Positions 1-64,000 of a DNA stretch of 64,000 nt are shown piece by piece. The notes beneath the pieces are model-generated. The model saw nothing but the letters and a program-made list of their open reading frames with translations. It made no database searches and was not told the DNA's origin. Numbering within the stretch: the first letter of the stretch is position 1; each line of letters opens with the position of its first letter. This DNA is from Candidatus Poribacteria bacterium. Its GTDB lineage: Bacteria; Poribacteria; WGA-4E; WGA-3G. Location of the stretch: the NCBI GenBank assembly GCA_963663765.2, contig CAXXUA010000002.1, forward strand, positions 32,001-96,000, written 5' to 3'. The position numbers were made by a program, and so were the translations under genes.

Positions 1-1221
1 CGCAAAGGAGAGCAGGAAGTAGATACCAAAGAAAATACCAGCAACCCACAAAGTCATACCTGCTATGTTTGCAAAGATGCCGAGTGCAATTAGTGAACCG
101 ATGATGCCTAACAATGCAGCACGATACGGCATCGGTTCATCTGAATCGTCAAGGTGTGATCTGAATCCAAGTGCTTTCTTCAATACCTCTTTCAGATGCC
201 GACGGGTTACCCAGATTGCCAACAAAAAAAGGGCAACCCAAGCACCGTAAGCCTGTTCATTCAAAGCAGGGAAATAGCGGGTACCGAGGGCAGCAGCAAC
301 GACAAATTCTGCTAAACGCACAACAAAGAAAAACCAACATGAAAAAGAAAGGTCAAGTGGTAAGAAAAATGCTAAACCAACTGCAAATGGATAAACAGAG
401 ATACGGGTCCCACGTATTACACTCCAAGGACGTTCCGTGAAGATGTTTTGAAACACTGCTGTACGCTTGATGTATGGAATCTCTGGAAATTGCGGAAACA
501 GATAGCTAATCCCATTTATGACACCGATGATGAATGCGATACTGAATCCAATCCACATCATCCGATTTTTCAACAACCGTATGCCGCCATCCTCTGAAAG
601 ATGTAGGGGTAATTGTATGATAGGATATGCCAATTTTTCCTGTTCTGTCCATCGCTTGCGTACAAGCGTGTTAATGCATAACATCATAAACATCATGATG
701 AGGAAGAACAGACCCCAAAATGCTAATGGTTTTATCCAAACTTGCAGATTGTGATTTGTATAAAAACTGGCTTCTCCTTCATAAAACCCTTGGAGACTAT
801 GCGGGTCAGAAATGGTTAGCCAAGTAGGTAGATACCGAAAAAAGAGTGTTTGCCATTCATTCTCCTCAGTCGCAAAGCGGAAAGGGTGTGCAATACTACC
901 GAACATATTTTGCATCGTGTCGTGACCAGCAAATGTGCATGAAATCGCAACCATGATGTAAACAGTTAGCAGTTCTCCCTGCTTTAGCATGTGTCGTGGG
1001 GCAATCTGCTTCATTAAGATATTTGCAATGACACACACAAACATAATGAAAATCGGTTGGATAAAAAGCGGTAGACATGAACCGTCGAGTGAGTAATATT
1101 TTACTTCAACAATTGTCATCCAATAAACATTGACGGGAATGAGCAGGACACCTAATAGGAGCGCGCGACCAGTAATTCGCATGGATGTTGAGTTTCTGTC
1201 ATGTGTGTGCATAGAATCCAT
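1..1221 (-). CDS. Multi-pass membrane protein, DUF6785-like putative transporter (runs off window start)
   Basis: Not in ORF track. Manual translation from ATG at 1221 gives MDSMHTHDRNSTSMRITGRALLLGVLLIPVNVYW...AGHDTMQ...ATEENEW...LPTWLTISDPHSLQGFYEG, which aligns by eye with 26563..28524 (TWRAILIGVLLIPPNVYW, AGHD, ATLENDW, LRGFYEG). Full length not read codon by codon. Confidence 0.8.
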   Translation of the reverse strand, partial: MDSMHTHDRNSTSMRITGRALLLGVLLIPVNVYWMTIVEVKYYSLDGSCLPLFIQPIFIMFVCVIANILMKQIAPRHMLKQGELLTVYIMVAISCTFAGHDTMQNMFGSIAHPFRFATEENEWQTLFFRYLPTWLTISDPHSLQGFYEGEASFYTNHNLQVWIKPLAFWGLFFLIMMFMMLCINTLVRKRWTEQEKLAYPIIQLPLHLSEDGGIRLLKNRMMWIGFSIAFIIGVINGISYLFPQFPEIPYIKRTAVFQNIFTERPWSVIRGTRISVYPFAVGLAFFLPLDLSFSCWFFFVVRLAEFVVAAALGTRYFPALNEQAYGAWVALFLLAIWVTRRHLKEVLKKALGFRSHLDDSDEPMPYRAALLGIIGSLIALGIFANIAGMTLWVAGIFFGIYFLLSFA

Positions 1222-1240
1222 TGGGGATTGAATAGAAATG

Positions 1241-3115
1241 TTATCGGTAGGTTTTAACAATTTCTGATATGACAATTCGTCTGTTTTTCCAATTGAGTCT
1301 GGCAGGGGGTATGAGATAAATTCCGTCAATAGGTATGTTTTCTTGATTACGGATTTCTCGTACAAGTTCAAGTGTCAACTGCATACCGAGTTCGTTACCT
1401 GCTGTGTCGCCAAGGTCACGGAACTTGTCCACTATAAACTGAGGTATATATAAGCCCAAATTGTCGCGAAGATAGGAAGCACTGCGTGCACTCGTTAAAG
1501 GCAGGATACCGAAAAGAATTTTAGTATTGAGATGTTCAGCGGCTTTATATGCGCGTTCAATGTCTTCAAAAGTCCATACAGGTTGGGTATATACGAATTT
1601 AGCTCCTTCTGTTACCTTGTTAGCGAAATGCTTGACGTGTGGGTCAAGGTTTTCTGCGATTGTGTATCCGCCGCCAAAGTAGAATCCACACGGGTCACCG
1701 ATTGACGAACCATCTGCGAGTTCACCATGATTAAGACGAGAGATGAGTTTCATGAGTTGGACGGCGCCACGTACATCAGGCACAAGGCTTGCAGATTCAT
1801 AAGGTCCTGCTTTTGGATGATCACCTGACAACGCGACGATTCCACGTATGCCTAACGCCTCAGCTTCTAATAGGTGTGATTGCATACTGATGAGATTGCG
1901 GGAACGTGTTGTCCAATGGATAAGTGTTGGAATGTTAGTCGCTTGCTGAAGCCGAAATGCTGTGCCGACTGCACCTATGTTCACGGCAGCACCAGAATTG
2001 TCAGTTACATCAAATAGGTCAACTCCTATTGCAGCAAGCACTTTAGCTTCCTTTAGCAATGCCCGTAATTGTGGGAAAGTGTTTGCCCGCGCTTCTACAC
2101 TGACGATTCGATTTCGAGTTTCAAAAACCTGTTGTACGGGGTTTTCTCTTTGTGTCTTGTATGTTGGTGTGCTTTTCGGTAGAACAAAGATGCGGGTTTG
2201 GCGTTTAATGGGTTTCATCGAAGCAACTGCTTGACGTATTCTGGCAATGTATTGCGGAGTTGTTCCACAGCAACCTCCAATCATGTTCGCTCCGAGGTCG
2301 ACTAATTTATGAACATAGTCTGTAAAGACATCTGCACCAACGGTATATGAAACAGCGATCTCACCTTGTTCTACCCTTGGATTGCCGGCATTTGGTTGGA
2401 CGACGAGTGGTACTCTGATGACAGGAGCAAGGAGTTCCATTGCTTGAACGAGATCGTGTGGACCTCTGCAATTGATACCGACAGCATGCGCACCCAGTTG
2501 CTCTAATTCTTGTGCAAAAACCCGAACATCCAGACCCGTACCAACCGTCCCACCTGAAATACCACTAATTTCAACAACCACTGGAACACCATAGGTCAGT
2601 GCTTGTTTTGTGGCGATTTCTGCCTGTTTTTGAGAAACAAAGGTTTCCAGAATCAGTAGGTCAACACCTTCATCAACAAGTGCATCCATTTGTTCTTTGA
2701 AGAGTTGACGTGCGGTTTTCGTAGAAGGTATTTCAGACGTAACATTTACATCATCTGCGTTGAAAGGAATTTGACCAACCGACCCAGCAACAAAACATCG
2801 TTTTCCCGTTCCTTCACGTGCTAATTTCACTCCTGCACGATTGATTTCCTTTACTTGATTGTCAAACCCATGGATTGCTAATGCTTCTCGATTTGCCTGA
2901 TATGTGTTGGTTTGGATGACATCTGCGCCAGCATCTGCATACGCTTGATGTATATTTACGACTTCGTCAGTATATTCATCAATGATGTTGCATGCGTCTA
3001 CACAAGGGAGATTCGCTGGTATCTGTTTGCGTAGTTCTGTTCCGATGGCACCATCACACACAAGAATTCGGTGTTCAATAGCTTCTATGAATGTATCATT
3101 AGTTGTAAGCGTCAT
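1241..3115 (-). CDS. yitJ: Bifunctional homocysteine S-methyltransferase / methylenetetrahydrofolate reductase (YitJ-like)
   Basis: DGAIGTEL, AGADVIQTNT, GINC and IGGCCGTTP motifs, then an MTHFR-like C-terminal half (VTDN, ALSGD, TQP). Confidence 0.85.
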   Translation of the reverse strand: MTLTTNDTFIEAIEHRILVCDGAIGTELRKQIPANLPCVDACNIIDEYTDEVVNIHQAYADAGADVIQTNTYQANREALAIHGFDNQVKEINRAGVKLAREGTGKRCFVAGSVGQIPFNADDVNVTSEIPSTKTARQLFKEQMDALVDEGVDLLILETFVSQKQAEIATKQALTYGVPVVVEISGISGGTVGTGLDVRVFAQELEQLGAHAVGINCRGPHDLVQAMELLAPVIRVPLVVQPNAGNPRVEQGEIAVSYTVGADVFTDYVHKLVDLGANMIGGCCGTTPQYIARIRQAVASMKPIKRQTRIFVLPKSTPTYKTQRENPVQQVFETRNRIVSVEARANTFPQLRALLKEAKVLAAIGVDLFDVTDNSGAAVNIGAVGTAFRLQQATNIPTLIHWTTRSRNLISMQSHLLEAEALGIRGIVALSGDHPKAGPYESASLVPDVRGAVQLMKLISRLNHGELADGSSIGDPCGFYFGGGYTIAENLDPHVKHFANKVTEGAKFVYTQPVWTFEDIERAYKAAEHLNTKILFGILPLTSARSASYLRDNLGLYIPQFIVDKFRDLGDTAGNELGMQLTLELVREIRNQENIPIDGIYLIPPARLNWKNRRIVISEIVKTYR

Positions 3116-3169
3116 AGTAGAGTTGATAGTTGCTGTTGCGATTGTTGATATTAATGCGTTTTACTTAAT

Positions 3170-3673
3170 CAATACCTTCGCCAATAATAGACATTCTTCC
3201 AGATTGTGCGGTCAGTTGTAGCACATTCTTCCAGATTGTGCGGTCAGTTGTAGCACATTCTTCCAGATTGTGTGGTCAGTTGTAGCACATTCTTCCAGAT
3301 TGTGCGGTCAGTTGTAGCACATTCTTCCAGATTGTGCGGTCAGTTGTAGCACATTCTTCCAGATTGTGCGGTCAGTTGTAGCACATTCTTCCAGATTGTG
3401 CGGTCAGTTGTAGCACATTCTTCCAGATTGTGCGGTCAGTTGTAGCACATTCTTCCAGATTGTGCGGTCAGTTGTAGCACATTCTTCCAGATTGTGCATA
3501 TAAATTATTCTGTCAGATTCTATCGTCAAATTAGACGCTATGATAATTAAAAATACTTCAACGAAAACCTGAAGTTATTTTTATTTATGTAATCCTAACA
3601 ATATCACAGAGCAATGGTAGATCAACACTATATACTCATTCAACTGAAGCACTCAAAAATGGCGAAGGTATTG
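3170..3673. mobile_element. MITE-like element, family A, containing a REP tandem array
   Basis: TIR caataccttcgcca / tggcgaaggtattg with 6-bp TSD cttaat on both sides. A homologous copy lies at 60423-61087. Confidence 0.85.
3191..3497 (+). repeat. Tandem array of a 32-bp REP-like unit, 9 full copies plus 1 partial
   Basis: Unit acattcttccagattgtgcggtcagttgtagc starts at 3191, 3223 ... 3479. Each unit has GTAG followed by the imperfect palindrome gcacattct-tcc-agattgtgc. No unique spacers. Confidence 0.95.
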
Positions 3674-3704
3674 CTTAATAGAAAAAGTTTGATACTCAAT
3701 GCTA

Positions 3705-5807
3705 TTAATTTGGGGTAATTGCAGATCCAAAAATGTACTCGTAGTCCCAAAGAAGTGCTGTGCCACCTTGACTGGCAGTAGCAATTGTTTTCCCATTCGG
3801 ATTAATTGAAATCATATTAACTGGATATGTATGTGCTTTGAGTCTTTTCTTTTCCAAACCGGTGTTGACATCCCACAATCGTACAGTAGCGTCTTGATTT
3901 CCGCTCATCAGGAGATTTCCATCGGGACTAAAAATCAGGGTATTTGCGTAACTATAAAGTGTTTCAATATTTTTCTTCAGTTTACCGGTCTCTACATCCC
4001 ACAACTGAATACCTAATATATCTCCTCCGCTTGCAAGTGTTTTTCCATCTGGACTGAATGTAATACAAGAAATTGTCCATGATTGAGAGGTAAGTGTTCT
4101 TAGCAATTCTCCTGTAGCAACATCCCATATATGGATTGTCTGATTTACGCTTCCATTGGCGATGGTCTTTCCATCCGGATTAAACGCTATTGCAATACGA
4201 TAGTAATTAGCCATATATCCAGTAAGTGTGTATATATGTTCACCTGTTTTGGCATTCCATAGTCGTATACTATTATCCTTGCTTTCACTTGCAATAAGTG
4301 TTCCATCTGGACTAAACAAGACTTTTCTTACAATATCCGTATGTCCAGTAAGTTTCTTTATTCGTTTTCCCGATTTGGAATCCCACAGACGTAGGGAATT
4401 ATCCCAGCTGCCGCTTGCTAATACAGAACCATCTGGACTGAACGCAACGGATGCAACGGTAGACCTATGACCTCGTAGTGTGTTAATATGTTTCCCTGTA
4501 GTGACATCCCACAAACGAATGGTTTTATCAGCACTTCCACTTGCAAGTGTCAATCCATCCGGACTGATATCCATACAAAATATGTCTCTCCCATGACCTT
4601 TTAGAATACTTCTATGTTTCCCTGTTTCAACATTCCACAAACGAACAGTCCAGTCATTTCCCCTACTTGCGAGTGTTTGTCCATCAGTACTAAGCTTAAT
4701 ACCTTCGGTTGTGTGTCGCAATAATCTGTGTGACAGTTTTGGAGAGATGGCTGTTTCACTAACAATGTCGGTATGTCCTGTGAGGGTATTCTTATGTTTT
4801 TTTGTAGTAATGTCCCAAAGATACACTATACTGTCTTGGCTCAAACTAATAAGCGTTTTTCCATCTGGACTAAATAATACTTTTTGTAGTTCTGATATAT
4901 GTTTCTTGAGAGTTTTCTTATGTTTTCCTGTTGCGACATTCCATAATTTGACGCTTTTATCATGGCTGCCACTTGCAAGCGTTCTTCCATCTGGACTAAA
5001 GTCCAAACTATATATAGCCTTTTTATGTCCTTTAAGTGTCAGTTTTTGTCTACCTGTTTTGACATCCCAGAGACAAATTATGTCGTCAAACCCACCACTT
5101 GCGAGTGTTTTGCCATCTGGACTGAAAGCGACAGCTCTGACTGATTTTTTATGACCTTTTAGAACTTGCTTTTTCTTTTTTTCTGCAGTATTCCATAATT
5201 CAACACCATTACCTCTGCATCTTGCAAGCATGAGACCGTCTGGACTACAATCTATGTTTACATATAAATCCATATAGAGTTCAACCTTATGTGTGTTTGT
5301 TGTGAGATCCCACAAATCCATCTTATAGGTATTCAGACTTGCAAGTGTATTCCCATCACCAATGAAAGAGACATATTTAAAGATTAAACTATCATTGGAA
5401 TCAAATTCACTTATGAATGTATTCTTATGCTTTAGTGTTTGCGTGTCCCATAGACGGATTGTTTTGTCTTTGCTTGCAGTTGCGAGTGTTTTGCCGTTGG
5501 GACTAAACGCTAAGCTTTGAACAGCACCTGTATGTCCAGTGAGAAGTTTCTGTTCTTCTAAGGTATTTGCATCATAGAACCAAATACCTGTAGCACTTGC
5601 GACTGCTAATTGTGAGCTATCTGGTGAAAACACAATATCAGAAATCTTACCTTTACCGAGTCGTGCTTTTACTCCCTTAGGTAGATTCCATTGGGGAGAA
5701 TCGTGGATGAATGCATCTGGACGATTAGGCGTAGAAACAAATCTAAATACTAATATGGCAAGAATGATGCCTATTACAAGTAAGATTGCACTCCATTTTG
5801 GTTTCAT
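3705..5807 (-). CDS. WD40-repeat beta-propeller protein with N-terminal signal/anchor
   Basis: Many GH...AFSPDG.TLASGS.D.TIRLWD repeats, a hydrophobic N-terminus and the LPKGVKARLGKG lead-in. Confidence 0.92.
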   Translation of the reverse strand: MKPKWSAILLVIGIILAILVFRFVSTPNRPDAFIHDSPQWNLPKGVKARLGKGKISDIVFSPDSSQLAVASATGIWFYDANTLEEQKLLTGHTGAVQSLAFSPNGKTLATASKDKTIRLWDTQTLKHKNTFISEFDSNDSLIFKYVSFIGDGNTLASLNTYKMDLWDLTTNTHKVELYMDLYVNIDCSPDGLMLARCRGNGVELWNTAEKKKKQVLKGHKKSVRAVAFSPDGKTLASGGFDDIICLWDVKTGRQKLTLKGHKKAIYSLDFSPDGRTLASGSHDKSVKLWNVATGKHKKTLKKHISELQKVLFSPDGKTLISLSQDSIVYLWDITTKKHKNTLTGHTDIVSETAISPKLSHRLLRHTTEGIKLSTDGQTLASRGNDWTVRLWNVETGKHRSILKGHGRDIFCMDISPDGLTLASGSADKTIRLWDVTTGKHINTLRGHRSTVASVAFSPDGSVLASGSWDNSLRLWDSKSGKRIKKLTGHTDIVRKVLFSPDGTLIASESKDNSIRLWNAKTGEHIYTLTGYMANYYRIAIAFNPDGKTIANGSVNQTIHIWDVATGELLRTLTSQSWTISCITFSPDGKTLASGGDILGIQLWDVETGKLKKNIETLYSYANTLIFSPDGNLLMSGNQDATVRLWDVNTGLEKKRLKAHTYPVNMISINPNGKTIATASQGGTALLWDYEYIFGSAITPN

Positions 5808-5828
5808 TGTCTTATACGCCTTGTAGAC

Positions 5829-5940
5829 TGTCTACACTAATTTTGTAGGTCGGGTAGAGGAACGAAACCCGACATGTATTTATTGCGACTATCATGTCGG
5901 GTTTCGTTCCTCTACCCGACCTACAATGTAAGAGTAGACA
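5829..5940. repeat. REP doublet (REPIN-like) inside a short inverted-repeat shell
   Basis: gtaggtcgggtagaggaacgaaacccgacatg...catgtcgggtttcgttcctctacccgacctac at 5845-5924, flanked by tgtctacact / agagtagaca. Confidence 0.85.
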
Positions 5941-5954
5941 ATTCATTTGTTGTA

Positions 5955-6270
5955 ATAAACATATCGTCCCTAATGAAAATTAATAAATAAATTAGATAAT
6001 TTTATCTAACCCACCCTGATAGGCGTGGTTTGTAAGCGCGCTGGCACATCAAGTCCCAACAGCGCGCCTACAAACCACGCCTACCGTGTGAGATTAATTT
6101 ATTACCGAATTAATAAATTAATCTTCATACGAGACTAAAGACCGATGTTCATGTTTCAATAATCTAAAATTGATTCAAAAGGTGCAGTTAGGAAACCTTA
6201 TCTGCAGCAATTAGATATTAACTTTCAGTAAATCTCAATAATAGAAGACTCTTAAAACTGAATAACCCTG
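5955..6270. mobile_element. Partial CAGGG-type MITE with a nested atgaa-ended MITE (about 5973-6128) carrying a REP doublet
   Basis: 6130-6270 is the reverse complement of 60443-60575 and ends ...aataaccctg. The nested part matches 57675-57846 in inverted orientation and contains taggcgtggtttgtaagcgcgc...gcgcgcctacaaaccacgcctac. Confidence 0.75.
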
Positions 6271-6320
6271 ATTAAGGTCTTTTCACATTTGACAGCACAG
6301 ACGGCTGGCTGTTCTATTTC

Positions 6321-7928
6321 TCAATCTGTTTTGTTAAGTATAGAAGATAAGTCCCATACGAGGATTGATCCATCACCACCTGCACTTGCAAGTGTCGTTT
6401 TGTCAGCACTTAGTGATATATCGCCTGAAAAGGAGGTATGACCCATCAAAATCTTTTCGTATTGTCCATTGGTAACATCCCAAAGATGTATGTGTTCATA
6501 CCCACCTCGAATTGCGATAAGTCTCCCATTGTTTGTGAACAACAATTCTCTCCAAAGGAGTTCCTTAATTGTTGAAAGTGTCATTATAGTTTTTCCAGTG
6601 TGTATATCCCATAAGCGCACACTTCCATCCCAACTTGAGCTTGCTAATTTGTCACCTTTGGGACTGAATAAAACTTGATAAATATCTTCTGGATGTTCCG
6701 TAAGAGTCATTGTAGAATTGCCTGTTGTAGCTTCAAAAAGGTGAATGTTTCCATCTTTATTGCCAGCTGCCAGCAGACTTCCATCCCTACTGAAAGACAC
6801 ACAAGTAATAGATCCTATTCTTTCAGCGAGGAAGGCTTTTTGTGTATAAGTTTTAAGATTCCAAACTAATACAATTCCTTCATCTCCGCCACTTGCAAGT
6901 GACTTTCCATCTGGACTGAATTCAATGTCGTTAATGAAACCTTTATGTCCTATCAATTTTCTTCTTAGTTTTCCTGTTTTAGTATTCCAAAGGCGGAGAG
7001 ATCCGTCACTGTTTCCACTTGCAAGCCAGTTTCCATCCGGACTAAATGCTGAACTATCTGGTAAAGTGTCCGATTGAATTCTTACACGATTAAGATTAAA
7101 GTTTGATCTACGGGATACTTTATATCCTTTGAACGTTTTCTTTAATTCTCCTGTTGCTAAATCCCACAGACGAATGGGATAACCTTGTCGCAGTATTGCA
7201 AGAGTTTGACCATTTGGACTAAGAGAAATGTGATTTTGAAATAAATTTCGAAACTCAGAAAAACCTGTAAGTCTTTTGATGAGTTTTCGTGTGCGTGTAT
7301 CTTTTATACTGATGATGTAACGAAATTTATCTGTAGTAGCGAATGTCTTTCCATCAGGACTAACCTCAAAACTAAAGACTGCTTCTTTATCCTCAACTAA
7401 TGCATCATAAGAATCACTTTTAGTTTCCTGATACAATTGAATGGTTTTATTTTCTTTTTCAATTGTAAATGTCATTTTGTCAGGACTGAAGTAGACATCT
7501 TTACTCATAAATATCATTCTACTTTCTCCGGTTGTGACATCCCACAAAAGTAAGATACCACCATCAATTTCACTAATAAGTGTTAGTCCATCAGCACTGA
7601 ATGTAGTGCGATTAATTTCCCGAATTTCAATACTACTCTTTTTTTTGATTGGAATTGGCAACAATTTGATTTCTTGATAGGTCTCGGTGTCGTGAAGCCA
7701 AATTCCAATTTCTGTAACGACAGCAAATATATTACCGTCTGGAGAATACAACATATGCTGTATTCGTCCTTTACCGAGTCGTGATTTTGCATCTCTTGGT
7801 AGACCCATCTGTGTGTAATTTTGAGCAAAGCAGGTTGGTATACACAGCATCGAGAGGATGCTAATCAGTAAGACCTTTAATATCAGATTGGGGATAAATA
7901 CTCTGATTTTCATTGCGTTTATTTTCAT
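6321..7928 (-). CDS. WD40-repeat protein, secreted
   Basis: Signal-like N-terminus, LPRDAKSRLGKG lead-in and repeated FSPDG..LASG..DG..RLW motifs. Confidence 0.9.
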   Translation of the reverse strand: MKINAMKIRVFIPNLILKVLLISILSMLCIPTCFAQNYTQMGLPRDAKSRLGKGRIQHMLYSPDGNIFAVVTEIGIWLHDTETYQEIKLLPIPIKKKSSIEIREINRTTFSADGLTLISEIDGGILLLWDVTTGESRMIFMSKDVYFSPDKMTFTIEKENKTIQLYQETKSDSYDALVEDKEAVFSFEVSPDGKTFATTDKFRYIISIKDTRTRKLIKRLTGFSEFRNLFQNHISLSPNGQTLAILRQGYPIRLWDLATGELKKTFKGYKVSRRSNFNLNRVRIQSDTLPDSSAFSPDGNWLASGNSDGSLRLWNTKTGKLRRKLIGHKGFINDIEFSPDGKSLASGGDEGIVLVWNLKTYTQKAFLAERIGSITCVSFSRDGSLLAAGNKDGNIHLFEATTGNSTMTLTEHPEDIYQVLFSPKGDKLASSSWDGSVRLWDIHTGKTIMTLSTIKELLWRELLFTNNGRLIAIRGGYEHIHLWDVTNGQYEKILMGHTSFSGDISLSADKTTLASAGGDGSILVWDLSSILNKTD

Positions 7929-7994
7929 ATTAGCAGTGAAGTTCTGCGCGTTTACAAAACGCGCTGACTGAGTTTGAGAAAATTAGAATTAACG

Positions 7995-8262
7995 TAACTC
8001 AAGTTGCTACCTTGTAGCATAATCTGTTAGATTGTGTATTTTAGCACACAAACTTCAAAAAAGTGTATTGTACTCTATTAAAAACGGTGTCTGCATATCT
8101 AAAAACCTAATGAAGTTTGACAATCAAATCGGTAGTTGAATTCGTAGGGGTTGGGTTCCCCAACCCGTTTGGTTTTTGAGTTTGCGAAGATCTTGTGTGG
8201 AAACCACGCCCTACGAATACACAACTTGAACGTCAAAACTCATAAGGTAGCAACTTGGGTTA
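7995..8262. mobile_element. MITE-like shell with nested REP sequences
   Basis: TIR taactcaagttgctacctt / aaggtagcaacttgggtta. Inside are gtagcataatctgttagattgtg and gtaggggttgggttcccaacccg...ccctac. Confidence 0.75.
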
Positions 8263-8272
8263 ACGTAGTAGA

Positions 8273-9886
8273 CTATTCTATTGTTTCGCCTGCTTTATCT
8301 ATTGGGATAAAGTAATAACCGAAGATAATACACATCTCGTCTTCGGAGGTAAGTCCGAATTGGAGTGGTACATCCTTGTCATAGTTGTTGTGTGTACATT
8401 GGAAAGATAATGCATCACCTACGCCTAAAATGAGCGGTATATCAAAGAGTGTAATCGGTGCATCGTCATAGGCAATGCTCCGATGCAATAGATCTCCTGA
8501 AGACTTTTGGAATATTTCAAAGAGTTCTCCGTGTCTATGCATGTGTGAGGTGAGAAGGAAGACATGTAATTCTGTATCTGGGTCGTGTCCTCTACGTTCC
8601 AATTCGTCTTCAACATACCACGTCAATTTTGCAACACGGGTTGTGTTTGGTGGCACGTTAATGCTTCTGTTTGAGACAAAGATTTCAATTGCCTCGTACT
8701 TTACCTCATCCTCTGGTATTGTATAGATATTGACATAGGTTTCGCCGATCAATGTTTCATCACCGAGCAGGTTGATATAGTGTGAATTGAGGTCAAAGAC
8801 GGTATCACCGGGTAGACGTAAACCTACACCTTCAGGGAACTCAAATTTTGTATCGTCGGTTTGTGTGCCAACGACAAAAAGTCTATCAATCCCGAAGTTT
8901 CCAAGGACTTGTGGGTCATCAGGATCAAGTTCACGGAATTGGTCTTGTGGGTTAACCCCGATAGTTGGGTCTACACCTCTGTTTTGCACACCGTTTTCAA
9001 GTCCTTCATTTGTGAGACGATATACGATGAAATGATGACTTCCTGAAGGATAGAAGATTTCAACTCTGTTGATGAATATATCTTCCTCAAGGGGTTGTCC
9101 TTTATCGTCCTTAATTTGCGTAGCATAGAAGACTTCTCTTTCTGTGCCCGGTTCAATTTTGAAAGCTGGTAAATGTATTTGGTAGCCTTCTCCGGGATCG
9201 GGTGGTGGTGGCGGAGTGAAGACTTCTTCGGGGTCGCGTAACACGCCGAGGTCGCCGACTCCAGCGACTTTTCCGGTGCGTGGCGCGCCAGCTGCGATCC
9301 ATGTCCAGATAGCATCTATTTTGCCTTTGTGAATGGGACCCATTCCAAATGGCATGCGTCCACCCATTGCGGCATCTTCTGGACCCAATAATTTCGTGAG
9401 TAGAAAACTGTTTTCAGGATTATTTGGGTCAACAAGTTTCATTCCTGCGTCCGCTGCGGCTTGATTTCGTGGTACTCGGTCGACCAAATCTTGGTAAGAT
9501 TGTCCATAGGTAAGATTCAGATTTGCTGCATTTGCAGGGGGAGCGTGGCATACACCGTTTGCACAACTCTTATCAAAGATATTGTCTTGAATATCGTGAT
9601 AGGTAGAGTGATCATCATGTTCAGTTTCACCGAAACGATTTGCAATCCTCACAAGGTCAAGGACATTGACAATACCATCGCGATTGACATCTGGATTCTG
9701 GTCTGATGTTCTATCTCCAGGACCTCCAAATGCGTTTGAGACTAAGACAAGGTCAAGTATATTTACGGTGCCATCATTGTTGACATCTTCCAACAAGGTT
9801 GATTCATTGTCATGACTGAACACAATAAACGATACACCTACTATAAGTAGTAAACTAAACGTGGCATAAACTATTTTTCTATTCAT
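8273..9886 (-). CDS. Secreted dockerin + cytochrome c-like + copper type II (PHM/DBH-like) monooxygenase protein
   Basis: Two DVNxDGxVNILDLV dockerin loops, CANGVCH and GRMP, then SHHFIV, NSHY, SHMH and EDEMC as candidate copper ligands. Confidence 0.75.
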   Translation of the reverse strand: MNRKIVYATFSLLLIVGVSFIVFSHDNESTLLEDVNNDGTVNILDLVLVSNAFGGPGDRTSDQNPDVNRDGIVNVLDLVRIANRFGETEHDDHSTYHDIQDNIFDKSCANGVCHAPPANAANLNLTYGQSYQDLVDRVPRNQAAADAGMKLVDPNNPENSFLLTKLLGPEDAAMGGRMPFGMGPIHKGKIDAIWTWIAAGAPRTGKVAGVGDLGVLRDPEEVFTPPPPPDPGEGYQIHLPAFKIEPGTEREVFYATQIKDDKGQPLEEDIFINRVEIFYPSGSHHFIVYRLTNEGLENGVQNRGVDPTIGVNPQDQFRELDPDDPQVLGNFGIDRLFVVGTQTDDTKFEFPEGVGLRLPGDTVFDLNSHYINLLGDETLIGETYVNIYTIPEDEVKYEAIEIFVSNRSINVPPNTTRVAKLTWYVEDELERRGHDPDTELHVFLLTSHMHRHGELFEIFQKSSGDLLHRSIAYDDAPITLFDIPLILGVGDALSFQCTHNNYDKDVPLQFGLTSEDEMCIIFGYYFIPIDKAGETIE

Positions 9887-10635
9887 TATTTGCGATTAAC
9901 CTCCAGATTTTGTTCGTCTGTATTATCTGTAACATTGTTGATAAACTTTTCCTTTGAAGTGAACCTATATTTCAAGAGTGTCCATGCAGCAAAAAATCCG
10001 TCCGACCAAAAACGGAGTTTTTTACCTTCCTTTTTTGTACGTGGCGAATAGGAAACCGGAACTTCATGTATGTGATATCCAGATCGTAGTATTTTTGCAG
10101 TAATCTCAGGACAGAATTCAAATCCCTCACAAGTTAAGTCAATTTGTTTGATAAGATTTGTGGTAAACAGTTTATATCCTGTGGCTTCGTCGGTGATTCT
10201 GCTTCCGTAGAGTATATTTGTATACAATGCAAGCATGCGGTTTGCTAAATAGTTATGAATACTTGCATTTCCTCTTCCGTTGAGAAATCGTGAACCGTAA
10301 ACGACATCTACTTTCCCTTTCTCCAAGGGTTTGATTAGATGTAATAAATCATATGGAGAAAGTTCCATATCAGCATCTTGTATTACGACAGCATCGCCAT
10401 TGACATGTGGAATTCCGGTGCGGATTGCGGATCCTTTTCCTTGATTTTTTTCACAATGAACAATAGTGAGATTTTCGTTTTCAGTTAGTTTTTCAAGGAT
10501 AGCCTGGGTTCCATCTGTTGATCCGTCATTGACTACGATGATTTGTGTTTCAAGTGGTAGTGCTTGTACAGTTTCCAGTACCTGTTGAATTGTTTTCTCT
10601 TCATTGTACGTTGGAATAATAACAGATACTAGCAT
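9886..10635 (-). CDS. Glycosyltransferase family 2 (DPM synthase-like)
   Basis: SVIIPTYNE, VNDGSTDGT, QDAD, VYGSRF motifs. Confidence 0.92.
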   Translation of the reverse strand: MLVSVIIPTYNEEKTIQQVLETVQALPLETQIIVVNDGSTDGTQAILEKLTENENLTIVHCEKNQGKGSAIRTGIPHVNGDAVVIQDADMELSPYDLLHLIKPLEKGKVDVVYGSRFLNGRGNASIHNYLANRMLALYTNILYGSRITDEATGYKLFTTNLIKQIDLTCEGFEFCPEITAKILRSGYHIHEVPVSYSPRTKKEGKKLRFWSDGFFAAWTLLKYRFTSKEKFINNVTDNTDEQNLEVNRK

Positions 10636-10728
10636 TGTGCATTTTTTGATAGCAATAAGTCGTTAACGTTTAGCAAGTTAGAGTTCAAAATATTATCTAA
10701 TTTCCTTTTTGTGTTAACCGACAATTGA

Positions 10729-11520
10729 TTAGAGTAACGATTTTACCATACCGCCGTCTGCTTGAATAGTTGTTCCCGTGATATAACTTGCTTTTTCTGA
10801 AGCGAGGAAAACGACCAAGTTTGCGAATTCTTCTGGATCTCCGATTCTCCCGAGTGGGATATCTGCTGTCATTTTTTCGAGTGCATCTTCATAGGAAATT
10901 CCAGCTTCTTCTGCGCGTACTGTTGCGAGTTGTTTAATTCTGTCAGTGTAGATAATACCTGGGCACACGTTGTTGACGAGGATGTTATCTGGTGCGAGTT
11001 CTGTTGCGAGTGTTTTTGCGAATCCGATGACCCCTGTTCGTGCCATATTTGATAGCATGAGTCCGTCAACGGGTTGTTTAACTGAGACAGAAGTGAGATT
11101 TATTATCCTTCCGCTTCCTCGTTGTCGCATATATGGGACGACAGCGCGACATAAATTGATGGTGCTCATTAAATTTAGATGTACTGCATTGTGATAGTCT
11201 TCTGGTAATAGGTCATCAAACCTGCCGGCTCTTGGTCCGCCAGCGTTGTTAACCAGAATATCAATGCCACCAAAATGACCTAATACTTTTCCTATTAGAG
11301 ATTCTACTTGATCATGTTTGCTGACATCGGTTGGTATTGCTAACACTTCGGAACCCGTGGCGTTACGTATATGTGTTGCAGTTTCCTCAAGAGTATCTGC
11401 GTTTCTCGCACAGATGGCGACCTTTGCGCCTTCATGTGCTAATCCCAATGCGATTGCTTTTCCAAGTCCTTTACTGGATGCGCCTATAACTGCAATTTTG
11501 TCCCTGAGTCCGAGGTTCAT
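10729..11520 (-). CDS. Short-chain dehydrogenase/reductase
   Basis: GASSKGLG, NNAGGP, NNVCPG and PLGRIG motifs. The catalytic Tyr position is atypical (LSNMAR). Confidence 0.9.
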   Translation of the reverse strand: MNLGLRDKIAVIGASSKGLGKAIALGLAHEGAKVAICARNADTLEETATHIRNATGSEVLAIPTDVSKHDQVESLIGKVLGHFGGIDILVNNAGGPRAGRFDDLLPEDYHNAVHLNLMSTINLCRAVVPYMRQRGSGRIINLTSVSVKQPVDGLMLSNMARTGVIGFAKTLATELAPDNILVNNVCPGIIYTDRIKQLATVRAEEAGISYEDALEKMTADIPLGRIGDPEEFANLVVFLASEKASYITGTTIQADGGMVKSLL

Positions 11521-11583
11521 ATTTTTTAAATAGGCTACGGTTTGCCTAATCCTTTCAAAGTGGGTGTACTGTCTAATTGGTTA

Positions 11584-11612
11584 AGTATACTGATTATGTG
11601 TTTTGTTGTCAA
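11584..11612 (-). promoter_or_regulatory. Sigma70-type promoter for the SDR operon
   Basis: Minus strand TTGACA-17 nt-TATACT about 65 bp upstream of the ATG at 11520. Confidence 0.7.
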
Positions 11613-11630
11613 GGTTTAAAACCGTTGCGG

Positions 11631-11995
11631 CAGGGTTATTTAGTTTTAGTAGTTTTTGCAGATATTTATAACATTCGTGAATTAGATGCGTAGGTCGGGT
11701 AGAGCGATAGCGAAACCCATAGGTGTCAACTTAAGGAATTTTACCTCTTGTGGGAGGGGTTTTCAACCCCGATTTTATGTTCATTTCCACTCAAATCGGG
11801 GTTAAAAACCCCTCCCACAAGAGAATATGCCAACACTTTTTTCTTAAGTTGACACCTATGGGTAGAGCGATAGCGAAACCCGACATGTATTGATTGTAGT
11901 TGTCATGTCGGGTTTCGCTATCGCTCTACCCGACCTACGATATAAACTTTATGTAACACCCATCAACTGATAATTCTTAAAACTAAATAACCCTG
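11631..11995. mobile_element. CAGGG-ended MITE (family B) holding a REP doublet that is interrupted by a family C insert
   Basis: TIR cagggttatttagtttta / taaaactaaataaccctg with flanks accgttgcgg / cccgttgcgg (9 of 10 match). Confidence 0.85.
11716..11862. mobile_element. Family C mini-element inserted in a REP hairpin
   Basis: TIR cccataggtgtcaacttaag / cttaagttgacacctatggg with the 16-bp duplication tagagcgatagcgaaa. It carries the REP doublet gtgggaggggttttcaaccccg...cggggttaaaaacccctcccac. Confidence 0.9.
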
Positions 11996-12006
11996 CCCGT
12001 TGCGGA

Positions 12007-12137
12007 CAGAGGCATTCAATTGTCACTTAAGTTTCTTGTGGGAGGGGTTTGTAACCCCGATTGCTTGAGTAGAATCGGCTCCCGAATCGCGAAAATCACC
12101 AAAAAATTAGGAAAAATTCGACAATTGAATGCCTCTG
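12007..12137. mobile_element. MITE with CAGAGG ends and a REP half
   Basis: TIR cagaggcattcaattgtc / gacaattgaatgcctctg with a perfect 10-bp TSD ccgttgcgga. Confidence 0.9.
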
Positions 12138-12239
12138 CCGTTGCGGATTTTTTTGATTGAACCAGAATTTTGAGATATTCAGGATTTAACTCATAAATGA
12201 TCATTGATGTGTGATTGTGGTTTTTGTTTTGAACGTGAG

Positions 12240-12363
12240 TTGTCTGAACCAGGATTTGCAGGATTATTAGATATTATGGATTTACCTCAATAGATCCTAT
12301 TCCAAAAGTCGATATATAAACACCTATCAAACAACTTTGATAGGGTGATCCTAGTTCAGACAA
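12240..12363. repeat. Inverted-repeat bounded intergenic element
   Basis: ttgtctgaaccaggat ... atcctagttcagacaa. Confidence 0.65.
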
Positions 12364-12510
12364 GTAACCAGAACTTTACATACCATGCAAAAATAAACAA
12401 TGAAAAAATGCTGAAATTATGCTATAATACTATGTGAAAAATGGAGAAAACGTTAATATACAAACGTTGAGCATTCAACATTTTATAACAACTTTTAGAT
12501 TAGGTAACCA

Positions 12511-13611
12511 GTGAATACAACAAAGAAAAAACTAACCCCCAAACCCGGTATTGAAACTCTCAAAGCCTATCAGGGTGGTAAACCGATTGAAGAGGTTAAA
12601 CGCGAACTCGGTATCTCTAATATAATCAAATTAGCTTCAAATGAAAATCCGCTTGGTGCTCCACAATTGGCTTTATTGGCAATTAAAGAGAATGCCACGA
12701 AAGTAAATCTATATCCCGATGCGAATGCCTATTATCTCAAAGCAGACTTAGCAAAACATCTCGGCGTAACCGAAGACCATCTGATCCTGACAAACGGTTC
12801 TAACGAGGTGTTGACACTCGTCGGTGATACTTATCTCAGCCCAGGTGACGAAGTCATCTATTCAGAAGGTGCATTTGTTGTCTATGGACTTGTAGCAAAG
12901 ATTGCTGGTGCTACATCTGTTGTTGTGCCAATGCAGAACGACACACACCACCTATCATCAATAGCAGCAGCAATCACGGATAAGACAAAAGTTATCTTTA
13001 TTGCAAATCCAAATAACCCTTCAGGAACAATGGTGACCGCAGCTGAAACAGCACAATTCATGGCTATGGTGCCAGATAACGTTTTGGTCATCTATGACGA
13101 AGCGTATTATGAATATGTCACGCGTACTGATTATCCACAGACGCTACCCTATGTGATGGAAAACCGTAACTTCATTATCACACGAACTTTTTCCAAAATC
13201 TACGGTCTTGCTGGATTGCGTGTTGGCTATGGTATCGCACCACCTTCTATTATTTCTACGATGAATGCTGTTCGGCAACCGTTCAACTGTAACGCAATAG
13301 CACAAGCAGCCGCACGCGCAGCTTTGGAAGATAGTGATTTTGTTGAGAAAAGCAAAGAACTCAATGAAGTAGGAAAATCATTCCTTTATAATGCATTTGA
13401 CAAATTAGGGTTAAGATATATTAAATCTGAAGGAAACTTCATCATGGTTTTTGTAAATCAAACGGGGGCAAAATTAGCTGAAGCCATGATGCAAAAAGGT
13501 GTAATTGTTCGAGAAATGAAAGATTACGGATACCCTAATGCAATCAGGGTTACCATCGGCATAACGAATCAGAATGAACGGTTCATTGAAGTACTTAAGT
13601 CTTTTATTTAA
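12511..13611 (+). CDS. hisC: Histidinol-phosphate aminotransferase
   Basis: KLASNENPLG, ANPNNPSG, DEAY and RTFSKIYGLAGLRVGY motifs. Confidence 0.93.
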   Translation: MNTTKKKLTPKPGIETLKAYQGGKPIEEVKRELGISNIIKLASNENPLGAPQLALLAIKENATKVNLYPDANAYYLKADLAKHLGVTEDHLILTNGSNEVLTLVGDTYLSPGDEVIYSEGAFVVYGLVAKIAGATSVVVPMQNDTHHLSSIAAAITDKTKVIFIANPNNPSGTMVTAAETAQFMAMVPDNVLVIYDEAYYEYVTRTDYPQTLPYVMENRNFIITRTFSKIYGLAGLRVGYGIAPPSIISTMNAVRQPFNCNAIAQAAARAALEDSDFVEKSKELNEVGKSFLYNAFDKLGLRYIKSEGNFIMVFVNQTGAKLAEAMMQKGVIVREMKDYGYPNAIRVTIGITNQNERFIEVLKSFI

Positions 13612-13652
13612 TACGAAAAATTTGACTTCTAAAACTGAAAGCCATACTAACT

Positions 13653-14765
13653 ATGAAAGAACTAATACAAATAGATAATCGAAGACCTACCCGAACTATA
13701 AATGTAGGAAACATACCGATTGGTGGCGGAAACCCAATTTCCATCCAGACGATGACCACTACCCTAACGCACGACATTGATGCGACATTAGCACAGGTTG
13801 AACGGTGTGCAGAAGCAGGTGCACAAATCGTCCGAGTGGCTGTACCAGATGAAAAGGACGCAAAAGCACTTAGTCAAATCGTGAAACGTTCCCCTGTCCC
13901 AATTGTTTCTGACATCCATTTCAACTATAGATTCGCGCTGGATGCAGTAGATGCGGGTGTCGCAAAGGTTCGCATCAATCCGGGGAACATTGGCAACGAA
14001 GAACGGATTGCGCAAGTGTTGTCTGCAGCAAAATCCGCAAATATCCCCATTCGCATCGGTGTCAACGAAGGATCACTTGAAAAAGACCTATTAGATAAAT
14101 ATCCCTCACCCACAGCAGAAGCGTTGGTAGAAAGTGCTATGCGGCATGTCAAAATCTGTGAAGAACACGATTTTACAGACATCGCAATCTCCGTCAAATC
14201 CAGCGACCCACTACGAATGATAGAGGCGAACAGATTGCTTTCTGCGAAAGTGCGTTACCCCTTACACCTCGGCGTAACCGAAGCAGGGACACCGCGACGT
14301 GCACATGTCAAATCCACCCTCGGCATCGGAACACTATTATTAGACGGTATCGGTGACACCCTCCGAATCTCCATAACAGGCGACCCTGTTGAGGAAGTAT
14401 TGACTGCAAAAGAACTGCTCCGCGCATTAGGTATGGCAGACAATATATTAAATGTCATCTCTTGTCCATTTTGTGGACGTGGTGACCCTGAAGCAAATTA
14501 TGAAAACATCGTTGCTGTTGCAGAGGAAATTTTGGAGAAAAACGGTATCATAGGTGATATTGCAATTATGGGATGTGAAGTCAACGGTCCAGGTGAAACG
14601 CGCAACGCAAAAATCGGTATTCATCTGGGAGGCAAAGAACTGGCTGTACTAAAAGTCAACGGTGAACGGGTGCGTACCTTCCGTGGAAAAGACGAAGTAA
14701 ATCCAGAGTTTTTAGCGAATGCTTTAATAGAAGCAGCACAGCAGTTACAAACATCTGAAATGTGA
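13653..14765 (+). CDS. ispG: 4-hydroxy-3-methylbut-2-en-1-yl diphosphate synthase
   Basis: PISIQTM, DIHF, RINPGNIG, HLGVTEAG, SCPFCGR and MGCEVNGPGE motifs. Confidence 0.97.
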   Translation: MKELIQIDNRRPTRTINVGNIPIGGGNPISIQTMTTTLTHDIDATLAQVERCAEAGAQIVRVAVPDEKDAKALSQIVKRSPVPIVSDIHFNYRFALDAVDAGVAKVRINPGNIGNEERIAQVLSAAKSANIPIRIGVNEGSLEKDLLDKYPSPTAEALVESAMRHVKICEEHDFTDIAISVKSSDPLRMIEANRLLSAKVRYPLHLGVTEAGTPRRAHVKSTLGIGTLLLDGIGDTLRISITGDPVEEVLTAKELLRALGMADNILNVISCPFCGRGDPEANYENIVAVAEEILEKNGIIGDIAIMGCEVNGPGETRNAKIGIHLGGKELAVLKVNGERVRTFRGKDEVNPEFLANALIEAAQQLQTSEM

Positions 14766-14860
14766 GACTTTGATTATCTTGTAATATGAGACCAAAACTT
14801 TTACTACACTTTATGTTTTATGGAGGCTATAGGTGATGTTTGCAAACCTATAGAATAAAT

Positions 14861-15787
14861 ATGAAAAAGGTTATGTTTTTCTTTGTTTTAACTGTTATAA
14901 GCACATTTGCTATTTCTCCGCTTAGACCTGCTGAGGATAAAGATGACAAAGCACCTGAAGGGATGGTGTTGATTCCTGCAGGTGAGTTTGAAAGGGGCAG
15001 TAATCATTTTAGAGATAATGAAAAACCAATTCACAAAGTCTACGTAGATGCTTTCTATATGGACATACACGAAGTGACCGTTGGTGAATATAATCGGTTT
15101 GTCAAGGAGACAGGACATCGTCCATTACCTCCTTGGGTTTCAAAATATTCACCAACAGATAAACATCCTGCGGTTTGCGTGAGTTGGCATGATGCTATGG
15201 CTTTTGCAAAGTGGACAGGTAAGCGGTTGCCGACAGAAGCGGAATGGGAAAGAGCCGCGCGAGGTGGTTTGAAAGGTAAATACTATCCGTGGGGTGATGC
15301 TGCACCAGATGGCACACAATGTAATTTTTCTGACATAAACTCGGGTAGAGACAATGCAGATAAAACTGTTGATGATGGTTATCAATGGAATGCACCAGTA
15401 GGTAGTTACCCGCCTAATGCTTACGGACTCTACGATATGACAGGGAATGTGTGGGAGTGGTGCCTTGATGCGTATGATGCAGATTATTATTTGGACTGTT
15501 ATTATTCAGATCCGCCCCTCAAGAATCCAGTATTAGGAACAACCGTTGTTGACTGGCTTGAAAACAACGTAATTTTACCCCGCAAGGATGTCCTGTTGAG
15601 TACAAACGACATAGATTGGGTGATTGCAAATGCCTCCACTATACATTCTAAACGTGTGTTACGTAGTGGTTCCCGTGCCTGTACTGTTGAAGTAATACGG
15701 GTTTCCCATCGGAACAGTAATGTGCCAACGACTACTTATTACAACGACTTTGGGTTTCGCTGCGTCAAGGATATAAAACCTAAATGA
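14861..15787 (+). CDS. Formylglycine-generating enzyme (SUMF1/FGE-sulfatase) domain protein, secreted
   Basis: RLPTEAEWERAARGG, YDMTGNVWEW and GFRC motifs. Likely start is ATG 14861 (MKKVMFF signal peptide); the track starts at 14840. Confidence 0.88.
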   Translation: MKKVMFFFVLTVISTFAISPLRPAEDKDDKAPEGMVLIPAGEFERGSNHFRDNEKPIHKVYVDAFYMDIHEVTVGEYNRFVKETGHRPLPPWVSKYSPTDKHPAVCVSWHDAMAFAKWTGKRLPTEAEWERAARGGLKGKYYPWGDAAPDGTQCNFSDINSGRDNADKTVDDGYQWNAPVGSYPPNAYGLYDMTGNVWEWCLDAYDADYYLDCYYSDPPLKNPVLGTTVVDWLENNVILPRKDVLLSTNDIDWVIANASTIHSKRVLRSGSRACTVEVIRVSHRNSNVPTTTYYNDFGFRCVKDIKPK

Positions 15788-15813
15788 CCATAGACATAAA
15801 TAGAACATAATCA

Positions 15814-17322
15814 ATGCAATACATACAAAAAGCAATCCGTTCCATAATCGGACAAATCTGTATCATCGCGCTGTTTTTCCTGATATACCATATAGTAATG
15901 GAATTAATCATGCGCGAGACAGGACTCAGACTGGGAGCTGTGAAATTTCACAGACACTTCGTCCCGTACTATGCTCAACCGGAACCAAACCTGAGTTGGT
16001 GGATTCTTCCCGCACTTGTTATTTGCATTGGATTCCTCTTTCTTTCCTATAAATTTATCCTTTCAAACAACATTAGTTCGCGAAAGTTGATATTGATTGC
16101 TTATGTTTGCTTCATCGCGATCAATATCAGTGTCGCACAAATTGATGGTTTCCGTGAAATAGAGACAGAACAGGGTACTGAACAAATTTTAACACTATTC
16201 TATCCTTACACACGATCTGGGTTGGAATATTATGAGGATGTGCCACAAATAGAAAAACTCGGACTCCGCACATTTTTGCGTGATTTTAGCAAACCGGAGG
16301 TGTTCAATGAATTAACTGGACACACACGCACCCATCCGCCGGGAGGCGTTGTATTCCTATGGTTGTTCAGTAAGATATTCGGTTACAATCTCATATCTGC
16401 ATCGTTAGTATCAGTGCTATTCACTGCACTCGTCATCATACCTATCTATAAACTCACAGAACGTCTATACAATCAGAAGGTCGCGCTTTACGCATTGCTG
16501 CTATTCCTTGTCACACCAAACTTTGTGATGTTCACCACAACATCTATGGACGGACCATTTAGTGTGTTTCCAATTCTTAGTCTCTACCTGTTTTACGAAG
16601 CAAGACACAAGGAAACTGATCCAGAATCCGCATTGACAAAATTTCGTCCCTATAGTCTCCTTACAGGTCTTTCGCTTGCGCTGGGTATGTTTTTGACCTA
16701 TTCAACCGTGGTAATTGGAGTCTTCCTGTGTGTCATCGCATTATTAGAGAGATACCGGTTCAAGCAATACCTGAAGATGTTGTTATATGCTTCTATCGGT
16801 TTTGTTGGTTTCTACGTGCTATTATACTTACTCACTGGCTTCCAACCCTTTGACGCACTTTGGGCAGCAATTAAAAAAGATGAAGCAGGTATGGGAACAG
16901 GATTTGAAAGTATTGACCGTTATTTCCACCTGAGTATTGCTAATCTTTTTGCCTTCTTAATGGGTGTAGGTATTCCGATAACAACAGTCTGGCTACGTCA
17001 ACTTGTAAAAACATTCAAGGAGTGGAAGCAAAACACCACAACATCTGCATCTGAGGAGATGCCAGTTCGCGTGCCTTGGATATTACGTCATGACAAGGTA
17101 GATACATACATCATCGGTTTCCTCATAACAATCCTCTACTTCACATTCTCAACTTGGTTCACGATGGAGGTGGAACGAATCTGGATTTTCATGGTGCCGT
17201 TCTTCGTCATTCCCGTAGCCAAATACCTAACAACACGAACCCAACGTGATTTCTTCTGGGTTGCTGGTTTACTTGTCGTTCAGCTCATCATTTCAGAGGT
17301 ACTACTCTATACCCATTGGTAG
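15814..17322 (+). CDS. Integral membrane GT-C (ArnT/PMT-like) glycosyltransferase
   Basis: Multiple TM segments with THPPG, IYKLTERLY, TPNF and ERIW motifs. Confidence 0.7.
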   Translation: MQYIQKAIRSIIGQICIIALFFLIYHIVMELIMRETGLRLGAVKFHRHFVPYYAQPEPNLSWWILPALVICIGFLFLSYKFILSNNISSRKLILIAYVCFIAINISVAQIDGFREIETEQGTEQILTLFYPYTRSGLEYYEDVPQIEKLGLRTFLRDFSKPEVFNELTGHTRTHPPGGVVFLWLFSKIFGYNLISASLVSVLFTALVIIPIYKLTERLYNQKVALYALLLFLVTPNFVMFTTTSMDGPFSVFPILSLYLFYEARHKETDPESALTKFRPYSLLTGLSLALGMFLTYSTVVIGVFLCVIALLERYRFKQYLKMLLYASIGFVGFYVLLYLLTGFQPFDALWAAIKKDEAGMGTGFESIDRYFHLSIANLFAFLMGVGIPITTVWLRQLVKTFKEWKQNTTTSASEEMPVRVPWILRHDKVDTYIIGFLITILYFTFSTWFTMEVERIWIFMVPFFVIPVAKYLTTRTQRDFFWVAGLLVVQLIISEVLLYTHW

Positions 17323-17344
17323 CAATTGTTGCAATAGACTGTAA

Positions 17345-18193
17345 TTAACCTAATTCGATGTTTAGTGAAACAAAGAACGCGACGAGTCCTAATGCAATAC
17401 AGTAATACGTAAACACAGAGAATCTTCCACGGTTTAGCATGACCAACAGCAAACGCAAAGCAATATAACCAACCAGAAAAGATGCAAACATGCCGATCAC
17501 TAAGATATGCAAAGGAATAACAGTGTCACCAATGTCTTTGATTTTAAGGACGACTGCCCCAAGAATGGCGGGAATTGAAAGTAGAAACGAATATTCCGCT
17601 GCGGTTTTTGCTGGAATACCCAAAAAGAGAGCGAGTGAAATTGTTGAGCCTGAACGTGAAATCCCTGGTGTAATAGCACAACCTTGTGCAATGCCAACAA
17701 GCAGCGCATGCCACCATTTCATCTTATCTGGTGCAGTATCAAGACCATCGGCATCCTTTTTTCTGAGTCGTGGCAATTGAAGGATGACGCCAGTTACGAT
17801 GAGCATGATACTAACAAGTTGCACCTCACCAAAGAAAGACTCTAACTGATCCTTAAACAGCACAGCAATGATGCCTGTAGGAATAGAACCGAGAAGTATC
17901 AACCAAATAAATCTGAGTTCAACCGACTCGTTTGTGGTTCTAATTGGGTGCTTATAGAAACGTTTATCTCCAAGCGTAGACAACCCTCCAACAAATAATT
18001 TTCCTATTGCCTGACGATATGCTACAAGCACAGCAGCTAATGTGCCAACGTGCAACATCACATCAAAAAACACAAGCGTTTCTTTCAATCCGAGTAACTG
18101 TTGTGCTAAGACGAGGTGTCCAGAACTGCTAACGGGGAGAAATTCAGTGAGACCTTGTAAAATACCAAGTAAAATCGCTTCAAACAATGACAT
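17345..18193 (-). CDS. uppP: Undecaprenyl-diphosphate phosphatase
   Basis: QGLTEFLPVSSSGHL and PGISRSGSTI motifs. Confidence 0.96.
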   Translation of the reverse strand: MSLFEAILLGILQGLTEFLPVSSSGHLVLAQQLLGLKETLVFFDVMLHVGTLAAVLVAYRQAIGKLFVGGLSTLGDKRFYKHPIRTTNESVELRFIWLILLGSIPTGIIAVLFKDQLESFFGEVQLVSIMLIVTGVILQLPRLRKKDADGLDTAPDKMKWWHALLVGIAQGCAITPGISRSGSTISLALFLGIPAKTAAEYSFLLSIPAILGAVVLKIKDIGDTVIPLHILVIGMFASFLVGYIALRLLLVMLNRGRFSVFTYYCIALGLVAFFVSLNIELG

Positions 18194-18376
18194 GTGTATA
18201 TTATAGCAACCAATTCTCCAGACTGCAAGGTATTTATGTTCCTACGGGTTATTTAGTTTTAAGAATTATCAGTTGATGGTTGTTACTAAGAGTTTATATC
18301 GTAGGTCGGGTAGAGCGTTAGCGAAACCCGACATGTATTGATTGTAGTTGTCATGTCGGGTTTCACTAACGCTCTA

Positions 18377-19528
18377 CCCATAGGTGTCAACTTAGCGGTT
18401 CATATTATTGTAGGAGGGAAACCTTGAAACCCCGATTTTCTCACTCAAGGTAGGCGTGCTTTGTAAGCGCGCTCCCCAACTGCAGGCGTGCTTTGTAAGC
18501 GCGCTCCCCAACTGCAGGCGTGCTTTGTAAGCGCGCTCCCCAACTGCAGGCGTGCTTTGTAAGCGCGCTCCCCAACTGCAGGCGTGCTTTGTAAGCGCGC
18601 CACCCAACTGCAGGCGTGCTTTGTAAGCGCGCCACCCAACTGCAGGCGTGCTTTGTAAGCGCGCCCCCCAACTGCAGGCGTGCTTTGTAAGCGCGCCCCC
18701 CAACTGCAGGCGTGCTTTGTAAGCGCGCCCCCCAACTGCAGGCGTGCTTTGTAAGCGCGCCCCCCAACTGCAGGCGTGCTTTGTAAGCGCGCCCCCCAAC
18801 TGCAGGCGTGCTTTGTAAGCGCGCCCCCCAACTGCAGGCGTGCTTTGTAAGCGCGCCCCCCAACTGCAGGCGTGCTTTGTAAGCGCGCTCCCCAACTGCA
18901 GGCGTGCTTTGTAAGCGCGCCCCCCAACTGCAGGCGTGCTTTGTAAGCGCGCCACCCAACTGCAGGCGTGCTTTGTAAGCGCGCCACCCAACTGCAGGCG
19001 TGCTTTGTAAGCGCGCCACCCAACTGCAGGCGTGCTTTGTAAGCGCGCTCCCCAACTGCAGGCGTGCTTTGTAAGCGCGCCACCCAACTGCAGGCGTGCT
19101 TTGTAAGCGCGCCACCCAACTGCAGGCGTGCTTTGTAAGCGCGCTCCCCAACTGCAGGCGTGCTTTGTAAGCGCGCTCCCCAACTGCAGGCGTGCTTTGT
19201 AAGCGCGCCACCCAACTGCAGGCGTGCTTTGTAAGCGCGCCACCCAACTGCAGGCGTGCTTTGTAAGCGCGCCCCCCAACTGCAGGCGTGCTTTGTAAGC
19301 GCGCCCCCCAACTGCAGGCGTGCTTTGTAAGCGCGCCCCCCAACTGCAGGCGTGCTTTGTAAGCGCGCCCCCCAACTGCAGGCGTGCTTTGTAAGCGCGC
19401 TCCCCAACTGCAGGCGTGCTTTGTAAGCGCGCCGTTGCCAATCCTGTGTTTATCGGCGCGCTTACAAAGCACGCCTACCGGGATGGGGCATTTAGCTCTT
19501 GACTTTTTCTTAAGTTGACACCTATGGG
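18377..19528. mobile_element. Family C element inserted in a REP hairpin
   Basis: TIR cccataggtgtcaactta / taagttgacacctatggg with the 16-bp duplication tttc(a/g)ctaacgctcta. Confidence 0.88.
18450..19478 (+). repeat. Tandem array of a 32-bp REP unit (30 full copies plus 1 partial) closed by one inverted REP
   Basis: Unit gcaggcgtgctttgtaagcgcgc(tc/ca/cc)cccaact. The aggcg motif recurs every 32 bp from 18452 to 19412. Inverted copy at 19455-19478. Confidence 0.97.
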
Positions 19529-19631
19529 TTTCGCTAACGCTCTACCCGACCTACGCATCTAATTCACGAATGTTATTAATATCTGCAAAAAATACTAAAA
19601 CTAATTAACCCTGTTATGTTCCAAATTCACA

Positions 19632-19660
19632 TTGACGTATGAACTGAATCGTGGTATACT
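19632..19660 (+). promoter_or_regulatory. Sigma70-type promoter
   Basis: TTGACG-17 nt-TATACT with an extended TG motif. Confidence 0.65.
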
Positions 19661-19685
19661 TTAACGGATTTATTATGTTATCTCA

Positions 19686-19809
19686 TCAGGACATACGTAG
19701 TTTTCATGAATTCATCAAGAATTAAGTCGAAAAAGATGTAATTTTCAGCATTTTTTAGGTTTCTTGCGCGCTTACAAAGCGCGCCTACCGTTGGGTGCGT
19801 AAGTCCTGA
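19686..19809. mobile_element. MITE shell with a REP half
   Basis: tcaggacatacgta / tgcgtaagtcctga ends, with gcgcgcttacaaagcgcgcctac inside. Confidence 0.7.
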
Positions 19810-19889
19810 TAATATTGCGAACATTTCTTTTTTAATTCCATACGAAGTATTCAAGTGAAAGATTTATAAAAATGTAGGAGGGAATATAT

Positions 19890-21761
19890 ATGAAGCGGCG
19901 TATCACATTTACATTAGTCTTACTTATATTGATTAGCACATCGTCGTTAGCCATGGCACAGAAAAATTGGGTAACTGTTAGTGAAGCAAAATGGCAATCA
20001 TCCTTTTCTGATGTTTTTTTTGTGGACAATCAGAACGGATGGATAGTCGGTAGCAATTCCATCATACTAAATACAGCAGACGGTGGCAAGACGTGGATTC
20101 AGCAACCCGTCCCATTTAAGCTTGAGTTCAAAAAAGTCAGATTCATTAGCCCCAAGATCGGTTGGGTTGTGGGTGAAAATGGCACTGTGCTAAGGACAGT
20201 TGATGGCGGTCAGTTCTGGAATAAATTAAACACAGGAAACCGTGTTGCTTTGTTAGATGTCTCATTTGTAGATGAGATGCACGGATGGGCTTGCGGTGAC
20301 GGCGGTTTCGTAATGTCAACGCAAGATGGGGGGAATTCATGGTTAAAGCATGAGGTCGGTACGAACAACACTATTGAAGGTATCCATTTTGTCAATCCTC
20401 AAGTTGGTTGGGCAGCAGGAGGTGGTGGTACATTGCTTCACACTAAAGACGGTGGAGAGTCATGGTCGTTTCAAACAAGTGCGACAGTCAACACACTCAA
20501 TGCAATAACAATGCTTGACGAAACCGCTGGATGGTCAGTTGGTGCTGGCGGTGCTGTTGTTAACACAGTTGATGGTGAGAATTGGCAGGCTCAAAAAAGT
20601 AATGTGCCTAATTCTAACGGCATGCCGGAACCGATATACGATGTACATTTTACGGATAAGAACAATGGCTTAGCTGCTGCAGAATTTGGTGTGATCCTCC
20701 GAACAACGGATGGTGGAACACAATGGCGACCCCTATTACCACAGCAAGTCGCTGCACGTCTGCAGGGTGTTCACATGAAGAACGCAAATGAAGCTTGGGT
20801 AGTTGGTGATAAAGCCACAATCCTACGTACTACCGATGGTGGTGATACTTGGGACATCGTATCAAATATAATGGATCTTCGCGCAGTACATTTTGCAAAT
20901 GACAAACTCGGTTGGGCAGTAGGTTTAGCAGGAAGTGTTATTCACACAAATGACGGTGGAAATACATGGATATCTCAGCAAAGCGGTGATGTTTTTGAAC
21001 TATTTGGTGTCGGTTTTGTTGATGAAAAGAGGGGTTATATTGTTGGTAGCAACGCAGCACTCCTTGAAACAGATAATGGCGGTAAGACTTGGAAGAGTCT
21101 CAGTGATCCTGGGGATGAAGGACACGGAAGAGCTAAGCGGATAAAGTTTGGTGGAACTATGGGTTGGAAAGGAGCATTGGCAAGTTATGCTATGAGTATC
21201 GTTTCGAAAACACATGCATGGGCAGTGGGTGAAACTGGAAGAGTGATGCGGACAACGGATGCCGGTGAAACTTGGCACGGTGTAGACATTGACGCGAACT
21301 TTTCAGGTGTAGGTTTTAACAATCTGTTCGGTGTCCATTTCCTAAATGAAAAAATTGGCTGGATAGTCGGTTATGCAGGAACAATCGCCAGAACGACTGA
21401 TGGTGGAGAAACTTGGACCATAAATATGGGGTCTTCAGAATTACAGGACATTTATGCTGTCAATCCTAAAACCGCGTGGGTAGTTGGGAGCCAGGGAACT
21501 ATCATGTTAACCGCTGATGGTGGAGAGACATGGATTGATCAAACTGTGCCGACAGATGAGAACCTTAATGCAGTTCTCTTTACTACCGATAAACAGGGAT
21601 GGGTAGTTGGAGATAAAGGGACTATCCTACATACAAATGATAGCGGTGTAACTTGGTTGAACCATAGTTCTCCAACAAAGAACAACCTTAGAGATATTGT
21701 CAAATCATCAAATGGCACATTGTGGGTAATCGGTGATTCAACAACTATCCTTCGCTACTGA
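19890..21761 (+). CDS. Ycf48-like BNR/Asp-box repeat beta-propeller protein, secreted
   Basis: Signal peptide followed by repeated GW.VG..G.IL.T.DGG.TW units. Confidence 0.9.
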   Translation: MKRRITFTLVLLILISTSSLAMAQKNWVTVSEAKWQSSFSDVFFVDNQNGWIVGSNSIILNTADGGKTWIQQPVPFKLEFKKVRFISPKIGWVVGENGTVLRTVDGGQFWNKLNTGNRVALLDVSFVDEMHGWACGDGGFVMSTQDGGNSWLKHEVGTNNTIEGIHFVNPQVGWAAGGGGTLLHTKDGGESWSFQTSATVNTLNAITMLDETAGWSVGAGGAVVNTVDGENWQAQKSNVPNSNGMPEPIYDVHFTDKNNGLAAAEFGVILRTTDGGTQWRPLLPQQVAARLQGVHMKNANEAWVVGDKATILRTTDGGDTWDIVSNIMDLRAVHFANDKLGWAVGLAGSVIHTNDGGNTWISQQSGDVFELFGVGFVDEKRGYIVGSNAALLETDNGGKTWKSLSDPGDEGHGRAKRIKFGGTMGWKGALASYAMSIVSKTHAWAVGETGRVMRTTDAGETWHGVDIDANFSGVGFNNLFGVHFLNEKIGWIVGYAGTIARTTDGGETWTINMGSSELQDIYAVNPKTAWVVGSQGTIMLTADGGETWIDQTVPTDENLNAVLFTTDKQGWVVGDKGTILHTNDSGVTWLNHSSPTKNNLRDIVKSSNGTLWVIGDSTTILRY

Positions 21762-21774
21762 TTTTATTCAATTA

Positions 21775-21872
21775 CAGCGTATCTCATAAATGCAATTTTG
21801 TCCAAATTCACCGGATCATGTGTCTGGTAAATCGGGGTTAGAAACCCCTCCTACCATTTATGAGATAGGTTG
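21775..21872. mobile_element. MITE built from the ends of the IS5-family element at 35288-36160
   Basis: cagcgtatctcataaat is identical to one IS end. atttatgagataggttg is the degenerate partner. Inside is the REP half atcggggttagaaacccctcctac. Confidence 0.85.
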
Positions 21873-21949
21873 AAATATAAGATAACATAAGAATCAACCG
21901 ATATATAGATGCAATACGTTTTTGCATTCATTTGGAGGGAACAATAAAC

Positions 21950-23338
21950 ATGAGTTTTTTACGGTTCCATCTCCCTTTTTGGGTAGGAACCTTTTTATTA
22001 CTTCTACTGGCTATTTCAGTCAACCCAGAAGAACATAGAACCTTAAATCTTGAAGAGAGTATTGAAATAGCAAAACAGAACAATCTTGGACTACAGGCTG
22101 CAGCGCAAAAACTGAAAGCTGCACAATCACAGATAACTCTTGCACGTGCAACACTTCTACCCAGACTTGATGCAAATGGCAACTACACCTATTTCAAGGA
22201 CATACAAAAATCGGTAATACAAGCAGATGGTGGTTTCGGTTTCCCTATGTCCGATGATGAAATGGATGAAATGCCTACAACCAGCATGGATAATGAAGCA
22301 GAACTCATAGAATTGGAGTTTGGCGCACATCATAATATACAAGGTACCGTGCGCTTGATACAACCTATCTTTGCATGGGGTAGATACTATTATGGCTATC
22401 AAGGATCGAAGCTGCAATACGAAGCGGCAGAAAAAGACCTAAATGCATCATACAACAAACTACGACTGGATGTTTATGAATCCTTTTACCGCGTATTAAT
22501 TGCACAGGAGTTCGTAAAAGTTGCTGAACAGAGTGCTGAACTTGTGAAAAAACAACTCAAAATCGCTGAGTCCTCTTTTAAGGCAGGTGTATCAACCAAC
22601 TTTGATGTGTTACGTGCGAAAGTACAACTTGCTAATGCAGAATCACAAACAATTCGTGCAAGAAACAATTTTACTACTGCACAAAATACCTACAAAACAT
22701 TATTAAACATTCCACTCACTGAACAAGTTGCAGTCGAAGGGTCTTTTGAGACTCCTCAGGTTGACATAAAGTTGGATGCGCTCATTAAATTAGCACGTGA
22801 AAACCGGCCTGAAATCACTAGTTCACAGCTCAACGAACAAGCAGGACAGAAACAACTGAAAGTCGCAAAGACTCGTAACCTACCCGATTTATCTTTCTTC
22901 TCCAATTATCAGATTTCGCACAACGAAAGGCTTCTTGAAATGAACCGCATTTGGAGTCTTGGACTGCAAATAAACATACCTATCTTTGATGGTTTTGCAG
23001 CACGCGCAGGTGTCAAACAGAGCGAGGCAGTTCTAAAACAACTTCAATTAGGCACAGAGCAAACTATGACTACCGTTGAATTTGAGGTGCGAACTACTTA
23101 TCTTGCACTACTTGAAGCGGCTGCCCTCCTTGACGTTCAAAAAGAAACGGTAGCGCAAGCGGAGGAGAGTGTGAGAATTGCTAATCTGCAATTTGAAAAC
23201 GGTATGATTACGACTGTTGGGTATACTGATACGCAACTTGCATTGACACAAGCAAAAGTCAACCGTCTGCAAGCTCAACACGATTATGTCGTTGGTGTCG
23301 CAAAATTAGAAAAAGCTATTGGGCAAAAAATAGAATAA
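21950..23338 (+). CDS. TolC-family outer membrane efflux protein
   Basis: Two OEP-like repeats (LLPRLD, QPIF, LPDLSF, IPIFDG). Start taken at ATG 21950 after GGAGG. Confidence 0.9.
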   Translation: MSFLRFHLPFWVGTFLLLLLAISVNPEEHRTLNLEESIEIAKQNNLGLQAAAQKLKAAQSQITLARATLLPRLDANGNYTYFKDIQKSVIQADGGFGFPMSDDEMDEMPTTSMDNEAELIELEFGAHHNIQGTVRLIQPIFAWGRYYYGYQGSKLQYEAAEKDLNASYNKLRLDVYESFYRVLIAQEFVKVAEQSAELVKKQLKIAESSFKAGVSTNFDVLRAKVQLANAESQTIRARNNFTTAQNTYKTLLNIPLTEQVAVEGSFETPQVDIKLDALIKLARENRPEITSSQLNEQAGQKQLKVAKTRNLPDLSFFSNYQISHNERLLEMNRIWSLGLQINIPIFDGFAARAGVKQSEAVLKQLQLGTEQTMTTVEFEVRTTYLALLEAAALLDVQKETVAQAEESVRIANLQFENGMITTVGYTDTQLALTQAKVNRLQAQHDYVVGVAKLEKAIGQKIE

Positions 23339-23409
23339 AGTACTATATTCAATAAATAAGCTAAACAGTAGAGAGAAATTGCACATACATTGAAGGGAGA
23401 ATTAGACAA

Positions 23410-25017
23410 TTGAAAAAAGTTTGGATTCCAATTATCATCATCTTGGTTGTAGCAGTCATCGCACTGTTCCGATTCATGAAACCCGATGATCCAGAAATAC
23501 CTCAGATCGCACAAGAGGATGTACCAACACCTGTTGAAGTCTATAAAGCGAAACTCGGTGAAATCCGTTCTGAACTGCAACTTGCAGGCACAATTGAAGC
23601 GAAATCACGTGTGAGTGTCATTCCCAAAATCTCTGGACGTATCATCACTATGTCTGTTCGTGAAGGTGAAACCGTCAAGAAAGGAGCTCAACTCGCTGTA
23701 ATTGAGCACGAAGAGTTGGATCTTGCAGTACAACAAGCACAAGCAACATTGGAAGCAGCAGAAGCTTCCTACTCACAGGCAAAGCAACTGGCAAAGGTAC
23801 GAGTACAAACACAGGTTGCACAAGCGAAAGCACAAGCAAATGCAGCTGAAGTCTCGCTTCAACAAGTGAAAGAACTTGCCGAAATTCGTACTGTCACACA
23901 GATTGAGCAAGCGGAAGCAGGATTAAAATCGCTTGAAGCTAATCTTGAGAAGATCAAGACCGGTGCACGCGAAGAAGATATAGAAAAAACTCAAGCGAGT
24001 GTGAAACAAGCGAAGGCAAATTTACAAAATACACAAAGCAACCACTCTCGTATGCAGCAACTATATGACAACGGAGCGATTAGCAAACAATCCTTGGAAA
24101 ACAGTCATACTCAGTTAGATGTTGTCAATGCACAACACAAAATCGCTACAGAACAACTACAGCTCATCATGAATGGGGCACGTGAAGAAGACATCCAAGC
24201 AATGGAAGCGCAGGTAGAACAAGCAAGAGCGGGTCTGAAGCTAGCTCAGGTCCAAGCCACTACAAAGATGTGGGAAAAAGACATTGCACTTGTACAGTCA
24301 CAAGTTGACACTGCACACGCAGGACTCAAATCTGCAATTGCTTTAGAACAGGCAAAGAGTTGGGAGGCAGAAATAACCGCAGCAAAAACCGCACGAACGC
24401 AAGCAAGCATTGCACTCAAACTCGCAAATAAACGGCTTAAAGATGCAACCATAGCAGCACCTATTACTGGTGTTGTTTCACAACGTTTCTTGGACTTAGG
24501 TGGCATGGCAGTCCCCACAGTTCCATTGTTTGAGATTGTGGATATTGACACCGTCAAAGCAACAACAGATGTGATCGAACTCCAATTGGCACAATTAACA
24601 CTCAATCAACAAGCGAATATCATAATTGAAGGAATCAATATGCCTCTTACAGGAGTGATTAGTTATATCAGTCCTACATTACAACCAATTCAACGGACAG
24701 CGACCGTGGAATTTCATATTGACAATCCTAATGGTATAGTTAAGCCGGGAATGTTTGCAAAAGTAACCGTACCAATTGAAGTACGTCAAGACACTATCTT
24801 AGTCCCACGCAACTCTCTTATAGAAGATGCAGTGACAAAAACGCAGAATGTCTTTGTCGTTGAAGCAGGAAAGAGCAAAAGACGACCCGTTGAAATCGGC
24901 CTTACTCGCGGTGGTAAAGTAGAAGTCGTTGAAGGGCTAAACGAAGGTGATTCTGTTATCATCGCTGGACAACACTCTCTCAAAGTTGATGAAAATGTTA
25001 CTGTTGTCAATCCTTGA
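23410..25017 (+). CDS. Efflux periplasmic adaptor (MFP) with very long coiled coil
   Basis: PKISGRI, IAAPITGVV, KPGMFA and GLNEGD motifs. Confidence 0.9.
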   Translation: MKKVWIPIIIILVVAVIALFRFMKPDDPEIPQIAQEDVPTPVEVYKAKLGEIRSELQLAGTIEAKSRVSVIPKISGRIITMSVREGETVKKGAQLAVIEHEELDLAVQQAQATLEAAEASYSQAKQLAKVRVQTQVAQAKAQANAAEVSLQQVKELAEIRTVTQIEQAEAGLKSLEANLEKIKTGAREEDIEKTQASVKQAKANLQNTQSNHSRMQQLYDNGAISKQSLENSHTQLDVVNAQHKIATEQLQLIMNGAREEDIQAMEAQVEQARAGLKLAQVQATTKMWEKDIALVQSQVDTAHAGLKSAIALEQAKSWEAEITAAKTARTQASIALKLANKRLKDATIAAPITGVVSQRFLDLGGMAVPTVPLFEIVDIDTVKATTDVIELQLAQLTLNQQANIIIEGINMPLTGVISYISPTLQPIQRTATVEFHIDNPNGIVKPGMFAKVTVPIEVRQDTILVPRNSLIEDAVTKTQNVFVVEAGKSKRRPVEIGLTRGGKVEVVEGLNEGDSVIIAGQHSLKVDENVTVVNP

Positions 25018-25033
25018 GAACTATGAATAAATT

Positions 25034-26500
25034 ATGAAAGTTGAACAGCTGCATGGCCCCAAAGAGAAAACGCTTCAGGTTGCAGAACTTGAACATCTCC
25101 TACATTGTGATTCTCCCGATGTGTTCTTCCAGCACGGACTTAGCAAAGAAGGGAGGATTATAGTCGCTCGTGCACCATCACGTCTTGACATTATGGGTGG
25201 AATTTCAGATTATTGTGGATCAAATGTCTTTGAAAAGACACTCAACCGGGCTGCTGTTGCTGCTATCCAAGCTCGACATGATAGAAACTTGAATGCACTC
25301 ACTTTACAAGAAGATAGTATATTAAAACGCAGTTTCCAGATGTCACTTGATGATTTTTACATAGACGGCACACTCAAGTCATACAGACAGATGAGAAAGT
25401 TTTTTAATAGGAATGTGCGAACAGATTGGACCGGATATGTACTCGGTTGTTTTTTTGCTTTGCTAAGGGAGAAAAAGATTGACGCATTCCCAAACGGTGC
25501 GGTAGTTGTTATAAAAAGTGATATACCGATGGGAGCCGGTGTTGCCTCCTCTGCAGCAATTGAAGTCGCTACATTGAATGCTATCAATCAGATGTATCAA
25601 CTCAAGTTAGATGCGCTGGAAACATCCCGGTTAGCCCAGATTGTTGAAAACCGAATCGTTGGTGCTCCGTGTGGGATTATGGACCAGATTACTGTTGCTG
25701 CGGGTAGAAGGAACAAAATGCTCTCAATTCTTTGCCAACCCAACCAAATTCTTGAGCATGTGCAATGCCCACCGAACGTAAGTATTATTGGAATCCATAC
25801 AAAAGTTCCTCGTAGTACAAAAAGCACAGCATATATTGATACGCGCACCGCAGCATTCATGGGTTTAACTATATTGAAAAAGGAACTCGGTTGGAAGAAA
25901 TTGGAAGACAACTATTTGTGTAATATCTCTGTTGATGAATTCCGTAAATACTGTGAACCCATCCTTCCGAAAAAGATCAAAGGTTCTGATTTCCTTGACA
26001 AATTTGGTGAGACTGTTGATACTGTAACTCAAGTAGACCCAGAAAAAACATATCTTGTCAAAGATCGCGTACAGCATCCAATATATGAAAACGAACGTGT
26101 GAAGTTGTATATTAATTGCATCAAAAATGCTGATCAGTTCCCAGATAGAGCTTCTGAATTTCTAAAAGTTGCGGGTGCTTTAATGTATGAGTCTAACGCA
26201 AGTTATCGGGATTTAGCTGGATTGGGTTCCCCTGAGATAGATGGGTTAGTAAATATTGCAGAAAAAATCGGTGAACAAGGGGGAATCTATGGCGCGAAAA
26301 TAACAGGTGGTGGGGAAGGCGGAACTGTAGCACTTCTATGTTATGGCGATTATTCCACCGCATTGACGCAACTTCTCTATGCCTATAGATTAGCATGGGG
26401 TATTCGCACAGAAACCTTAAGCGGTTCTTCTCCAGGTGCTTTTGAATTTGGACATGTTGAATGGGAATTAGAAGAGAGCGAACCACTAACCTACTTTTAA
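25034..26500 (+). CDS. GHMP sugar kinase (galactokinase / L-arabinokinase-like)
   Basis: ARAPSRLDIMGGISDY, PMGAGVASSAA, GAPCGIMDQ and GAKITGGGEGG motifs. Confidence 0.88.
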   Translation: MKVEQLHGPKEKTLQVAELEHLLHCDSPDVFFQHGLSKEGRIIVARAPSRLDIMGGISDYCGSNVFEKTLNRAAVAAIQARHDRNLNALTLQEDSILKRSFQMSLDDFYIDGTLKSYRQMRKFFNRNVRTDWTGYVLGCFFALLREKKIDAFPNGAVVVIKSDIPMGAGVASSAAIEVATLNAINQMYQLKLDALETSRLAQIVENRIVGAPCGIMDQITVAAGRRNKMLSILCQPNQILEHVQCPPNVSIIGIHTKVPRSTKSTAYIDTRTAAFMGLTILKKELGWKKLEDNYLCNISVDEFRKYCEPILPKKIKGSDFLDKFGETVDTVTQVDPEKTYLVKDRVQHPIYENERVKLYINCIKNADQFPDRASEFLKVAGALMYESNASYRDLAGLGSPEIDGLVNIAEKIGEQGGIYGAKITGGGEGGTVALLCYGDYSTALTQLLYAYRLAWGIRTETLSGSSPGAFEFGHVEWELEESEPLTYF

Positions 26501-26562
26501 TCTGAAGATAATCAAGTCCTATTTCATCATAATTTATTGAATATCTCTTATGGATACAATCT

Positions 26563-28524
26563 GTGGAAAACTTGAATGAACAAAACAACACACGTGGAAT
26601 AGGTGTCACATGGCGTGCAATACTCATCGGTGTGTTGTTGATCCCTCCGAATGTATATTGGGTAATAGTCGTAGAGTGCGTTTGGCATTCTGGACATCCG
26701 ACAACTATCTCTCTGTTTTGGAATGTCGTTCTCAACATATTTTTCCTGATTCTACTGAATTTGTTCCTAAAACGTGTGGCACCAAAAGCCGCGTTAACGC
26801 AGGGTGAATTGATTACTATCTATGCAATGCTCTCTATCGCATCTGGTCTTGCAGGACACGATACGTTAGCATTAACGATACCCGCACTACCGCATGCATT
26901 TTGGTTTGCCACGTTAGAGAACGATTGGGCAGGTACTTTCCACAGTTATATCCCTCAACACCTTGTGGTAACTGACAAGGAAATATTACGCGGATTCTAC
27001 GAAGGTGATACCTCTTTTTACAACGCACAGATTGGTGGCGCGTGGATTATACCTACACTGTGGTGGACAACCCTTATCTTTGCACTCGGCGCGATCATGA
27101 TCTGCATCAATGTGCTTATCCGTAAGCAGTGGACAGAACATGAAAGACTCGCATATCCCATCATCCAACTCCCAATGGCAATCACAGAAGGCGGTGGGAG
27201 AGCACAACTTTTCAAAAACCGAATCCTATGGTACGGTTTCATCATCGCTGCAGCATTGAACGTCTGGCACGGTCTTGCACACTTCTTCCCAATCTTACCC
27301 GATTTCAGTGTGCGCCACAACGCACGGAATTGGGGTACTTTTTTCACGGAAAAACCGTGGGATGCTGTAGGCAATATTCCTGTGCCCTTATATCCATTTG
27401 TCATCGGATTAGGTTTTCTATTACCCCTCGACTTAGCATTCTCGTTATGGTTTTTCTATCTTTTTGAAAAAATTCAACGTGTTGCTGGTAGTACCCTCGG
27501 TTTTCCTGCACCTTTCCCATATAGCAGCGAACAATCCATCGGAGGATGGTTGGCAATATTTGTCATAGCATTGCTTGTTACGCGCAAACACTTAGTTAGA
27601 GTAGTACGAACTATATTTGGAATGTCAGGCAGTATTGACGACTCAAACGAGCCTATTCGGTACCGTACCGCATTTGTTATCATTTTACTCGCAAGCCTAT
27701 ATATAATATGGTTCTGTTTAAAGGCAGGGATGACGCTGCTGATAATACTTCCATTCTTTGCTTTCTTCTTTGCACTCTCAATTGCCATTACACGTGTACG
27801 CGCTGAACTCGGTCCTCCTGCACATGAGATGGCGGGTATGTGCAATGGACAACAATTTTTGATAAATATATTGGGAACTCGACGCATCGGACCGAACAAC
27901 CTGACTATATTTCCATATTTCTGGTTCTTCAGTGGACGCGGGTATAGAGAACACATCATGCCACACCAACTTGAAGCGTTCAAGATGGCAGAACGCGCAA
28001 ATATGAACACAAAAAGGTTGGTGTTAGCCATGTTAATTGCCGTTGTCCTCGGTTCTATTGCATCATTTTGGGCAACACTCTCCGAACTCTATCGTCTCGG
28101 CGGTGCGATCACTGGTGCAGGCGGGGGAATAGGTCCATCAGTCGGACATATCGGACAATTCAATTGGCTTGCAGGACTCTTTGCATACCCACGCGATCCC
28201 AACGTACCTGCTATGGGATTCATGGCAGGCGGTATGGGATTTACATTCTTACTCATGATCATGCGCATGCGATTTATCTGGTGGCCCCTACATCCAGCTG
28301 GTTACCCTATATCAATGACATTTGGTGTCGGTTACTTTTGGAGTTGTCTTGTTATCAGTACATTCCTAAAATGGATGGCACTGCGATTTGGCGGTCCATC
28401 AACTTATAGGAAAATGGTTTTCTTCTTCTTTGGAGTTATCCTCGGTGAATACTGCGTAGGTGCGTTTTGGAGCGTATTAAGCGTAATTATCCGTGAACCT
28501 ATCTACGATTTTGCACCAGGTTAA
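26563..28524 (+). CDS. DUF6785-like multi-pass membrane protein (putative transporter)
   Basis: About 15 hydrophobic segments with QWTEHERLAYPI and WWPLHPAGY motifs. Family name assigned from recall. Confidence 0.75.
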   Translation: MENLNEQNNTRGIGVTWRAILIGVLLIPPNVYWVIVVECVWHSGHPTTISLFWNVVLNIFFLILLNLFLKRVAPKAALTQGELITIYAMLSIASGLAGHDTLALTIPALPHAFWFATLENDWAGTFHSYIPQHLVVTDKEILRGFYEGDTSFYNAQIGGAWIIPTLWWTTLIFALGAIMICINVLIRKQWTEHERLAYPIIQLPMAITEGGGRAQLFKNRILWYGFIIAAALNVWHGLAHFFPILPDFSVRHNARNWGTFFTEKPWDAVGNIPVPLYPFVIGLGFLLPLDLAFSLWFFYLFEKIQRVAGSTLGFPAPFPYSSEQSIGGWLAIFVIALLVTRKHLVRVVRTIFGMSGSIDDSNEPIRYRTAFVIILLASLYIIWFCLKAGMTLLIILPFFAFFFALSIAITRVRAELGPPAHEMAGMCNGQQFLINILGTRRIGPNNLTIFPYFWFFSGRGYREHIMPHQLEAFKMAERANMNTKRLVLAMLIAVVLGSIASFWATLSELYRLGGAITGAGGGIGPSVGHIGQFNWLAGLFAYPRDPNVPAMGFMAGGMGFTFLLMIMRMRFIWWPLHPAGYPISMTFGVGYFWSCLVISTFLKWMALRFGGPSTYRKMVFFFFGVILGEYCVGAFWSVLSVIIREPIYDFAPG

Positions 28525-28532
28525 ATAACATT

Positions 28533-29591
28533 ATGAAATACACAATAGTTTTTTTAGCAATTTTCATACTCGGTTTTATTCTTTTTTCAACCTCCTACGC
28601 AGCTGATGAAGGTTCTCATGCTGCGGATTTCCTCAGCCACGGTGTTGGCGCACGCGCACTCGGCATGGGAAGCGCATTTGTTGCAATTGCTGACGACGCA
28701 ACCGCTACCTATTGGAATCCCGCCGGACTGACAAAAGTCAAAAAACATAGTTTCTCTGCTATGTATTCCGACACCTTTAGCACTGGGGATGGAAGTTTTT
28801 TTACCAGAGGCTTAGTTAATTACAATTTTGTCAACTATGTACATCAAATTGAAGGTATTGGTAGTCTTGGATTGAGTTGGATTCGACTTGGAATTGACGA
28901 CATACCCCGTACAACTTTTATTGATGTTGACAACAACGGTATTCTCGGAGATTTTCAAGATATAAATGGCAACGGCATTAAAGATGAAGGTGAACCTTAT
29001 ATTGACAGACCAACAGTTGCAGAATATTTTAGCAACAATGACAATGCTTTGCTCATCTCTTACGCTCGACAGGTTCATTCAATGGTTGCTGTAGGTGGAA
29101 ATCTAAAACTGCTGAGTCAATCTATCTTTGAAAACAGTGGTAGAGGTTTCGGTATTGACATCGGATTGATTCTCTTACCATATAAGGGTTTGCGTCTTGG
29201 ATCAATGTTGCTTGATGCAACTGGTACGCAGATACGATGGGACACAGAAGATAATCCTGTTTTCACTCGCGAAAGAAGGTTGCGCTTTGGTGGAGGCTAT
29301 CAGTTCACATTTCCAAGTTTTGGAAAAGGCAGCATCAGCATAGATTTTGAAACCAACCAAGCAGATTTAGATGAAGGCACAGAATCTGGTGGTGGACTTG
29401 TGTGGCGAACTGGTGCTGAATACTGGCTTTTTGACACACTTGCATTGCGTTTTGGTTGGAACGGTGATGGGGTGTCTGCTGGAACCGGATTCCAAGTAGG
29501 TGTCGGTACCATGACATTTTTTGTTGACTATGCTTTCAATACGCACACCCTCGGCGGTTCACAACGTATCTCTGTTTCTGGGCAATTTTAA
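28533..29591 (+). CDS. PorV/PorQ-like (FadL superfamily) outer membrane beta-barrel
   Basis: FLSHGVGARALGMGSAFVAIADDATATYWNPAGL N-terminal signature, DYAF motif and C-terminal Phe. Confidence 0.8.
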   Translation: MKYTIVFLAIFILGFILFSTSYAADEGSHAADFLSHGVGARALGMGSAFVAIADDATATYWNPAGLTKVKKHSFSAMYSDTFSTGDGSFFTRGLVNYNFVNYVHQIEGIGSLGLSWIRLGIDDIPRTTFIDVDNNGILGDFQDINGNGIKDEGEPYIDRPTVAEYFSNNDNALLISYARQVHSMVAVGGNLKLLSQSIFENSGRGFGIDIGLILLPYKGLRLGSMLLDATGTQIRWDTEDNPVFTRERRLRFGGGYQFTFPSFGKGSISIDFETNQADLDEGTESGGGLVWRTGAEYWLFDTLALRFGWNGDGVSAGTGFQVGVGTMTFFVDYAFNTHTLGGSQRISVSGQF

Positions 29592-29974
29592 TCTTTAGAT
29601 AGTGTAAAGTTCTTCCCAAACAGAATCTCAAATTGCGCGGATAACACGCAGAAGTCTGCAGCATTAGATCGCATTGCTTAGAACAACGTTTATAGTACAA
29701 TCTGAATTTATCTTAACACTGCTGTAGCGTCCAGTTTCAGTTTGTGCAAATACGACCTCAGGGAGGGAGGGGTTACCCGTGTAATCTGTGTTTCTGCAAA
29801 CAAAGGAAATATGAATTTCCTAAATTGACACCTATAGCGACAAAAACTCCACACGGTCATAACGCTTTTCCATTTGATTTTTGTGACTAAGATAAGATAT
29901 AATTGCCATATTAGGCAAATTATTTTATTATTGGTAAAATTAGTTTTGGCTCAGTATAACATTTACTTTAACAA

Positions 29975-32572
29975 ATGAAAGGAAATATTATTGTGAAAAG
30001 GAACCAGATTTTTATATTATTGACACTTTTTGTTGTTTCTTCGTTTTTTCAAACTAATGTATTTGCCCAAGATTCACCACAATGGCATCTGCCTGAAGGT
30101 GCTGTTAAACGGCTTGGGAAAGGTTGGTTATATGAAATCCAATATTCTCCAGATGGAACGCAGCTTGCTGCTGCAGGTTCACTCGGTGTTTGGCTTTATG
30201 ACACAGCAACCGATAAAGAGATTAGACTATTGAATGGATTTGGATGGGGTGTTTCAGCACTCACTTATTCTCCTGATGGAAAAGTCCTTGTTTCTGGGAG
30301 CATAGATGGAAACATCCGTTTTTGGGAACCGAATACTGGTGAACTCATACGGACAATTGACGCACATTGGGCGAGTATCCGAAGTCTCGTGTTTAACGCT
30401 GATGGGTCAATACTCGCAAGTGGAAGTAGAGATAGAACCGTACGTCTGTGGGATTCTGAGACAGGTGAACTCCTGCGGACACTTAGAGGACATATTGATG
30501 GTCTTAACAGCGTCACTTTCAGTGCTGATGGCACCAAAATCATCAGTGGTGGTCGAGACGATACTATCAAAATATGGGATGTTGAATCAGGGGAACTACT
30601 TCGGACGCTTGAAGCACATCGTGACAATGTCGAAAGTGTCGTTACCAGTCCAGATGGTAAAACGCTTGCAAGTTGTGATTTGAACGCAATTATCCATTTG
30701 TGGGATACGGATACTTGGACAATTAAGGCAACATTACATGGTCATTCGTCTCATATCTATGACATGAAATTTATTCCGGATGGGAGTATCCTTGCAAGTG
30801 CTGGTGAAGATGATACCGTCCGATTGTGGGATGCGTCCACAGGTGAACATTTACACACACTCACTGGACACACAGCAGATGTGTTCGGACTTGCTTGGAC
30901 GCCTGACGGTTCAGTGCTCACAAGTGGTGCGTGGGATGCCTCTATTCGTTCTTGGGACCCCATCACTGGTAATCATCTGAAAACCATTACCGGTCATACG
31001 GATGTTGTTGTGAGTGTCACCTTTAGTGCAGATGGCAGCATTCTCGCCACACGCAGTTGGGACAAAACCATTCGTCTCTGGGATGCTGACACGGGACAAC
31101 TTAGGCACACCCTTATCGGTCACCAAGATGATGTTGACATTGTTGTTTTTAGTCCGGATGGCAGAACTCTCGCAAGTGGTAGCCAAGACAATACTGTTCG
31201 TCTATGGGATGCTATTACAGGTGAACATATAAAAACGCTCAGAGGGCATTATTCATATCTGATTAGTCTTGCGTTTAGTTCTGATGGTAGCATACTGGCA
31301 AGTGGCAGTGAGGACGATAACATCCTTTTGTGGAATGTTGAGACAGGTAGATACATGGGAGGATTAAGGGAACATGAGGCAGGTGTTGAGACACTTGCTT
31401 TCAGTCCTGATAACACGATGCTTGCAAGTGGTAGTCGTGACGATAAAATAATTATATGGGATCTTGAAACACGCGATGCAATACACACCATAACTGAACA
31501 TGAGGACGATGTTTGGACTGTTGCTTTCAGTCCAGATGGTACAAGACTCGCAAGTGGTGGAGGCGACAAAGTCTCCTTATGGGATGTTGATACTGCAGAA
31601 CTTCTACAAACTTTCCGCAGACCACTTGACCGTGAAATACCAATAGGCGCGCCGGAAGAACTGATCGGAGACCTGCCTACAGACCTGCCTGCAAATGCTA
31701 CAAGTATCGTCTTTAGTCCTGATGGAAAAGTTCTTGTGACTGGAAGTTATGACAGAACCATCCGCTTATGGGACATTGACACGGGCGAACAACTGAGAAC
31801 TCTTGAAGGGCATGCTTATTCTATAACAAGTGTCGCTGTTAGTCCGGATGGCACTGCGATTGCAAGCGGAAGTGTCGACGGTACTGTCATCCTGTGGGCA
31901 TTCCCACTGCCGTTGAGCGTAGAACAAGTCCTTACAGTTTTCGCTGATGTGAACAATGACGGTGTTATAAATATACTGGATATAGTGTTTATTGCAGCGA
32001 ACTACGGTGCTACCGGTGACAATCCAGCGGATCTAAATGGCGATGGAGAAGTGAATCTATTGGATCTATTCTTGATTGCTAATGTATTAGATAACATAGA
32101 TTCAGCACCAGCAAAGCATACGGTTACAAGTGAAGAACTGACTGCAGCTCAAGTGCAAACGTGGTTGAAACTTGCCAAACAAGATTCGCTACAAACACTG
32201 AATGTATCTAAAACTGACGTACTTACTTATCAACGCGGGATTCAAGTGCTGGAACAGATTTTAGTTACGTTAGTACCAAAAGAAACATCGCTTCTTGCTA
32301 ACTACCCAAATCCATTCAACCCGGAGACATGGATACCATATCAGTTGGCAGTACCTGCCGATGTCAGCATCTCAATCCATGCTGCAGATGGTAAATTGGT
32401 CAGAAAGTTGTCGTTAGGAAACCTTCCTGCAGGCACTTATCAAGATCGTTCCCGTGCTGCGTATTGGGATGGCAAAAACGAGTTTGGCGAGAAGGTTGCA
32501 AGTGGTGTGTATTTCTATACACTTACTGCAGGCGATTTTACCGCTACGCGCAAAATGTTGATACTAAAATAG
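29975..32572 (+). CDS. WD40 + dockerin + FlgD-Ig-like C-terminal tail protein
   Basis: About 14 WD repeats, DVNNDGVINILD, and the NYPNPFNPETWIPY...RKMLILK tail. Confidence 0.92.
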   Translation: MKGNIIVKRNQIFILLTLFVVSSFFQTNVFAQDSPQWHLPEGAVKRLGKGWLYEIQYSPDGTQLAAAGSLGVWLYDTATDKEIRLLNGFGWGVSALTYSPDGKVLVSGSIDGNIRFWEPNTGELIRTIDAHWASIRSLVFNADGSILASGSRDRTVRLWDSETGELLRTLRGHIDGLNSVTFSADGTKIISGGRDDTIKIWDVESGELLRTLEAHRDNVESVVTSPDGKTLASCDLNAIIHLWDTDTWTIKATLHGHSSHIYDMKFIPDGSILASAGEDDTVRLWDASTGEHLHTLTGHTADVFGLAWTPDGSVLTSGAWDASIRSWDPITGNHLKTITGHTDVVVSVTFSADGSILATRSWDKTIRLWDADTGQLRHTLIGHQDDVDIVVFSPDGRTLASGSQDNTVRLWDAITGEHIKTLRGHYSYLISLAFSSDGSILASGSEDDNILLWNVETGRYMGGLREHEAGVETLAFSPDNTMLASGSRDDKIIIWDLETRDAIHTITEHEDDVWTVAFSPDGTRLASGGGDKVSLWDVDTAELLQTFRRPLDREIPIGAPEELIGDLPTDLPANATSIVFSPDGKVLVTGSYDRTIRLWDIDTGEQLRTLEGHAYSITSVAVSPDGTAIASGSVDGTVILWAFPLPLSVEQVLTVFADVNNDGVINILDIVFIAANYGATGDNPADLNGDGEVNLLDLFLIANVLDNIDSAPAKHTVTSEELTAAQVQTWLKLAKQDSLQTLNVSKTDVLTYQRGIQVLEQILVTLVPKETSLLANYPNPFNPETWIPYQLAVPADVSISIHAADGKLVRKLSLGNLPAGTYQDRSRAAYWDGKNEFGEKVASGVYFYTLTAGDFTATRKMLILK

Positions 32573-32584
32573 TATCAAATGACC

Positions 32585-32698
32585 ATAGGATAGCTGGAAT
32601 GCTGATGTTTATTAGCTTCGCAACCATCGTTGATGAGTGGGTTAAGTTGGAATCGCTATCATTCTCTTTGAGTAATGATGCGATTAACGGTAAACATT
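32585..32698 (-). ncRNA. Putative structured RNA at the distal end of the DUF1670 element
   Basis: Lies just downstream of a near-consensus promoter. Minus-strand stems: atgttta/taaacat closing stem, aatcgc-atcatt-ctc(aaa)gag-aatgat-gcgatt hairpin, and catc(aac)gatg hairpin. Confidence 0.5.
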
Positions 32699-32703
32699 CT
32701 TAG

Positions 32704-32732
32704 AGTATAGCAAAACAAGTAGCAGTTGTCAA
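32704..32732 (-). promoter_or_regulatory. Near-consensus sigma70 promoter pointing toward the element end
   Basis: Minus strand TTGACA actgctacttgttttgc TATACT (17-nt spacer, extended TG). Confidence 0.75.
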
Positions 32733-32801
32733 TCCTATTTTCAAGGAAACTGCCTCGGTTTTGCTGAATAATGTTCGTCTGGTGGAACAGGAGGTTTAGT
32801 A

Positions 32802-33686
32802 TCATTGTTCTTCTCCTTGGCGTGTTTTTGCATCGTTTGCAGATGAATTGGCAAGGTTTGCATCCATAGCTTGAAGTTGGTGCTGTGGAATAAGGTCAAG
32901 ATATTGAGTGATAACGCGTTTAGAAAGTCGTGTAATCTGTGAGATTGTATCAATATCTGCAGTTGCGTTGCGAACGACTTTTATGCTCTCATAGTCGCGA
33001 ATGTATCGGTCAACTGCCTCTTTAGAGTGTTTGGTCTTTGCGGCAATTCTGGGGGTGAGATGTCCTTGAAGATAGAGGGTGATGATCTCTTTCTTGTGGG
33101 TAATAGCACCTGATAAATCATGGATGTTGCCGCGAGTGGGCAAGATGTCGCCAGTGGTTTTTTGCCATTCATTGACATAATCACAGACAACAGCATCGCA
33201 GACGTTCAGCAAGACAGCTAAATCGAGTTGTGTCAATAAGGCACCTTGGTCATAAGCTTGATGACACCAGCGGACTAAGCGATTGATTCGCAGTTGTCGG
33301 GAGGTAAATCCGTTTCGAAAAGATTCAATATCCTCGGTAGCGAGATAGGTCAAGATGATGGGTTTCATCCGAGTTTTGACGATGGACTTCCCTCTTTCTG
33401 GATGTTCATCAATAGGGACGGCCATCCAAACGAGTTGTCCATAACTCAGGAAACGCTCATCTGTGAGTTGATCGCCGGTGGCGAGTTTCTCCAAGGGGAG
33501 GGTAATTACGAAATAGTCCTCAACGGTCTTGAGAATATCATCAACAATGGCAGTGGCAGTGACTTCGCCTTTGTCATACCCGTAGTCATTGAGAAAGCGA
33601 TGGATAAGCAACTGTCGTAGGGACTTATCGTTGATGCGTCTGAATTTTTTTTCGTTGATTTGCGTGCGGGTTAGAGGTTTGCTCAT
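32802..33686 (-). CDS. DUF1670-like HTH protein (paralog 2)
   Basis: RLVRWCHQAYDQGALLTQLDLAVLL, PTRGNIHDLSGAITHK and HSKEAVDRYIRDY motifs. Start overlaps the upstream stop (ATGA). Confidence 0.8.
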   Translation of the reverse strand: MSKPLTRTQINEKKFRRINDKSLRQLLIHRFLNDYGYDKGEVTATAIVDDILKTVEDYFVITLPLEKLATGDQLTDERFLSYGQLVWMAVPIDEHPERGKSIVKTRMKPIILTYLATEDIESFRNGFTSRQLRINRLVRWCHQAYDQGALLTQLDLAVLLNVCDAVVCDYVNEWQKTTGDILPTRGNIHDLSGAITHKKEIITLYLQGHLTPRIAAKTKHSKEAVDRYIRDYESIKVVRNATADIDTISQITRLSKRVITQYLDLIPQHQLQAMDANLANSSANDAKTRQGEEQ

Positions 33687-34483
33687 GAGAGGTCCCCCTT
33701 TTTTGTGTCCTCTGGTTCAGGGTGAAGGAGTTGGGTCATGCGATCGGTGTGTTGATATTCCTTGAACAGCGAGAGATACTCGCGTATCAACCGGTCAGAG
33801 AGATGAGAAATCAGGCGTATCTGTGCATTAGGGAAGCCTTGATGATGGAGCGTGGCAACTTGTGTGAAATCTCTCAAGTAGCGGTAGACAGCCCGTTCGC
33901 TGTGGTTTGTTTTTTGCTCGATTTCGGTGAAGGTATAGGCTTTGAAATATAACTCCAAGATCTGTGTCTTATGAGAAGTGCCGGGACCCATGTCGTGTTT
34001 CGTCCCGCGCGTCATAACGAAATATCCTTCCTGCTTCAACTGGCGAATGTCGCGTTTGACTGTAGCAGGACTGGTGGTCAATAGGACCGCTAAATCCTCA
34101 TAGCTCAGTAAGGAATCTTGGTCATAAGCTTCTTTGGTCAATCGGAGGACCCGATGTCGTCTGAGTCCTGCGAGCCCATAAGTTGCTAAGACCTCAAGAT
34201 CAGCGTTTGTGTCATTGAGGGTGAGCCGACAGGAGATTTTTTTCGCTAAAGCGATGTGTTTCCCTGCGGGTTCCTCAGCGGCGACAGCCTCGTAGCAGAT
34301 TTGTCCTGATGTCAGTTTCACATCGGTATGTTGTTCAAAGTAAGTAGAAATCTGTTTATAGTAGGCTTCAGCAACAATAGGCATTAGATTAAAGTCTGCT
34401 GAAATCTTCTGAATAATAGCGGCTCTGGCATTCTTGGATTCGAGCCGGGTAATACCGTAGGCGGTATCCTTTTTGCGGTTCAT
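33683..34483 (-). CDS. DUF1670-like HTH protein (paralog 1)
   Basis: RLTKEAYDQDSLLSYEDLAVLL, TRGTKHDMGPGTSHK and HSERAVYRYLRDF motifs. Likely start is ATG 34483 after GGAGG. Confidence 0.8.
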   Translation of the reverse strand: MNRKKDTAYGITRLESKNARAAIIQKISADFNLMPIVAEAYYKQISTYFEQHTDVKLTSGQICYEAVAAEEPAGKHIALAKKISCRLTLNDTNADLEVLATYGLAGLRRHRVLRLTKEAYDQDSLLSYEDLAVLLTTSPATVKRDIRQLKQEGYFVMTRGTKHDMGPGTSHKTQILELYFKAYTFTEIEQKTNHSERAVYRYLRDFTQVATLHHQGFPNAQIRLISHLSDRLIREYLSLFKEYQHTDRMTQLLHPEPEDTKKGDLS

Positions 34484-34616
34484 GTTGACCTCCATGAATA
34501 GATTAACGGTATCCGAATACATCTACTCGTTAGTATAACTCATACTAAAAGTATAACTCATGGGGTCATTTGATACAAACTATAAATAGTAAAACCCGAT
34601 GCGCTATTAGGTTGTC

Positions 34617-35159
34617 GTGGTAACGTATCATGTATGCGTTACCACTCATATTGTATATACACAATTGAGAGGAAGAACAATAAATATTGAACTTGAACAA
34701 ATTTCAATTGATGAAAAACCTGTTCTCCGTAATCTGATGCAGTTGTGTTTTCACGATTACAGTGAGTTTAATAACGAGGATGTTGGACCTTATGGACTGT
34801 TCAACTATAAATATCTCGACTACTATTGGACAGAACCTGATCGTTTTGCTTACTTCGTAAAAGTTGAAGGAAAATTGGCAGGTTTTGCTCTCGGCATGCA
34901 TAACCGTTTAGTGGATGGAGAGAACGTAAATATTCTCTCCGAGTTCTTCATTCTCAGAAAATACAGACGAAAGGGGATAGGAATAAAGACTGCCCATAGT
35001 TTATTCAGAAAATATTCCGGTAAATGGTCAATTGTACAAGAAAAATATAATTATCCTGCCCAAACTTTTTGGAGAAAAGTTATTAACGAATATACAAAAG
35101 GCAACTTCACGGAAAGGCAACAAGAGAAAGGACCAATCCAAGAGTTTGAGACACCATAA
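34617..35159 (+). CDS. GNAT-family N-acetyltransferase
   Basis: LAGFAL, EFFILRKYRRKGIG and AQTFWRKVI motifs. Start uncertain. Confidence 0.85.
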   Translation: MVTYHVCVTTHIVYTQLRGRTINIELEQISIDEKPVLRNLMQLCFHDYSEFNNEDVGPYGLFNYKYLDYYWTEPDRFAYFVKVEGKLAGFALGMHNRLVDGENVNILSEFFILRKYRRKGIGIKTAHSLFRKYSGKWSIVQEKYNYPAQTFWRKVINEYTKGNFTERQQEKGPIQEFETP

Positions 35160-35287
35160 CAATATCCCTATGCATGCATACTGAATACCGAAACATGGAA
35201 CTTGTAGAAGTAAATTCCATCAATTAACTTGTTCTATGGAGGATAACTGTTGAAACGATTTTTTAGTTAAAATCCGAAATATATTTA

Positions 35288-36160
35288 CAGCGTATCTCAT
35301 AAATACTTTATTAGTAGTTGAATACAAGCGAGATGAACAAATCCTAAATAGTTCATAACTTTATGTTCCCACCTCACTACCAACCTCCGAAAATCCTCAA
35401 GCCAACTGAAAAAACGCTCCACTTTGTAGCGACGCTTATACCGGCGTAATCGACGACCATCCTGTGTCACAGCGGACTTACGATTCTTTTTATGCGGGGC
35501 TACCATTTCAATGCCACGACACCTGAGTGTTTTATCTAATGGATCCGAATCATATGCTTTGTCGCCTATCAATACTGCTGGCATTGCCGATACAAAACTC
35601 ACATCTAATATCGGTTCAACCAGACGCACCTCATGCCGTGATGCGCTGGCAACCAAAACACTCACAGGTCTCCCACACTTTTCTGTAATCGCCATCAGTT
35701 TCGTCCCTTTACCACACTTCGTTTTACCGACACACTCTCCCCCTTTTTCGCAGGAACGAACTTGGCATCAATACAACATTCACTCAGATGCAGTTTACGC
35801 TGTTTGTCGAGTCTAACTGCTATCATTTCAAACACACTTTTTAGCGTCCCATCAATACACCATTGCTGGAAACGACGATGACACGTTTGATACGATGGAT
35901 ACTTCTTCGGTAAATCACGCCAAGGTGCTCCCGTCCGCAACATCCAAAGTATCCCGTCTAATACTTCTCTATTATCACGCCAAGGTCTCCCGCGCTTACC
36001 TGAAGGAAGTTCGAGGCAACAAAGGTTCAATGATTTCCCATTCTTTATCACTCAGTTCCATACAAACCATCTCCTAACTCTTACATTTTCTCAAAAGTCT
36101 AACAGAGATGATTACTTATTAAAAGTTTTTTTATAAGTTGACTATTTATGAGATACGCTC
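35288..36160 (-). mobile_element. IS5-family (IS427-like) insertion sequence, 873 bp, frameshifted
   Basis: 17-bp TIR cagcgtatctcataaat / atttatgagatacgctc flanked by TA. Split transposase with W.LRTGAPWRDLP, GDKAYDS and Y..R..VERFF motifs. Confidence 0.93.
35297..36061 (-). pseudogene. IS5 transposase
   Basis: The natural start ATG 36061 (MELSDKEWEIIEPLLP) reaches a stop after 21 codons, implying a frameshift near 36015. A second shift occurs at the AAAAAGGGGG slippery site near 35745. Confidence 0.8.
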
Positions 36161-36470
36161 TAATATTAATTCAATTTACTCGGCATTAAAATACAAAATC
36201 AAGCTATCATAGGTTTCGTAGATGTAAGATGTGTCGAAAAAACATTTGACAAACGTGGTTTTGTGTATTAACATTAGGTCAACGTGTCGACGGATGACAC
36301 ATGCGTGTGGTGCCCGTCTGTATATTACATAAATTGTTAACCATGTCAATATCTATAAGGGTTTATCGTGTATGAGAACATTCAAAGTTCTCACACCTAT
36401 GTTTTTGTATCTTGTATTTGTAAGTGCGCATTACAATACCCTTCCCATTACAATATCACTTCAAAATGGT

Positions 36471-36502
36471 GCGGTGGCACTCTCAAGCGAGAGTGCCACC
36501 GC
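36471..36502. terminator. Perfect 14-bp stem-loop, possible terminator
   Basis: gcggtggcactctc-aagc-gagagtgccaccgc, with only a short T run on the minus strand. Confidence 0.45.
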
Positions 36503-36666
36503 TGTAATGCGGAGTAGATGATACCACTGATACACGAAAAAGTCGAATTTTTTGATCGACAAACATATTAACGGTGTCTACATCCCAAAACTAAAGCAGT
36601 GGGTTTTGACACCGAACGTTTGATAATAATACTTTTTCGTGCAAATTATACATTTTCATTGATTTT

Positions 36667-38124
36667 CTACTCATCAATCTGTGCTGTTGTTGCCTTACCG
36701 AAATCGTGTGCAACCTGCACTAAGTCTAAGATGTTTATCTCACCATCACCATTGACATCGGTCGCTGCATTTTCGTCTGATACAGGTTCTCCGAAGTAGG
36801 AAGCGACGCGAACCAAATCCAAGATATTGACGACACCATCACCATTGACATCGGTCGGTAGGTTTTCATCGATGAGTGGCATCAAGTCGGTTATTACCAT
36901 CTCTTGGATCGTGGCAGGTAGCGGTGTATCAAAGGCATCTGAGAGCATCAGCTCCGGTAAAGCGATGATGGCAGGTGTATCCGGGTCGATAACTTCAAAA
37001 GTAAGTGTCACAAGTGTACCATTACCATCTTTTGCAACTGGTAGGTGCGTGTCCGAACCGATCGCAGCAGAACTAAGTATTGAGATACCCCAATATTCTG
37101 CATTCGGACGTGCTAATTCGGGTGGGACTTCAGGAATTTGAAAAAAGAAATCCGATACTGAAAGTTTTTGTTCGCCGAAAGTTACTGTGGTGCCAGTCTG
37201 TGTCGCATCACCGACATCAAGCGAGAGTATATAAGTATCATCTTCATCAAGTATCGGACGGATGAAAATACCACCACTGTGCAGGTAATTCCCTTGTGTT
37301 GCCGAGATATATTTCAACACCTTTGCGTCGAAGGCAACCAAGCCACCATATCCTGCGACATCTTTACCACCATTCAATTGAATACCTATTTTTATATATT
37401 GTGCGTCTTTGGTGGGTTTCTGTTCAATAGAAACCACCATCAAAGGGGTTTCCGTTATCGGTTCTACTAAGTTGTAGCTCTGTAATTCGAACAGAATATC
37501 TTGAGCACTAATAAATTTGACAGGTCCCACGTCAGGTGCTAACCATTGGTATGAAGTCTTGCGTAGGACTGTGGATGCTGTGGCATCCTTTTGGTTTATC
37601 TCCAACTTGACACAGTCCTCAAATACACCCGCTGGGGTTTGTATGTCTTCAATTGCGACAACTTTTATCGTGCTCGTGGTGGTCACTGCACCCACCAGAT
37701 CGAGTTCTGTTTCTGTGAGTATCTGCCAAGTGTGTCCGAGTGGTAAATCGGCTGGAAAGAAAGTGACCGGTGGTACGTAAGTCGCTTCTGCAATGCCGAA
37801 AGGACCTTGATCTGTTGTGCTCTGATGTAATAAAAGACTGCCATCATTTTCAACGGTGATACTGTATATGTCCGTGCTGGTTGTTATACCTGTTCCGATC
37901 CCCTCATTCGTTACCTTTAGCACGATAAGCCCTTCAACATCCGTATCCTCTGACGCTTGAAGTGTATAGGTGAGTTGTTGACCACCGTCGTCACTCACAA
38001 ACACCCACGTATTACCGATTTCAGATGGATAATAGTTTGTAGCGGTCGCTGTGACTGTAAAACAGAAAATCAGGCATAATACTAAAAGTGCCTTCTGACA
38101 AGACACAATACTGGTAAACTTCAT
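36667..38124 (-). CDS. Secreted protein with cohesin-like and dockerin domains
   Basis: Signal peptide, YYP...GNTW and TPAGVFEDC..WLAPDVGPVK domain, VAGY...FD..VL..GNYL / GNGTLVTLTFEV cohesin-like segment, and two DVNGDG loops. Confidence 0.8.
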   Translation of the reverse strand: MKFTSIVSCQKALLVLCLIFCFTVTATATNYYPSEIGNTWVFVSDDGGQQLTYTLQASEDTDVEGLIVLKVTNEGIGTGITTSTDIYSITVENDGSLLLHQSTTDQGPFGIAEATYVPPVTFFPADLPLGHTWQILTETELDLVGAVTTTSTIKVVAIEDIQTPAGVFEDCVKLEINQKDATASTVLRKTSYQWLAPDVGPVKFISAQDILFELQSYNLVEPITETPLMVVSIEQKPTKDAQYIKIGIQLNGGKDVAGYGGLVAFDAKVLKYISATQGNYLHSGGIFIRPILDEDDTYILSLDVGDATQTGTTVTFGEQKLSVSDFFFQIPEVPPELARPNAEYWGISILSSAAIGSDTHLPVAKDGNGTLVTLTFEVIDPDTPAIIALPELMLSDAFDTPLPATIQEMVITDLMPLIDENLPTDVNGDGVVNILDLVRVASYFGEPVSDENAATDVNGDGEINILDLVQVAHDFGKATTAQIDE

Positions 38125-38167
38125 ATTCTAAGTCTCCTTTGTCCTATTGAAATAGCCGTATTGGCAG

Positions 38168-39781
38168 TTATTCTTCGGTCATCTCCGCTTCCGTTGAAAG
38201 ATAATAATACCCGACGATTATGCACATCTCGTCTTCAGATGTAAATCCGAACTCAATCGGCACCTCGCGATCGTAGTTGTTATGGGTGCACTGAAAACTT
38301 AGTCCATCGGTCGCATCAAGCATCAGCGGTGGGTTATAGTACGTGATCGGTGCGCTATCATAAACGATACTCCTATGAAGCAATTCATTTGTTGACATCC
38401 GCGTAATTTCAAACAACTCACCATGTCTATGCATGTGAGATGACAGTGTAATTATATTCATGACGGCATCGGAAGGGGCACCGCGTAGGTGAAGTTCATC
38501 TTCAACATACCAGTCCAGTTTCGCTACACGGGTGAGACCCGGTGGAATGTTAAGATCCGTATTGGATACGAAAATCTCTATCGCCTCATGCTTGACTTCT
38601 TCAGGCGGAAGCGTGTAAATATTAATATAAACTTCACCGACGAGTGTTTCTGTGCCTAATAAGTTGATGTAGTGAGAGTTCATGTCGAACAACGTGTCGC
38701 CAGGGAGACGCATCGCAACACCTTCAGGGAATTCAAAGGAGAAGTCCCTATTTTGTGTCCCGCCAACAAATAACCGGTGAATCCCTATATTTCCAAATGC
38801 TTGCGGATTGGCTGGATCAAGTTCACGAAAAACGTGGTTCGGGTCAACGCCTATTCCCGGTGTGACACCCGCTTGCAGAATGTCTTCTTCTATTGCTGCA
38901 TCGGTGAGTCTGTATAAGATAAAGTGATGACTGCCTGTCGGGTAGAATATCTCGTATCCTTTGATGAATATATCGCCTTCTATCAGATCACCATTTTCAT
39001 CCCGGATCTGTGTTGCGTAAAAGACCTCGCGTTCGGTACCCGGTTCGATCATGTAAGGCGGTAAATGCAACTGATACCCCTGCCCCGGTAGCGGTGCTGC
39101 CGGTGGCACAAATCTTTCTTCGGGATCTCGTAGCAAACCAAGATCACCAACCCCTTCTATTTTACCTGTCTGTGGCGCACCGGCAGCGATCCATTTCCGA
39201 ATAGCATCTATTTTGCCGTCGTGAAGCACACCACTACCAAGGGGCATCCTTTGCCCATGTTCCTGTGATATAGGGGTAATCAGCTTCGTCAACAGGAAAC
39301 TATTTTCAGGATTGCCCGGATCAACAAGTTTCATACCCGATGCCGACGGGTTCTCCGGGGCTTGTCCAATTAGTTCCTCATAAGAAGACCTATAGCTGAG
39401 GTCCAAACCAGCAACATTTGTCGGTGCCGCATGGCACGCACTATTCACACAGCTTTTATCAAAAATATACTCTTGAATAGCGTGATAAGTTGAATGCTCA
39501 TCCGGTAATGTTTCCCCAAAACGATTGCTGACACGAACAAGATCAAGGATATTGATAATACCATCGCGATTGACATCAGGGTCATGTAAAGCCGTGCGAT
39601 CTCGCGGCTGTCCAAAAGCAGCTGCGACAAGCACTAAATCTTGAATATTTACCACCCCGTCTTTGTTCACATCCTCTAACAAAGTCGGGGAATCGCTGTG
39701 TCCAAACACAGTTGAAGATACTATCACCATAGACACAAGAAACAGAGACAAATAAACTATTTTTTTCAACATCAAGAACAT
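38168..39781 (-). CDS. Paralog of 8273..9886: dockerin + cytochrome c-like + copper monooxygenase-like protein
   Basis: Same length (537 aa) and the same motifs: CVNSACH, SHHF, NSHY, SHMH, EDEMC. Confidence 0.78.
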   Translation of the reverse strand: MFLMLKKIVYLSLFLVSMVIVSSTVFGHSDSPTLLEDVNKDGVVNIQDLVLVAAAFGQPRDRTALHDPDVNRDGIINILDLVRVSNRFGETLPDEHSTYHAIQEYIFDKSCVNSACHAAPTNVAGLDLSYRSSYEELIGQAPENPSASGMKLVDPGNPENSFLLTKLITPISQEHGQRMPLGSGVLHDGKIDAIRKWIAAGAPQTGKIEGVGDLGLLRDPEERFVPPAAPLPGQGYQLHLPPYMIEPGTEREVFYATQIRDENGDLIEGDIFIKGYEIFYPTGSHHFILYRLTDAAIEEDILQAGVTPGIGVDPNHVFRELDPANPQAFGNIGIHRLFVGGTQNRDFSFEFPEGVAMRLPGDTLFDMNSHYINLLGTETLVGEVYINIYTLPPEEVKHEAIEIFVSNTDLNIPPGLTRVAKLDWYVEDELHLRGAPSDAVMNIITLSSHMHRHGELFEITRMSTNELLHRSIVYDSAPITYYNPPLMLDATDGLSFQCTHNNYDREVPIEFGFTSEDEMCIIVGYYYLSTEAEMTEE

Positions 39782-39983
39782 CCTAATTTAACGTGAGTTT
39801 AATATTTAATAATTAAAAATTGGTAAATAGAGAACTTCTTTATTATTATCAAGTATACCAAATACTTACAAGGAGTTCTCTGACAGATATTATAACTCTT
39901 TTTTCTGAAATTGGCGACTTTTTTTCGCATTTGAAGGGAATTAACTGGCAATCCCAAGCATTTATGCTTAGGTCAAAAAACGC

Positions 39984-40011
39984 TTGATATTGCGATAAAA
40001 TGTGGTATTAT
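39984..40011 (+). promoter_or_regulatory. Putative promoter of the 40017 RNA
   Basis: TTGATA-16 nt-TATTAT with extended TG. Confidence 0.55.
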
Positions 40012-40016
40012 ATATT

Positions 40017-40097
40017 CAGCATCATAGGACAGGGTTTCTACCTCAATACTTCCCAGTATTGAGTCCTGTCCCCAATCGTAGAAAATTGGTGATGCTG
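40017..40097 (+). ncRNA. Putative pseudoknotted structured RNA
   Basis: Stems cagcatca/tgatgctg, ggacagg/cctgtcc, ctcaatact/agtattgag and ccaat/attgg. The bulge tttctac is complementary to the loop gtagaaa. Confidence 0.6.
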
Positions 40098-40199
40098 GTG
40101 CGAAATAACATAAAACATTAGAATGTAGCAGATTATTTATATTGTAGACGACCTCTACATCCCTGCTACATTCACTAATAAACTACCTTAGGATATACT

Positions 40200-40326
40200 G
40201 AAAGTCACGCCTTGTGGAGTCCGAATAAGACCACATTTTGTGGCACGAGAGACGGAAGCAGGAATCACATAGACTAAAGTTATGTGATTCAAAGAAGCAC
40301 ACGACTTTAGTCGTCGTGAGTATCAC
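40200..40326 (+). mobile_element. IS200/IS605-type right-end (omegaRNA-like) remnant without tnpB
   Basis: gaagcaggaatc...gaagcacacgactttagtcgtcgtgagtatcac: a subterminal hairpin ending in TCAC, the pattern typical of IS605/IS1341 right ends. Confidence 0.6.
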
Positions 40327-40547
40327 AAATATCTTATACCAAACTTATCCCCAAATTTATTGAACCGACGCGCGACCAACTGAATCGTAGAGGCGGCGTT
40401 ACATGGGCACATCTGGCGTTTGCTTACAAACACGTCTTCACACGAAATGACAACGAACTCGTCTGTGCAAGCTTAGAAAAGAAATAAAATCTGGTAAATG
40501 CCACATTGTGAGAGGTGTAATGTATTGTGCATTTACGAACCTTGACG

Positions 40548-40730
40548 GGGTGTGTAAAGTTTTTGTAGAAACCCAGATTTTAAAAGAAGTCCGTCCAGTT
40601 TCTATTAAAGCTTACTTGACGTTACGGAACTGTGGACATCGTAGGGGCGAGGTTTCCTCGCCCGCGTAAAACTTCTGTTCGGGCGGGGAGACCCCGTCCC
40701 TACGCACAGTAACCAAAACTTTACACACCC
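40548..40730. mobile_element. MITE shell with REP doublet
   Basis: TIR gggtgtgtaaagtttt / aaaactttacacaccc, with gtaggggcgaggtttcctcgcccg...cgggcggggagaccccgtccctac inside. Confidence 0.85.
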
Positions 40731-40987
40731 ACTTGAAACCCGCATTTTTTCCTGCTTGAGTAGCTGTCAGTGTTTTGTCATCAAGCATACTAACAATCCG
40801 TTTCGCACGCTGCACCGTCCGAAACGGATGCATGCGTGAACTCGCAAGTCTCCTCAATTCAGCGTTTTCTTCCTCATTGACCTCACGAATGTGATGTATT
40901 CGTTTTCCCATCTCAATTCTCCTCTCCATTTTTTGAATTCAATAGATAGAAGAATTATACCACAATATCTTGACGAGTCAACCACTA
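40731..40987 (-). pseudogene. IS630-family transposase N-terminal fragment with its left end
   Basis: EEENAELRRLA...RAKRIV HTH-like start, truncated by the MITE. End motif gagtcaaccacta at 40975-40987. Confidence 0.7.
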
Positions 40988-41580
40988 AGACGCGTGTTAT
41001 CTGTATTGATGAGATGGGACCGATAAGCGCTAAAACGTATCCTGGCGAAGTTTGGAAACGCGGTGTGGGTCGTGCGACCTTTTAACCGGACTATGGTCGT
41101 CGTGGTAAAGTGTGGGTTCATGGTGCGTTTGAACCTGCGACGGGTCAGGCGGAAATAGTGATTTCAGAGAGAAGGGATAGTGCAAGTCATATAGCATTGC
41201 TTGAGAAAATCATAGAGAAGTTTCCATCAGACAAGTGGCTTTTGATTGAAAACAATCTTTCTACTCACCATAGTCGTGATGTAAAAACCGCATTATTGGC
41301 GTGGCCGAATGTAGGTGTCCAGTTTATTCCGAAATATGCGTGTTGGTTAAACCTGATAGAACCTTGGTGGAAACAACTCAGATCACTGGCATTGAAAGGG
41401 AGAAAGTTTGAGACACAAGATGAACTCATCGAATCCATTGAGAGCGCGGTGTGTTGGTGGAATGCCCATAAACACCCTTACCATTGGAAGAAAGACCCAC
41501 AAGAGCAACCAAGATACAAGTTAGAACCCTATGGAACTTCAATTGAAGATATATCACAAATACTTAAAGAGTGAACCACT
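40988..41580 (+). pseudogene. IS630-family transposase DDE fragment with its right end
   Basis: VICIDEMG, in-frame TAA at 41083, [18 protein letters not shown] and end motif gagtgaaccact. Confidence 0.85.
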
Positions 41581-41674
41581 TATACCAAATTAACGTAATT
41601 TATCTTTTCTCAACGGTAGGTGCGGTTTCCTAACCGCACACTTAGCAAGACGACTCACGTTAATTTGGTATAAG
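41579..41674. mobile_element. MITE shell with single REP
   Basis: TIR cttataccaaattaacgt / acgttaatttggtataag, with gtaggtgcggtttcctaaccgcac inside. Confidence 0.85.
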
Positions 41675-41929
41675 GCTACATTTCGTAGAGTGCGGGGTTT
41701 ATTTTTTAGTTGCATTACATGCTCTTCTAATGTATTATGTAAATCCATTCTTTTGCTTCCTTTTTTATAGGATATATAATAAAGAAAAGCATAAGGATGG
41801 ATTAAAGTAAAGAGAAATTTTCAAATCTTAATAAATTAAGTAAAATTGAATATTACACATATATAAGTAACTGGCACAAGTCGTTAAATTAAGTAAAATA
41901 TTACACAAATATAATTAACTAGCACAATT

Positions 41930-42508
41930 GGTATGGACTGCGAAAACTCGGTATCTCGCGTAAAAAAAGACACTCGGCTATAAGGAACGATGTGATCAAA
42001 AGCGAAAAACCTATCGTGAACAACTCGCAGCTGAAGAACAAAGCGGAAAATCATTAGTTTTTATTGATGAAAGCGGGTTCCGCTCAGAAAGTTTTAGGCG
42101 TTTCGGTTATGCGCCAAAAGGCGAACCGGTTTTTGACCTTATATCAAGCCAAAGAACTCGCACAACAACTGTATTAGCAGCCCGTATAGATAATGTGTTT
42201 ACAACACCGACTCTCTTTGAAGGGAGTTGTAATGCGGAGTGTTTCAATGCGTGGCTTGAATGTCAGTTATGTCCGCGTTTGGGAGAAAACCATCTCGTCA
42301 TATTGGATAATGCACGTATACATAGAACGCTACGCACGCAAGAATTCATAGAAGCAACGGGAGCATCCTTATTGTATTTACCACCTTATTCACCAGACTA
42401 TAATCCATTGAACACGACTTTGCAATCATAAAACGATTACAAGAATATAATAAAGATAAAACACTTGAAGAGAACATAAATATGTATAATTAATCAAAAC
42501 TCTACTAT
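41930..42508 (+). pseudogene. IS630-family transposase fragment (5'-truncated, frameshifted)
   Basis: LRKLGISRKK, VFIDESGF, LDNARIH and LPPYSPDYNP, followed by a frameshift. Confidence 0.85.
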
Positions 42509-42817
42509 AAATGACCATGGGGTTATTATCTTGTGTCTTTTTCACGAGTAAAGAGTAGATGTGCACTAAAGTCTATCCGGTACAACAGCAAGAAGTCATT
42601 TCGCATTGAAATTGAATTATTGTATGTTGACAAATTTCTATTCATAAAAGAAGAATGAATCGTATGAAAAAGATGGCATTTTTTCTGTTAACCTTACTTG
42701 ATCTTTTAATTATCAGCTTACAAACAGCGTATTGTGCTTACGAAGATCGCTTAGGGTTGTATGCATAATTATCACAGACGATTGCACTTTGTAATCAAAC
42801 AAAAAAAGGAGTATATT

Positions 42818-45800
42818 ATGGATTTGTTAAGAAAAAAACCAAATACAATCGTGTCAATGCTTTTTGTCATCTTTTTGATTTTTTGCGGACAAAGTAACAG
42901 TTTCAGTCAGGACCAAAATAATGTACCTGAGATTACCCCAGTTTGTGATAGAACCTCACAGGTACGGGATGCAATTGTTGCTATAGTACCGGGGATAGAT
43001 GAATGTAAGGATATTACATCTACGCATTTGTCTGTGATTTCCAGCCTCAATCTGAGTAACTTGACAATTACGGCTCTCAAGGAAGGTGATTTTGATGGTC
43101 TATCCGCGTTAACATCGCTTTCTATAGGGAATAACCAGTTAACCAGCTTACCAACGACAATCTTTTCAGGTTTATCTTCATTGACAAGGCTTGACTTAGG
43201 TAGTAACAAGTTAAGCAGTCTACATGAGGATATCTTTTCCGGACTGACTTTGCTGAATAGAGTCTATTTATCGTATAACAACTTGAGTAGTCTACCAGAT
43301 GATATTTTTTCTGGACTGTCTTCATTGCAATCGCTTGCGTTAAGTAACAATAATCTCAGTAGTCTACCTGCGGGTCTATTTTCTGGGCTGTCTTCCTTGG
43401 ATTGGTTATCACTAGCTTCCAACAGTTTAAGTGAGTTACCCGATGGTATTTTTTCGGGGTTGTCTTCCCTACGTTCTCTCTCTTTGACTGAAAACTCAGT
43501 TAATTTATCTATTACTGTTTCATTGAAAAAAGTTGGTGATAGTCAATTTAAGGCAATTGCCCCCATCGGAGCACCCTTCAATATCGTTTTGCCGTTGACT
43601 CTTTTGAATGGGAGCATTGGCGACGATACAACTACTGTTACGATTCCCACTGGTAGTGTTGAAAGTGGTTTATTCAATGTTACTCGCACACCCAGCACTA
43701 TAGATCCTATCACTATAGAAATTGGAACTTTGCCGACCTTACCCTCAGGTCATTTCGGTTATCGCCTCGTCGAACCGACATCTACGGAAGAAAACAGTAA
43801 TATACTTAGTTTTGTTGTTACTATTCCCAACGATTACGAATCTACTGATAACAATCCTCCTGTTTTCACCGAGGGTGAAAGGACCACACGCAATATAGCC
43901 GAAAACACACCCACAGGTAAAAACATTGGAGATCCAGTCTTAGCAACAGATGTGGATTCCTATCTGTTGACTTACATTCTCGGTGGTACAGATGCAGCAT
44001 CATTTAGTATTGAGAGTGGTACGGGTCAGTTGAAGACGCGTTCAGCCCTCGACTATGAAACGAAGAATACTTATGCTGTTTCGGTCACAGTTTCAGATGG
44101 AAACCTCACAGATATCATCAGTGTTACCATCAAGGTCACAGATGTGTTTGAAAACAGTGCGCCTGTTTTCGCTGAGGGTGCAACTACCGAACGTTCAATA
44201 GCCGAAAACACACCCGCTGGCAGAAACATCGGAGGTCCTGTGGTTGCAACTGACCCGGATGAAGAGGACACCTTGACTTACATTCTCGGTGGCACAGACG
44301 CAGCAGCATTTAGTATTGAGAGTGGTACGGGTCAGTTGAAGACGCGTTCAGCCCTCGACTATGAAACGAAGAATACTTATGCTGTTTCGGTCACAGTTTC
44401 AGATGGAAACCTCACAGATATCATCAGTGTTACCATCAAGGTCACAGATGTGTTTGAAAACAGTGCGCCTGTTTTCGCTGAGGGTGAAACTACCGAACGT
44501 TCAATAGCCGAAAACACACCCGCTGGCAGAAACATCGGAGGTCCTGTGGTTGCAACTGACCCGGATGAAGAGGACACCTTGACTTACAGTCTTGGTGGCA
44601 CAGACGCAGCAGCATTTAGTATTGAGAGTGGTACGGGTCAGTTGAAGACGCGTTCAGCCCTCGACTTTGAAACGAAGAATACTTATGCTGTTTCGGTCAC
44701 AGTTTCAGATGGAAACCTCACAGATATCATCAGCGTTGCCATCAAGGTCACAGATGTGTTTGAAAACAGTGCGCCTGTTTTCGCTGAGGGTGCAACTACC
44801 GAACGTTCAATAGCCGAAAACACACCCGCTGGCAGAAACATCGGAGGTCCTGTGGTTGCGACTGACCCGGATGAAGAGGACACCTTGACTTACATTCTCG
44901 GTGGCACAGACGCAGCAGCATTTAGTATTGAGAGTGGTACGGGTCAGTTGAAGACGCGTTCAGCCCTCGACTTTGAAACGAAGAATACTTATGCTGTTTC
45001 GGTCACAGTTTCAGATGGAAACCTCACAGATATCATCAGCGTTGCCATCAAGGTCACAGATGTGTTTGAAAACAGTGCGCCTGTTTTCGCTGAGGGTGCA
45101 ACTACCGAACGTTCAATAGCCGAAAACACACCCGCTGGTAGAAACATCGGAGGTCCTGTGGTTGCGACTGACCCGGATGAAGAGGACACCTTGACTTACA
45201 TTCTCGGTGGCACAGATGCAGCAACATTTAGTATTGAGAGTGCTACGGGTCAGTTGAAGACGCGTTCAGCCCTTGACTACGAGACAAAGAATACTTATGC
45301 TGTGTCTGTCTCAGTCTCAGACGGTAATGGTGGATTTGACATCATCAGTGTTGCCATCAAAGTCACAGATGTGTTTGAAAATAACGCACCTGTTTTCGTT
45401 GAGGGTGAAACTACCGAACGTTCAATAGCCGAAAACACACCCGCTGGTAGAAACATCGGAGGTCCTGTGGTTGCGACTGACCCGGATGAAGAGGACACCT
45501 TGACTTACATTCTCGGTGGCACAGATGCAGCAACATTTAGTATTGAGAGTGCTACGGGTCAGTTGAAGACGCGTTCAGCCCTTGACTACGAGACAAAGAA
45601 TACTTATGCTGTGTCTGTCTCAGTCTCAGACGGTAATGGTGGATTTGACATCATCAGTGTTGCCATCAAGGTCACAGATGTGTTTGAAAATAACGCACCT
45701 ATTTTCGTTGAGGGTGCAACTACCGAACGTTCAATAGCCGAAAACACACCCGCTGGTAGAAACATCGGAGGTCCTGTGGTTGCGACTGACCCTGATGAAG

Positions 45801-48800
45801 AGGACACCTTGACTTACATTCTCGGTGGCACAGATGCAGCAACATTTAGTATTGAGAGTGCTACGGGTCAGTTGAAGACGCGTTCAGCCCTTGACTACGA
45901 GACAAAGAATACTTATGCTGTGTCTGTCTCAGTCTCAGACGGTAATGGTGGATTTGACATCATCAGTGTTGCCATCAAGGTCACAGATGTGTTTGAAAAT
46001 AACGCACCTGTTTTCGTTGAGGGTGAAACTACCGAACGTTCAATAGCCGAAAACACACCCGCTGGTAGAAACATCGGAGGTCCTGTGGTTGCGACTGACC
46101 CGGATGAAGAGGACACCTTGACTTACATTCTCGGTGGCACAGATGCAGCAACATTTAGTATTGAGAGTGCTACGGGTCAGTTGAAGACGCGTTCAGCCCT
46201 TGACTACGAGACAAAGAATACTTATGCTGTGTCTGTCTCAGTCTCAGACGGTAATGGTGGAATTGACATCATCAGTGTTGCCATCAAGGTCACAGATGTG
46301 TTTGAGAATAACGCGCCTGTTTTCGTTGAGGGTGAAACTACCGAACGTTCAATAGCCGAAAACACACCCGCTGGCAGAAACATTGGAAGTCCTGTGGTAG
46401 CGACTGACCCGGATGAAGAGGATACCTTGACCTATACACTTGGTGGAGTAGATGCGGTCTCCTTCAGCATTGAGAGTGCTACGGGTCAGTTGAAGACGCG
46501 TGCATTCCTTGACTTTGAAGCAAAGAATACACATTTGGTAGCGGTTACCGTCTCCGATGGTAATGGTGGTACAGACATCATCAGTGTTGTCATCAATGTC
46601 AAGGATTTAGATGAAACACCAACGCTTCACCCACCGGTTTTCGTTGAAGGTGATAGTACCGAACGTTCAATAGCCGAAAACACACCTGCCGGCAGAAACA
46701 TTGGAAGTCCTGTGGTTGCGACTGACCCGGATGAAGAGGACACTTTGACTTACAGTCTCGGTGGCACAGATGCAGCAACATTTAGTATTGAGAGTGCTAC
46801 GGGTCAGCTGAAGACGCGTTCAGCCCTCGACTATGAAACGAAGAATGCTTATGCTGTGTCGGTCACAGTTTCAGATGGAAACCTCACAGATATCATCAGC
46901 GTTGCCATCAAGGTTATAGATGTGTTTGAAAATAACCCGCCCGTTTTCGTTGAAGGTGATAGTACCGAACGTTCAATAGCTGAAAACACACCTGCAGGCA
47001 GAAACATCGGAAGTCCTGTGGTAGCGACTGACCCTGATGAAGAGGACACCTTGACTTACAGTCTCGGTGGCACTGATGCAGCAACATTTAGTATTGAGAG
47101 TGCTACGGGTCAGCTGAAGACGCGTTCAGCCCTCGACTTTGAAACGAAGAATGCTTATGTTGTGTTTGTCTCTGTCTCAGACGGAAATGGTGGAATTGAC
47201 ATCATCAGTGTTGCCATCAAGGTCACAGATGTATTTGAAAATAACCCGCCCGTTTTCGTTGAAGGTGATAGTACCGAACGTTCAATAGCTGAAAACACAC
47301 CTGCAGGCAGAAACATCGGAAGTCCTGTGGTTGCGACTGACCCTGATGAAGAGGACACCTTGACTTACAGTCTCGGTGGCACTGATGCAGCAACATTTAG
47401 TATTAAGAGTGGTACGGGTCAGCTGAAGACGCGTTCAGCCCTCGACTATGAAACGAAGAATGCTTATGTTGTGTTTGTCTCTGTCTCAGACGGTAATGGT
47501 GGATTTGACATCATCAGTGTTGCCATCAAAGTCACAGATGTGTTTGAAAATAACGCACCTGTTTTCGTTGAAGGTGATAGTACCGAACGTTCAATAGCTG
47601 AAAACACACCTGCAGGCAGAAACATCGGAAGTCCTGTGGTTGCGACTGACCCTGATGAAGAGGACACCTTGACTTACAGTCTCGGTGGCACAGATGCAGC
47701 AACATTTAGTATTGAGAGTGCTACGGGTCAGTTGAAGACGCGTTCAACACTTGATTATGAAACGAAGAATGCTTATGTTGTGTTTGTCTCTGTCTCAGAC
47801 GGTAATGGTGGAATTGACATCATCAGTATTGCCATCAAGGTCACAGATGTATTTGAAAATAACCCGCCTGTATTCGTTGAAGGTGATAGTACCGAACGTT
47901 CAATAGTTGAAAACACACCTGCCGGCAGAAACATCGGAGGTCCTGTGGTAGCGACTGACCCTGATGAAGAGGACACCTTGACTTACAGTCTCGGTGGCAC
48001 AGATGCAGCAACATTTAGTATTGAGAGTGCTACGGGTCAGTTAAAAACGCGTTCACTACTTGATTATGAAACGAAGAATGCTTATGTTGTGTTTGTCTCT
48101 GTCTCAGACGGTAATGGTGGAATTGACATCATCAGTGTTGCCATCAAGGTCACAGATGTATTTGAAAATAACCCGCCCGTTTTCGTTGAAGGTGAAACCG
48201 CTACACGAGAAATAGCTGAAAACACACCTGCAGGCAGAAACATCGGAGGTCCTGTGGTTGCGACTGACCCTGATGAAGAGGACACCTTGACTTACAGTCT
48301 CGGTGGTACAGACGCAGCAACATTTAGTATTGAGAGTGCTACGGGTCAGTTGAAGACGCGTTCAATCCTCGACTTTGAAACGAAGAATGCTTATGCGGTG
48401 TCTGTCTCTGTCTCAGACGGTAATGGTGGGATTGACATCATCAGTGTTGCCATCAAGGTCACAGATGTATTTGAAAATAGTCCGCCCGTTTTCGTTGAAG
48501 GTGAAACCGCTACACGAGAAATAGCTGAAAACACACCTGCAGGCAGAAACATCGGAGGTCCTGTGGTTGCGACTGACCCGGATGAAGAGGACACCTTGAC
48601 TTACATTCTCGGTGGCACAGATGCAGCAACATTTAGTATTGAGAGTGGTACGGGTCAGTTGAAGACGCGTTCAGCCCTCGACTTTGAGACGAAGAATGCT
48701 TATGCAGTGTCTGTCTCTGTCTCAGACGGTAATGGTGGGATTGACATCATCAGTGTTGCCATCAAGGTCACAGATGTATTTGAAAATAGTCCGCCCGTTT

Positions 48801-50983
48801 TCGTTGAAGGTGAAACCGCTACACGAGAAATAGCTGAAAACACACCTGCAGGCAGAAACATCGGAGGTCCTGTGGTTGCGACTGACCCGGATGAAGAGGA
48901 CACCTTGACTTACATTCTCAGTGGCACAGATGCAGCAACATTTAGTATTGAGGGTGGTACGGGTCAGTTGAAGACGCGTTCAGCCCTCGACTTTGAGACG
49001 AAGAATGCTTATGTTGTGTCTGTCTCTGTCTCAGACGGTAATGGTGGAATTGACATCATCAGTGTTGCCATCAAGGTCACAGATGTATTTGAAAATAACC
49101 CGCCAGTTTTCGCTGCGGGTGAAACCACGACACGTTCTATACTTGAAAACACACCTATAGGCAGAAACATAGGAGATCCTGTAACTGCGACTGACCCTGA
49201 TGAAGAGGACACTTTGATTTACAGTCTCGGTGGCACAGATGCGATCTCCTTTAGCATTGAGAATGCGACCGGTCAGTTGAAAACACATGCAGTGCTTGAT
49301 TATGAAACAAAGAATTCATATACAGTAACAGTAAATGTCTCTGATGGCAGCCAAACTGTTTCTATCGTTGTCATCATCATTGTTATTGACGTAGACGAGG
49401 GTAATGCACCTGTTTTTGCTGGTAATCGCACGACGCGTTCAGTGCAGGAAAACACACCATCTGGTGTAAACGTCGGGAGTCCAGTGGCTGCTACGGATGC
49501 TGATAGCGACACCTTGATTTACAGTCTGGACGGCACAGATGCATCCTCGTTCAGCATTGTCAGCACCTCCGGTCAGTTGAAGACGCTCGCACCATTGGAT
49601 TTTGAAACAAAAAATTCATATACAGTAACTGTAACTGTATCAGATGGTAGTCGTACTGCTGCCATTACCGTAGATATCACTATCATTGACGTAGACGAAT
49701 CTCCACCTGAATTGGTAAAGAGTAGGGTCAGTATTAGTGAAATCATGTATGGATCGGAAAGACACTTTACTCCAACCCAATGGATAGAATTAAATAATGC
49801 TGGTCCGGACATCATCAATCTGGCAGGATGGAAACTGACATTTCAGAATGTCGACTCACAAGACTTGACCGGACCGGTAAATGGAACAATCACCTTCAAG
49901 GATGACTTCTGGGGTGATGCGCCGAGAATTTGGCCAAATGAAGTTCTTATGGTAGTAGGAACAGGGAATACAAACTCAGGTAACCTTCTTGATGATCAGA
50001 TTTACGACCTTGTCTGGAGAACATCGTTATCTCTCGGTTTTTGGACTACATGGTTAAGTGCAGAAGGCTTCCGCATAAGACTGTATGATGATGATGGGAA
50101 CCTGGTGGACGAGGCTGGAAACCTTGATGGAAGCATTCTACGATGGGACTTACCTTATGGTCAAAACAGGGGCAAAATCAGAGCGGGGAATCGGACCTCG
50201 TTGATCCGTCGCTATGCCAATAGTATGCCGCTTGATGGAACCCAAGCAAATGGCTGGATCTCAGCTGTGGACGCGAATTTATCAGCGGATCAAATAACCT
50301 ATTATGGGCCTTCGGATGATATCAGCACACCTGGAACCGGGATCGTCATTAACGACATCTCCCCACAGTACATAGTGTATGATATTAACCAGGACGGCGT
50401 GGTAGATATCGTAGATTTAGTAATTGTTGCAGGACGTATCGGACAATCCGGTCCCAACGCTGCAGATGTTAACGGTGATGGCGTTGTTAACATACAAGAC
50501 CTGATACTTGTGGCGAGTGCACTCGGTCAAACACCCGCAGCACCGTCATTTCAACCCGCGTCATTCGCAATGCTCACAGCAGCCGATATTCAAGGGTGGC
50601 TGACTGCAGCACAAGGTTTAAACCTAACGGATACGAAGGTACAAAGCGGTATCCGTTTTTTAGAGCAACTGCTTGTAGTGTTGACTCCGAAAAAGACCGA
50701 ACTGCTCTCTAATTTCCCTAATCCGTTTAACCCTGAAACGTGGATACCATATCGATTGGCAGAAGATGCTTTTGTCAAACTCACCATCTACGACCAGCGC
50801 GGGGTTGTCATCCGCAAAATCAATGTTGGACACAAAACCGCCGCAGTCTACGAAAGAAAGTCAAATGCTATCTATTGGGATGGCAGAAATGAGGTTGGCG
50901 ACAGGGTTGCGAGTGGAATTTTCTTCTACACCCTAACTGCAGGCAATTATACTGCAACACGAAAAATGCTTATTCTCAAGTAA
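42818..50983 (+). CDS. Giant surface adhesin: LRR + about 19 cadherin-like repeats + lamin-tail-like domain + dockerin + C-terminal tail
   Basis: LxxLxLxxNxLxxLP repeats, 306/309-bp cadherin repeats (PVF..G...AENT...ATDPD...LDYE), ISEIMY..QWIEL.N, DINQDG and NPFNPETWIPY. Likely start is ATG 42818 after AGGAG; the track starts at 42761. Confidence 0.92.
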   Translation: MDLLRKKPNTIVSMLFVIFLIFCGQSNSFSQDQNNVPEITPVCDRTSQVRDAIVAIVPGIDECKDITSTHLSVISSLNLSNLTITALKEGDFDGLSALTSLSIGNNQLTSLPTTIFSGLSSLTRLDLGSNKLSSLHEDIFSGLTLLNRVYLSYNNLSSLPDDIFSGLSSLQSLALSNNNLSSLPAGLFSGLSSLDWLSLASNSLSELPDGIFSGLSSLRSLSLTENSVNLSITVSLKKVGDSQFKAIAPIGAPFNIVLPLTLLNGSIGDDTTTVTIPTGSVESGLFNVTRTPSTIDPITIEIGTLPTLPSGHFGYRLVEPTSTEENSNILSFVVTIPNDYESTDNNPPVFTEGERTTRNIAENTPTGKNIGDPVLATDVDSYLLTYILGGTDAASFSIESGTGQLKTRSALDYETKNTYAVSVTVSDGNLTDIISVTIKVTDVFENSAPVFAEGATTERSIAENTPAGRNIGGPVVATDPDEEDTLTYILGGTDAAAFSIESGTGQLKTRSALDYETKNTYAVSVTVSDGNLTDIISVTIKVTDVFENSAPVFAEGETTERSIAENTPAGRNIGGPVVATDPDEEDTLTYSLGGTDAAAFSIESGTGQLKTRSALDFETKNTYAVSVTVSDGNLTDIISVAIKVTDVFENSAPVFAEGATTERSIAENTPAGRNIGGPVVATDPDEEDTLTYILGGTDAAAFSIESGTGQLKTRSALDFETKNTYAVSVTVSDGNLTDIISVAIKVTDVFENSAPVFAEGATTERSIAENTPAGRNIGGPVVATDPDEEDTLTYILGGTDAATFSIESATGQLKTRSALDYETKNTYAVSVSVSDGNGGFDIISVAIKVTDVFENNAPVFVEGETTERSIAENTPAGRNIGGPVVATDPDEEDTLTYILGGTDAATFSIESATGQLKTRSALDYETKNTYAVSVSVSDGNGGFDIISVAIKVTDVFENNAPIFVEGATTERSIAENTPAGRNIGGPVVATDPDEEDTLTYILGGTDAATFSIESATGQLKTRSALDYETKNTYAVSVSVSDGNGGFDIISVAIKVTDVFENNAPVFVEGETTERSIAENTPAGRNIGGPVVATDPDEEDTLTYILGGTDAATFSIESATGQLKTRSALDYETKNTYAVSVSVSDGNGGIDIISVAIKVTDVFENNAPVFVEGETTERSIAENTPAGRNIGSPVVATDPDEEDTLTYTLGGVDAVSFSIESATGQLKTRAFLDFEAKNTHLVAVTVSDGNGGTDIISVVINVKDLDETPTLHPPVFVEGDSTERSIAENTPAGRNIGSPVVATDPDEEDTLTYSLGGTDAATFSIESATGQLKTRSALDYETKNAYAVSVTVSDGNLTDIISVAIKVIDVFENNPPVFVEGDSTERSIAENTPAGRNIGSPVVATDPDEEDTLTYSLGGTDAATFSIESATGQLKTRSALDFETKNAYVVFVSVSDGNGGIDIISVAIKVTDVFENNPPVFVEGDSTERSIAENTPAGRNIGSPVVATDPDEEDTLTYSLGGTDAATFSIKSGTGQLKTRSALDYETKNAYVVFVSVSDGNGGFDIISVAIKVTDVFENNAPVFVEGDSTERSIAENTPAGRNIGSPVVATDPDEEDTLTYSLGGTDAATFSIESATGQLKTRSTLDYETKNAYVVFVSVSDGNGGIDIISIAIKVTDVFENNPPVFVEGDSTERSIVENTPAGRNIGGPVVATDPDEEDTLTYSLGGTDAATFSIESATGQLKTRSLLDYETKNAYVVFVSVSDGNGGIDIISVAIKVTDVFENNPPVFVEGETATREIAENTPAGRNIGGPVVATDPDEEDTLTYSLGGTDAATFSIESATGQLKTRSILDFETKNAYAVSVSVSDGNGGIDIISVAIKVTDVFENSPPVFVEGETATREIAENTPAGRNIGGPVVATDPDEEDTLTYILGGTDAATFSIESGTGQLKTRSALDFETKNAYAVSVSVSDGNGGIDIISVAIKVTDVFENSPPVFVEGETATREIAENTPAGRNIGGPVVATDPDEEDTLTYILSGTDAATFSIEGGTGQLKTRSALDFETKNAYVVSVSVSDGNGGIDIISVAIKVTDVFENNPPVFAAGETTTRSILENTPIGRNIGDPVTATDPDEEDTLIYSLGGTDAISFSIENATGQLKTHAVLDYETKNSYTVTVNVSDGSQTVSIVVIIIVIDVDEGNAPVFAGNRTTRSVQENTPSGVNVGSPVAATDADSDTLIYSLDGTDASSFSIVSTSGQLKTLAPLDFETKNSYTVTVTVSDGSRTAAITVDITIIDVDESPPELVKSRVSISEIMYGSERHFTPTQWIELNNAGPDIINLAGWKLTFQNVDSQDLTGPVNGTITFKDDFWGDAPRIWPNEVLMVVGTGNTNSGNLLDDQIYDLVWRTSLSLGFWTTWLSAEGFRIRLYDDDGNLVDEAGNLDGSILRWDLPYGQNRGKIRAGNRTSLIRRYANSMPLDGTQANGWISAVDANLSADQITYYGPSDDISTPGTGIVINDISPQYIVYDINQDGVVDIVDLVIVAGRIGQSGPNAADVNGDGVVNIQDLILVASALGQTPAAPSFQPASFAMLTAADIQGWLTAAQGLNLTDTKVQSGIRFLEQLLVVLTPKKTELLSNFPNPFNPETWIPYRLAEDAFVKLTIYDQRGVVIRKINVGHKTAAVYERKSNAIYWDGRNEVGDRVASGIFFYTLTAGNYTATRKMLILK
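43850..49700 (+). repeat. Intragenic near-identical 306/309-bp tandem repeats (cadherin-like domains)
   Basis: Antisense shadow ORFs recur at 306- or 309-bp spacing, and the DNA-level identity is visible by eye. Confidence 0.95.
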
Positions 50984-51033
50984 CACAAACAGGGAGACAA
51001 GTTTTCTTGAAAAACTCGGTTTCTCTATAATTA

Positions 51034-51371
51034 CTATAGTTTGGACAATTTTCGTGTTTTCGTTTGCAAATGTATTTTACACCCGTCGCACCGATAGTGC
51101 TTGGTTACTGGGGGTATTTACGTTTCTATACACATTCCGCCCCGCTGGTGCTGCCAATATGGACAATAGAATTCTTTTTCTGTGAGTTCATAAAGTGTTG
51201 TAACTCAACGAAAATATATCAGACATCAAAGTCGCAGTCCCAGAGGGATGGAATATGTATAGATCATTATCTGTCTCACTCCAAGCCCCAGAGGGGCGAA
51301 ATGTGTTTTAGCACGAGATTCAGAAATGAAAATGAAAAGCATCACGACTCAAAAAACTGTCCAAACTATAG
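51034..51371. mobile_element. MITE shell with REP-like cargo
   Basis: TIR ctatagtttggaca / tgtccaaactatag with 8-bp TSD tataatta. Confidence 0.88.
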
Positions 51372-51514
51372 TATAATTATAATGGAATTTAGAATTGCAT
51401 TGACACATTTTTGCTGTAGGAGGGAACACCGCTTTCCGACACGTTGTCTCGATTCGGAGATCTCTCCTACAGAAAATGTGATAAGTTATGCTACAACTCA
51501 TTTATAAGGTTGCT

Positions 51515-54500
51515 ATGAATTTTCTAAGAAAATTATTTTCAATCACACTTATAGCATGCAGTCTTCTCGGAATGACATCCCATGCAATGTGTTTGGATAA
51601 GAAAATAGAACAGTTGTCTGGTCCTTCCAATGCTCAGACAACAATGCTAACCCCGGTGAGTCAAGATGATACGGAACATCTTACTATTTTATATGGTACC
51701 CAGGAAAACATGAATACAAGTGTTCCACCACCACAAATTCTGAGACGATATAACAGCGAAAACAATCTTAATACGGAACAATCACAATTTATCGTAACCT
51801 ACATTGGTTTCACAGACGAAGCGCAAGAGGCATTTCAATATGCAGTTGATATTTGGGATTCCTTAATCCGAACACAAGTACCCATTAGGATTAACGCCTC
51901 TTTTATAGACTTTGGTGGTTTTGAGAATAATAATATTATTTTGGGGGGCGCACGTCCAGCAGATTGGAAATCACCAGGATCATTAAATCTATGGTTCGTT
52001 GATGCACTCTCTGATATGCAAGCAGGTAAAGACCTTTCTGATGGTGCACCAGATATTATTACGAAATTCAACAGCAACCAAGAGGTTAATTGGTATTTTG
52101 GTATAGATGGTAATACGCCTTCAGGGAAGATGGATTTCGTGAGTACCGTGATTCATGAGATTGCGCATGGTCTCGGTTTTAGTAGTTTTGCAAGGATAGA
52201 AAATAGTTCAAATGACATATTCTCTTTGTCTGTTGCGCAAGGTACATTGAGAGGTAAGAGTCCCAAATTTCCTCAAATTTACGATTTCTTCGTTGAGAAT
52301 GGGTCAGGGACAGCTCTAATATCATTTTTTGATCCATCTTCTGGTCTTGTTGAGCAATTCACCAGTAACAACATCTATTGGAATGGAAAGATAGGGGTAA
52401 AAGCAAACGGAGGAATCCTTCCCCATCTTTACGCCCCCAGTATCTGGGAGCAAGGGTCAAGTTACACTCATTTAGATGAGGATTCATTTCCAGCAGGCGA
52501 TGAAAATTCTTTAATGACACCGTATTTCGGTAGACAAGAGGCAATTCACAATCCTGGTTCCATTACACTCGGCATGTTAGAAGATATGGGATGGTCAATC
52601 AACAAGGCACCAGTGTTTGTTGACGGTACTAATACCACGCGCACCTTGGTAGAAAATGCAGGGTCAGACGTAAATATCGGTAGGCCTATCTTCGCTATGG
52701 ATGATAACAACGATAATCTAACCTATCAGTTGAGTGGTACTGATGCTGCACTGTTTGTCATTGATAGCACTACAGGACAGGTAAAAACAAATATAGGACA
52801 AGAATATAACAGAACATCTTATACGGTTACTGTCATTGTGTCGGATGGTCGACTCATTACTGAAATCATTGTTATCATTCAGGTGAGTACGACAACAGTT
52901 GTAACACCTAATAACAACCCACCGATTTTCACAGATGGCTCCCATACAACACGGACTGTCGTTGAAAACACTACATCAGGCGTAGATATCGGCGATCCGA
53001 TAACCGCTACAGATGCGGACAACCACTATCTAACTTATACGTTAAGCGGGGTTGACGCAGCATTGTTTGAAATTAATGACGCAACTGGACAACTGAAAAC
53101 AAAGGTCGCCCTCGACTACGAAACGAATCGCACTTATACCGTAACCCTCACCGTATCTGATGGGAGTCTTACCGACACAATCACTGTGACTATTAATGTT
53201 ACCGACAAGGACGTTGAAACTACACCTACCCTAACATTAATTTCACATCCCCTAATGGAAACAACCTTGAATGGGAGTCTGGTAACACTAAAATTAAACC
53301 ATAGCGTCTACGAAAATTGGCTCATAAATCCCGTGACAGTATCTGGTATACCTGGGGTAACCGTGAAAACATCTAATGTTGTGCGGGCAGCAGATACCGA
53401 GTTAAGATTACAACTGACTTTCGATGGGACAGACTTCGACACCAACGCAACCCTCACTTTCACAGTAAAAACAGATGCCATTGAAAACTACAGCGACTCC
53501 CCACTCAAAGCAACCATTCTGGTCACCGCCGCACAGGAATCTGTAAATGCGTCAACAATAACACCGCCAACAGAAACAACATTGAACGGAACCGTTGTTA
53601 CGCTAACATTAAGCGGTGCTGTCTACGAATCCAAGTACACTGTTGGAAATAACGTGTCCGTATCGGGTATTACCGGTGTAAGTGTTAACAGGTTAAATGT
53701 CGTACGCATCAGCGGGACGCAGGTTAACGTCGCCCTGAAATTCGATGGAACGGATTTTGACTCCAATGCCATGCTCACTATCACAGTAGGGGCGGATGCT
53801 ATAGCAAGCTACAACGGTACAGAACTCGTCGCGCAATTACCCGTCATTGCTGTTGTGGAGGAAAATCCGTCAATAATTGCCTTTGTATCGGAATCCCTTA
53901 CAGAAACTACACTCAATGAGAGCTTAGTCACACTTACACTCTCATCTGATGTATACATGCAATCCAGTTCTGTTATCAACCGCTCAATTCAAGTATCTGG
54001 TATTGCCGGTGTTACGGTTCGTCAATCCGATGTTGCGCGCGTTAGTGACACGAAGGTAACTGTTAAAATTACTTATGATGGGACTAATTTTGATACTGAT
54101 TCCAAACTTATTTTCACGGTTACCGCAGACGCTATCGAAAATTATACCGGACCCGCACTCATAAGCGTGATACCTGTTACTGCTGTGATCGAAAGCAAAC
54201 CAACAGTAACTGTGGTAACTTCACAACCCTTGACTGAGGCGAACCTTAATGAAAACGTAATCCTATTGACACTCAACAATGGCACTTACGTACAATCTCT
54301 ATTTGACATTGAAGATTCACTGACAGTATCAGGGATATCCGGCGTAACGCTTAATAGATATGGAGTGAGACGTGTTAGTGACACAGATATTTCAGTTGAA
54401 CTTGAATTCGACGGTAACTTTGATTCCAATGCTATTCTGACCTTTTCTGTCGGTGCTGATGCCATAGTTGGATATGAGGGTGCTGACCTGATCATACAAC

Positions 54501-57394
54501 TCCCTGTTGCTGGTGGACAGGAAACGCTAATCGCATCAACAGCAGCACCACTGACTGAGGTAACACTGAATGGGAGTGTCGTCACACTCACAATAAACGG
54601 TGCAATCTTCAAACGATCCAGAATTGACATCGGTAATGCTATAACGGTTTCTGGAGTAAATGGTGTCACTTTCCACTGGTTTGATATAGACCGAGTCAGC
54701 GATACTAATTTGACAGTTGAACTCTCATTTAATGGCAACATTGATGAAGATGCCACGTTGACCTTTACTGTTGGTGCGGATGCTATAGCTGGATATGATG
54801 GTGATGCCCTCATCACACAACTACCGGTTACCGCGCTGCAGGAATCAGTCTCTGCTACAACTGAGTCGTCCTTGGCAGAGGCAACATTGGATGGAAGCAT
54901 CGTCACACTCACGCTCAGCGGATGTACTTTTGAACGATCACTCTTCAACATCAGAAATGGGGTGACAGTTTCTGGTGTTGATGGAGTTAAGATCTATAGT
55001 TTTGGGATTGACCGTGTCAGCGATACGCAGATAAATGTTGAGCTTGAATTCAACGGAGATTTTGATACAGATGCTACATTAACATTTACCGTAGGTGTGA
55101 ATGCGATTTTACGGTATAACGGTGATCCCTTGACTGCACAACTCACTGTAACTGGGGGGCAGGAAACGGTAATCGCATCAACAGCAGCACCACTGACTGA
55201 GGTAACACTGAATGGGAGTGTCGTCACACTCACGCTCAGTGGTGCTAAATACACCCGCAATACCTTTGATCTTAGAGACGGTGTCTCCGTTTCTGGTATT
55301 GAGGGTGTAATAATTCCGTGGCACGACCCAAGGAAAAAAAGTGATACTGAAATTACAATTGAATTGGAATTTGATGGGACAGACTTTGATACAACTTCCA
55401 CGCTGACTTTTACTGTTGAATCAGATGCCTTTGCAGGTTACAACGGTCCTGCTCTCACGACACAGATATCTGTTTCCGAAGTGGTAGAATCATTGCTTGC
55501 CTCAAGCGCATCACCGTTGACAGAAGCGACATTAGATGAAAGTGTCGTTACCCTGACCCTCATCGGCAGGAATTATACCCGGACTATTTATGACATTAGA
55601 GATGCTGTGTCAGTCTCAGGTATTTCTGGTGTAACATTCCCGTGGAATGAACCGGTTAAAAAGAGTGATACTGAAATCACGATGAAACTGGAGTTTGATG
55701 GGGATATGACAAGTGATGGCACACTGACCTTTACTGTTGGATCGGATGCTATCGCTGGTTATAATGGTTCGGTACTGACTGCACAAGTGTCTGTCTCTGC
55801 CACAAGTACAACAACACCATCAAACCGTGCGCCAGTATTTACTGAAGGTAGCAGCACCACGCGCTCAGTAGCAGAGAACACGGCGTCGGGTGTAAATATC
55901 GGCAGTGTGGTTGCTGCCACAGATGCGGATACCGGTGATACGCTCACGTATAGTCTGGGTGGCACAAATGCATCAGCGTTCAGCATTGTCAGCAATTCGG
56001 GGCAGCTGCAAACTAAAGCTGCACTTGACTACGAAACGATGACATCCTACTCTGTCATCATCTCTGTTACGGATGGTCGTGGCGGGAGTGATAGCATCAC
56101 CGTGGCAATCAACATCACTGATGTAAACGAAGCTATTCCAAACCGTGCGCCAATATTTACCGAAGGTAGCAGCACCACGCGCTCAGTAGCAGAGAACACC
56201 GCATCGGGTGTAAATATCGGCAGTGCGGTTGCTGCCACAGATGCGGATAGGAATACGCTTACGTATAGTCTGGGTGGCACAAATGCATCAGCGTTCAGCA
56301 TTGTCAGCAATTCGGGGCAGCTGCAAACTAAAGCTGCACTTGACTACGAAACGATGACATCCTACTCCGTCATCGTCTCTGTTACGGATGGAAATGGCGG
56401 GAGTGATAGCATTATAGTCACAATTAATATCACTGATGTGTCTGAGACACCTACAAATGGCAGACCATCCATCAGTGTTTCTGCGGATACGACATTAACA
56501 GAGGCAACACTTGATGGTACAGTGGTTACCCTCACGCTAACAAGTGGCACTTATGAAAGCGCATTCTGGAATTATCAAAAGGTATCTGTCTCTGGGATCA
56601 CAGGTGTGACTTTTAATGACTTTTTTGATGTTGAGCGCGCGAGTAGCACAGAACTCACCGTCGAACTGACATTTGATGGGAACATGACCACTGATGGCAC
56701 GCTGACCTTTACCGTTGAATCGGATGCGATTGTGGATTTTGATGATTCGGCACTGACTGCGCAAATATCAGTCTCCGCCGTCAGTGAGTCTGTCACTGCT
56801 TCGCCCGCTACATTGACCGAGGCGTCCCTTGATGGTGCAAAGGTTACCCTCACGCTCAGCGGACAGATATTTGAGCGATCTATTCATTACATTAGAGATG
56901 CTGTGTCAGTCTCAGGTATATCCGGTGTAACATTCCCTTGGCATGACCCGGATAAAAAGAGTGATACCGAAATCACGATGGAACTGGAGTTTGATGGGGA
57001 TATGACAAGTGATGGCACACTGACCTTTATGGTTGGAGCGGATGCTATCGCGGGCTATAATGGTTCGGCACTGACTGCACAAGTGTCTGTCACAGCAAGC
57101 CAAGAGAACGCTCTCGGGGCAAACTTCCCAAACCCATTCAATCCAGAAACGTGGATACCGTATCAGTTATCCAAAGCATCTAATGTTAGCTTGACGATCT
57201 ACAATATGCGTGGGGTTGTCGTTCGGGAATCGAAGTTAGGGCAGAAAGCAGCGGGTGTGTATCAAAGCCGTAGTCGTGCTATCCATTGGGATGGTAGAAA
57301 CGAAATCGGTGAGAAGGTCGCGAGCGGCTTGTATTTCTACACACTTACAGCGGGTGATTTTACCGCAACGCGCAAGATGTTGATAAGGAAATAG
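51515..57394 (+). CDS. Large secreted zinc-metalloprotease-like protein with 4 cadherin-like domains, 10 copies of a ~105-aa repeat and a C-terminal tail
   Basis: HEIAHGLGF, SSYTHLDE, LMTP, repeated LTE.TL.GSVVTLTL...VSVSGI.GV...LEFDG.FD...TLTFTV..DAI..Y.G units and NPFNPETWIPY. The track starts at 51488. Confidence 0.88.
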   Translation: MNFLRKLFSITLIACSLLGMTSHAMCLDKKIEQLSGPSNAQTTMLTPVSQDDTEHLTILYGTQENMNTSVPPPQILRRYNSENNLNTEQSQFIVTYIGFTDEAQEAFQYAVDIWDSLIRTQVPIRINASFIDFGGFENNNIILGGARPADWKSPGSLNLWFVDALSDMQAGKDLSDGAPDIITKFNSNQEVNWYFGIDGNTPSGKMDFVSTVIHEIAHGLGFSSFARIENSSNDIFSLSVAQGTLRGKSPKFPQIYDFFVENGSGTALISFFDPSSGLVEQFTSNNIYWNGKIGVKANGGILPHLYAPSIWEQGSSYTHLDEDSFPAGDENSLMTPYFGRQEAIHNPGSITLGMLEDMGWSINKAPVFVDGTNTTRTLVENAGSDVNIGRPIFAMDDNNDNLTYQLSGTDAALFVIDSTTGQVKTNIGQEYNRTSYTVTVIVSDGRLITEIIVIIQVSTTTVVTPNNNPPIFTDGSHTTRTVVENTTSGVDIGDPITATDADNHYLTYTLSGVDAALFEINDATGQLKTKVALDYETNRTYTVTLTVSDGSLTDTITVTINVTDKDVETTPTLTLISHPLMETTLNGSLVTLKLNHSVYENWLINPVTVSGIPGVTVKTSNVVRAADTELRLQLTFDGTDFDTNATLTFTVKTDAIENYSDSPLKATILVTAAQESVNASTITPPTETTLNGTVVTLTLSGAVYESKYTVGNNVSVSGITGVSVNRLNVVRISGTQVNVALKFDGTDFDSNAMLTITVGADAIASYNGTELVAQLPVIAVVEENPSIIAFVSESLTETTLNESLVTLTLSSDVYMQSSSVINRSIQVSGIAGVTVRQSDVARVSDTKVTVKITYDGTNFDTDSKLIFTVTADAIENYTGPALISVIPVTAVIESKPTVTVVTSQPLTEANLNENVILLTLNNGTYVQSLFDIEDSLTVSGISGVTLNRYGVRRVSDTDISVELEFDGNFDSNAILTFSVGADAIVGYEGADLIIQLPVAGGQETLIASTAAPLTEVTLNGSVVTLTINGAIFKRSRIDIGNAITVSGVNGVTFHWFDIDRVSDTNLTVELSFNGNIDEDATLTFTVGADAIAGYDGDALITQLPVTALQESVSATTESSLAEATLDGSIVTLTLSGCTFERSLFNIRNGVTVSGVDGVKIYSFGIDRVSDTQINVELEFNGDFDTDATLTFTVGVNAILRYNGDPLTAQLTVTGGQETVIASTAAPLTEVTLNGSVVTLTLSGAKYTRNTFDLRDGVSVSGIEGVIIPWHDPRKKSDTEITIELEFDGTDFDTTSTLTFTVESDAFAGYNGPALTTQISVSEVVESLLASSASPLTEATLDESVVTLTLIGRNYTRTIYDIRDAVSVSGISGVTFPWNEPVKKSDTEITMKLEFDGDMTSDGTLTFTVGSDAIAGYNGSVLTAQVSVSATSTTTPSNRAPVFTEGSSTTRSVAENTASGVNIGSVVAATDADTGDTLTYSLGGTNASAFSIVSNSGQLQTKAALDYETMTSYSVIISVTDGRGGSDSITVAINITDVNEAIPNRAPIFTEGSSTTRSVAENTASGVNIGSAVAATDADRNTLTYSLGGTNASAFSIVSNSGQLQTKAALDYETMTSYSVIVSVTDGNGGSDSIIVTINITDVSETPTNGRPSISVSADTTLTEATLDGTVVTLTLTSGTYESAFWNYQKVSVSGITGVTFNDFFDVERASSTELTVELTFDGNMTTDGTLTFTVESDAIVDFDDSALTAQISVSAVSESVTASPATLTEASLDGAKVTLTLSGQIFERSIHYIRDAVSVSGISGVTFPWHDPDKKSDTEITMELEFDGDMTSDGTLTFMVGADAIAGYNGSALTAQVSVTASQENALGANFPNPFNPETWIPYQLSKASNVSLTIYNMRGVVVRESKLGQKAAGVYQSRSRAIHWDGRNEIGEKVASGLYFYTLTAGDFTATRKMLIRK

Positions 57395-57410
57395 TATCAA
57401 ATGACCATAG
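57394..57410. other. Isolated copy of the DUF1670-element end
   Basis: gtatcaaatgaccatag is identical to 32572-32588 and again supplies the G of a TAG stop. Confidence 0.75.
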
Positions 57411-57641
57411 TCTCATGTAAATTGAGAAGTGAAAAGTAGAAATCAACACATGGTTTTTGCTTTCCACAATATATACAATAACTCAATTTGCTACATACAG
57501 GATTTAAGTCATTCAAACACCGTTTTTAACAAAGTAAAAATACATTTTTCGCAAGATTTATGGTGAATTATGAAAATAATCATACAATGTTTTCAGTTAA
57601 CTGCTTGGTAGGAGAGCCATTGATTATCCCTCTTGTATTCG

Positions 57642-57847
57642 GTAGGAGCGACCTCCCGGTAGCGACCCGGGGAATGCCAAATGAAGATTAATTTATTAAT
57701 TCGGTAATAAATATTGCTCCAACGGTAGGTGTGCTTTGTAAGCGCTCTGTCGGGACTTGATGTGCCAGCGCGCTTACAAAGCACGCCTACCAGTGTAGGT
57801 TAGATAAAATTACCTAATTTATTTATTAATCTTCATAAGGCATTCAT
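57642..57847. mobile_element. REP half followed by a MITE holding a REP doublet
   Basis: gtaggagcgacctcccggtagcgac, then TIR gaatgccaaatgaagattaat / attaatcttcataaggcattc. Inverted homolog of about 5973-6128. Confidence 0.8.
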
Positions 57848-57933
57848 ACCGTTGATTTGGCGTATTCTGCCGAAAATAATGTCCAATTAATTCTAAAGTC
57901 TACTATACATTACTATAAAGGTTCAGTAATTTT

Positions 57934-60357
57934 ATGAAAACCTATCTTCTTCTAATTCTATTTTTGTTGACAGTCTCAACATTACCACTTTTTGCACAAA
58001 CAGGTACTATTGAAGGTACAGTCATCAATCAAAGCACAGGAAGACCTCTTTCGGGGGCAGAAGTCCATATACTTGAAATGGATGAAACCGAAAAAAGTGG
58101 AACAGATGGCAAAGTCTGGTTCACAGGTGTCTCACCCGGTACATATACCCTTACAATCACACACCCTTCATTTGTTACACCATCAAGAACAACCGTTCAA
58201 GTAACTGCGGGACACACTACACAAGCGAAAATGTCACTTGGTGAAGTATTTGAGTTAGAAACTGTGGTTGTTGAAGGTGAACGTTTTCCTCCCACGATAA
58301 GCCGTAAGGAGATACGCGGAAGTGAACTCTTACGTATTGCAGGCGTAGGAACTGATGCACTAAAAGGATTGACAACGCTTCCCAGTATCGGCATCCCAAA
58401 TGATTTCTTCGGTGTGCTGTATATCCGTGGGAGTGAACCCGGGTCGAACTTGTACTATCTTGACCGCACACCTCTCGGATACCCATTTCATTGGGGTGGA
58501 TTACTTTCAACTATCAGCTCAGAAACTATTGATACAATAGATATCTATGCGGGTGGATACGGTGCACAATTTGGATTAGATTCACAGTCAGTGCTTGACA
58601 TCCATGCACGCGACGAAATTGACACTTGGGTAAATGGAAAGTTTAATCTCAATATATGGTATTCTGAAGGGCTGCTTGAAGGTAAAATTGGTGAGAAAGG
58701 TTATATCTCTGCTTCTGGTCGAAGGAGTTACATAGATCTCATACTCGGACCAATTGCCGAAAGGCAGTCGGATACAGAACAGCAGTTTCCATATTTTTCT
58801 GATTACCAACTCAAATTGTATTACCCAATTACAGATAATCATCATTTAACTGTAAATGCGTTTGCAGCAACTGATCACTTTCATTTCCAGTCACAGGAAT
58901 CAACAGAAAGTAGAGATGTGACATTGGGTGAAAGGGACTCTAACGCTGTTACCTCAAGTATTTTTTTCAAGAACGGTTTCAATGGACAAGGTATCCACCT
59001 TCGCTCAATTTTCAATGAAAACCTACATTCCCACTTATCACTAACCCGATCCCTCAATTACCTTGATATTGAATTGGATGCCACAATCTCACAGACCAAC
59101 ATAGTAGATGGTGAAACCGTCTTTAATGTAACAGAATCCGCTGAGTACTTATTAAAGGTAGATGTTCCTGTCTACACTCTTCGCGAAGACCTATCGTATA
59201 GATTGACTCCGAAGATTCAACTGGAACCTGGAGTTCTCTTTGCATTTAGTCCTGCCAATAGTACAGAAGTTTCTAACTATCCATCTTATGAGTTGTTAGA
59301 AGATGAAAACAGAATACAAGAGTTACTTGAGAGCGATCCAGAGGATGTAGAATTTGACGAGGATAATGTTGCCTTTTTGCGTACAACTGAAACCAGAGAC
59401 TATGAATTTGGTCATGATTTGCAACGTATTGAAACTTATTTGCAAACAAGGTATGATCCATCCTCGATTGTATCTGTTGCCCTCGGTGTTAGACTTGATT
59501 ATCTCAATGTGATAGAGCAACTTTCTATACAACCGCGCGGAAGTGTAAGCATAAAACTGCCTATTGGTTCTAACCTAAGGTTTGCTTATGGACATTATGA
59601 ACAGAGTCCGCTACTATCCCAGTTGTTATCAGAGACTGGGAATGATACACTAAAATCCAGTCTGGCACAGCATTATATCATGGAAATTGAGCAGGAGGTC
59701 ACGCCCTTTACCGATTTTAAGTTCGCCACATATTACAAAAACATGCAAAATATAATCACTGAGGATGAAGTTTCCCATTTTCTTAATCAAGGTTCAGGAT
59801 ATGTTGGGGGTGTAGAGTTATTCCTTCGTCATCGTGTTCCTGACAAGTTCTTCGGATGGATTTCCTATGCGTACACCCACGCAGAACGGAAAGAAACACC
59901 TAACATAGATTATCAACCGTATCTATTTGATAACACCCATATCGTAAGCATTGTAGCACACTATTTTTTCAGTGATACCTTTGAGATTGGAGCTAAATGG
60001 CAGTATTTGAGCGGAACTTCTGAAGCACCGATTAGCACAATCATTTTGATTCAGGACCCTGTGACGCGCGGACTCAACCCACTTTTTGCCAGTTTTGACC
60101 GGGCATTGAGTGCTAAACTTACTCCTTATCACAAATTGGATCTCAGAATAAGCAAAAAATGGAACATAGGAGGCATGAAAATTGGAGGCTTTATTGAGAT
60201 ACTGAATGTCTACAACCGCAAAAACACCTTTGAATTTATCCTTGAAGAGGGGTCATTTGAGATACAAGGTGAAGAAGTACATATTGACGAACAGGAAATT
60301 GGTGAAGCGAGTCAATTACCTCGATTGCCTTATTTTGGTTTGACTGTAGAATTTTAG
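57934..60357 (+). CDS. TonB-dependent receptor with carboxypeptidase-regulatory-like N-domain
   Basis: GTIEGTV, LETVVV TonB box, LYIRGS plug, GGYGAQFG, NVYN motif and C-terminal Phe. Confidence 0.92.
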   Translation: MKTYLLLILFLLTVSTLPLFAQTGTIEGTVINQSTGRPLSGAEVHILEMDETEKSGTDGKVWFTGVSPGTYTLTITHPSFVTPSRTTVQVTAGHTTQAKMSLGEVFELETVVVEGERFPPTISRKEIRGSELLRIAGVGTDALKGLTTLPSIGIPNDFFGVLYIRGSEPGSNLYYLDRTPLGYPFHWGGLLSTISSETIDTIDIYAGGYGAQFGLDSQSVLDIHARDEIDTWVNGKFNLNIWYSEGLLEGKIGEKGYISASGRRSYIDLILGPIAERQSDTEQQFPYFSDYQLKLYYPITDNHHLTVNAFAATDHFHFQSQESTESRDVTLGERDSNAVTSSIFFKNGFNGQGIHLRSIFNENLHSHLSLTRSLNYLDIELDATISQTNIVDGETVFNVTESAEYLLKVDVPVYTLREDLSYRLTPKIQLEPGVLFAFSPANSTEVSNYPSYELLEDENRIQELLESDPEDVEFDEDNVAFLRTTETRDYEFGHDLQRIETYLQTRYDPSSIVSVALGVRLDYLNVIEQLSIQPRGSVSIKLPIGSNLRFAYGHYEQSPLLSQLLSETGNDTLKSSLAQHYIMEIEQEVTPFTDFKFATYYKNMQNIITEDEVSHFLNQGSGYVGGVELFLRHRVPDKFFGWISYAYTHAERKETPNIDYQPYLFDNTHIVSIVAHYFFSDTFEIGAKWQYLSGTSEAPISTIILIQDPVTRGLNPLFASFDRALSAKLTPYHKLDLRISKKWNIGGMKIGGFIEILNVYNRKNTFEFILEEGSFEIQGEEVHIDEQEIGEASQLPRLPYFGLTVEF

Positions 60358-60422
60358 TTGGGATAATTCTTATGTGTTGCAGATTTCAAGAAGTTAATTG
60401 ACATTAACTTCTTATTGTAAGT

Positions 60423-61087
60423 CAATACCTTCGCCAATAATACAGGGTTATTTAGTTTTAAGAGTTTTCTGTTATTGAGATTTACTGAAAGTTAATACCC
60501 AGGTTCGGTTTCCTAACCGAACTTTCTGCATCAGTTTTAGATTATTGAAAAATGAACATCGCTCTTTAGTCCCGTAGGGACGATATGTTTATAGAAAACG
60601 AATACCATCCACAGTTCTTTAGTCCCGTAGGGACGATATGTTTATTCTTCTATGTCGTTCCTACGGAACTCAAGAGGGGTGGAAAACATTTTCTATAAAC
60701 ATATCGTCCCTACGGGACTAAAGAACTGGACAAGATGGTACCCCATAAAATTAACGACATAGCAAAATAATATCAAAAATATTGAAAACTAAAAAACCCT
60801 GGCCAATTATAGACATTCTGCCAGATTGTGTGGGTAACTTTAGCACATTCTGACAGATTGTGCGGGCAGTTTTAGCACATTCTGACAGATTGTGCATATA
60901 AATTATTCTGACAGATTGCTGATATAGTCATTTCTATTGTCAAATTAGACGCTATGATAAATAAAAATACTTCAACGAAAACCTGAAGTTATTTTTATTT
61001 ATGTAATCCTAACAATATCACAAAGCAATGGTAGATCAACACTATATACTCATTCAACTGAAACACTCAAAAATGGCGAAGGTATTG
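60423..61087. mobile_element. Family A MITE, second copy, with a nested CAGGG-ended element at 60443-60802
   Basis: Same TIRs as 3170-3673 with 6-bp TSD gtaagt. The nested element has flanks gccaataata / gccaattata and contains ttagtcccgtagggacgatatgttta repeats. Only about 3 diverged 32-bp units. Confidence 0.88.
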
Positions 61088-61230
61088 GTAAGTAGTTTAT
61101 TGTTTATTATACCATGTCTTGTATACGACTTGTCCCAGTTAACCTAATGTTTTGTTGGTTTTCACATTTACTTGCATAGATTCTATAATCTTATCTAATT
61201 TTCATAATTCACCATAAATAAGACAAGATT

Positions 61231-61402
61231 ATACCAATTCAAATAAATCTTGTCTCATTAAGGAATTCTACTGTTTACTGGCAGGGGGTTACTCTCTTCG
61301 GTAGGAGCGACCTCCCGGTCGCGACCGGGAGGTCGCTCCTACCAGATTTCCGCTGCTAATGAGACATTATCACATGAAAATGGTATTACTTAGAATTGGT
61401 AT
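61231..61402. mobile_element. Two nested shells around a perfect REP palindrome
   Basis: ataccaattc/gaattggtat outside, tgtctcatta/taatgagaca inside, and gtaggagcgacctcccggtcgcgaccgggaggtcgctcctac at 61301-61342. Confidence 0.8.
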
Positions 61403-63063
61403 TACTCTAATTCTCTAATTTCCAAAATTTGATTCGCAGGAATATCTTCCAGTTTCTGCTTTTTTCCGTTTTGCCATTGAACCTCAATACTTTCAATTTG
61501 CTGAGATTTACCTAACCCGAAGAGCAGTCGCATTTCACTTCCTGATGCATAACTGGAACCACTTTTTACTTCAGCTAATTGTGTGATACCGTTAGCATCT
61601 ATCTGCACTCTTGAACCGATTCCGTCGCGGTTGCTCTTTGTCCCGATGAGTTTAATCCCAATCCAGTTATAGTTATTCCCTCCGTCATTTCTGAGTAGTA
61701 CTGCCCGTTGATTAGAATTCATGATAACAATGTCAATATCCCCATCATTATCATAATCTGCGGACGCGGCTGCTCTACCTACAAGTTCCTCCGCGAAATA
61801 TGCGCCGGAAGTTTGCGTTACCTCTATATAAGTGCCATCCCCGTTGTTATGAAACAGTTGATCTCGTTGTGCATAAGTTTCGTAATCTAAGAGTTGTTCA
61901 ATGATCGCTTGTGGATGTCCATTTGCGCAGAAAATATCAAGGTATCCATCGTTATCATAGTCTATAAATAGGGGACTAAAACCGACAAAAGGCAAAGTCG
62001 GATGCTGTAGTTTACTCTCTGCGGTTGCTTCAGAAAAGATGTGATTACCGTCACCAAGATCCTGGTTTTTATAGAGTGTTGTTTTTTCCGAATTTGCGAC
62101 AATGAAGTCAAACCATCCATCTCGATTATAGTCACCAGCATCTACGCCCATTGAACCTTCTGCTGTGCCATTTTCATCATACCCTACTCCAAGGAACAGT
62201 GCTTCGTCAGTAAAAGTACCATCACCGTTGTTATGGTACAAGAAATTGCGGCATGTGTCGTTAGCAATGTAAATATCAGGATAGCGGTCATTGTCGTAAT
62301 CGCAGACAACAGCTGCCATACCTCTCCCCTCAGACGGATTTACCAATCCAGCAGTCTCAGCAACATTTGTAAAAGTACCGTCCCCATTGTTTCTATAAAG
62401 AACGTCTGGTGTTCCTGCATAACTTCTTGGATGTCCATATCCGATAATGCCTTTGTATTTCGTGATAGGCATGTTTGTGTCATAAACCAGATAGTTGACA
62501 ACAAAAATATCCAAATCCCCATCTATGTCATAGTCAAGATATACTGCTGCGATACTCCAATGTGTGTTGTCTATACCTGCTTTTTGAGTGATGTCTGTGA
62601 AAGTGCCGTCTCCATTATTTTGATAAAGTCGATCTTGTTTGTAGTTTGCGACATATAGGTCTGCATCACCATCATTATCAATATCCGCAGCGGAAGCAGC
62701 CATTCCGAATCCGACATCTCCAGTACCAGAACTATCAGTAACATCAGTAAATCGTCCGTTTCCATCGTTTCGGTAGAGTATGTTTTTTCCGGTCTTTTGA
62801 ATAGTGCTTTCAGACACTCCATCAACAGGGACTACGCCGCTGTTGACGAAATATAGGTCAGCGTCTCCGTCCACATCGTAATCAAAAAAGACAACGCCAG
62901 ATCCCATAGTTTCAATGATGTGTTTGTGTTCGGTTTTGCCGTTGTGATGTTTGAAGTCAATTCCAACTTCTTCGGTGACATCTACAAAGATTGGTTGTTG
63001 TGCAGCATAACTATTGATAACACATTGAAAAGATAATATTAGGAAAAATAGGTATTTAGGCAT
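61402..63063 (-). CDS. CRTAC1-like FG-GAP/VCBS repeat protein with ASPIC/UnbV domain
   Basis: Repeated DYDNDG..DI and LYRNNGDGTF motifs, plus SNRDGIGSRV and LLFGLG. Confidence 0.92.
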   Translation of the reverse strand: MPKYLFFLILSFQCVINSYAAQQPIFVDVTEEVGIDFKHHNGKTEHKHIIETMGSGVVFFDYDVDGDADLYFVNSGVVPVDGVSESTIQKTGKNILYRNDGNGRFTDVTDSSGTGDVGFGMAASAADIDNDGDADLYVANYKQDRLYQNNGDGTFTDITQKAGIDNTHWSIAAVYLDYDIDGDLDIFVVNYLVYDTNMPITKYKGIIGYGHPRSYAGTPDVLYRNNGDGTFTNVAETAGLVNPSEGRGMAAVVCDYDNDRYPDIYIANDTCRNFLYHNNGDGTFTDEALFLGVGYDENGTAEGSMGVDAGDYNRDGWFDFIVANSEKTTLYKNQDLGDGNHIFSEATAESKLQHPTLPFVGFSPLFIDYDNDGYLDIFCANGHPQAIIEQLLDYETYAQRDQLFHNNGDGTYIEVTQTSGAYFAEELVGRAAASADYDNDGDIDIVIMNSNQRAVLLRNDGGNNYNWIGIKLIGTKSNRDGIGSRVQIDANGITQLAEVKSGSSYASGSEMRLLFGLGKSQQIESIEVQWQNGKKQKLEDIPANQILEIRELE

Positions 63064-63087
63064 AAGGACTCCGCGGAGGGCTCATAT

Positions 63088-63921
<834 letters not shown>

Positions 63922-64000
63922 TACATTCTTCCTTAAATATGAGTATCTATTGTTTTCTGCTCTGTTTAGATAACAAAGTTTCGTACAACTTTTGATGTTT

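Follow-up and report, generated by a model that had tools for sequence, protein, structure and literature searches.

A predicted outward promoter and structured non-coding region in the 3' end of a DUF1670 mobile element of Candidatus Poribacteria

The DUF1670 element and the gene end that it occupies

The window (the whole 64,000-nucleotide stretch of poribacterial DNA analysed here) contains an IS-like element with two DUF1670 genes, which lies convergent with a gene for a predicted T9SS cargo protein (Table 1). An earlier note on this DNA had taken the two genes for members of the DUF1670 family, and Pfam bears this out, with E values of about 1e-61 each; both genes match DUF1670 and HTH families only. 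The AF2 model of the ORF2 product (pLDDT 85) is mostly helical and gave no PDB fold match at E <= 0.001, its best partial matches being HTH domains, and no catalytic fold was recognised in DUF1670 by structure search. Conserved R, H, K, H and Y residues prompted us to consider a tyrosine recombinase. This candidate was rejected because the residues fit a helix-turn-helix motif and no tyrosine recombinase was among the top 50 Foldseek matches. A serine recombinase regulatory complex (2r0q) appeared at rank 38 of that search, with an E value of 1.0. ORF2 gave zero matches in a tblastn search against plasmids, PF07900 is patchily distributed (40 of the 151 genomes of the phylum), a full-text literature search for DUF1670 or PF07900 found no paper, and nothing on this element was found in the accessible parts of the literature on insertion sequences or transposases of Poribacteria.

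Four full copies of the element, with 91-100% identity, are present in the genome from which the window comes, together with truncated and internally deleted copies. The terminal inverted repeat that the earlier note had placed past the RNA is perfect over 13 nt (32572-32584 and 34564-34576), and both the 5' start TTATAGTTTGTATC and the left junction AAATA(G) are common to 53 of 53 insertions. Insertion takes place within the last sense codon of T9SS sorting-domain genes, and the element itself supplies A+TAG, the first four bases of its 3' repeat becoming the third base of the host's last Lys codon and the stop codon TAG (32570-32572). The target duplication is of 2 bp, AA in the poribacterial copies and CG in the L143/L144 relatives. 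An empty-site comparison was attempted, and relatives were found not to be syntenic on the far side of the element, where a GNAT gene is located, so that paralogous unoccupied sorting-domain gene ends served as the reference. In the last 100 aa of the host protein, FlgD_ig was matched at 3.5e-9 and Por_Secre_tail at 2.2e-5 with 25.1 bits, below the 27-bit cut-off. The element thus has the multiple copies, defined ends, terminal inverted repeats and target duplication of an insertion sequence, and searches for a recognisable transposase or recombinase (Pfam, NCBIfam, PDB sequence and Foldseek) returned HTH-type similarity only.

Table 1. Positions of the element, the neighbouring gene and the features of the 3' end within the window.
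Feature	Positions	Strand	Basis
Host gene, WD40-repeat protein with T9SS-type C-terminal sorting domain, convergent with the element	29975..32572	+	Pfam
Whole mobile element, IS-like, 2,015 bp, two DUF1670 genes	32569..34583	-	borders deduced
3' terminal inverted repeat, ATAGTATCAAATGACC in gene orientation	32569..32584	-	
Predicted non-coding transcript body	32572..32697	-	start placed from the -10
Terminal hairpin, 15 positions per arm, loop AATAAACATC	32589..32628	-	covariation, 60 sequences
Conserved unpaired box CCACTCAT	32633..32640	-	alignments A1 and A2
Hairpin 1, AATCGCATCATT ... AATGATAGCGATT	32651..32685	-	MFE and centroid folds
Extended -10, TGc TATACT	32704..32712	-	sequence match and conservation
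-35 hexamer TTGACA	32727..32732	-	sequence match and conservation
Conserved box CTTGAAAATAGG, immediately upstream of the -35	32734..32745	-	column conservation
ORF2, DUF1670 protein, 294 aa	32802..33686	-	Pfam PF07900, E 1.9e-61
ORF1, DUF1670 protein, 279 aa	33683..34522	-	Pfam PF07900, E 4.5e-61
5' terminal inverted repeat ATAGTTTGTATCAAATGACC	34564..34583	-	

The promoter and the predicted RNA

Downstream of ORF2, the minus strand carries the TTGACA-17-TATACT site described in the earlier note: a -35 hexamer at 32732-32727, a 17-nt spacer, a TG at 32712-32711 and a -10 hexamer at 32709-32704. These near-consensus hexamers, matching sigma-70 in 11 of 12 positions at a spacing within the 16-18 nt range, and the TG of an extended -10 make it the sole site of this quality among four promoter-like sites in the 3.4 kb between 31800 and 35200, a sequence that when shuffled contained a mean of 7.3 weaker promoter-like sites. 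In the window as a whole, TTGACA-N17-TATACT with at most one mismatch occurs four times versus 0.41 expected, a count reached in none of 100 shuffles. The predicted transcript start, judged from the position of the -10, is near 32697, which is the A of an ATG and the 7th base past the -10.

The promoter is present in 41 of the 42 distinct ORF2-linked 3' ends of the element, drawn from 68 poribacterial loci, L110 alone being devoid of the -35. The 41 promoter-bearing ends have TTGACA (36), TTGGCA (3), TTGATA (1) or TTGAGA (1) as -35, and TATACT preceded by TGn in every case. In a set of 53 promoter-bearing sequences, the -35 had a majority fraction of 0.96 and TGn with the -10 one of 0.97, figures that are inflated because the set was picked by a promoter regex; the spacer reached 0.63 and the 12 nt directly past the -10 reached 0.66. 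This conservation of the hexamers while the spacer drifts is what a sigma-70 promoter would show. The mean over the 14 columns upstream of the -35 was 0.77, and the box CTTGAAAATAGG could be an UP-like element or an operator. The promoter is also kept across subfamilies with ORF2 only ~80% identical, where the spacer and hairpin 1 cannot be aligned.

The 126-nt RNA predicted from 32697 to 32572 folds with -28.9 kcal/mol (z -3.87), and none of 200 shuffles was as good. The long hairpin proposed in the earlier note was recovered in both the MFE and the centroid folds (hairpin 1, 32685-32651), and the closing stem atgttta/taaacat that it had proposed as well is absent from both. That stem was discarded, as it clashes with the terminal hairpin, whose loop is the 3' half of the stem; in our reading of alignment A1 the leader varies (ATGTTTA, ACGTTTA, GTGTGGA, TGCGTAT and others) and the loop AATAAACATC is constant. 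The 15-bp terminal hairpin itself (32628-32589) had been overlooked.

RNAalifold gave no consensus structure for 41 long-type sequences (three trivial pairs, -0.31 kcal/mol), and for this reason helix support was measured as paired-cell counts over hand-defined helices. In the terminal hairpin 79.1% of cells were paired across 60 sequences, versus 24-49% in slid controls, with a covariation score of 0.156 versus 0.03-0.08 in those controls and changes on both sides in seven pairs. The helices of hairpin 1 had 75, 78 and 98% of cells paired in the 41 long-type sequences; its place is occupied in 11 short-type sequences by an unrelated hairpin, ATGTGC-loop-GCACAT. Fold z-scores were below -2 in 35 of 54 sequences. 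Secondary structure in this region, in RNA or DNA and on either strand, is supported by covariation at the terminal hairpin and moderately at hairpin 1, against the lack of an RNAalifold consensus. The earlier note would have been refuted if neither promoter nor fold were conserved among homologous elements; since both the promoter and the terminal hairpin are, this objection does not apply.

With regard to the strand, the 54 sequences had a mean fold z of -2.46 in sense and -1.68 in antisense, sense being better in 36. In window-type copies the balance is towards the promoter strand, and in the short type it is towards the opposite one, which in these sequences folds equally well or better (antisense z -4 to -7); in the window's own subfamily the strand in the sense of the host gene, with a z of -0.95, was no better than shuffles. 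Counts of G-U versus A-C combinations gave no clear strand signal, being 92 and 74 for the terminal hairpin and 43 and 45 for hairpin 1. Because the opposite strand also folds well, the hairpins could act as DNA or within the host mRNA.

A search of Rfam returned no match up to E=1 in 31500-35500, which places the RNA in no described family, and ARAGORN found neither a tRNA nor a tmRNA. In agreement with the earlier note, no substantial ORF lies behind the promoter: the frame from the ATG at 32697 has only 12 codons in the window, and comparison of 54 sequences over the ~125 nt revealed no conserved ORF. Contigs of 18 RNA runs cover small shares of the stretch; in four of these runs the bin 32606-32706 had a summed depth of 45-48 versus ~100-580 in ORF bins, although these are Logan contigs, which carry no starts, ends or strand and whose depth is uninformative on small-RNA expression. 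The figures for X2 and X3 were identical, and the two probably represent a single data set.

What the 3' module may do

Relatives at 49-65% protein identity carry this terminal repeat too and are likewise inserted at the stop codon of Por_Secre_tail genes. This target was identified with Pfam for L146 and L144; for L147 it was only read as a gene end, ...MLLLK*, in a flank interrupted by stops and N. Only 11-22 nt lie between the ORF2 stop and the tip in L146 and L147, from which the promoter module is absent, and an unrelated 3' region takes its place in L143/L144. Derivatives without promoter and hairpin 1 are found in several genomes: the mini-derivative L031 is reduced to the terminal hairpin and the tip together with 16 nt from the 5' end, and the internally deleted L035, L037 and L040 keep CTCAT, the box CCACTCAT, the hairpin and the tip. 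The best explanation of these sequence comparisons is that promoter and hairpin 1 would form an accessory module of the poribacterial lineage, neither core transposition machinery nor target-specifying, and that the last ~70 nt of the RNA template would double as the cis-acting transposon end. The box CCACTCAT may be a protein-binding site of that end.

Sequence and conservation together support a genuine-looking outward promoter and a structured non-coding region in the 3' end of this mobile element. A sigma-70-type promoter, with its UP-like box, TTGACA, 17-18 nt and TGn-TATACT, would fire outward from a start near 32697, and the RNA would run through hairpin 1, the unpaired box and the terminal hairpin, leave the element through its terminal repeat at 32572 and enter the convergent host gene in antisense orientation. 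The minus strand past the RNA has no predicted terminator-like site before or into the host gene, which makes the read-through anticipated in the earlier note plausible. Our best guess is a Pout- or RNA-OUT-like regulatory transcript at the element-host junction, which might either counter read-in from the host gene, left without its terminator in place by the insertion, through an antisense mechanism or transcriptional interference, or control the element's own activity. A lineage-specific outward promoter and non-coding transcript with a regulatory role at this junction, a role that we infer from the architecture alone, seems to us about an even call. Silencing as the purpose of the element is argued against by the restoration of the host's last codon and stop codon.

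A rather unlikely alternative is that this is a DNA-level end, the hairpins and the CCACTCAT box being binding or recognition sites and the promoter being incidental or a junction promoter, which would transcribe the DUF1670 genes over the junction of an excised circle or a tandem, or else act as a plain classical Pout. The four derivatives that keep the terminal hairpin and tip without the promoter are in line with this, as are the G-U and A-C counts free of strand bias and, in the distant lineage L150/L151, an outward TTGACA-17-TACAAT that spans the terminal repeat, although these are just two sequences, in which a -10 in the element and one in the shared flank are indistinguishable. Promoter and hairpin 1, however, dispensable as they are in derivatives, are conserved in 41 of 42 autonomous ends, and no circle or head-to-tail junction was seen among the insertions examined, the sole tip-to-head junction (L095) being a nested insertion beside a relic tip.

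It is improbable that the hairpins function on the other strand, where they would give the host T9SS-cargo mRNA a new 3' UTR, a stabiliser or a terminator after the insertion severs the gene's own terminator, with the promoter as a separate feature. The restored codon and stop at all 53 left junctions and the antisense folding of the short type fit such a host-side function, and relics of the tip, 10-110 nt long, are still joined to sorting-domain genes, including some in genomes that gave no match to PF07900. Against it, neither hairpin is followed by a T-run in gene orientation, a scan of the + strand between 32572 and 32750 found no terminator, and the gene-sense strand of the window's own subfamily folds no better than shuffles.

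We regard as slightly less probable still an RNA that limits transposition as RNA-OUT does, in trans, by pairing with the ORF1 leader or ribosome-binding site, or as a protein-titrating decoy. An outward promoter, a hairpin RNA and the lack of an ORF would suit it, the tail of the RNA is the complement of the 13-nt repeat at the 5' end, and the window copy has TACCGTTAATC in common with the ORF1 leader, in the same sense (repeat D4). This motif is not kept in other subfamilies, however, and the ORF1 transcription start is predicted, in our reading, downstream of the 5' repeat. Duplex energies with the elements' own 5' region were no better than shuffles (z -2.4 to +1.7) and no common pairing site emerged over 13 elements, a crude test (duplexfold, 100-nt partners) by which the RNA has no extended complementarity to the 5' end of the transposase mRNA.

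The earlier note had put forward a guide, bridge or regulatory RNA for the DUF1670 proteins. As a guide, bridge or omega-like RNA, it would be a scaffold bound by these proteins, with target or donor DNA specified by its loops or by the 3' extension derived from the flank. The separate promoter, the scaffold within the end and the transcript that crosses the end into the flank resemble the layouts of the right-end RNAs of IS200/IS605 and the 3' bridge RNAs of the IS1111 group, insertion is highly site-specific, and DUF1670 has no recognised catalytic fold. This proposal nevertheless fared badly and now appears very improbable: relatives without the module share target and terminal repeat, promoter-less derivatives occur in several genomes, Pfam found no TnpB, IscB or DEDD recombinase, and terminal inverted repeats and a 2-bp duplication are those of a cut-and-paste element. 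The match of variable loops to target or donor, which the note had offered as a check, came down to identities of 5-7 nt to the flanks, which in our reading do not covary, and no covarying complementarity of the RNA to target, donor end or 5' UTR was found. In a variant of this idea, the poribacterial DUF1670 proteins would have recruited the transcript as a cofactor, with the hairpins as scaffold, and the flank-derived antisense 3' extension would guide homing or retention. Such a lineage-specific add-on, which would combine the logic of an omega-RNA with a helix-turn-helix effector, is equally hard to credit, because relatives without the module hit the same target. The chance is just as slender for a leaderless small-protein gene, with the ATG at the predicted start and a 40-codon frame ending at a TGA in the terminal repeat, and this reading was rejected on the patchiness of the frame, which is intact with 40-41 codons in ~13 of 54 distinct sequences (e.g. 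L063-L065, L072, L073, L076-L078 and L086, with many replacements between intact versions) but truncated elsewhere, with 12 codons in the window and 10-11 in L057, L058 and L122, without a start codon in L055, L056, L003 and others, and absent from the short type.

With no Rfam match and no DUF1670 or PF07900 literature found, the RNA unit would represent a well-conserved, previously undescribed non-coding module, and would give experimental access to the way in which this uncharacterised mobile element, carried by uncultured sponge symbionts, regulates itself or its neighbour. The evidence against a guide role spares effort on an RNA-guided hypothesis. Of more consequence than the RNA may be its setting. 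Pairs of DUF1670 genes act like an IS family without a recognisable transposase fold and insert inside a last codon, which makes their proteins candidates for a new kind of transposition or recombination protein, and the rebuilding of codon and stop at the ends of T9SS-cargo genes is a tidy, harmless form of transposon residence at gene ends.

Comparison with known systems

In IS110/IS1111 elements, a folded bridge RNA of 100-200 nt is made from a non-coding end by a sigma-70 promoter, and in the IS1111 group this RNA lies downstream of the recombinase gene and insertion is site-specific. The element described here has a similar non-coding end, sigma-70 promoter, predicted folded RNA and site-specific insertion, but it differs in having no adjacent DEDD (RuvC-like) recombinase and no loops matching target and donor, and in that relatives with the same specificity lack the module. 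The omega-RNA of IS200/IS605 TnpB and of IscB is a structured RNA that starts in the 3' end of the element and crosses into the flank, as the RNA predicted here would; unlike in those systems, there is neither a TnpB or IscB gene nor an Rfam match, the module is dispensable for target choice, and terminal inverted repeats and a 2-bp duplication are present.

Outward promoters (Pout) of IS1, IS2, IS3, IS5, IS256 and ISAba1 have -35 and -10 boxes in the end of the element, from which flanking DNA is transcribed. A complete, outward-directed -35/-10 pair likewise lies inside the end studied here, although ~125 nt of conserved, structured sequence separate it from the tip, and, with insertion always in one orientation, the outward transcript would be antisense to the neighbouring gene, which it therefore could not activate. 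In IS10/Tn10, pOUT is an outward promoter near the end and RNA-OUT a short, stably folded, non-coding RNA that regulates the element. The element-encoded outward promoter is shared with the present case, in which the RNA is predicted and its role conjectural; the differences are that the unit occupies the 3' end, a long way from where the first gene begins, that no complementarity to the ORF1 leader was found, and that the RNA template overlaps the cis-acting end and reads into the host gene.

Outward promoter and the structure behind it

The presence of a near-consensus TTGACA-17-TATACT promoter after the second DUF1670 gene, followed only by a 12-codon frame, had been pointed out in an earlier note, and both observations were confirmed. 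A consensus scan of positions 31800-35200 identified it as the sole 11/12 site and the sole one with an extended -10 TG, the seventh base past the -10 (32697) being the first of the ATG with which those 12 codons begin. TTGACA-N17-TATACT was found four times in the window with up to one mismatch, versus 0.41 expected; a second perfect instance is located at 11584-11612, minus strand. The 126 nt between 32697 and the terminal repeat fold with -28.9 kcal/mol (z -3.87). No Rfam family matched this region up to E=1, no tRNA or tmRNA was found in it, and no terminator-like sites were predicted downstream on the minus strand in the 31800-35200 scan.

Features of the DUF1670 element and its 3' region (window positions)
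Feature	Position	Strand	Remarks
ORF1	34522-33683	minus	Pfam DUF1670, E ~1e-61; weak helix-turn-helix sub-matches
ORF2	33686-32802	minus	Pfam DUF1670, E ~1e-61; weak helix-turn-helix sub-matches; overlaps ORF1
Promoter	TTGACA 32732-32727, 17-nt spacer, TG 32712-32711, TATACT 32709-32704	minus	3' of ORF2
Hairpin 1	32685-32651	minus	In MFE and centroid structures
Unpaired conserved box CCACTCAT	32640-32633	minus	Between hairpin 1 and terminal hairpin
Terminal hairpin	32628-32589	minus	15 positions per arm; dominant in every fold made

Using 32560-32760 as DNA query, matches were obtained in 38 of 61 related genomes, while a protein-based scan gave 68 loci, with 42 distinct 3' ends. The promoter is conserved and faces outward: TTGNNN-17/18-TGn-TATACT was present in 41 of these 42 ends at a constant distance from the tip of the element, 131-136 nt for long-type ends and 99-103 nt for short-type ends. 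All 41 have TATACT and TGn, and the -35 was lost only in locus L110. In 53 promoter-bearing sequences the majority fraction reached 0.96 in the -35 and 0.97 in TGn plus -10, compared with 0.63 in the spacer and 0.66 in the first bases to be transcribed, although these sequences were chosen by a promoter regular expression and the independent conservation figure is 41/42. The box CTTGAAAATAGG, 5' of the -35, is also kept (0.77). Conserved hexamers with a drifting spacer are the pattern produced by selection on a promoter. An outward TTGACA-17-TACAAT across the terminal repeat was also seen in a distant DUF1670 pair with 33-39% identity (L150:1975-2035 and L151:1650-1710), two sequences in which the -10 could be part either of the element or of a flank common to both.

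The long hairpin described in the earlier note corresponds to hairpin 1, whereas the closing stem proposed with it is absent from the MFE and centroid structures, its 3' half (TAAACAT) being the loop of the terminal hairpin. RNAalifold found nothing in 41 long-type sequences, the subfamilies differing by register shifts and indels. With the helix of the terminal hairpin defined by hand in 60 sequences, 79.1% of cells were paired (24-49% in slid controls), 7 pairs and 20 cells were changed on both sides (2-4 and 5-9 in controls), and the covariation score was 0.156 (0.03-0.08 in controls). The three helices of hairpin 1 had 75, 78 and 98% of cells paired, and 11 short-type sequences carry in its place an unrelated hairpin, ATGTGC-loop-GCACAT. 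Given this covariation, pairing and hairpin replacement, the region is structured; the molecule that folds may be DNA or RNA of either strand. G-U versus A-C counts, 92 and 74 in the terminal hairpin and 43 and 45 in hairpin 1, showed no clear strand bias. Mean fold z in 54 sequences was -2.46 on the promoter strand versus -1.68 on the other; 36 of the sequences folded better on the promoter strand, but those of the short type did so on the opposite one.

Insertion at the stop codon of sorting-domain genes

Every 3' end abuts the stop of a convergent gene that encodes a C-terminal sorting domain of T9SS type. Of 66 such gene ends found across the 15 contigs (6.35 Mb) of the own genome, the 11 followed by the element tip all have TAG as stop and 10 have AAA as last codon, while the 55 followed by unrelated sequence have TAG (29) or TAA (26), with AAA in 28 and AAG in 24. 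Both ends were compared in 53 distinct poribacterial insertions: the host-gene side reads ...AAATA(G) in all of them, and the far side AA, A or G, then TAA/TAG/TGA, an intact native 'Lys-stop', in 42. Unoccupied paralogous sites (AAATAG followed by CAGTCAAC...) agree with the flank on the far side of copy L006. By inference, the element occupies 32569-34583 (2,015 bp), has imperfect terminal repeats ATAGTATCAAATGACC and ATAGTTTGTATCAAATGACC, and was inserted behind the second base of the final sense codon, duplicating 2 bp (32567-32584, 34564-34589); in relatives L143 and L144 the two duplicated bases are CG rather than AA. Since the element would supply its own A+TAG, the host protein would remain unchanged, keeping its C-terminal Lys and stop, and the native 'A/G + stop' would survive on the far side. 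Short tip relics would stay on these genes because the stop codon is now part of the relic.

The own genome holds four full copies (91-100% identity), one 5'-truncated copy, one fragment with the 5' end only, a copy with an internal deletion (5' end of 42 nt fused to a 3' end of 360 nt), a 200-nt solo 3' end and three very short tip relics. At 57392-57410 (G000:C2:89394 onward; L012), a second sorting-domain gene ends in AAATAG plus a 16-nt tip relic, TATCAAATGACCATAG, before unrelated sequence begins; relics of this kind, 10-40 nt long, are located at C6:448429, C13:168996 and C3:219812. In the 5' flank of L095 (~2095-2127) a full element adjoins an older relic tip (GGTTATTTGATACTAT followed by TTATAGTTT...), an arrangement in which the tip seems to restore the target, so that repeated insertion at one site may be possible. 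In one poribacterial lineage (L103-L106, L116) the element lies in a palindrome loop (GAAACCGAGTTTT ... AAAACTCGGTTTC, both flanks), a second target type in place of the sorting-domain gene end.

PF07900 was present in 40 of 151 searched genomes of the phylum, Candidatus Poribacteria, with 1 to 18 matches per genome, a patchy, IS-like distribution, and the sequencing runs containing the stretch are sponge metagenomes. Many homologues are on contigs of ~2 kb, as expected of assembly-breaking repeats. The ORF2 model (pLDDT 85) is mostly helical and gave no PDB fold match at E <= 0.001, HTH domains being the best partial matches. Fused proteins with three (P0133, P0134, P0140, P0146; 930-952 aa) or two modules (P0181, P0235, P0264, P0268; 519-544 aa) exist, so that the working unit seems to be two to three DUF1670 modules. 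An IS4/IS5-type transposase in two adjoining frames (DUF4096, then DDE_Tnp_1; 35297-36051, minus strand) adjoins the GNAT gene that flanks the element.

Relatives and derivatives lacking promoter and hairpin 1

Distant metagenomic DUF1670 pairs retain the ORF1-ORF2 order. In L146 (65%/55% ORF1/ORF2 identity to the window) and L147 (50%/49%) only 11-22 nt separate the ORF2 stop from the tip, while L143/L144 (63%/59%) have an unrelated 3' region of ~195 nt with no sigma-70 match. In L146 the element overlaps with a TAG stop, that of a Por_Secre_tail gene (Pfam E 1e-8), and in L143/L144 with the stop of another (E 1e-10); L147 abuts, by reading alone, a ...MLLLK* gene end in a flank with stops and N. 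Relatives without the poribacterial module at such stops argue that, judging from these sequences, target choice and end recognition are independent of it. Several genomes also have derivatives devoid of promoter and hairpin 1: L031 keeps 16 nt at its 5' end together with terminal hairpin and tip, and L035, L037 and L040 have one common internal deletion. Promoter and hairpin 1 are accessory. In relics L024 and L026, from different genomes, the same foreign sequence, possibly a further small repeat or else a non-autonomous element of composite origin, is joined inside hairpin 1 (...AAGTCCTGGAGG...), ~60-110 nt 5' of the tip.

A structured 3' end recurs in some DUF1670 lineages and is missing in others. 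GC-rich elements (L133-L138, L141) have ~200 nt of non-coding sequence 3' of ORF2 with very long hairpins (~30 bp at L141:3296-3511), and the tip form GGCTC-N4-GAGCC-TAT.

A candidate regulatory transcript at the element-host junction

The 125 nt behind the promoter are structured, non-coding and conserved, and their last ~70 nt overlap the minimal transposon end. RNA would start near 32697, cross the element end and enter the host gene in antisense direction; the terminator of that gene would have been displaced by the insertion. The reading we favour, to which as a whole we give about an even chance, is a Pout / RNA-OUT-like regulatory transcript at this junction, interfering with read-in from the host gene and/or controlling the element. 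Small shares of the stretch are contained in 18 RNA runs, and the four data sets examined (X2 and X3 probably duplicates) cover the element including its ORFs, as contigs carrying no starts, ends or strand.

It is unlikely that the conserved features are end signals acting as DNA, accompanied by a promoter that serves a junction or simply fires outward. A role of the hairpins in the host mRNA appears quite improbable, and a trans-acting antisense or decoy RNA slightly more so. The guide or bridge RNA suggested earlier is scarcely credible: relatives without the module have the same target, and loops compared by reading with the flanks gave only 5-7-nt identities, none covarying. A leaderless gene is equally hard to sustain, since the frame beginning with the ATG at the putative transcript start has 40-41 codons in ~13 of 54 distinct sequences, ending at a TGA inside the terminal repeat (L063-L065, L069, L072, L073, L076-L078, L086, L094, L101), but only 12 codons in the window, and is absent elsewhere.

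Besides the RNA unit, which is without an Rfam match and lies next to genes of a family (DUF1670/PF07900) on which nothing was found in print, the element itself is perhaps more remarkable, as it appears to rebuild the host stop at the ends of T9SS-cargo genes with no recognisable transposase seen in it. The unit does not belong to the bridge-RNA or omega-RNA systems, as it lacks the genes (no TnpB, IscB or DEDD gene was found at the element) and pairings that define them. Classical insertion sequences have outward promoters and antisense RNAs, and it is most like these that the regulatory transcript we favour would work.

Follow-up and report, generated by a model that had tools for sequence, protein, structure and literature searches.

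A probable insertion-sequence-like element with a DUF1670 gene pair at the last codon of type IX secretion tail genes in Poribacteria and relatives

In the 64,000-nucleotide stretch of Candidatus Poribacteria DNA analysed here (the window) there are very probably two copies, one intact and the other truncated, of an undescribed insertion-sequence-like element that is site-specific: its target is the last codon of genes encoding a type IX secretion (T9SS) sorting-domain tail. Comparison of many copies and their flanks demonstrates the element's boundaries, target and orientation, the way in which it rewrites the codon, its multi-copy mobility and the products of its decay. To judge from the alignments, only two genes are conserved in it: multi-helix-turn-helix paralogues of DUF1670 that are coupled in translation.

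The element came to light through two tail genes of the window. Host gene 1 (29975..32572, plus strand) encodes a WD40-repeat protein with a T9SS type-A sorting domain (TIGR04183, 36.8 bits against a cut-off of 23) and ends in RKMLILK-TAG, its last 4 bases being element DNA. Host gene 2 (51488..57394, plus strand) encodes a cadherin-repeat protein with Pfam matches to Cadherin, FlgD_ig and CHU_C; it carries a T9SS type-A C-terminal sorting domain (TIGR04183, 33.5 bits for the whole protein and 42.4 bits for the last 100 amino acids) and ends in RKMLIRK-TAG. An earlier note had remarked that both genes finish alike, that the same bases follow and that the match stops abruptly at 57410. Direct comparison bears this out: both end in TATRKMLI(L/R)K-TAG, positions 32567-32588 and 57389-57410 are identical over 22 nt (AAATAGTATCAAATGACCATAG), and the two sequences diverge immediately beyond (GATAGC versus TCTCAT). 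As that note also had it, the third tail gene (42761-50983) lacks the motif and retains an unoccupied target, AAG TAA (50978..50983, plus strand); this protein scores 19.9 bits with TIGR04183 as a whole, below the 23-bit cut-off, and 137 bits with a custom tail HMM. The sequence GTATCAAATGACC occurs exactly three times in the window, at 32572 (plus strand), 34564-34576 (minus strand) and 57394 (plus strand); a 2-kb element has the first two of these as its terminal inverted repeats.

The intact element (32569..34583, minus strand) is 2015 bp long, has the termini ATAG...CTAT and lies between two AA dinucleotides. Its genes lie on the minus strand, convergent with host gene 1. The terminal inverted repeats are imperfect (ATAGT-ATCAAATGACC and ATAGTTTGTATCAAATGACC) with a perfect core of 13 bp, and the right one is followed by a conserved AAACTAT. 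When the element was used as a BLAST query, alignments in many genomes ended at its termini, with unrelated flanks; one genome carries six identical copies that start to diverge exactly at the termini, one carries at least 10 copies, and many homologues sit on contigs of about 2.0 kb. The left AA (32567..32568) constitutes bases 1-2 of the last Lys codon of host gene 1, and the right copy of AA, together with the rest of the displaced native Lys codon and stop (AAATAG) of the same gene, lies at 34584..34589 (plus strand). Defined inverted-repeat ends, many copies at different sites and a short flank duplication are thus all present, as in insertion sequences generally; a recognisable transposase is not, there being no Pfam or NCBIfam transposase model at E <= 0.001 and 0 PDB fold matches at E <= 0.001. 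No third ORF is conserved across 11 copies. A larger autonomous parent was considered and rejected: the 4-kb copy in locus L026 holds nested genes of unrelated insertion sequences (DDE_Tnp_1, IS630-like).

How the host codon is rewritten can be read from the two junctions of each copy. Left junctions read AAATAG in 47/48 cases and AGATAG in the other (1/48), versus a mixture in 56 unoccupied tails (AAGTAA 18, AAATAA 13, AAGTAG 10, AAATAG 9, AAATGA 4, other 2). At the right end, 47 of 52 copies are followed by a Lys or Arg codon (AAR/AGA) and a stop, i.e. the displaced native codon and stop, and their mix (AAGTAA 17, AAATAG 12, AAGTAG 9, AAATAA 5, AAGTGA 3, AGATAG 1) is similar to that of the unoccupied tails. 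Locus L034 has AG rather than AA on both flanks. A 6-bp duplication of AAATAG, or a duplication of TA, was rejected on the same data, the right flank retaining AAGTAA, AAGTAG or AAGTGA where the left reads AAATAG (47/48). The element integrates in a single fixed orientation into genes with a ...RKM(L/V)IxK-stop end. The break falls inside their last codon, after bases 1-2 (AA or, where the codon is Arg, AG), so that the dinucleotide is present on both sides of the insert. Its first four bases, A plus TAG, finish the Lys or Arg codon and supply a new stop, the native third base and stop being displaced 2 kb downstream. The earlier note had credited the element with the G of the stop only: that G is indeed the element's, but the native Lys codon and stop beyond the right end indicate a larger contribution, namely the third base of Lys and the whole of TAG (ATAG). 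Since codon and stop are restored, the secreted protein remains unchanged and, tails being numerous, they would offer a harmless multi-copy landing site, in keeping with the proposal of a safe site that leaves the protein intact.

We surveyed 26 assemblies (Poribacteria, Calditrichota and others), which contributed 58 related loci, all chosen because they carry ORF-A, the first of the two element genes. Of 54 independent left ends, 49 directly adjoin the last Lys or Arg codon of a gene with a T9SS type-A sorting domain, without exception in the same orientation, and the upstream translations of all 49 pass TIGR04183 (28.7-54.6 bits; cut-off 23). Copies L019 and L020 likewise lie behind a tail and have their inverted repeat interrupted by an intron; five of the 54 insertions (L013, L030, L039, L043, L055) are located away from tails. 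Clustering at 95% identity leaves the 54 flanks in 54 separate clusters, so that all are distinct sites. Tail targeting was also observed in Calditrichota, in a ‘Bacteroides sp.’ MAG and in one unclassified bacterium, the ORF-A of which is 60-64% identical. Mapped on a tree built from 104 tails, occupancy requires 34 changes, compared with 34.6 +/- 2.5 when labels are shuffled, indicating that it is not confined to one clade but scattered over the tail phylogeny. Together, these results extend the gene-family-specific targeting suggested by the earlier note far beyond the window, and neither of the distributions that would have spoken against it, random placement relative to tails or restriction to one clade of them, is what we find. 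The proportion of occupied tails, 48/104, is inflated because loci were selected through the presence of ORF-A; excluding the index hosts, only 4 of about 59 tails bear an element end by our own tally. Base profiles of occupied and empty tails are the same, leaving no sign of additional target determinants, and a likeness of the inverted repeat to TTGATAC in some targets shows no enrichment at occupied sites. Empty sites were found as paralogues only: in L009, tandem paralogues read ...ATTCTCAAATAG(A/T)CTTTCCTCGGAGGA, and these flanks enclose the element in the filled copy.

At the end of host gene 2, the 20 nt at 57391..57410 (plus strand; ATAGTATCAAATGACCATAG) constitute a solo left end, which provides the third base of Lys and the TAG of the gene. 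The view that 57394 is a scar is thus upheld: the element breaks off after its position 20, at the base of a subterminal inverted repeat. No other element piece was detected between 57301 and 58000, the remaining matches being of 8-11 nt with E 0.27 or worse, and neither a right-end remnant nor a displaced Lys codon and stop lies beside the scar. We infer from the sequence a deletion that took element position 21 onward, from the base of that repeat; the 20 bases may have been retained because they now carry the stop codon of the gene. Five solo remnants are known in all (window 57394, 20 nt; L012, 20 nt; L006, 80 nt; L048, about 13 nt; L037, degenerate), and other forms of decay include a 547-bp internal deletion in L056 and truncated copies in L021, L057 and L058, of which L021 and L057 keep only the right part.

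Two other origins for these 20 nt were weighed. Rather than being left by decay, they could have been generated in a defined way by the chemistry of the element itself: as a footprint of excision, through an integration that was abortive or one-ended, or by a cut at the base of the subterminal repeat. What invites this reading is that the remnants of the window and L012, which belong to different subfamilies, are both broken at 20|21, the first base of the inverted-repeat arm. We nevertheless regard it as unlikely: there are just two such cases, the common length of which may be due to chance, other remnants measure 80 and about 13 nt, right-part-only copies exist, as general decay would produce, and the scar has neither right end nor displaced codon beside it. 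Alternatively, duplication or gene conversion could have copied the 3' end of the tail along with the element end, so that 57394 records the history of the gene family and no separate insertion. The two tails are indeed paralogous, with DNA 70-80% identical, and tandem tail arrays exist (L009, for example). A co-copied tract should however be equally similar on both sides, and the last 30 coding bases of the two tails agree at only 24/30 positions versus 22/22 at the junction; the junction block was therefore not inherited with the tail. Moreover, no listed left flank resembles the ...GATAAGGAAATAG end, and the distinct flanks (54/54) and scattered occupancy noted above are not those of co-copying. 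This alternative, which the earlier note had also raised, thus finds no support and appears very improbable.

The two conserved genes, the sole long ORFs kept in 11 copies, both belong to DUF1670. ORF-A (33683..34483, minus strand) encodes 266 amino acids when read from the start used by its homologues, which are mostly 264-266 amino acids long (the longest ORF starts at 34522), and matches PF07900 with E 4.5e-61. Its paralogue ORF-B (32802..33686, minus strand; 294 amino acids; E 1.9e-61) is 34% identical to it, and the start of ORF-B and the stop of ORF-A overlap by 4 nt. Membership of PF07900 is clear for both (206.5 bits for ORF-A and 207.7 bits for ORF-B, gathering cut-off 25). Pfam and NCBIfam returned only DUF1670 and HTH models and no catalytic domain, PADLOC and PHROGs only weak HTH-type matches, a PDB sequence search nothing meaningful, and tblastn against plasmids no match. 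AlphaFold models (pLDDT 87.5 and 84.6) compared with the PDB gave 0 matches at E <= 0.001; the best partial structural matches are winged-helix or paired-domain DNA binders, with Pax5 and Pax6 among the weak Foldseek ones. The best ESM Atlas score, 0.81, was to HTH_23-bearing archaeal clusters and serves as a lead only. In our reading of the alignment consensus, an HTH_23-like motif contains an invariant H, H and Y. The predicted ORF-A/ORF-B complex scored 0.30, against a mark of 0.32, and is counted neither for nor against an interaction of the two. Fusions of two and three DUF1670 units are known among homologues, and 13 longer homologues, these fusions included, have no added enzyme domain. 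In the models, ORF-A and ORF-B thus look like multi-HTH DNA binders, with no known transposase or recombinase fold.

Inside the element, near its left terminus, lies a predicted, near-consensus sigma-70-type promoter (32704..32732, minus strand; TTGACA-17-TATACT, TG-extended, 11/12), pointing outward to that terminus and antisense to the host gene; by pattern it is present in 22/24 distinct Poribacteria left ends, with a variable spacer. Between promoter and terminus is the subterminal imperfect inverted repeat (32589..32628; arms 32589-32601 and 32616-32628; 14-nt loop CTGATGTTTATTAG), in which 79% of cells are paired versus 31-50% in slid controls. A structured RNA at this end was considered and rejected: Rfam yielded no match over 32300-34800, RNAalifold found no consensus structure in 23 left-end transcripts, and the hand-drawn 13-bp hairpin shows no covariation, 0/13 pairs being changed on both sides. 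As for the mechanism, the DUF1670 pair may bind the ends and the target and either carry out or direct recombination, probably through an intermediate, excised or circular, across which transcription from the outward promoter would run.

We suggest tentatively that the DUF1670 pair represents a new class of recombinase or transposase, without a DDE, DEDD, Ser, Tyr or HUH fold, that directs last-codon integration in several phyla. It may equally be that the pair recognises only the ends and target, as a specificity factor for an outside enzyme, with the cutting and joining activity encoded elsewhere and the unit non-autonomous. Such a role is suggested by the absence of a catalytic domain, and is consistent with models that are arrays of HTH and winged-helix units lacking a catalytic fold or a structural match at E <= 0.001, as well as with longer homologues that bring no enzyme; yet the two-gene unit, its ends and its target persist across phyla at 60% protein identity, units of about 2 kb repeatedly make up contigs of their own, neither a conserved third ORF nor a neighbouring recombinase is seen, and the DDE genes of L026 belong to unrelated nested insertion sequences. 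Non-autonomous elements, moreover, seldom keep conserved ORFs. Guidance of targeting by RNA is a further reading, in which the transcript of the outward promoter would pair with the tail coding sequence in the style of bridge or omega RNAs. The promoter of the 22/24 left ends would indeed transcribe the element's last 96-129 nt into tail antisense, and the subterminal loop GATGTTTATT resembles the tail's ATG-NTN-ATH. However, the loop is in the same sense as the target coding strand and is variable where pairing would be needed, RNA family, consensus structure and covariation are lacking as described, and Pfam and NCBIfam detect no domain of a known RNA-guided enzyme; we consider this reading highly unlikely.

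If this reading holds, DUF1670 gains a function as the core of an unrecognised mobile-element family. The literature searched contained no mention of DUF1670 or PF07900, and the titles and abstracts searched yielded nothing relevant on insertion sequences or transposases of Poribacteria, or on type IX secretion with insertion sequences at stop codons. The targeting would be unusual in that the landing site is the conserved coding end of a protein domain, struck within a codon, and that the element brings the bases preserving reading frame and stop. In terms of annotation, T9SS cargo genes of Poribacteria and relatives would owe part of their stops and 3' ends to the element, and the elements themselves are unannotated. 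Cargo hosts include WD40, cadherin and LRR proteins, which makes the element relevant to the evolution of sponge-symbiont genomes, and each insert aims a strong predicted antisense promoter at its host gene. Should DUF1670 prove to be catalytic, it would be a recombinase without a known fold, a natural ‘scarless’ safe-harbour integrase for a whole gene family in several bacterial phyla, and possibly, as a compact, orientation- and sequence-specific integration system, a tool.

Compared with known systems, the element shares traits with several. IS200/IS605 elements have an HUH Y1 TnpA, hairpins in subterminal position and no inverted repeats; the present one has terminal inverted repeats and no Y1_Tnp match. 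With IS630/Tc1-mariner it shares terminal inverted repeats, a 2-bp flank duplication and a paired-domain-like double HTH, but Pfam finds no DDE_3, its flanks are AA or AG rather than TA, and its target specificity is extreme. Reminiscent of the serine recombinases of IS607 are the 2-bp crossover-like dinucleotide and, by eye, a Hin-like C-terminal arm plus HTH; the element proteins nevertheless contain no resolvase catalytic domain by Pfam, and no serine is invariant in alignments of 75 or 91 sequences. Tyrosine-integrase islands and ICEs integrate in the 3' ends of tRNA or protein genes and restore them, and here too insertion occurs inside a gene 3' end with the rebuilding bases borne by the element. 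The identity is however 2 bp, as opposed to an overlap of 7 bp or longer plus arm, the targets number dozens per genome, and neither Pfam nor Foldseek detects a phage-integrase domain or fold (R-K-H-R-H/W-Y). IS110/IS1111 elements use bridge-RNA-guided DEDD recombinases and a 2-nt core common to donor and target; sequence-specific repeated targets, fixed orientation, a 2-nt core and the promoter logic of a circular intermediate are shared, whereas the element has clear terminal inverted repeats, no DEDD/RuvC-like or Tnp domain, and neither Rfam match nor covariation for a bridge RNA. In choice of site the element resembles Tn7, which through TnsD inserts at attTn7, about 23 bp downstream of the single-copy essential gene glmS, with a 5-bp duplication, by means of TnsABC+D, a machinery of DDE and AAA+ proteins. 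Both recognise a conserved 3' coding end, insert in a single orientation and leave the protein unharmed, a safe haven. In place of a TnsA/B/C core, the only two ORFs conserved in 11 copies are the small HTH proteins of DUF1670, and the flank repeat is 2 bp; unlike Tn7, the element targets a multi-copy domain family, breaks inside the last codon, and rebuilds both codon and stop.

Two of the three tail genes in the window, i.e. genes that end in a T9SS type-A C-terminal sorting domain, finish in the same way: the C-terminus is RKMLILK-TAG in the WD40 gene (29975-32572) and RKMLIRK-TAG in the cadherin gene (51488-57394), and the same bases follow both. Alignment of the two junctions bears out what the earlier note had seen: a 22-nt block, AAATAGTATCAAATGACCATAG, is identical at 32567-32588 and 57389-57410, the sequences diverge straight after it, the match ending abruptly at 57410, and the third tail gene has AAG TAA at 50978-50983 and no motif. 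The window contains exactly three occurrences of the 13-mer GTATCAAATGACC, at 32572 (+), 34564-34576 (-) and 57394 (+), the first two being the inverted ends of a 2-kb mobile element. The note had also considered that the gene 3' end was copied along with the inverted repeat (IR). Upstream of the block, however, the last 30 coding bases of the two genes are identical at 24 of 30 positions, and since this adjacent DNA is clearly less alike, the block is not inherited tail sequence.

The element spans 2015 bp (32569-34583, termini ATAG...CTAT). BLAST of the window element against 58 related loci gave alignments that end exactly at both termini in many genomes. The query ended at 34576, and AAACTAT invariably comes after the right IR (AAACTTT in the most remote subfamily); because this sequence is conserved past the IR, the true element is ATAG...CTAT. 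Six identical copies within one genome part company exactly at these termini. The 58 loci were obtained from 26 assemblies by a genome scan with ORF-A, one of the two element genes, and are mostly from Candidatus Poribacteria MAGs; the remainder come from Calditrichota, a 'Bacteroides sp.' MAG and one unclassified bacterium (ORF-A 60-64% identical). Among 1994 candidates, 813 are ORF-A homologues at E <= 0.001; most of the leading ones have 264-266 aa, and many come from contigs of ~2.0 kb, a hallmark of a repeated unit.

A left-end (host-gene side) pattern search over the loci and the window (1.15 Mb) returned 56 matches, 54 of them with flanks once one spurious match and one at a contig end were removed. 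At 49 of the 54 the upstream translation is a tail, and all 49 exceed the cut-off of TIGR04183 (T9SS type-A sorting domain), with alignments that reach the profile end. The other five (L013, L030, L039, L043, L055) are not at tails and have in-frame stops upstream. The 54 left flanks form 54 clusters at 95% identity, all distinct sites, and orientation is invariant, the element genes being convergent with the host tail gene. Thus, the proposed gene-family-specific targeting holds: the earlier observation is real, and its interpretation is supported and extended. Two extra copies behind a tail (L019, L020) have a group II intron within the left IR. At two non-tail sites (L055 12029, L013 11941), the surroundings of the break still read ..AA|R...; the right flank in L055, AAGTATC, is similar to the left end of the element itself, and the L013 left flank looks like a short tail mimic, KVIVK.

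The 49 tail sequences were used to build a tail HMM, which retrieved 104 Lys/Arg-terminal tail ORFs, 48 with an element left end and 56 without, an occupancy inflated by the selection of loci for element presence; among tails other than the index hosts, about 4 of 59 carry an end by our tally. On a FastTree phylogeny of the 104 tails, occupancy changes 34 times, compared with 34.6 +/- 2.5 in 300 label shuffles, and so does not follow one clade. From -45 to -1, the base profile of 48 occupied tails is nearly identical to that of 54 unique unoccupied tails (tail-end consensus AC.CG.AArATG.T.AT.ytgAA), so that, judged by sequence, any tail end looks like a potential target.

The left junction of the 48 occupied tails reads AAATAG in 47 cases and AGATAG in one, while the 56 unoccupied tails end in AAGTAA (18), AAATAA (13), AAGTAG (10), AAATAG (9), AAATGA (4) or other sequences (2). 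Beyond 47 of the 52 real right ends there is a Lys/Arg codon and a stop, in a mix much like that of unoccupied tails: AAGTAA 17, AAATAG 12, AAGTAG 9, AAATAA 5, AAGTGA 3 and AGATAG 1. The five exceptions are three non-tail sites, L001 (AAATCG, probably a mutated site) and L044 (a rearranged copy). As the left side is always A+TAG and these right ends are followed by Lys/Arg plus stop, the native last codon and stop are displaced to the right of the element. The earlier note had the element end supply the G of the stop; these tallies put the contribution at A+TAG, not G alone. The two sides of the element share only the first two bases (AA), and L034, the sole Arg-terminal case (AGA), has AG on both; from these sequences the best reading of the shared dinucleotide is as a 2-bp duplication or a crossover dinucleotide. 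The junctions exclude a duplication of 6 bp or of TA, since the native G or native stop is never kept at the left junction. The empty-site comparison in L009 is between ...ATTCTCAAATAG(A/T)CTTTCCTCGGAGGA... and these flanks interrupted by the element; this locus has four tandem paralogous tail genes ending KTTR(Q/R)MVILK (stops at reverse-strand index 6907, 8979, 12953 and 15063), only one of them occupied. In the window, a GNAT acetyltransferase ORF (34617-35159), starting ~30 nt past the displaced Lys and stop, is the gene that originally lay next downstream of the WD40 tail gene.

ORF-A (33683-34483/34522) and ORF-B (32802-33686), both on the minus strand, overlap by 4 nt at stop and start, are 34% identical, and each match Pfam DUF1670 (E ~1e-61) plus weak HTH models; Pfam and further protein-family searches matched no family of transposases, recombinases, defence or phage proteins. 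At E <= 0.001 the DUF1670 family has 993 representative clusters, or 534 at 1e-10, and includes 2x and 3x tandem fusions, which fits units acting together. Two His and one Tyr are invariant and R, Q, D, R/G, D, G, K and Y near-invariant; by our reading of the alignments, the invariant His/Tyr would lie within an HTH_23-like motif that follows an RG..HD.G...(T/S)HK arm. AlphaFold modelled both proteins with confidence (pLDDT 87.5 for ORF-B, 84.6 for ORF-A), as nearly all helix with a single small beta-hairpin. Foldseek against the PDB gave no match at E <= 0.001 for either model; since the closest partial similarities are to paired-domain, MntR and SelB winged-helix modules, the modelled proteins look like multi-HTH nucleic-acid binders. 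The DUF1670 pair may also catalyse strand exchange.

A near-consensus promoter (32732-32704, minus strand; TTGACA-17-TATACT, 11/12, TG upstream) lies ~128 nt from the left terminus (96 nt in the short subfamily), pointing outward and always antisense to the host tail gene; by pattern, 22 of the 24 distinct left ends from Poribacteria have it, with variable spacer. Some ISs use circle-junction promoters, and by analogy this one, in a circular form, would read over the junction into ORF-A and ORF-B. Pairing in the subterminal repeat reaches 79%, compared with 31-50% for slid controls. Rfam and RNAalifold found nothing on the left end and 0/13 pairs of the repeat are changed on both sides, so we make no claim of a structured or guide RNA.

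The solo left end of the cadherin gene (57391-57410, 20 nt) still supplies the Lys third base and TAG, and comparison of 57301-58000 with the element found no further piece of it; as the earlier note proposed, 57394 is a scar. The break between positions 20 and 21 falls at the first base of the conserved subterminal inverted repeat (positions 21-33 and 48-60; 32589-32601 and 32616-32628 in the intact copy). The scar probably arose by palindrome-associated deletion, the first bases being retained by selection as they now carry the stop codon. A live alternative is that 20 nt is a defined product of excision or abortive integration. Remnants after other tails are exactly 20 nt (L012:17159, from a subfamily differing at positions 17-20), 80 nt (L006:17647), about 13 nt (L048:7446) and degenerate (L037:5707). 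Other decay forms comprise copies reduced to the right part (L021, L057, L058), broken ORFs (L037, L027) and nested insertions. In L026 (7949-10001), a 4-kb copy has two unrelated transposase genes, DDE_Tnp_1 and an IS630-like HTH_Tnp_IS630 + DDE_3, nested ~28 nt within the right end. L056 (9932-10478) has a copy cut to 547 bp by internal deletion, with both ends kept; it sits at a tail stop codon and looks like a MITE-type non-autonomous derivative.

Other repeats were seen nearby. A near-perfect ~170-nt palindrome (57672-57845; DNA fold -48.5 kcal/mol, z -9.4) lies 260 nt downstream of the solo end, with a second copy, 88.8% identical, at 5969-6128; it looks REP- or MITE-like given its short 27-30-nt matches in many loci. 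Its arms contain the core of the unit AGGCGTGCTTTGTAAGCGCGCCCCCCAACTGC of a 32-bp tandem array (18452-19433; 30.7 copies, 98% matches) that underlies three overlapping mechanical ORFs. The L019 (11791-12547) and L020 (11788-12545) introns are ORF-less group II introns of ~735 nt (RF00029, 65.6 bits) at different tail genes, on the host-gene strand between ATAGTAT and CATATGACC of the left IR; a related copy (L028 4289-5744) follows the TAA of another tail gene.

Literature listings returned nothing on DUF1670/PF07900 or on last-codon tail targeting, and domain and fold searches found none of the defining catalytic domains of the Tn7/TnsD, integrase, IS110, serine-recombinase and IS630/Tc1 families. 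We file the element as IS-like, outside all described families. It is novel in targeting a domain family at its last codon, codon and stop being rewritten, in having no known transposase, and in its spread across phyla. Its safe-haven logic is similar to that of Tn7/TnsD at glmS and of integrases that rebuild their target gene's 3' end, while it resembles IS110 or serine-recombinase elements in its 2-bp core, fixed orientation and outward promoter, and IS630/Tc1 in its inverted repeats, 2-bp flank and double HTH.
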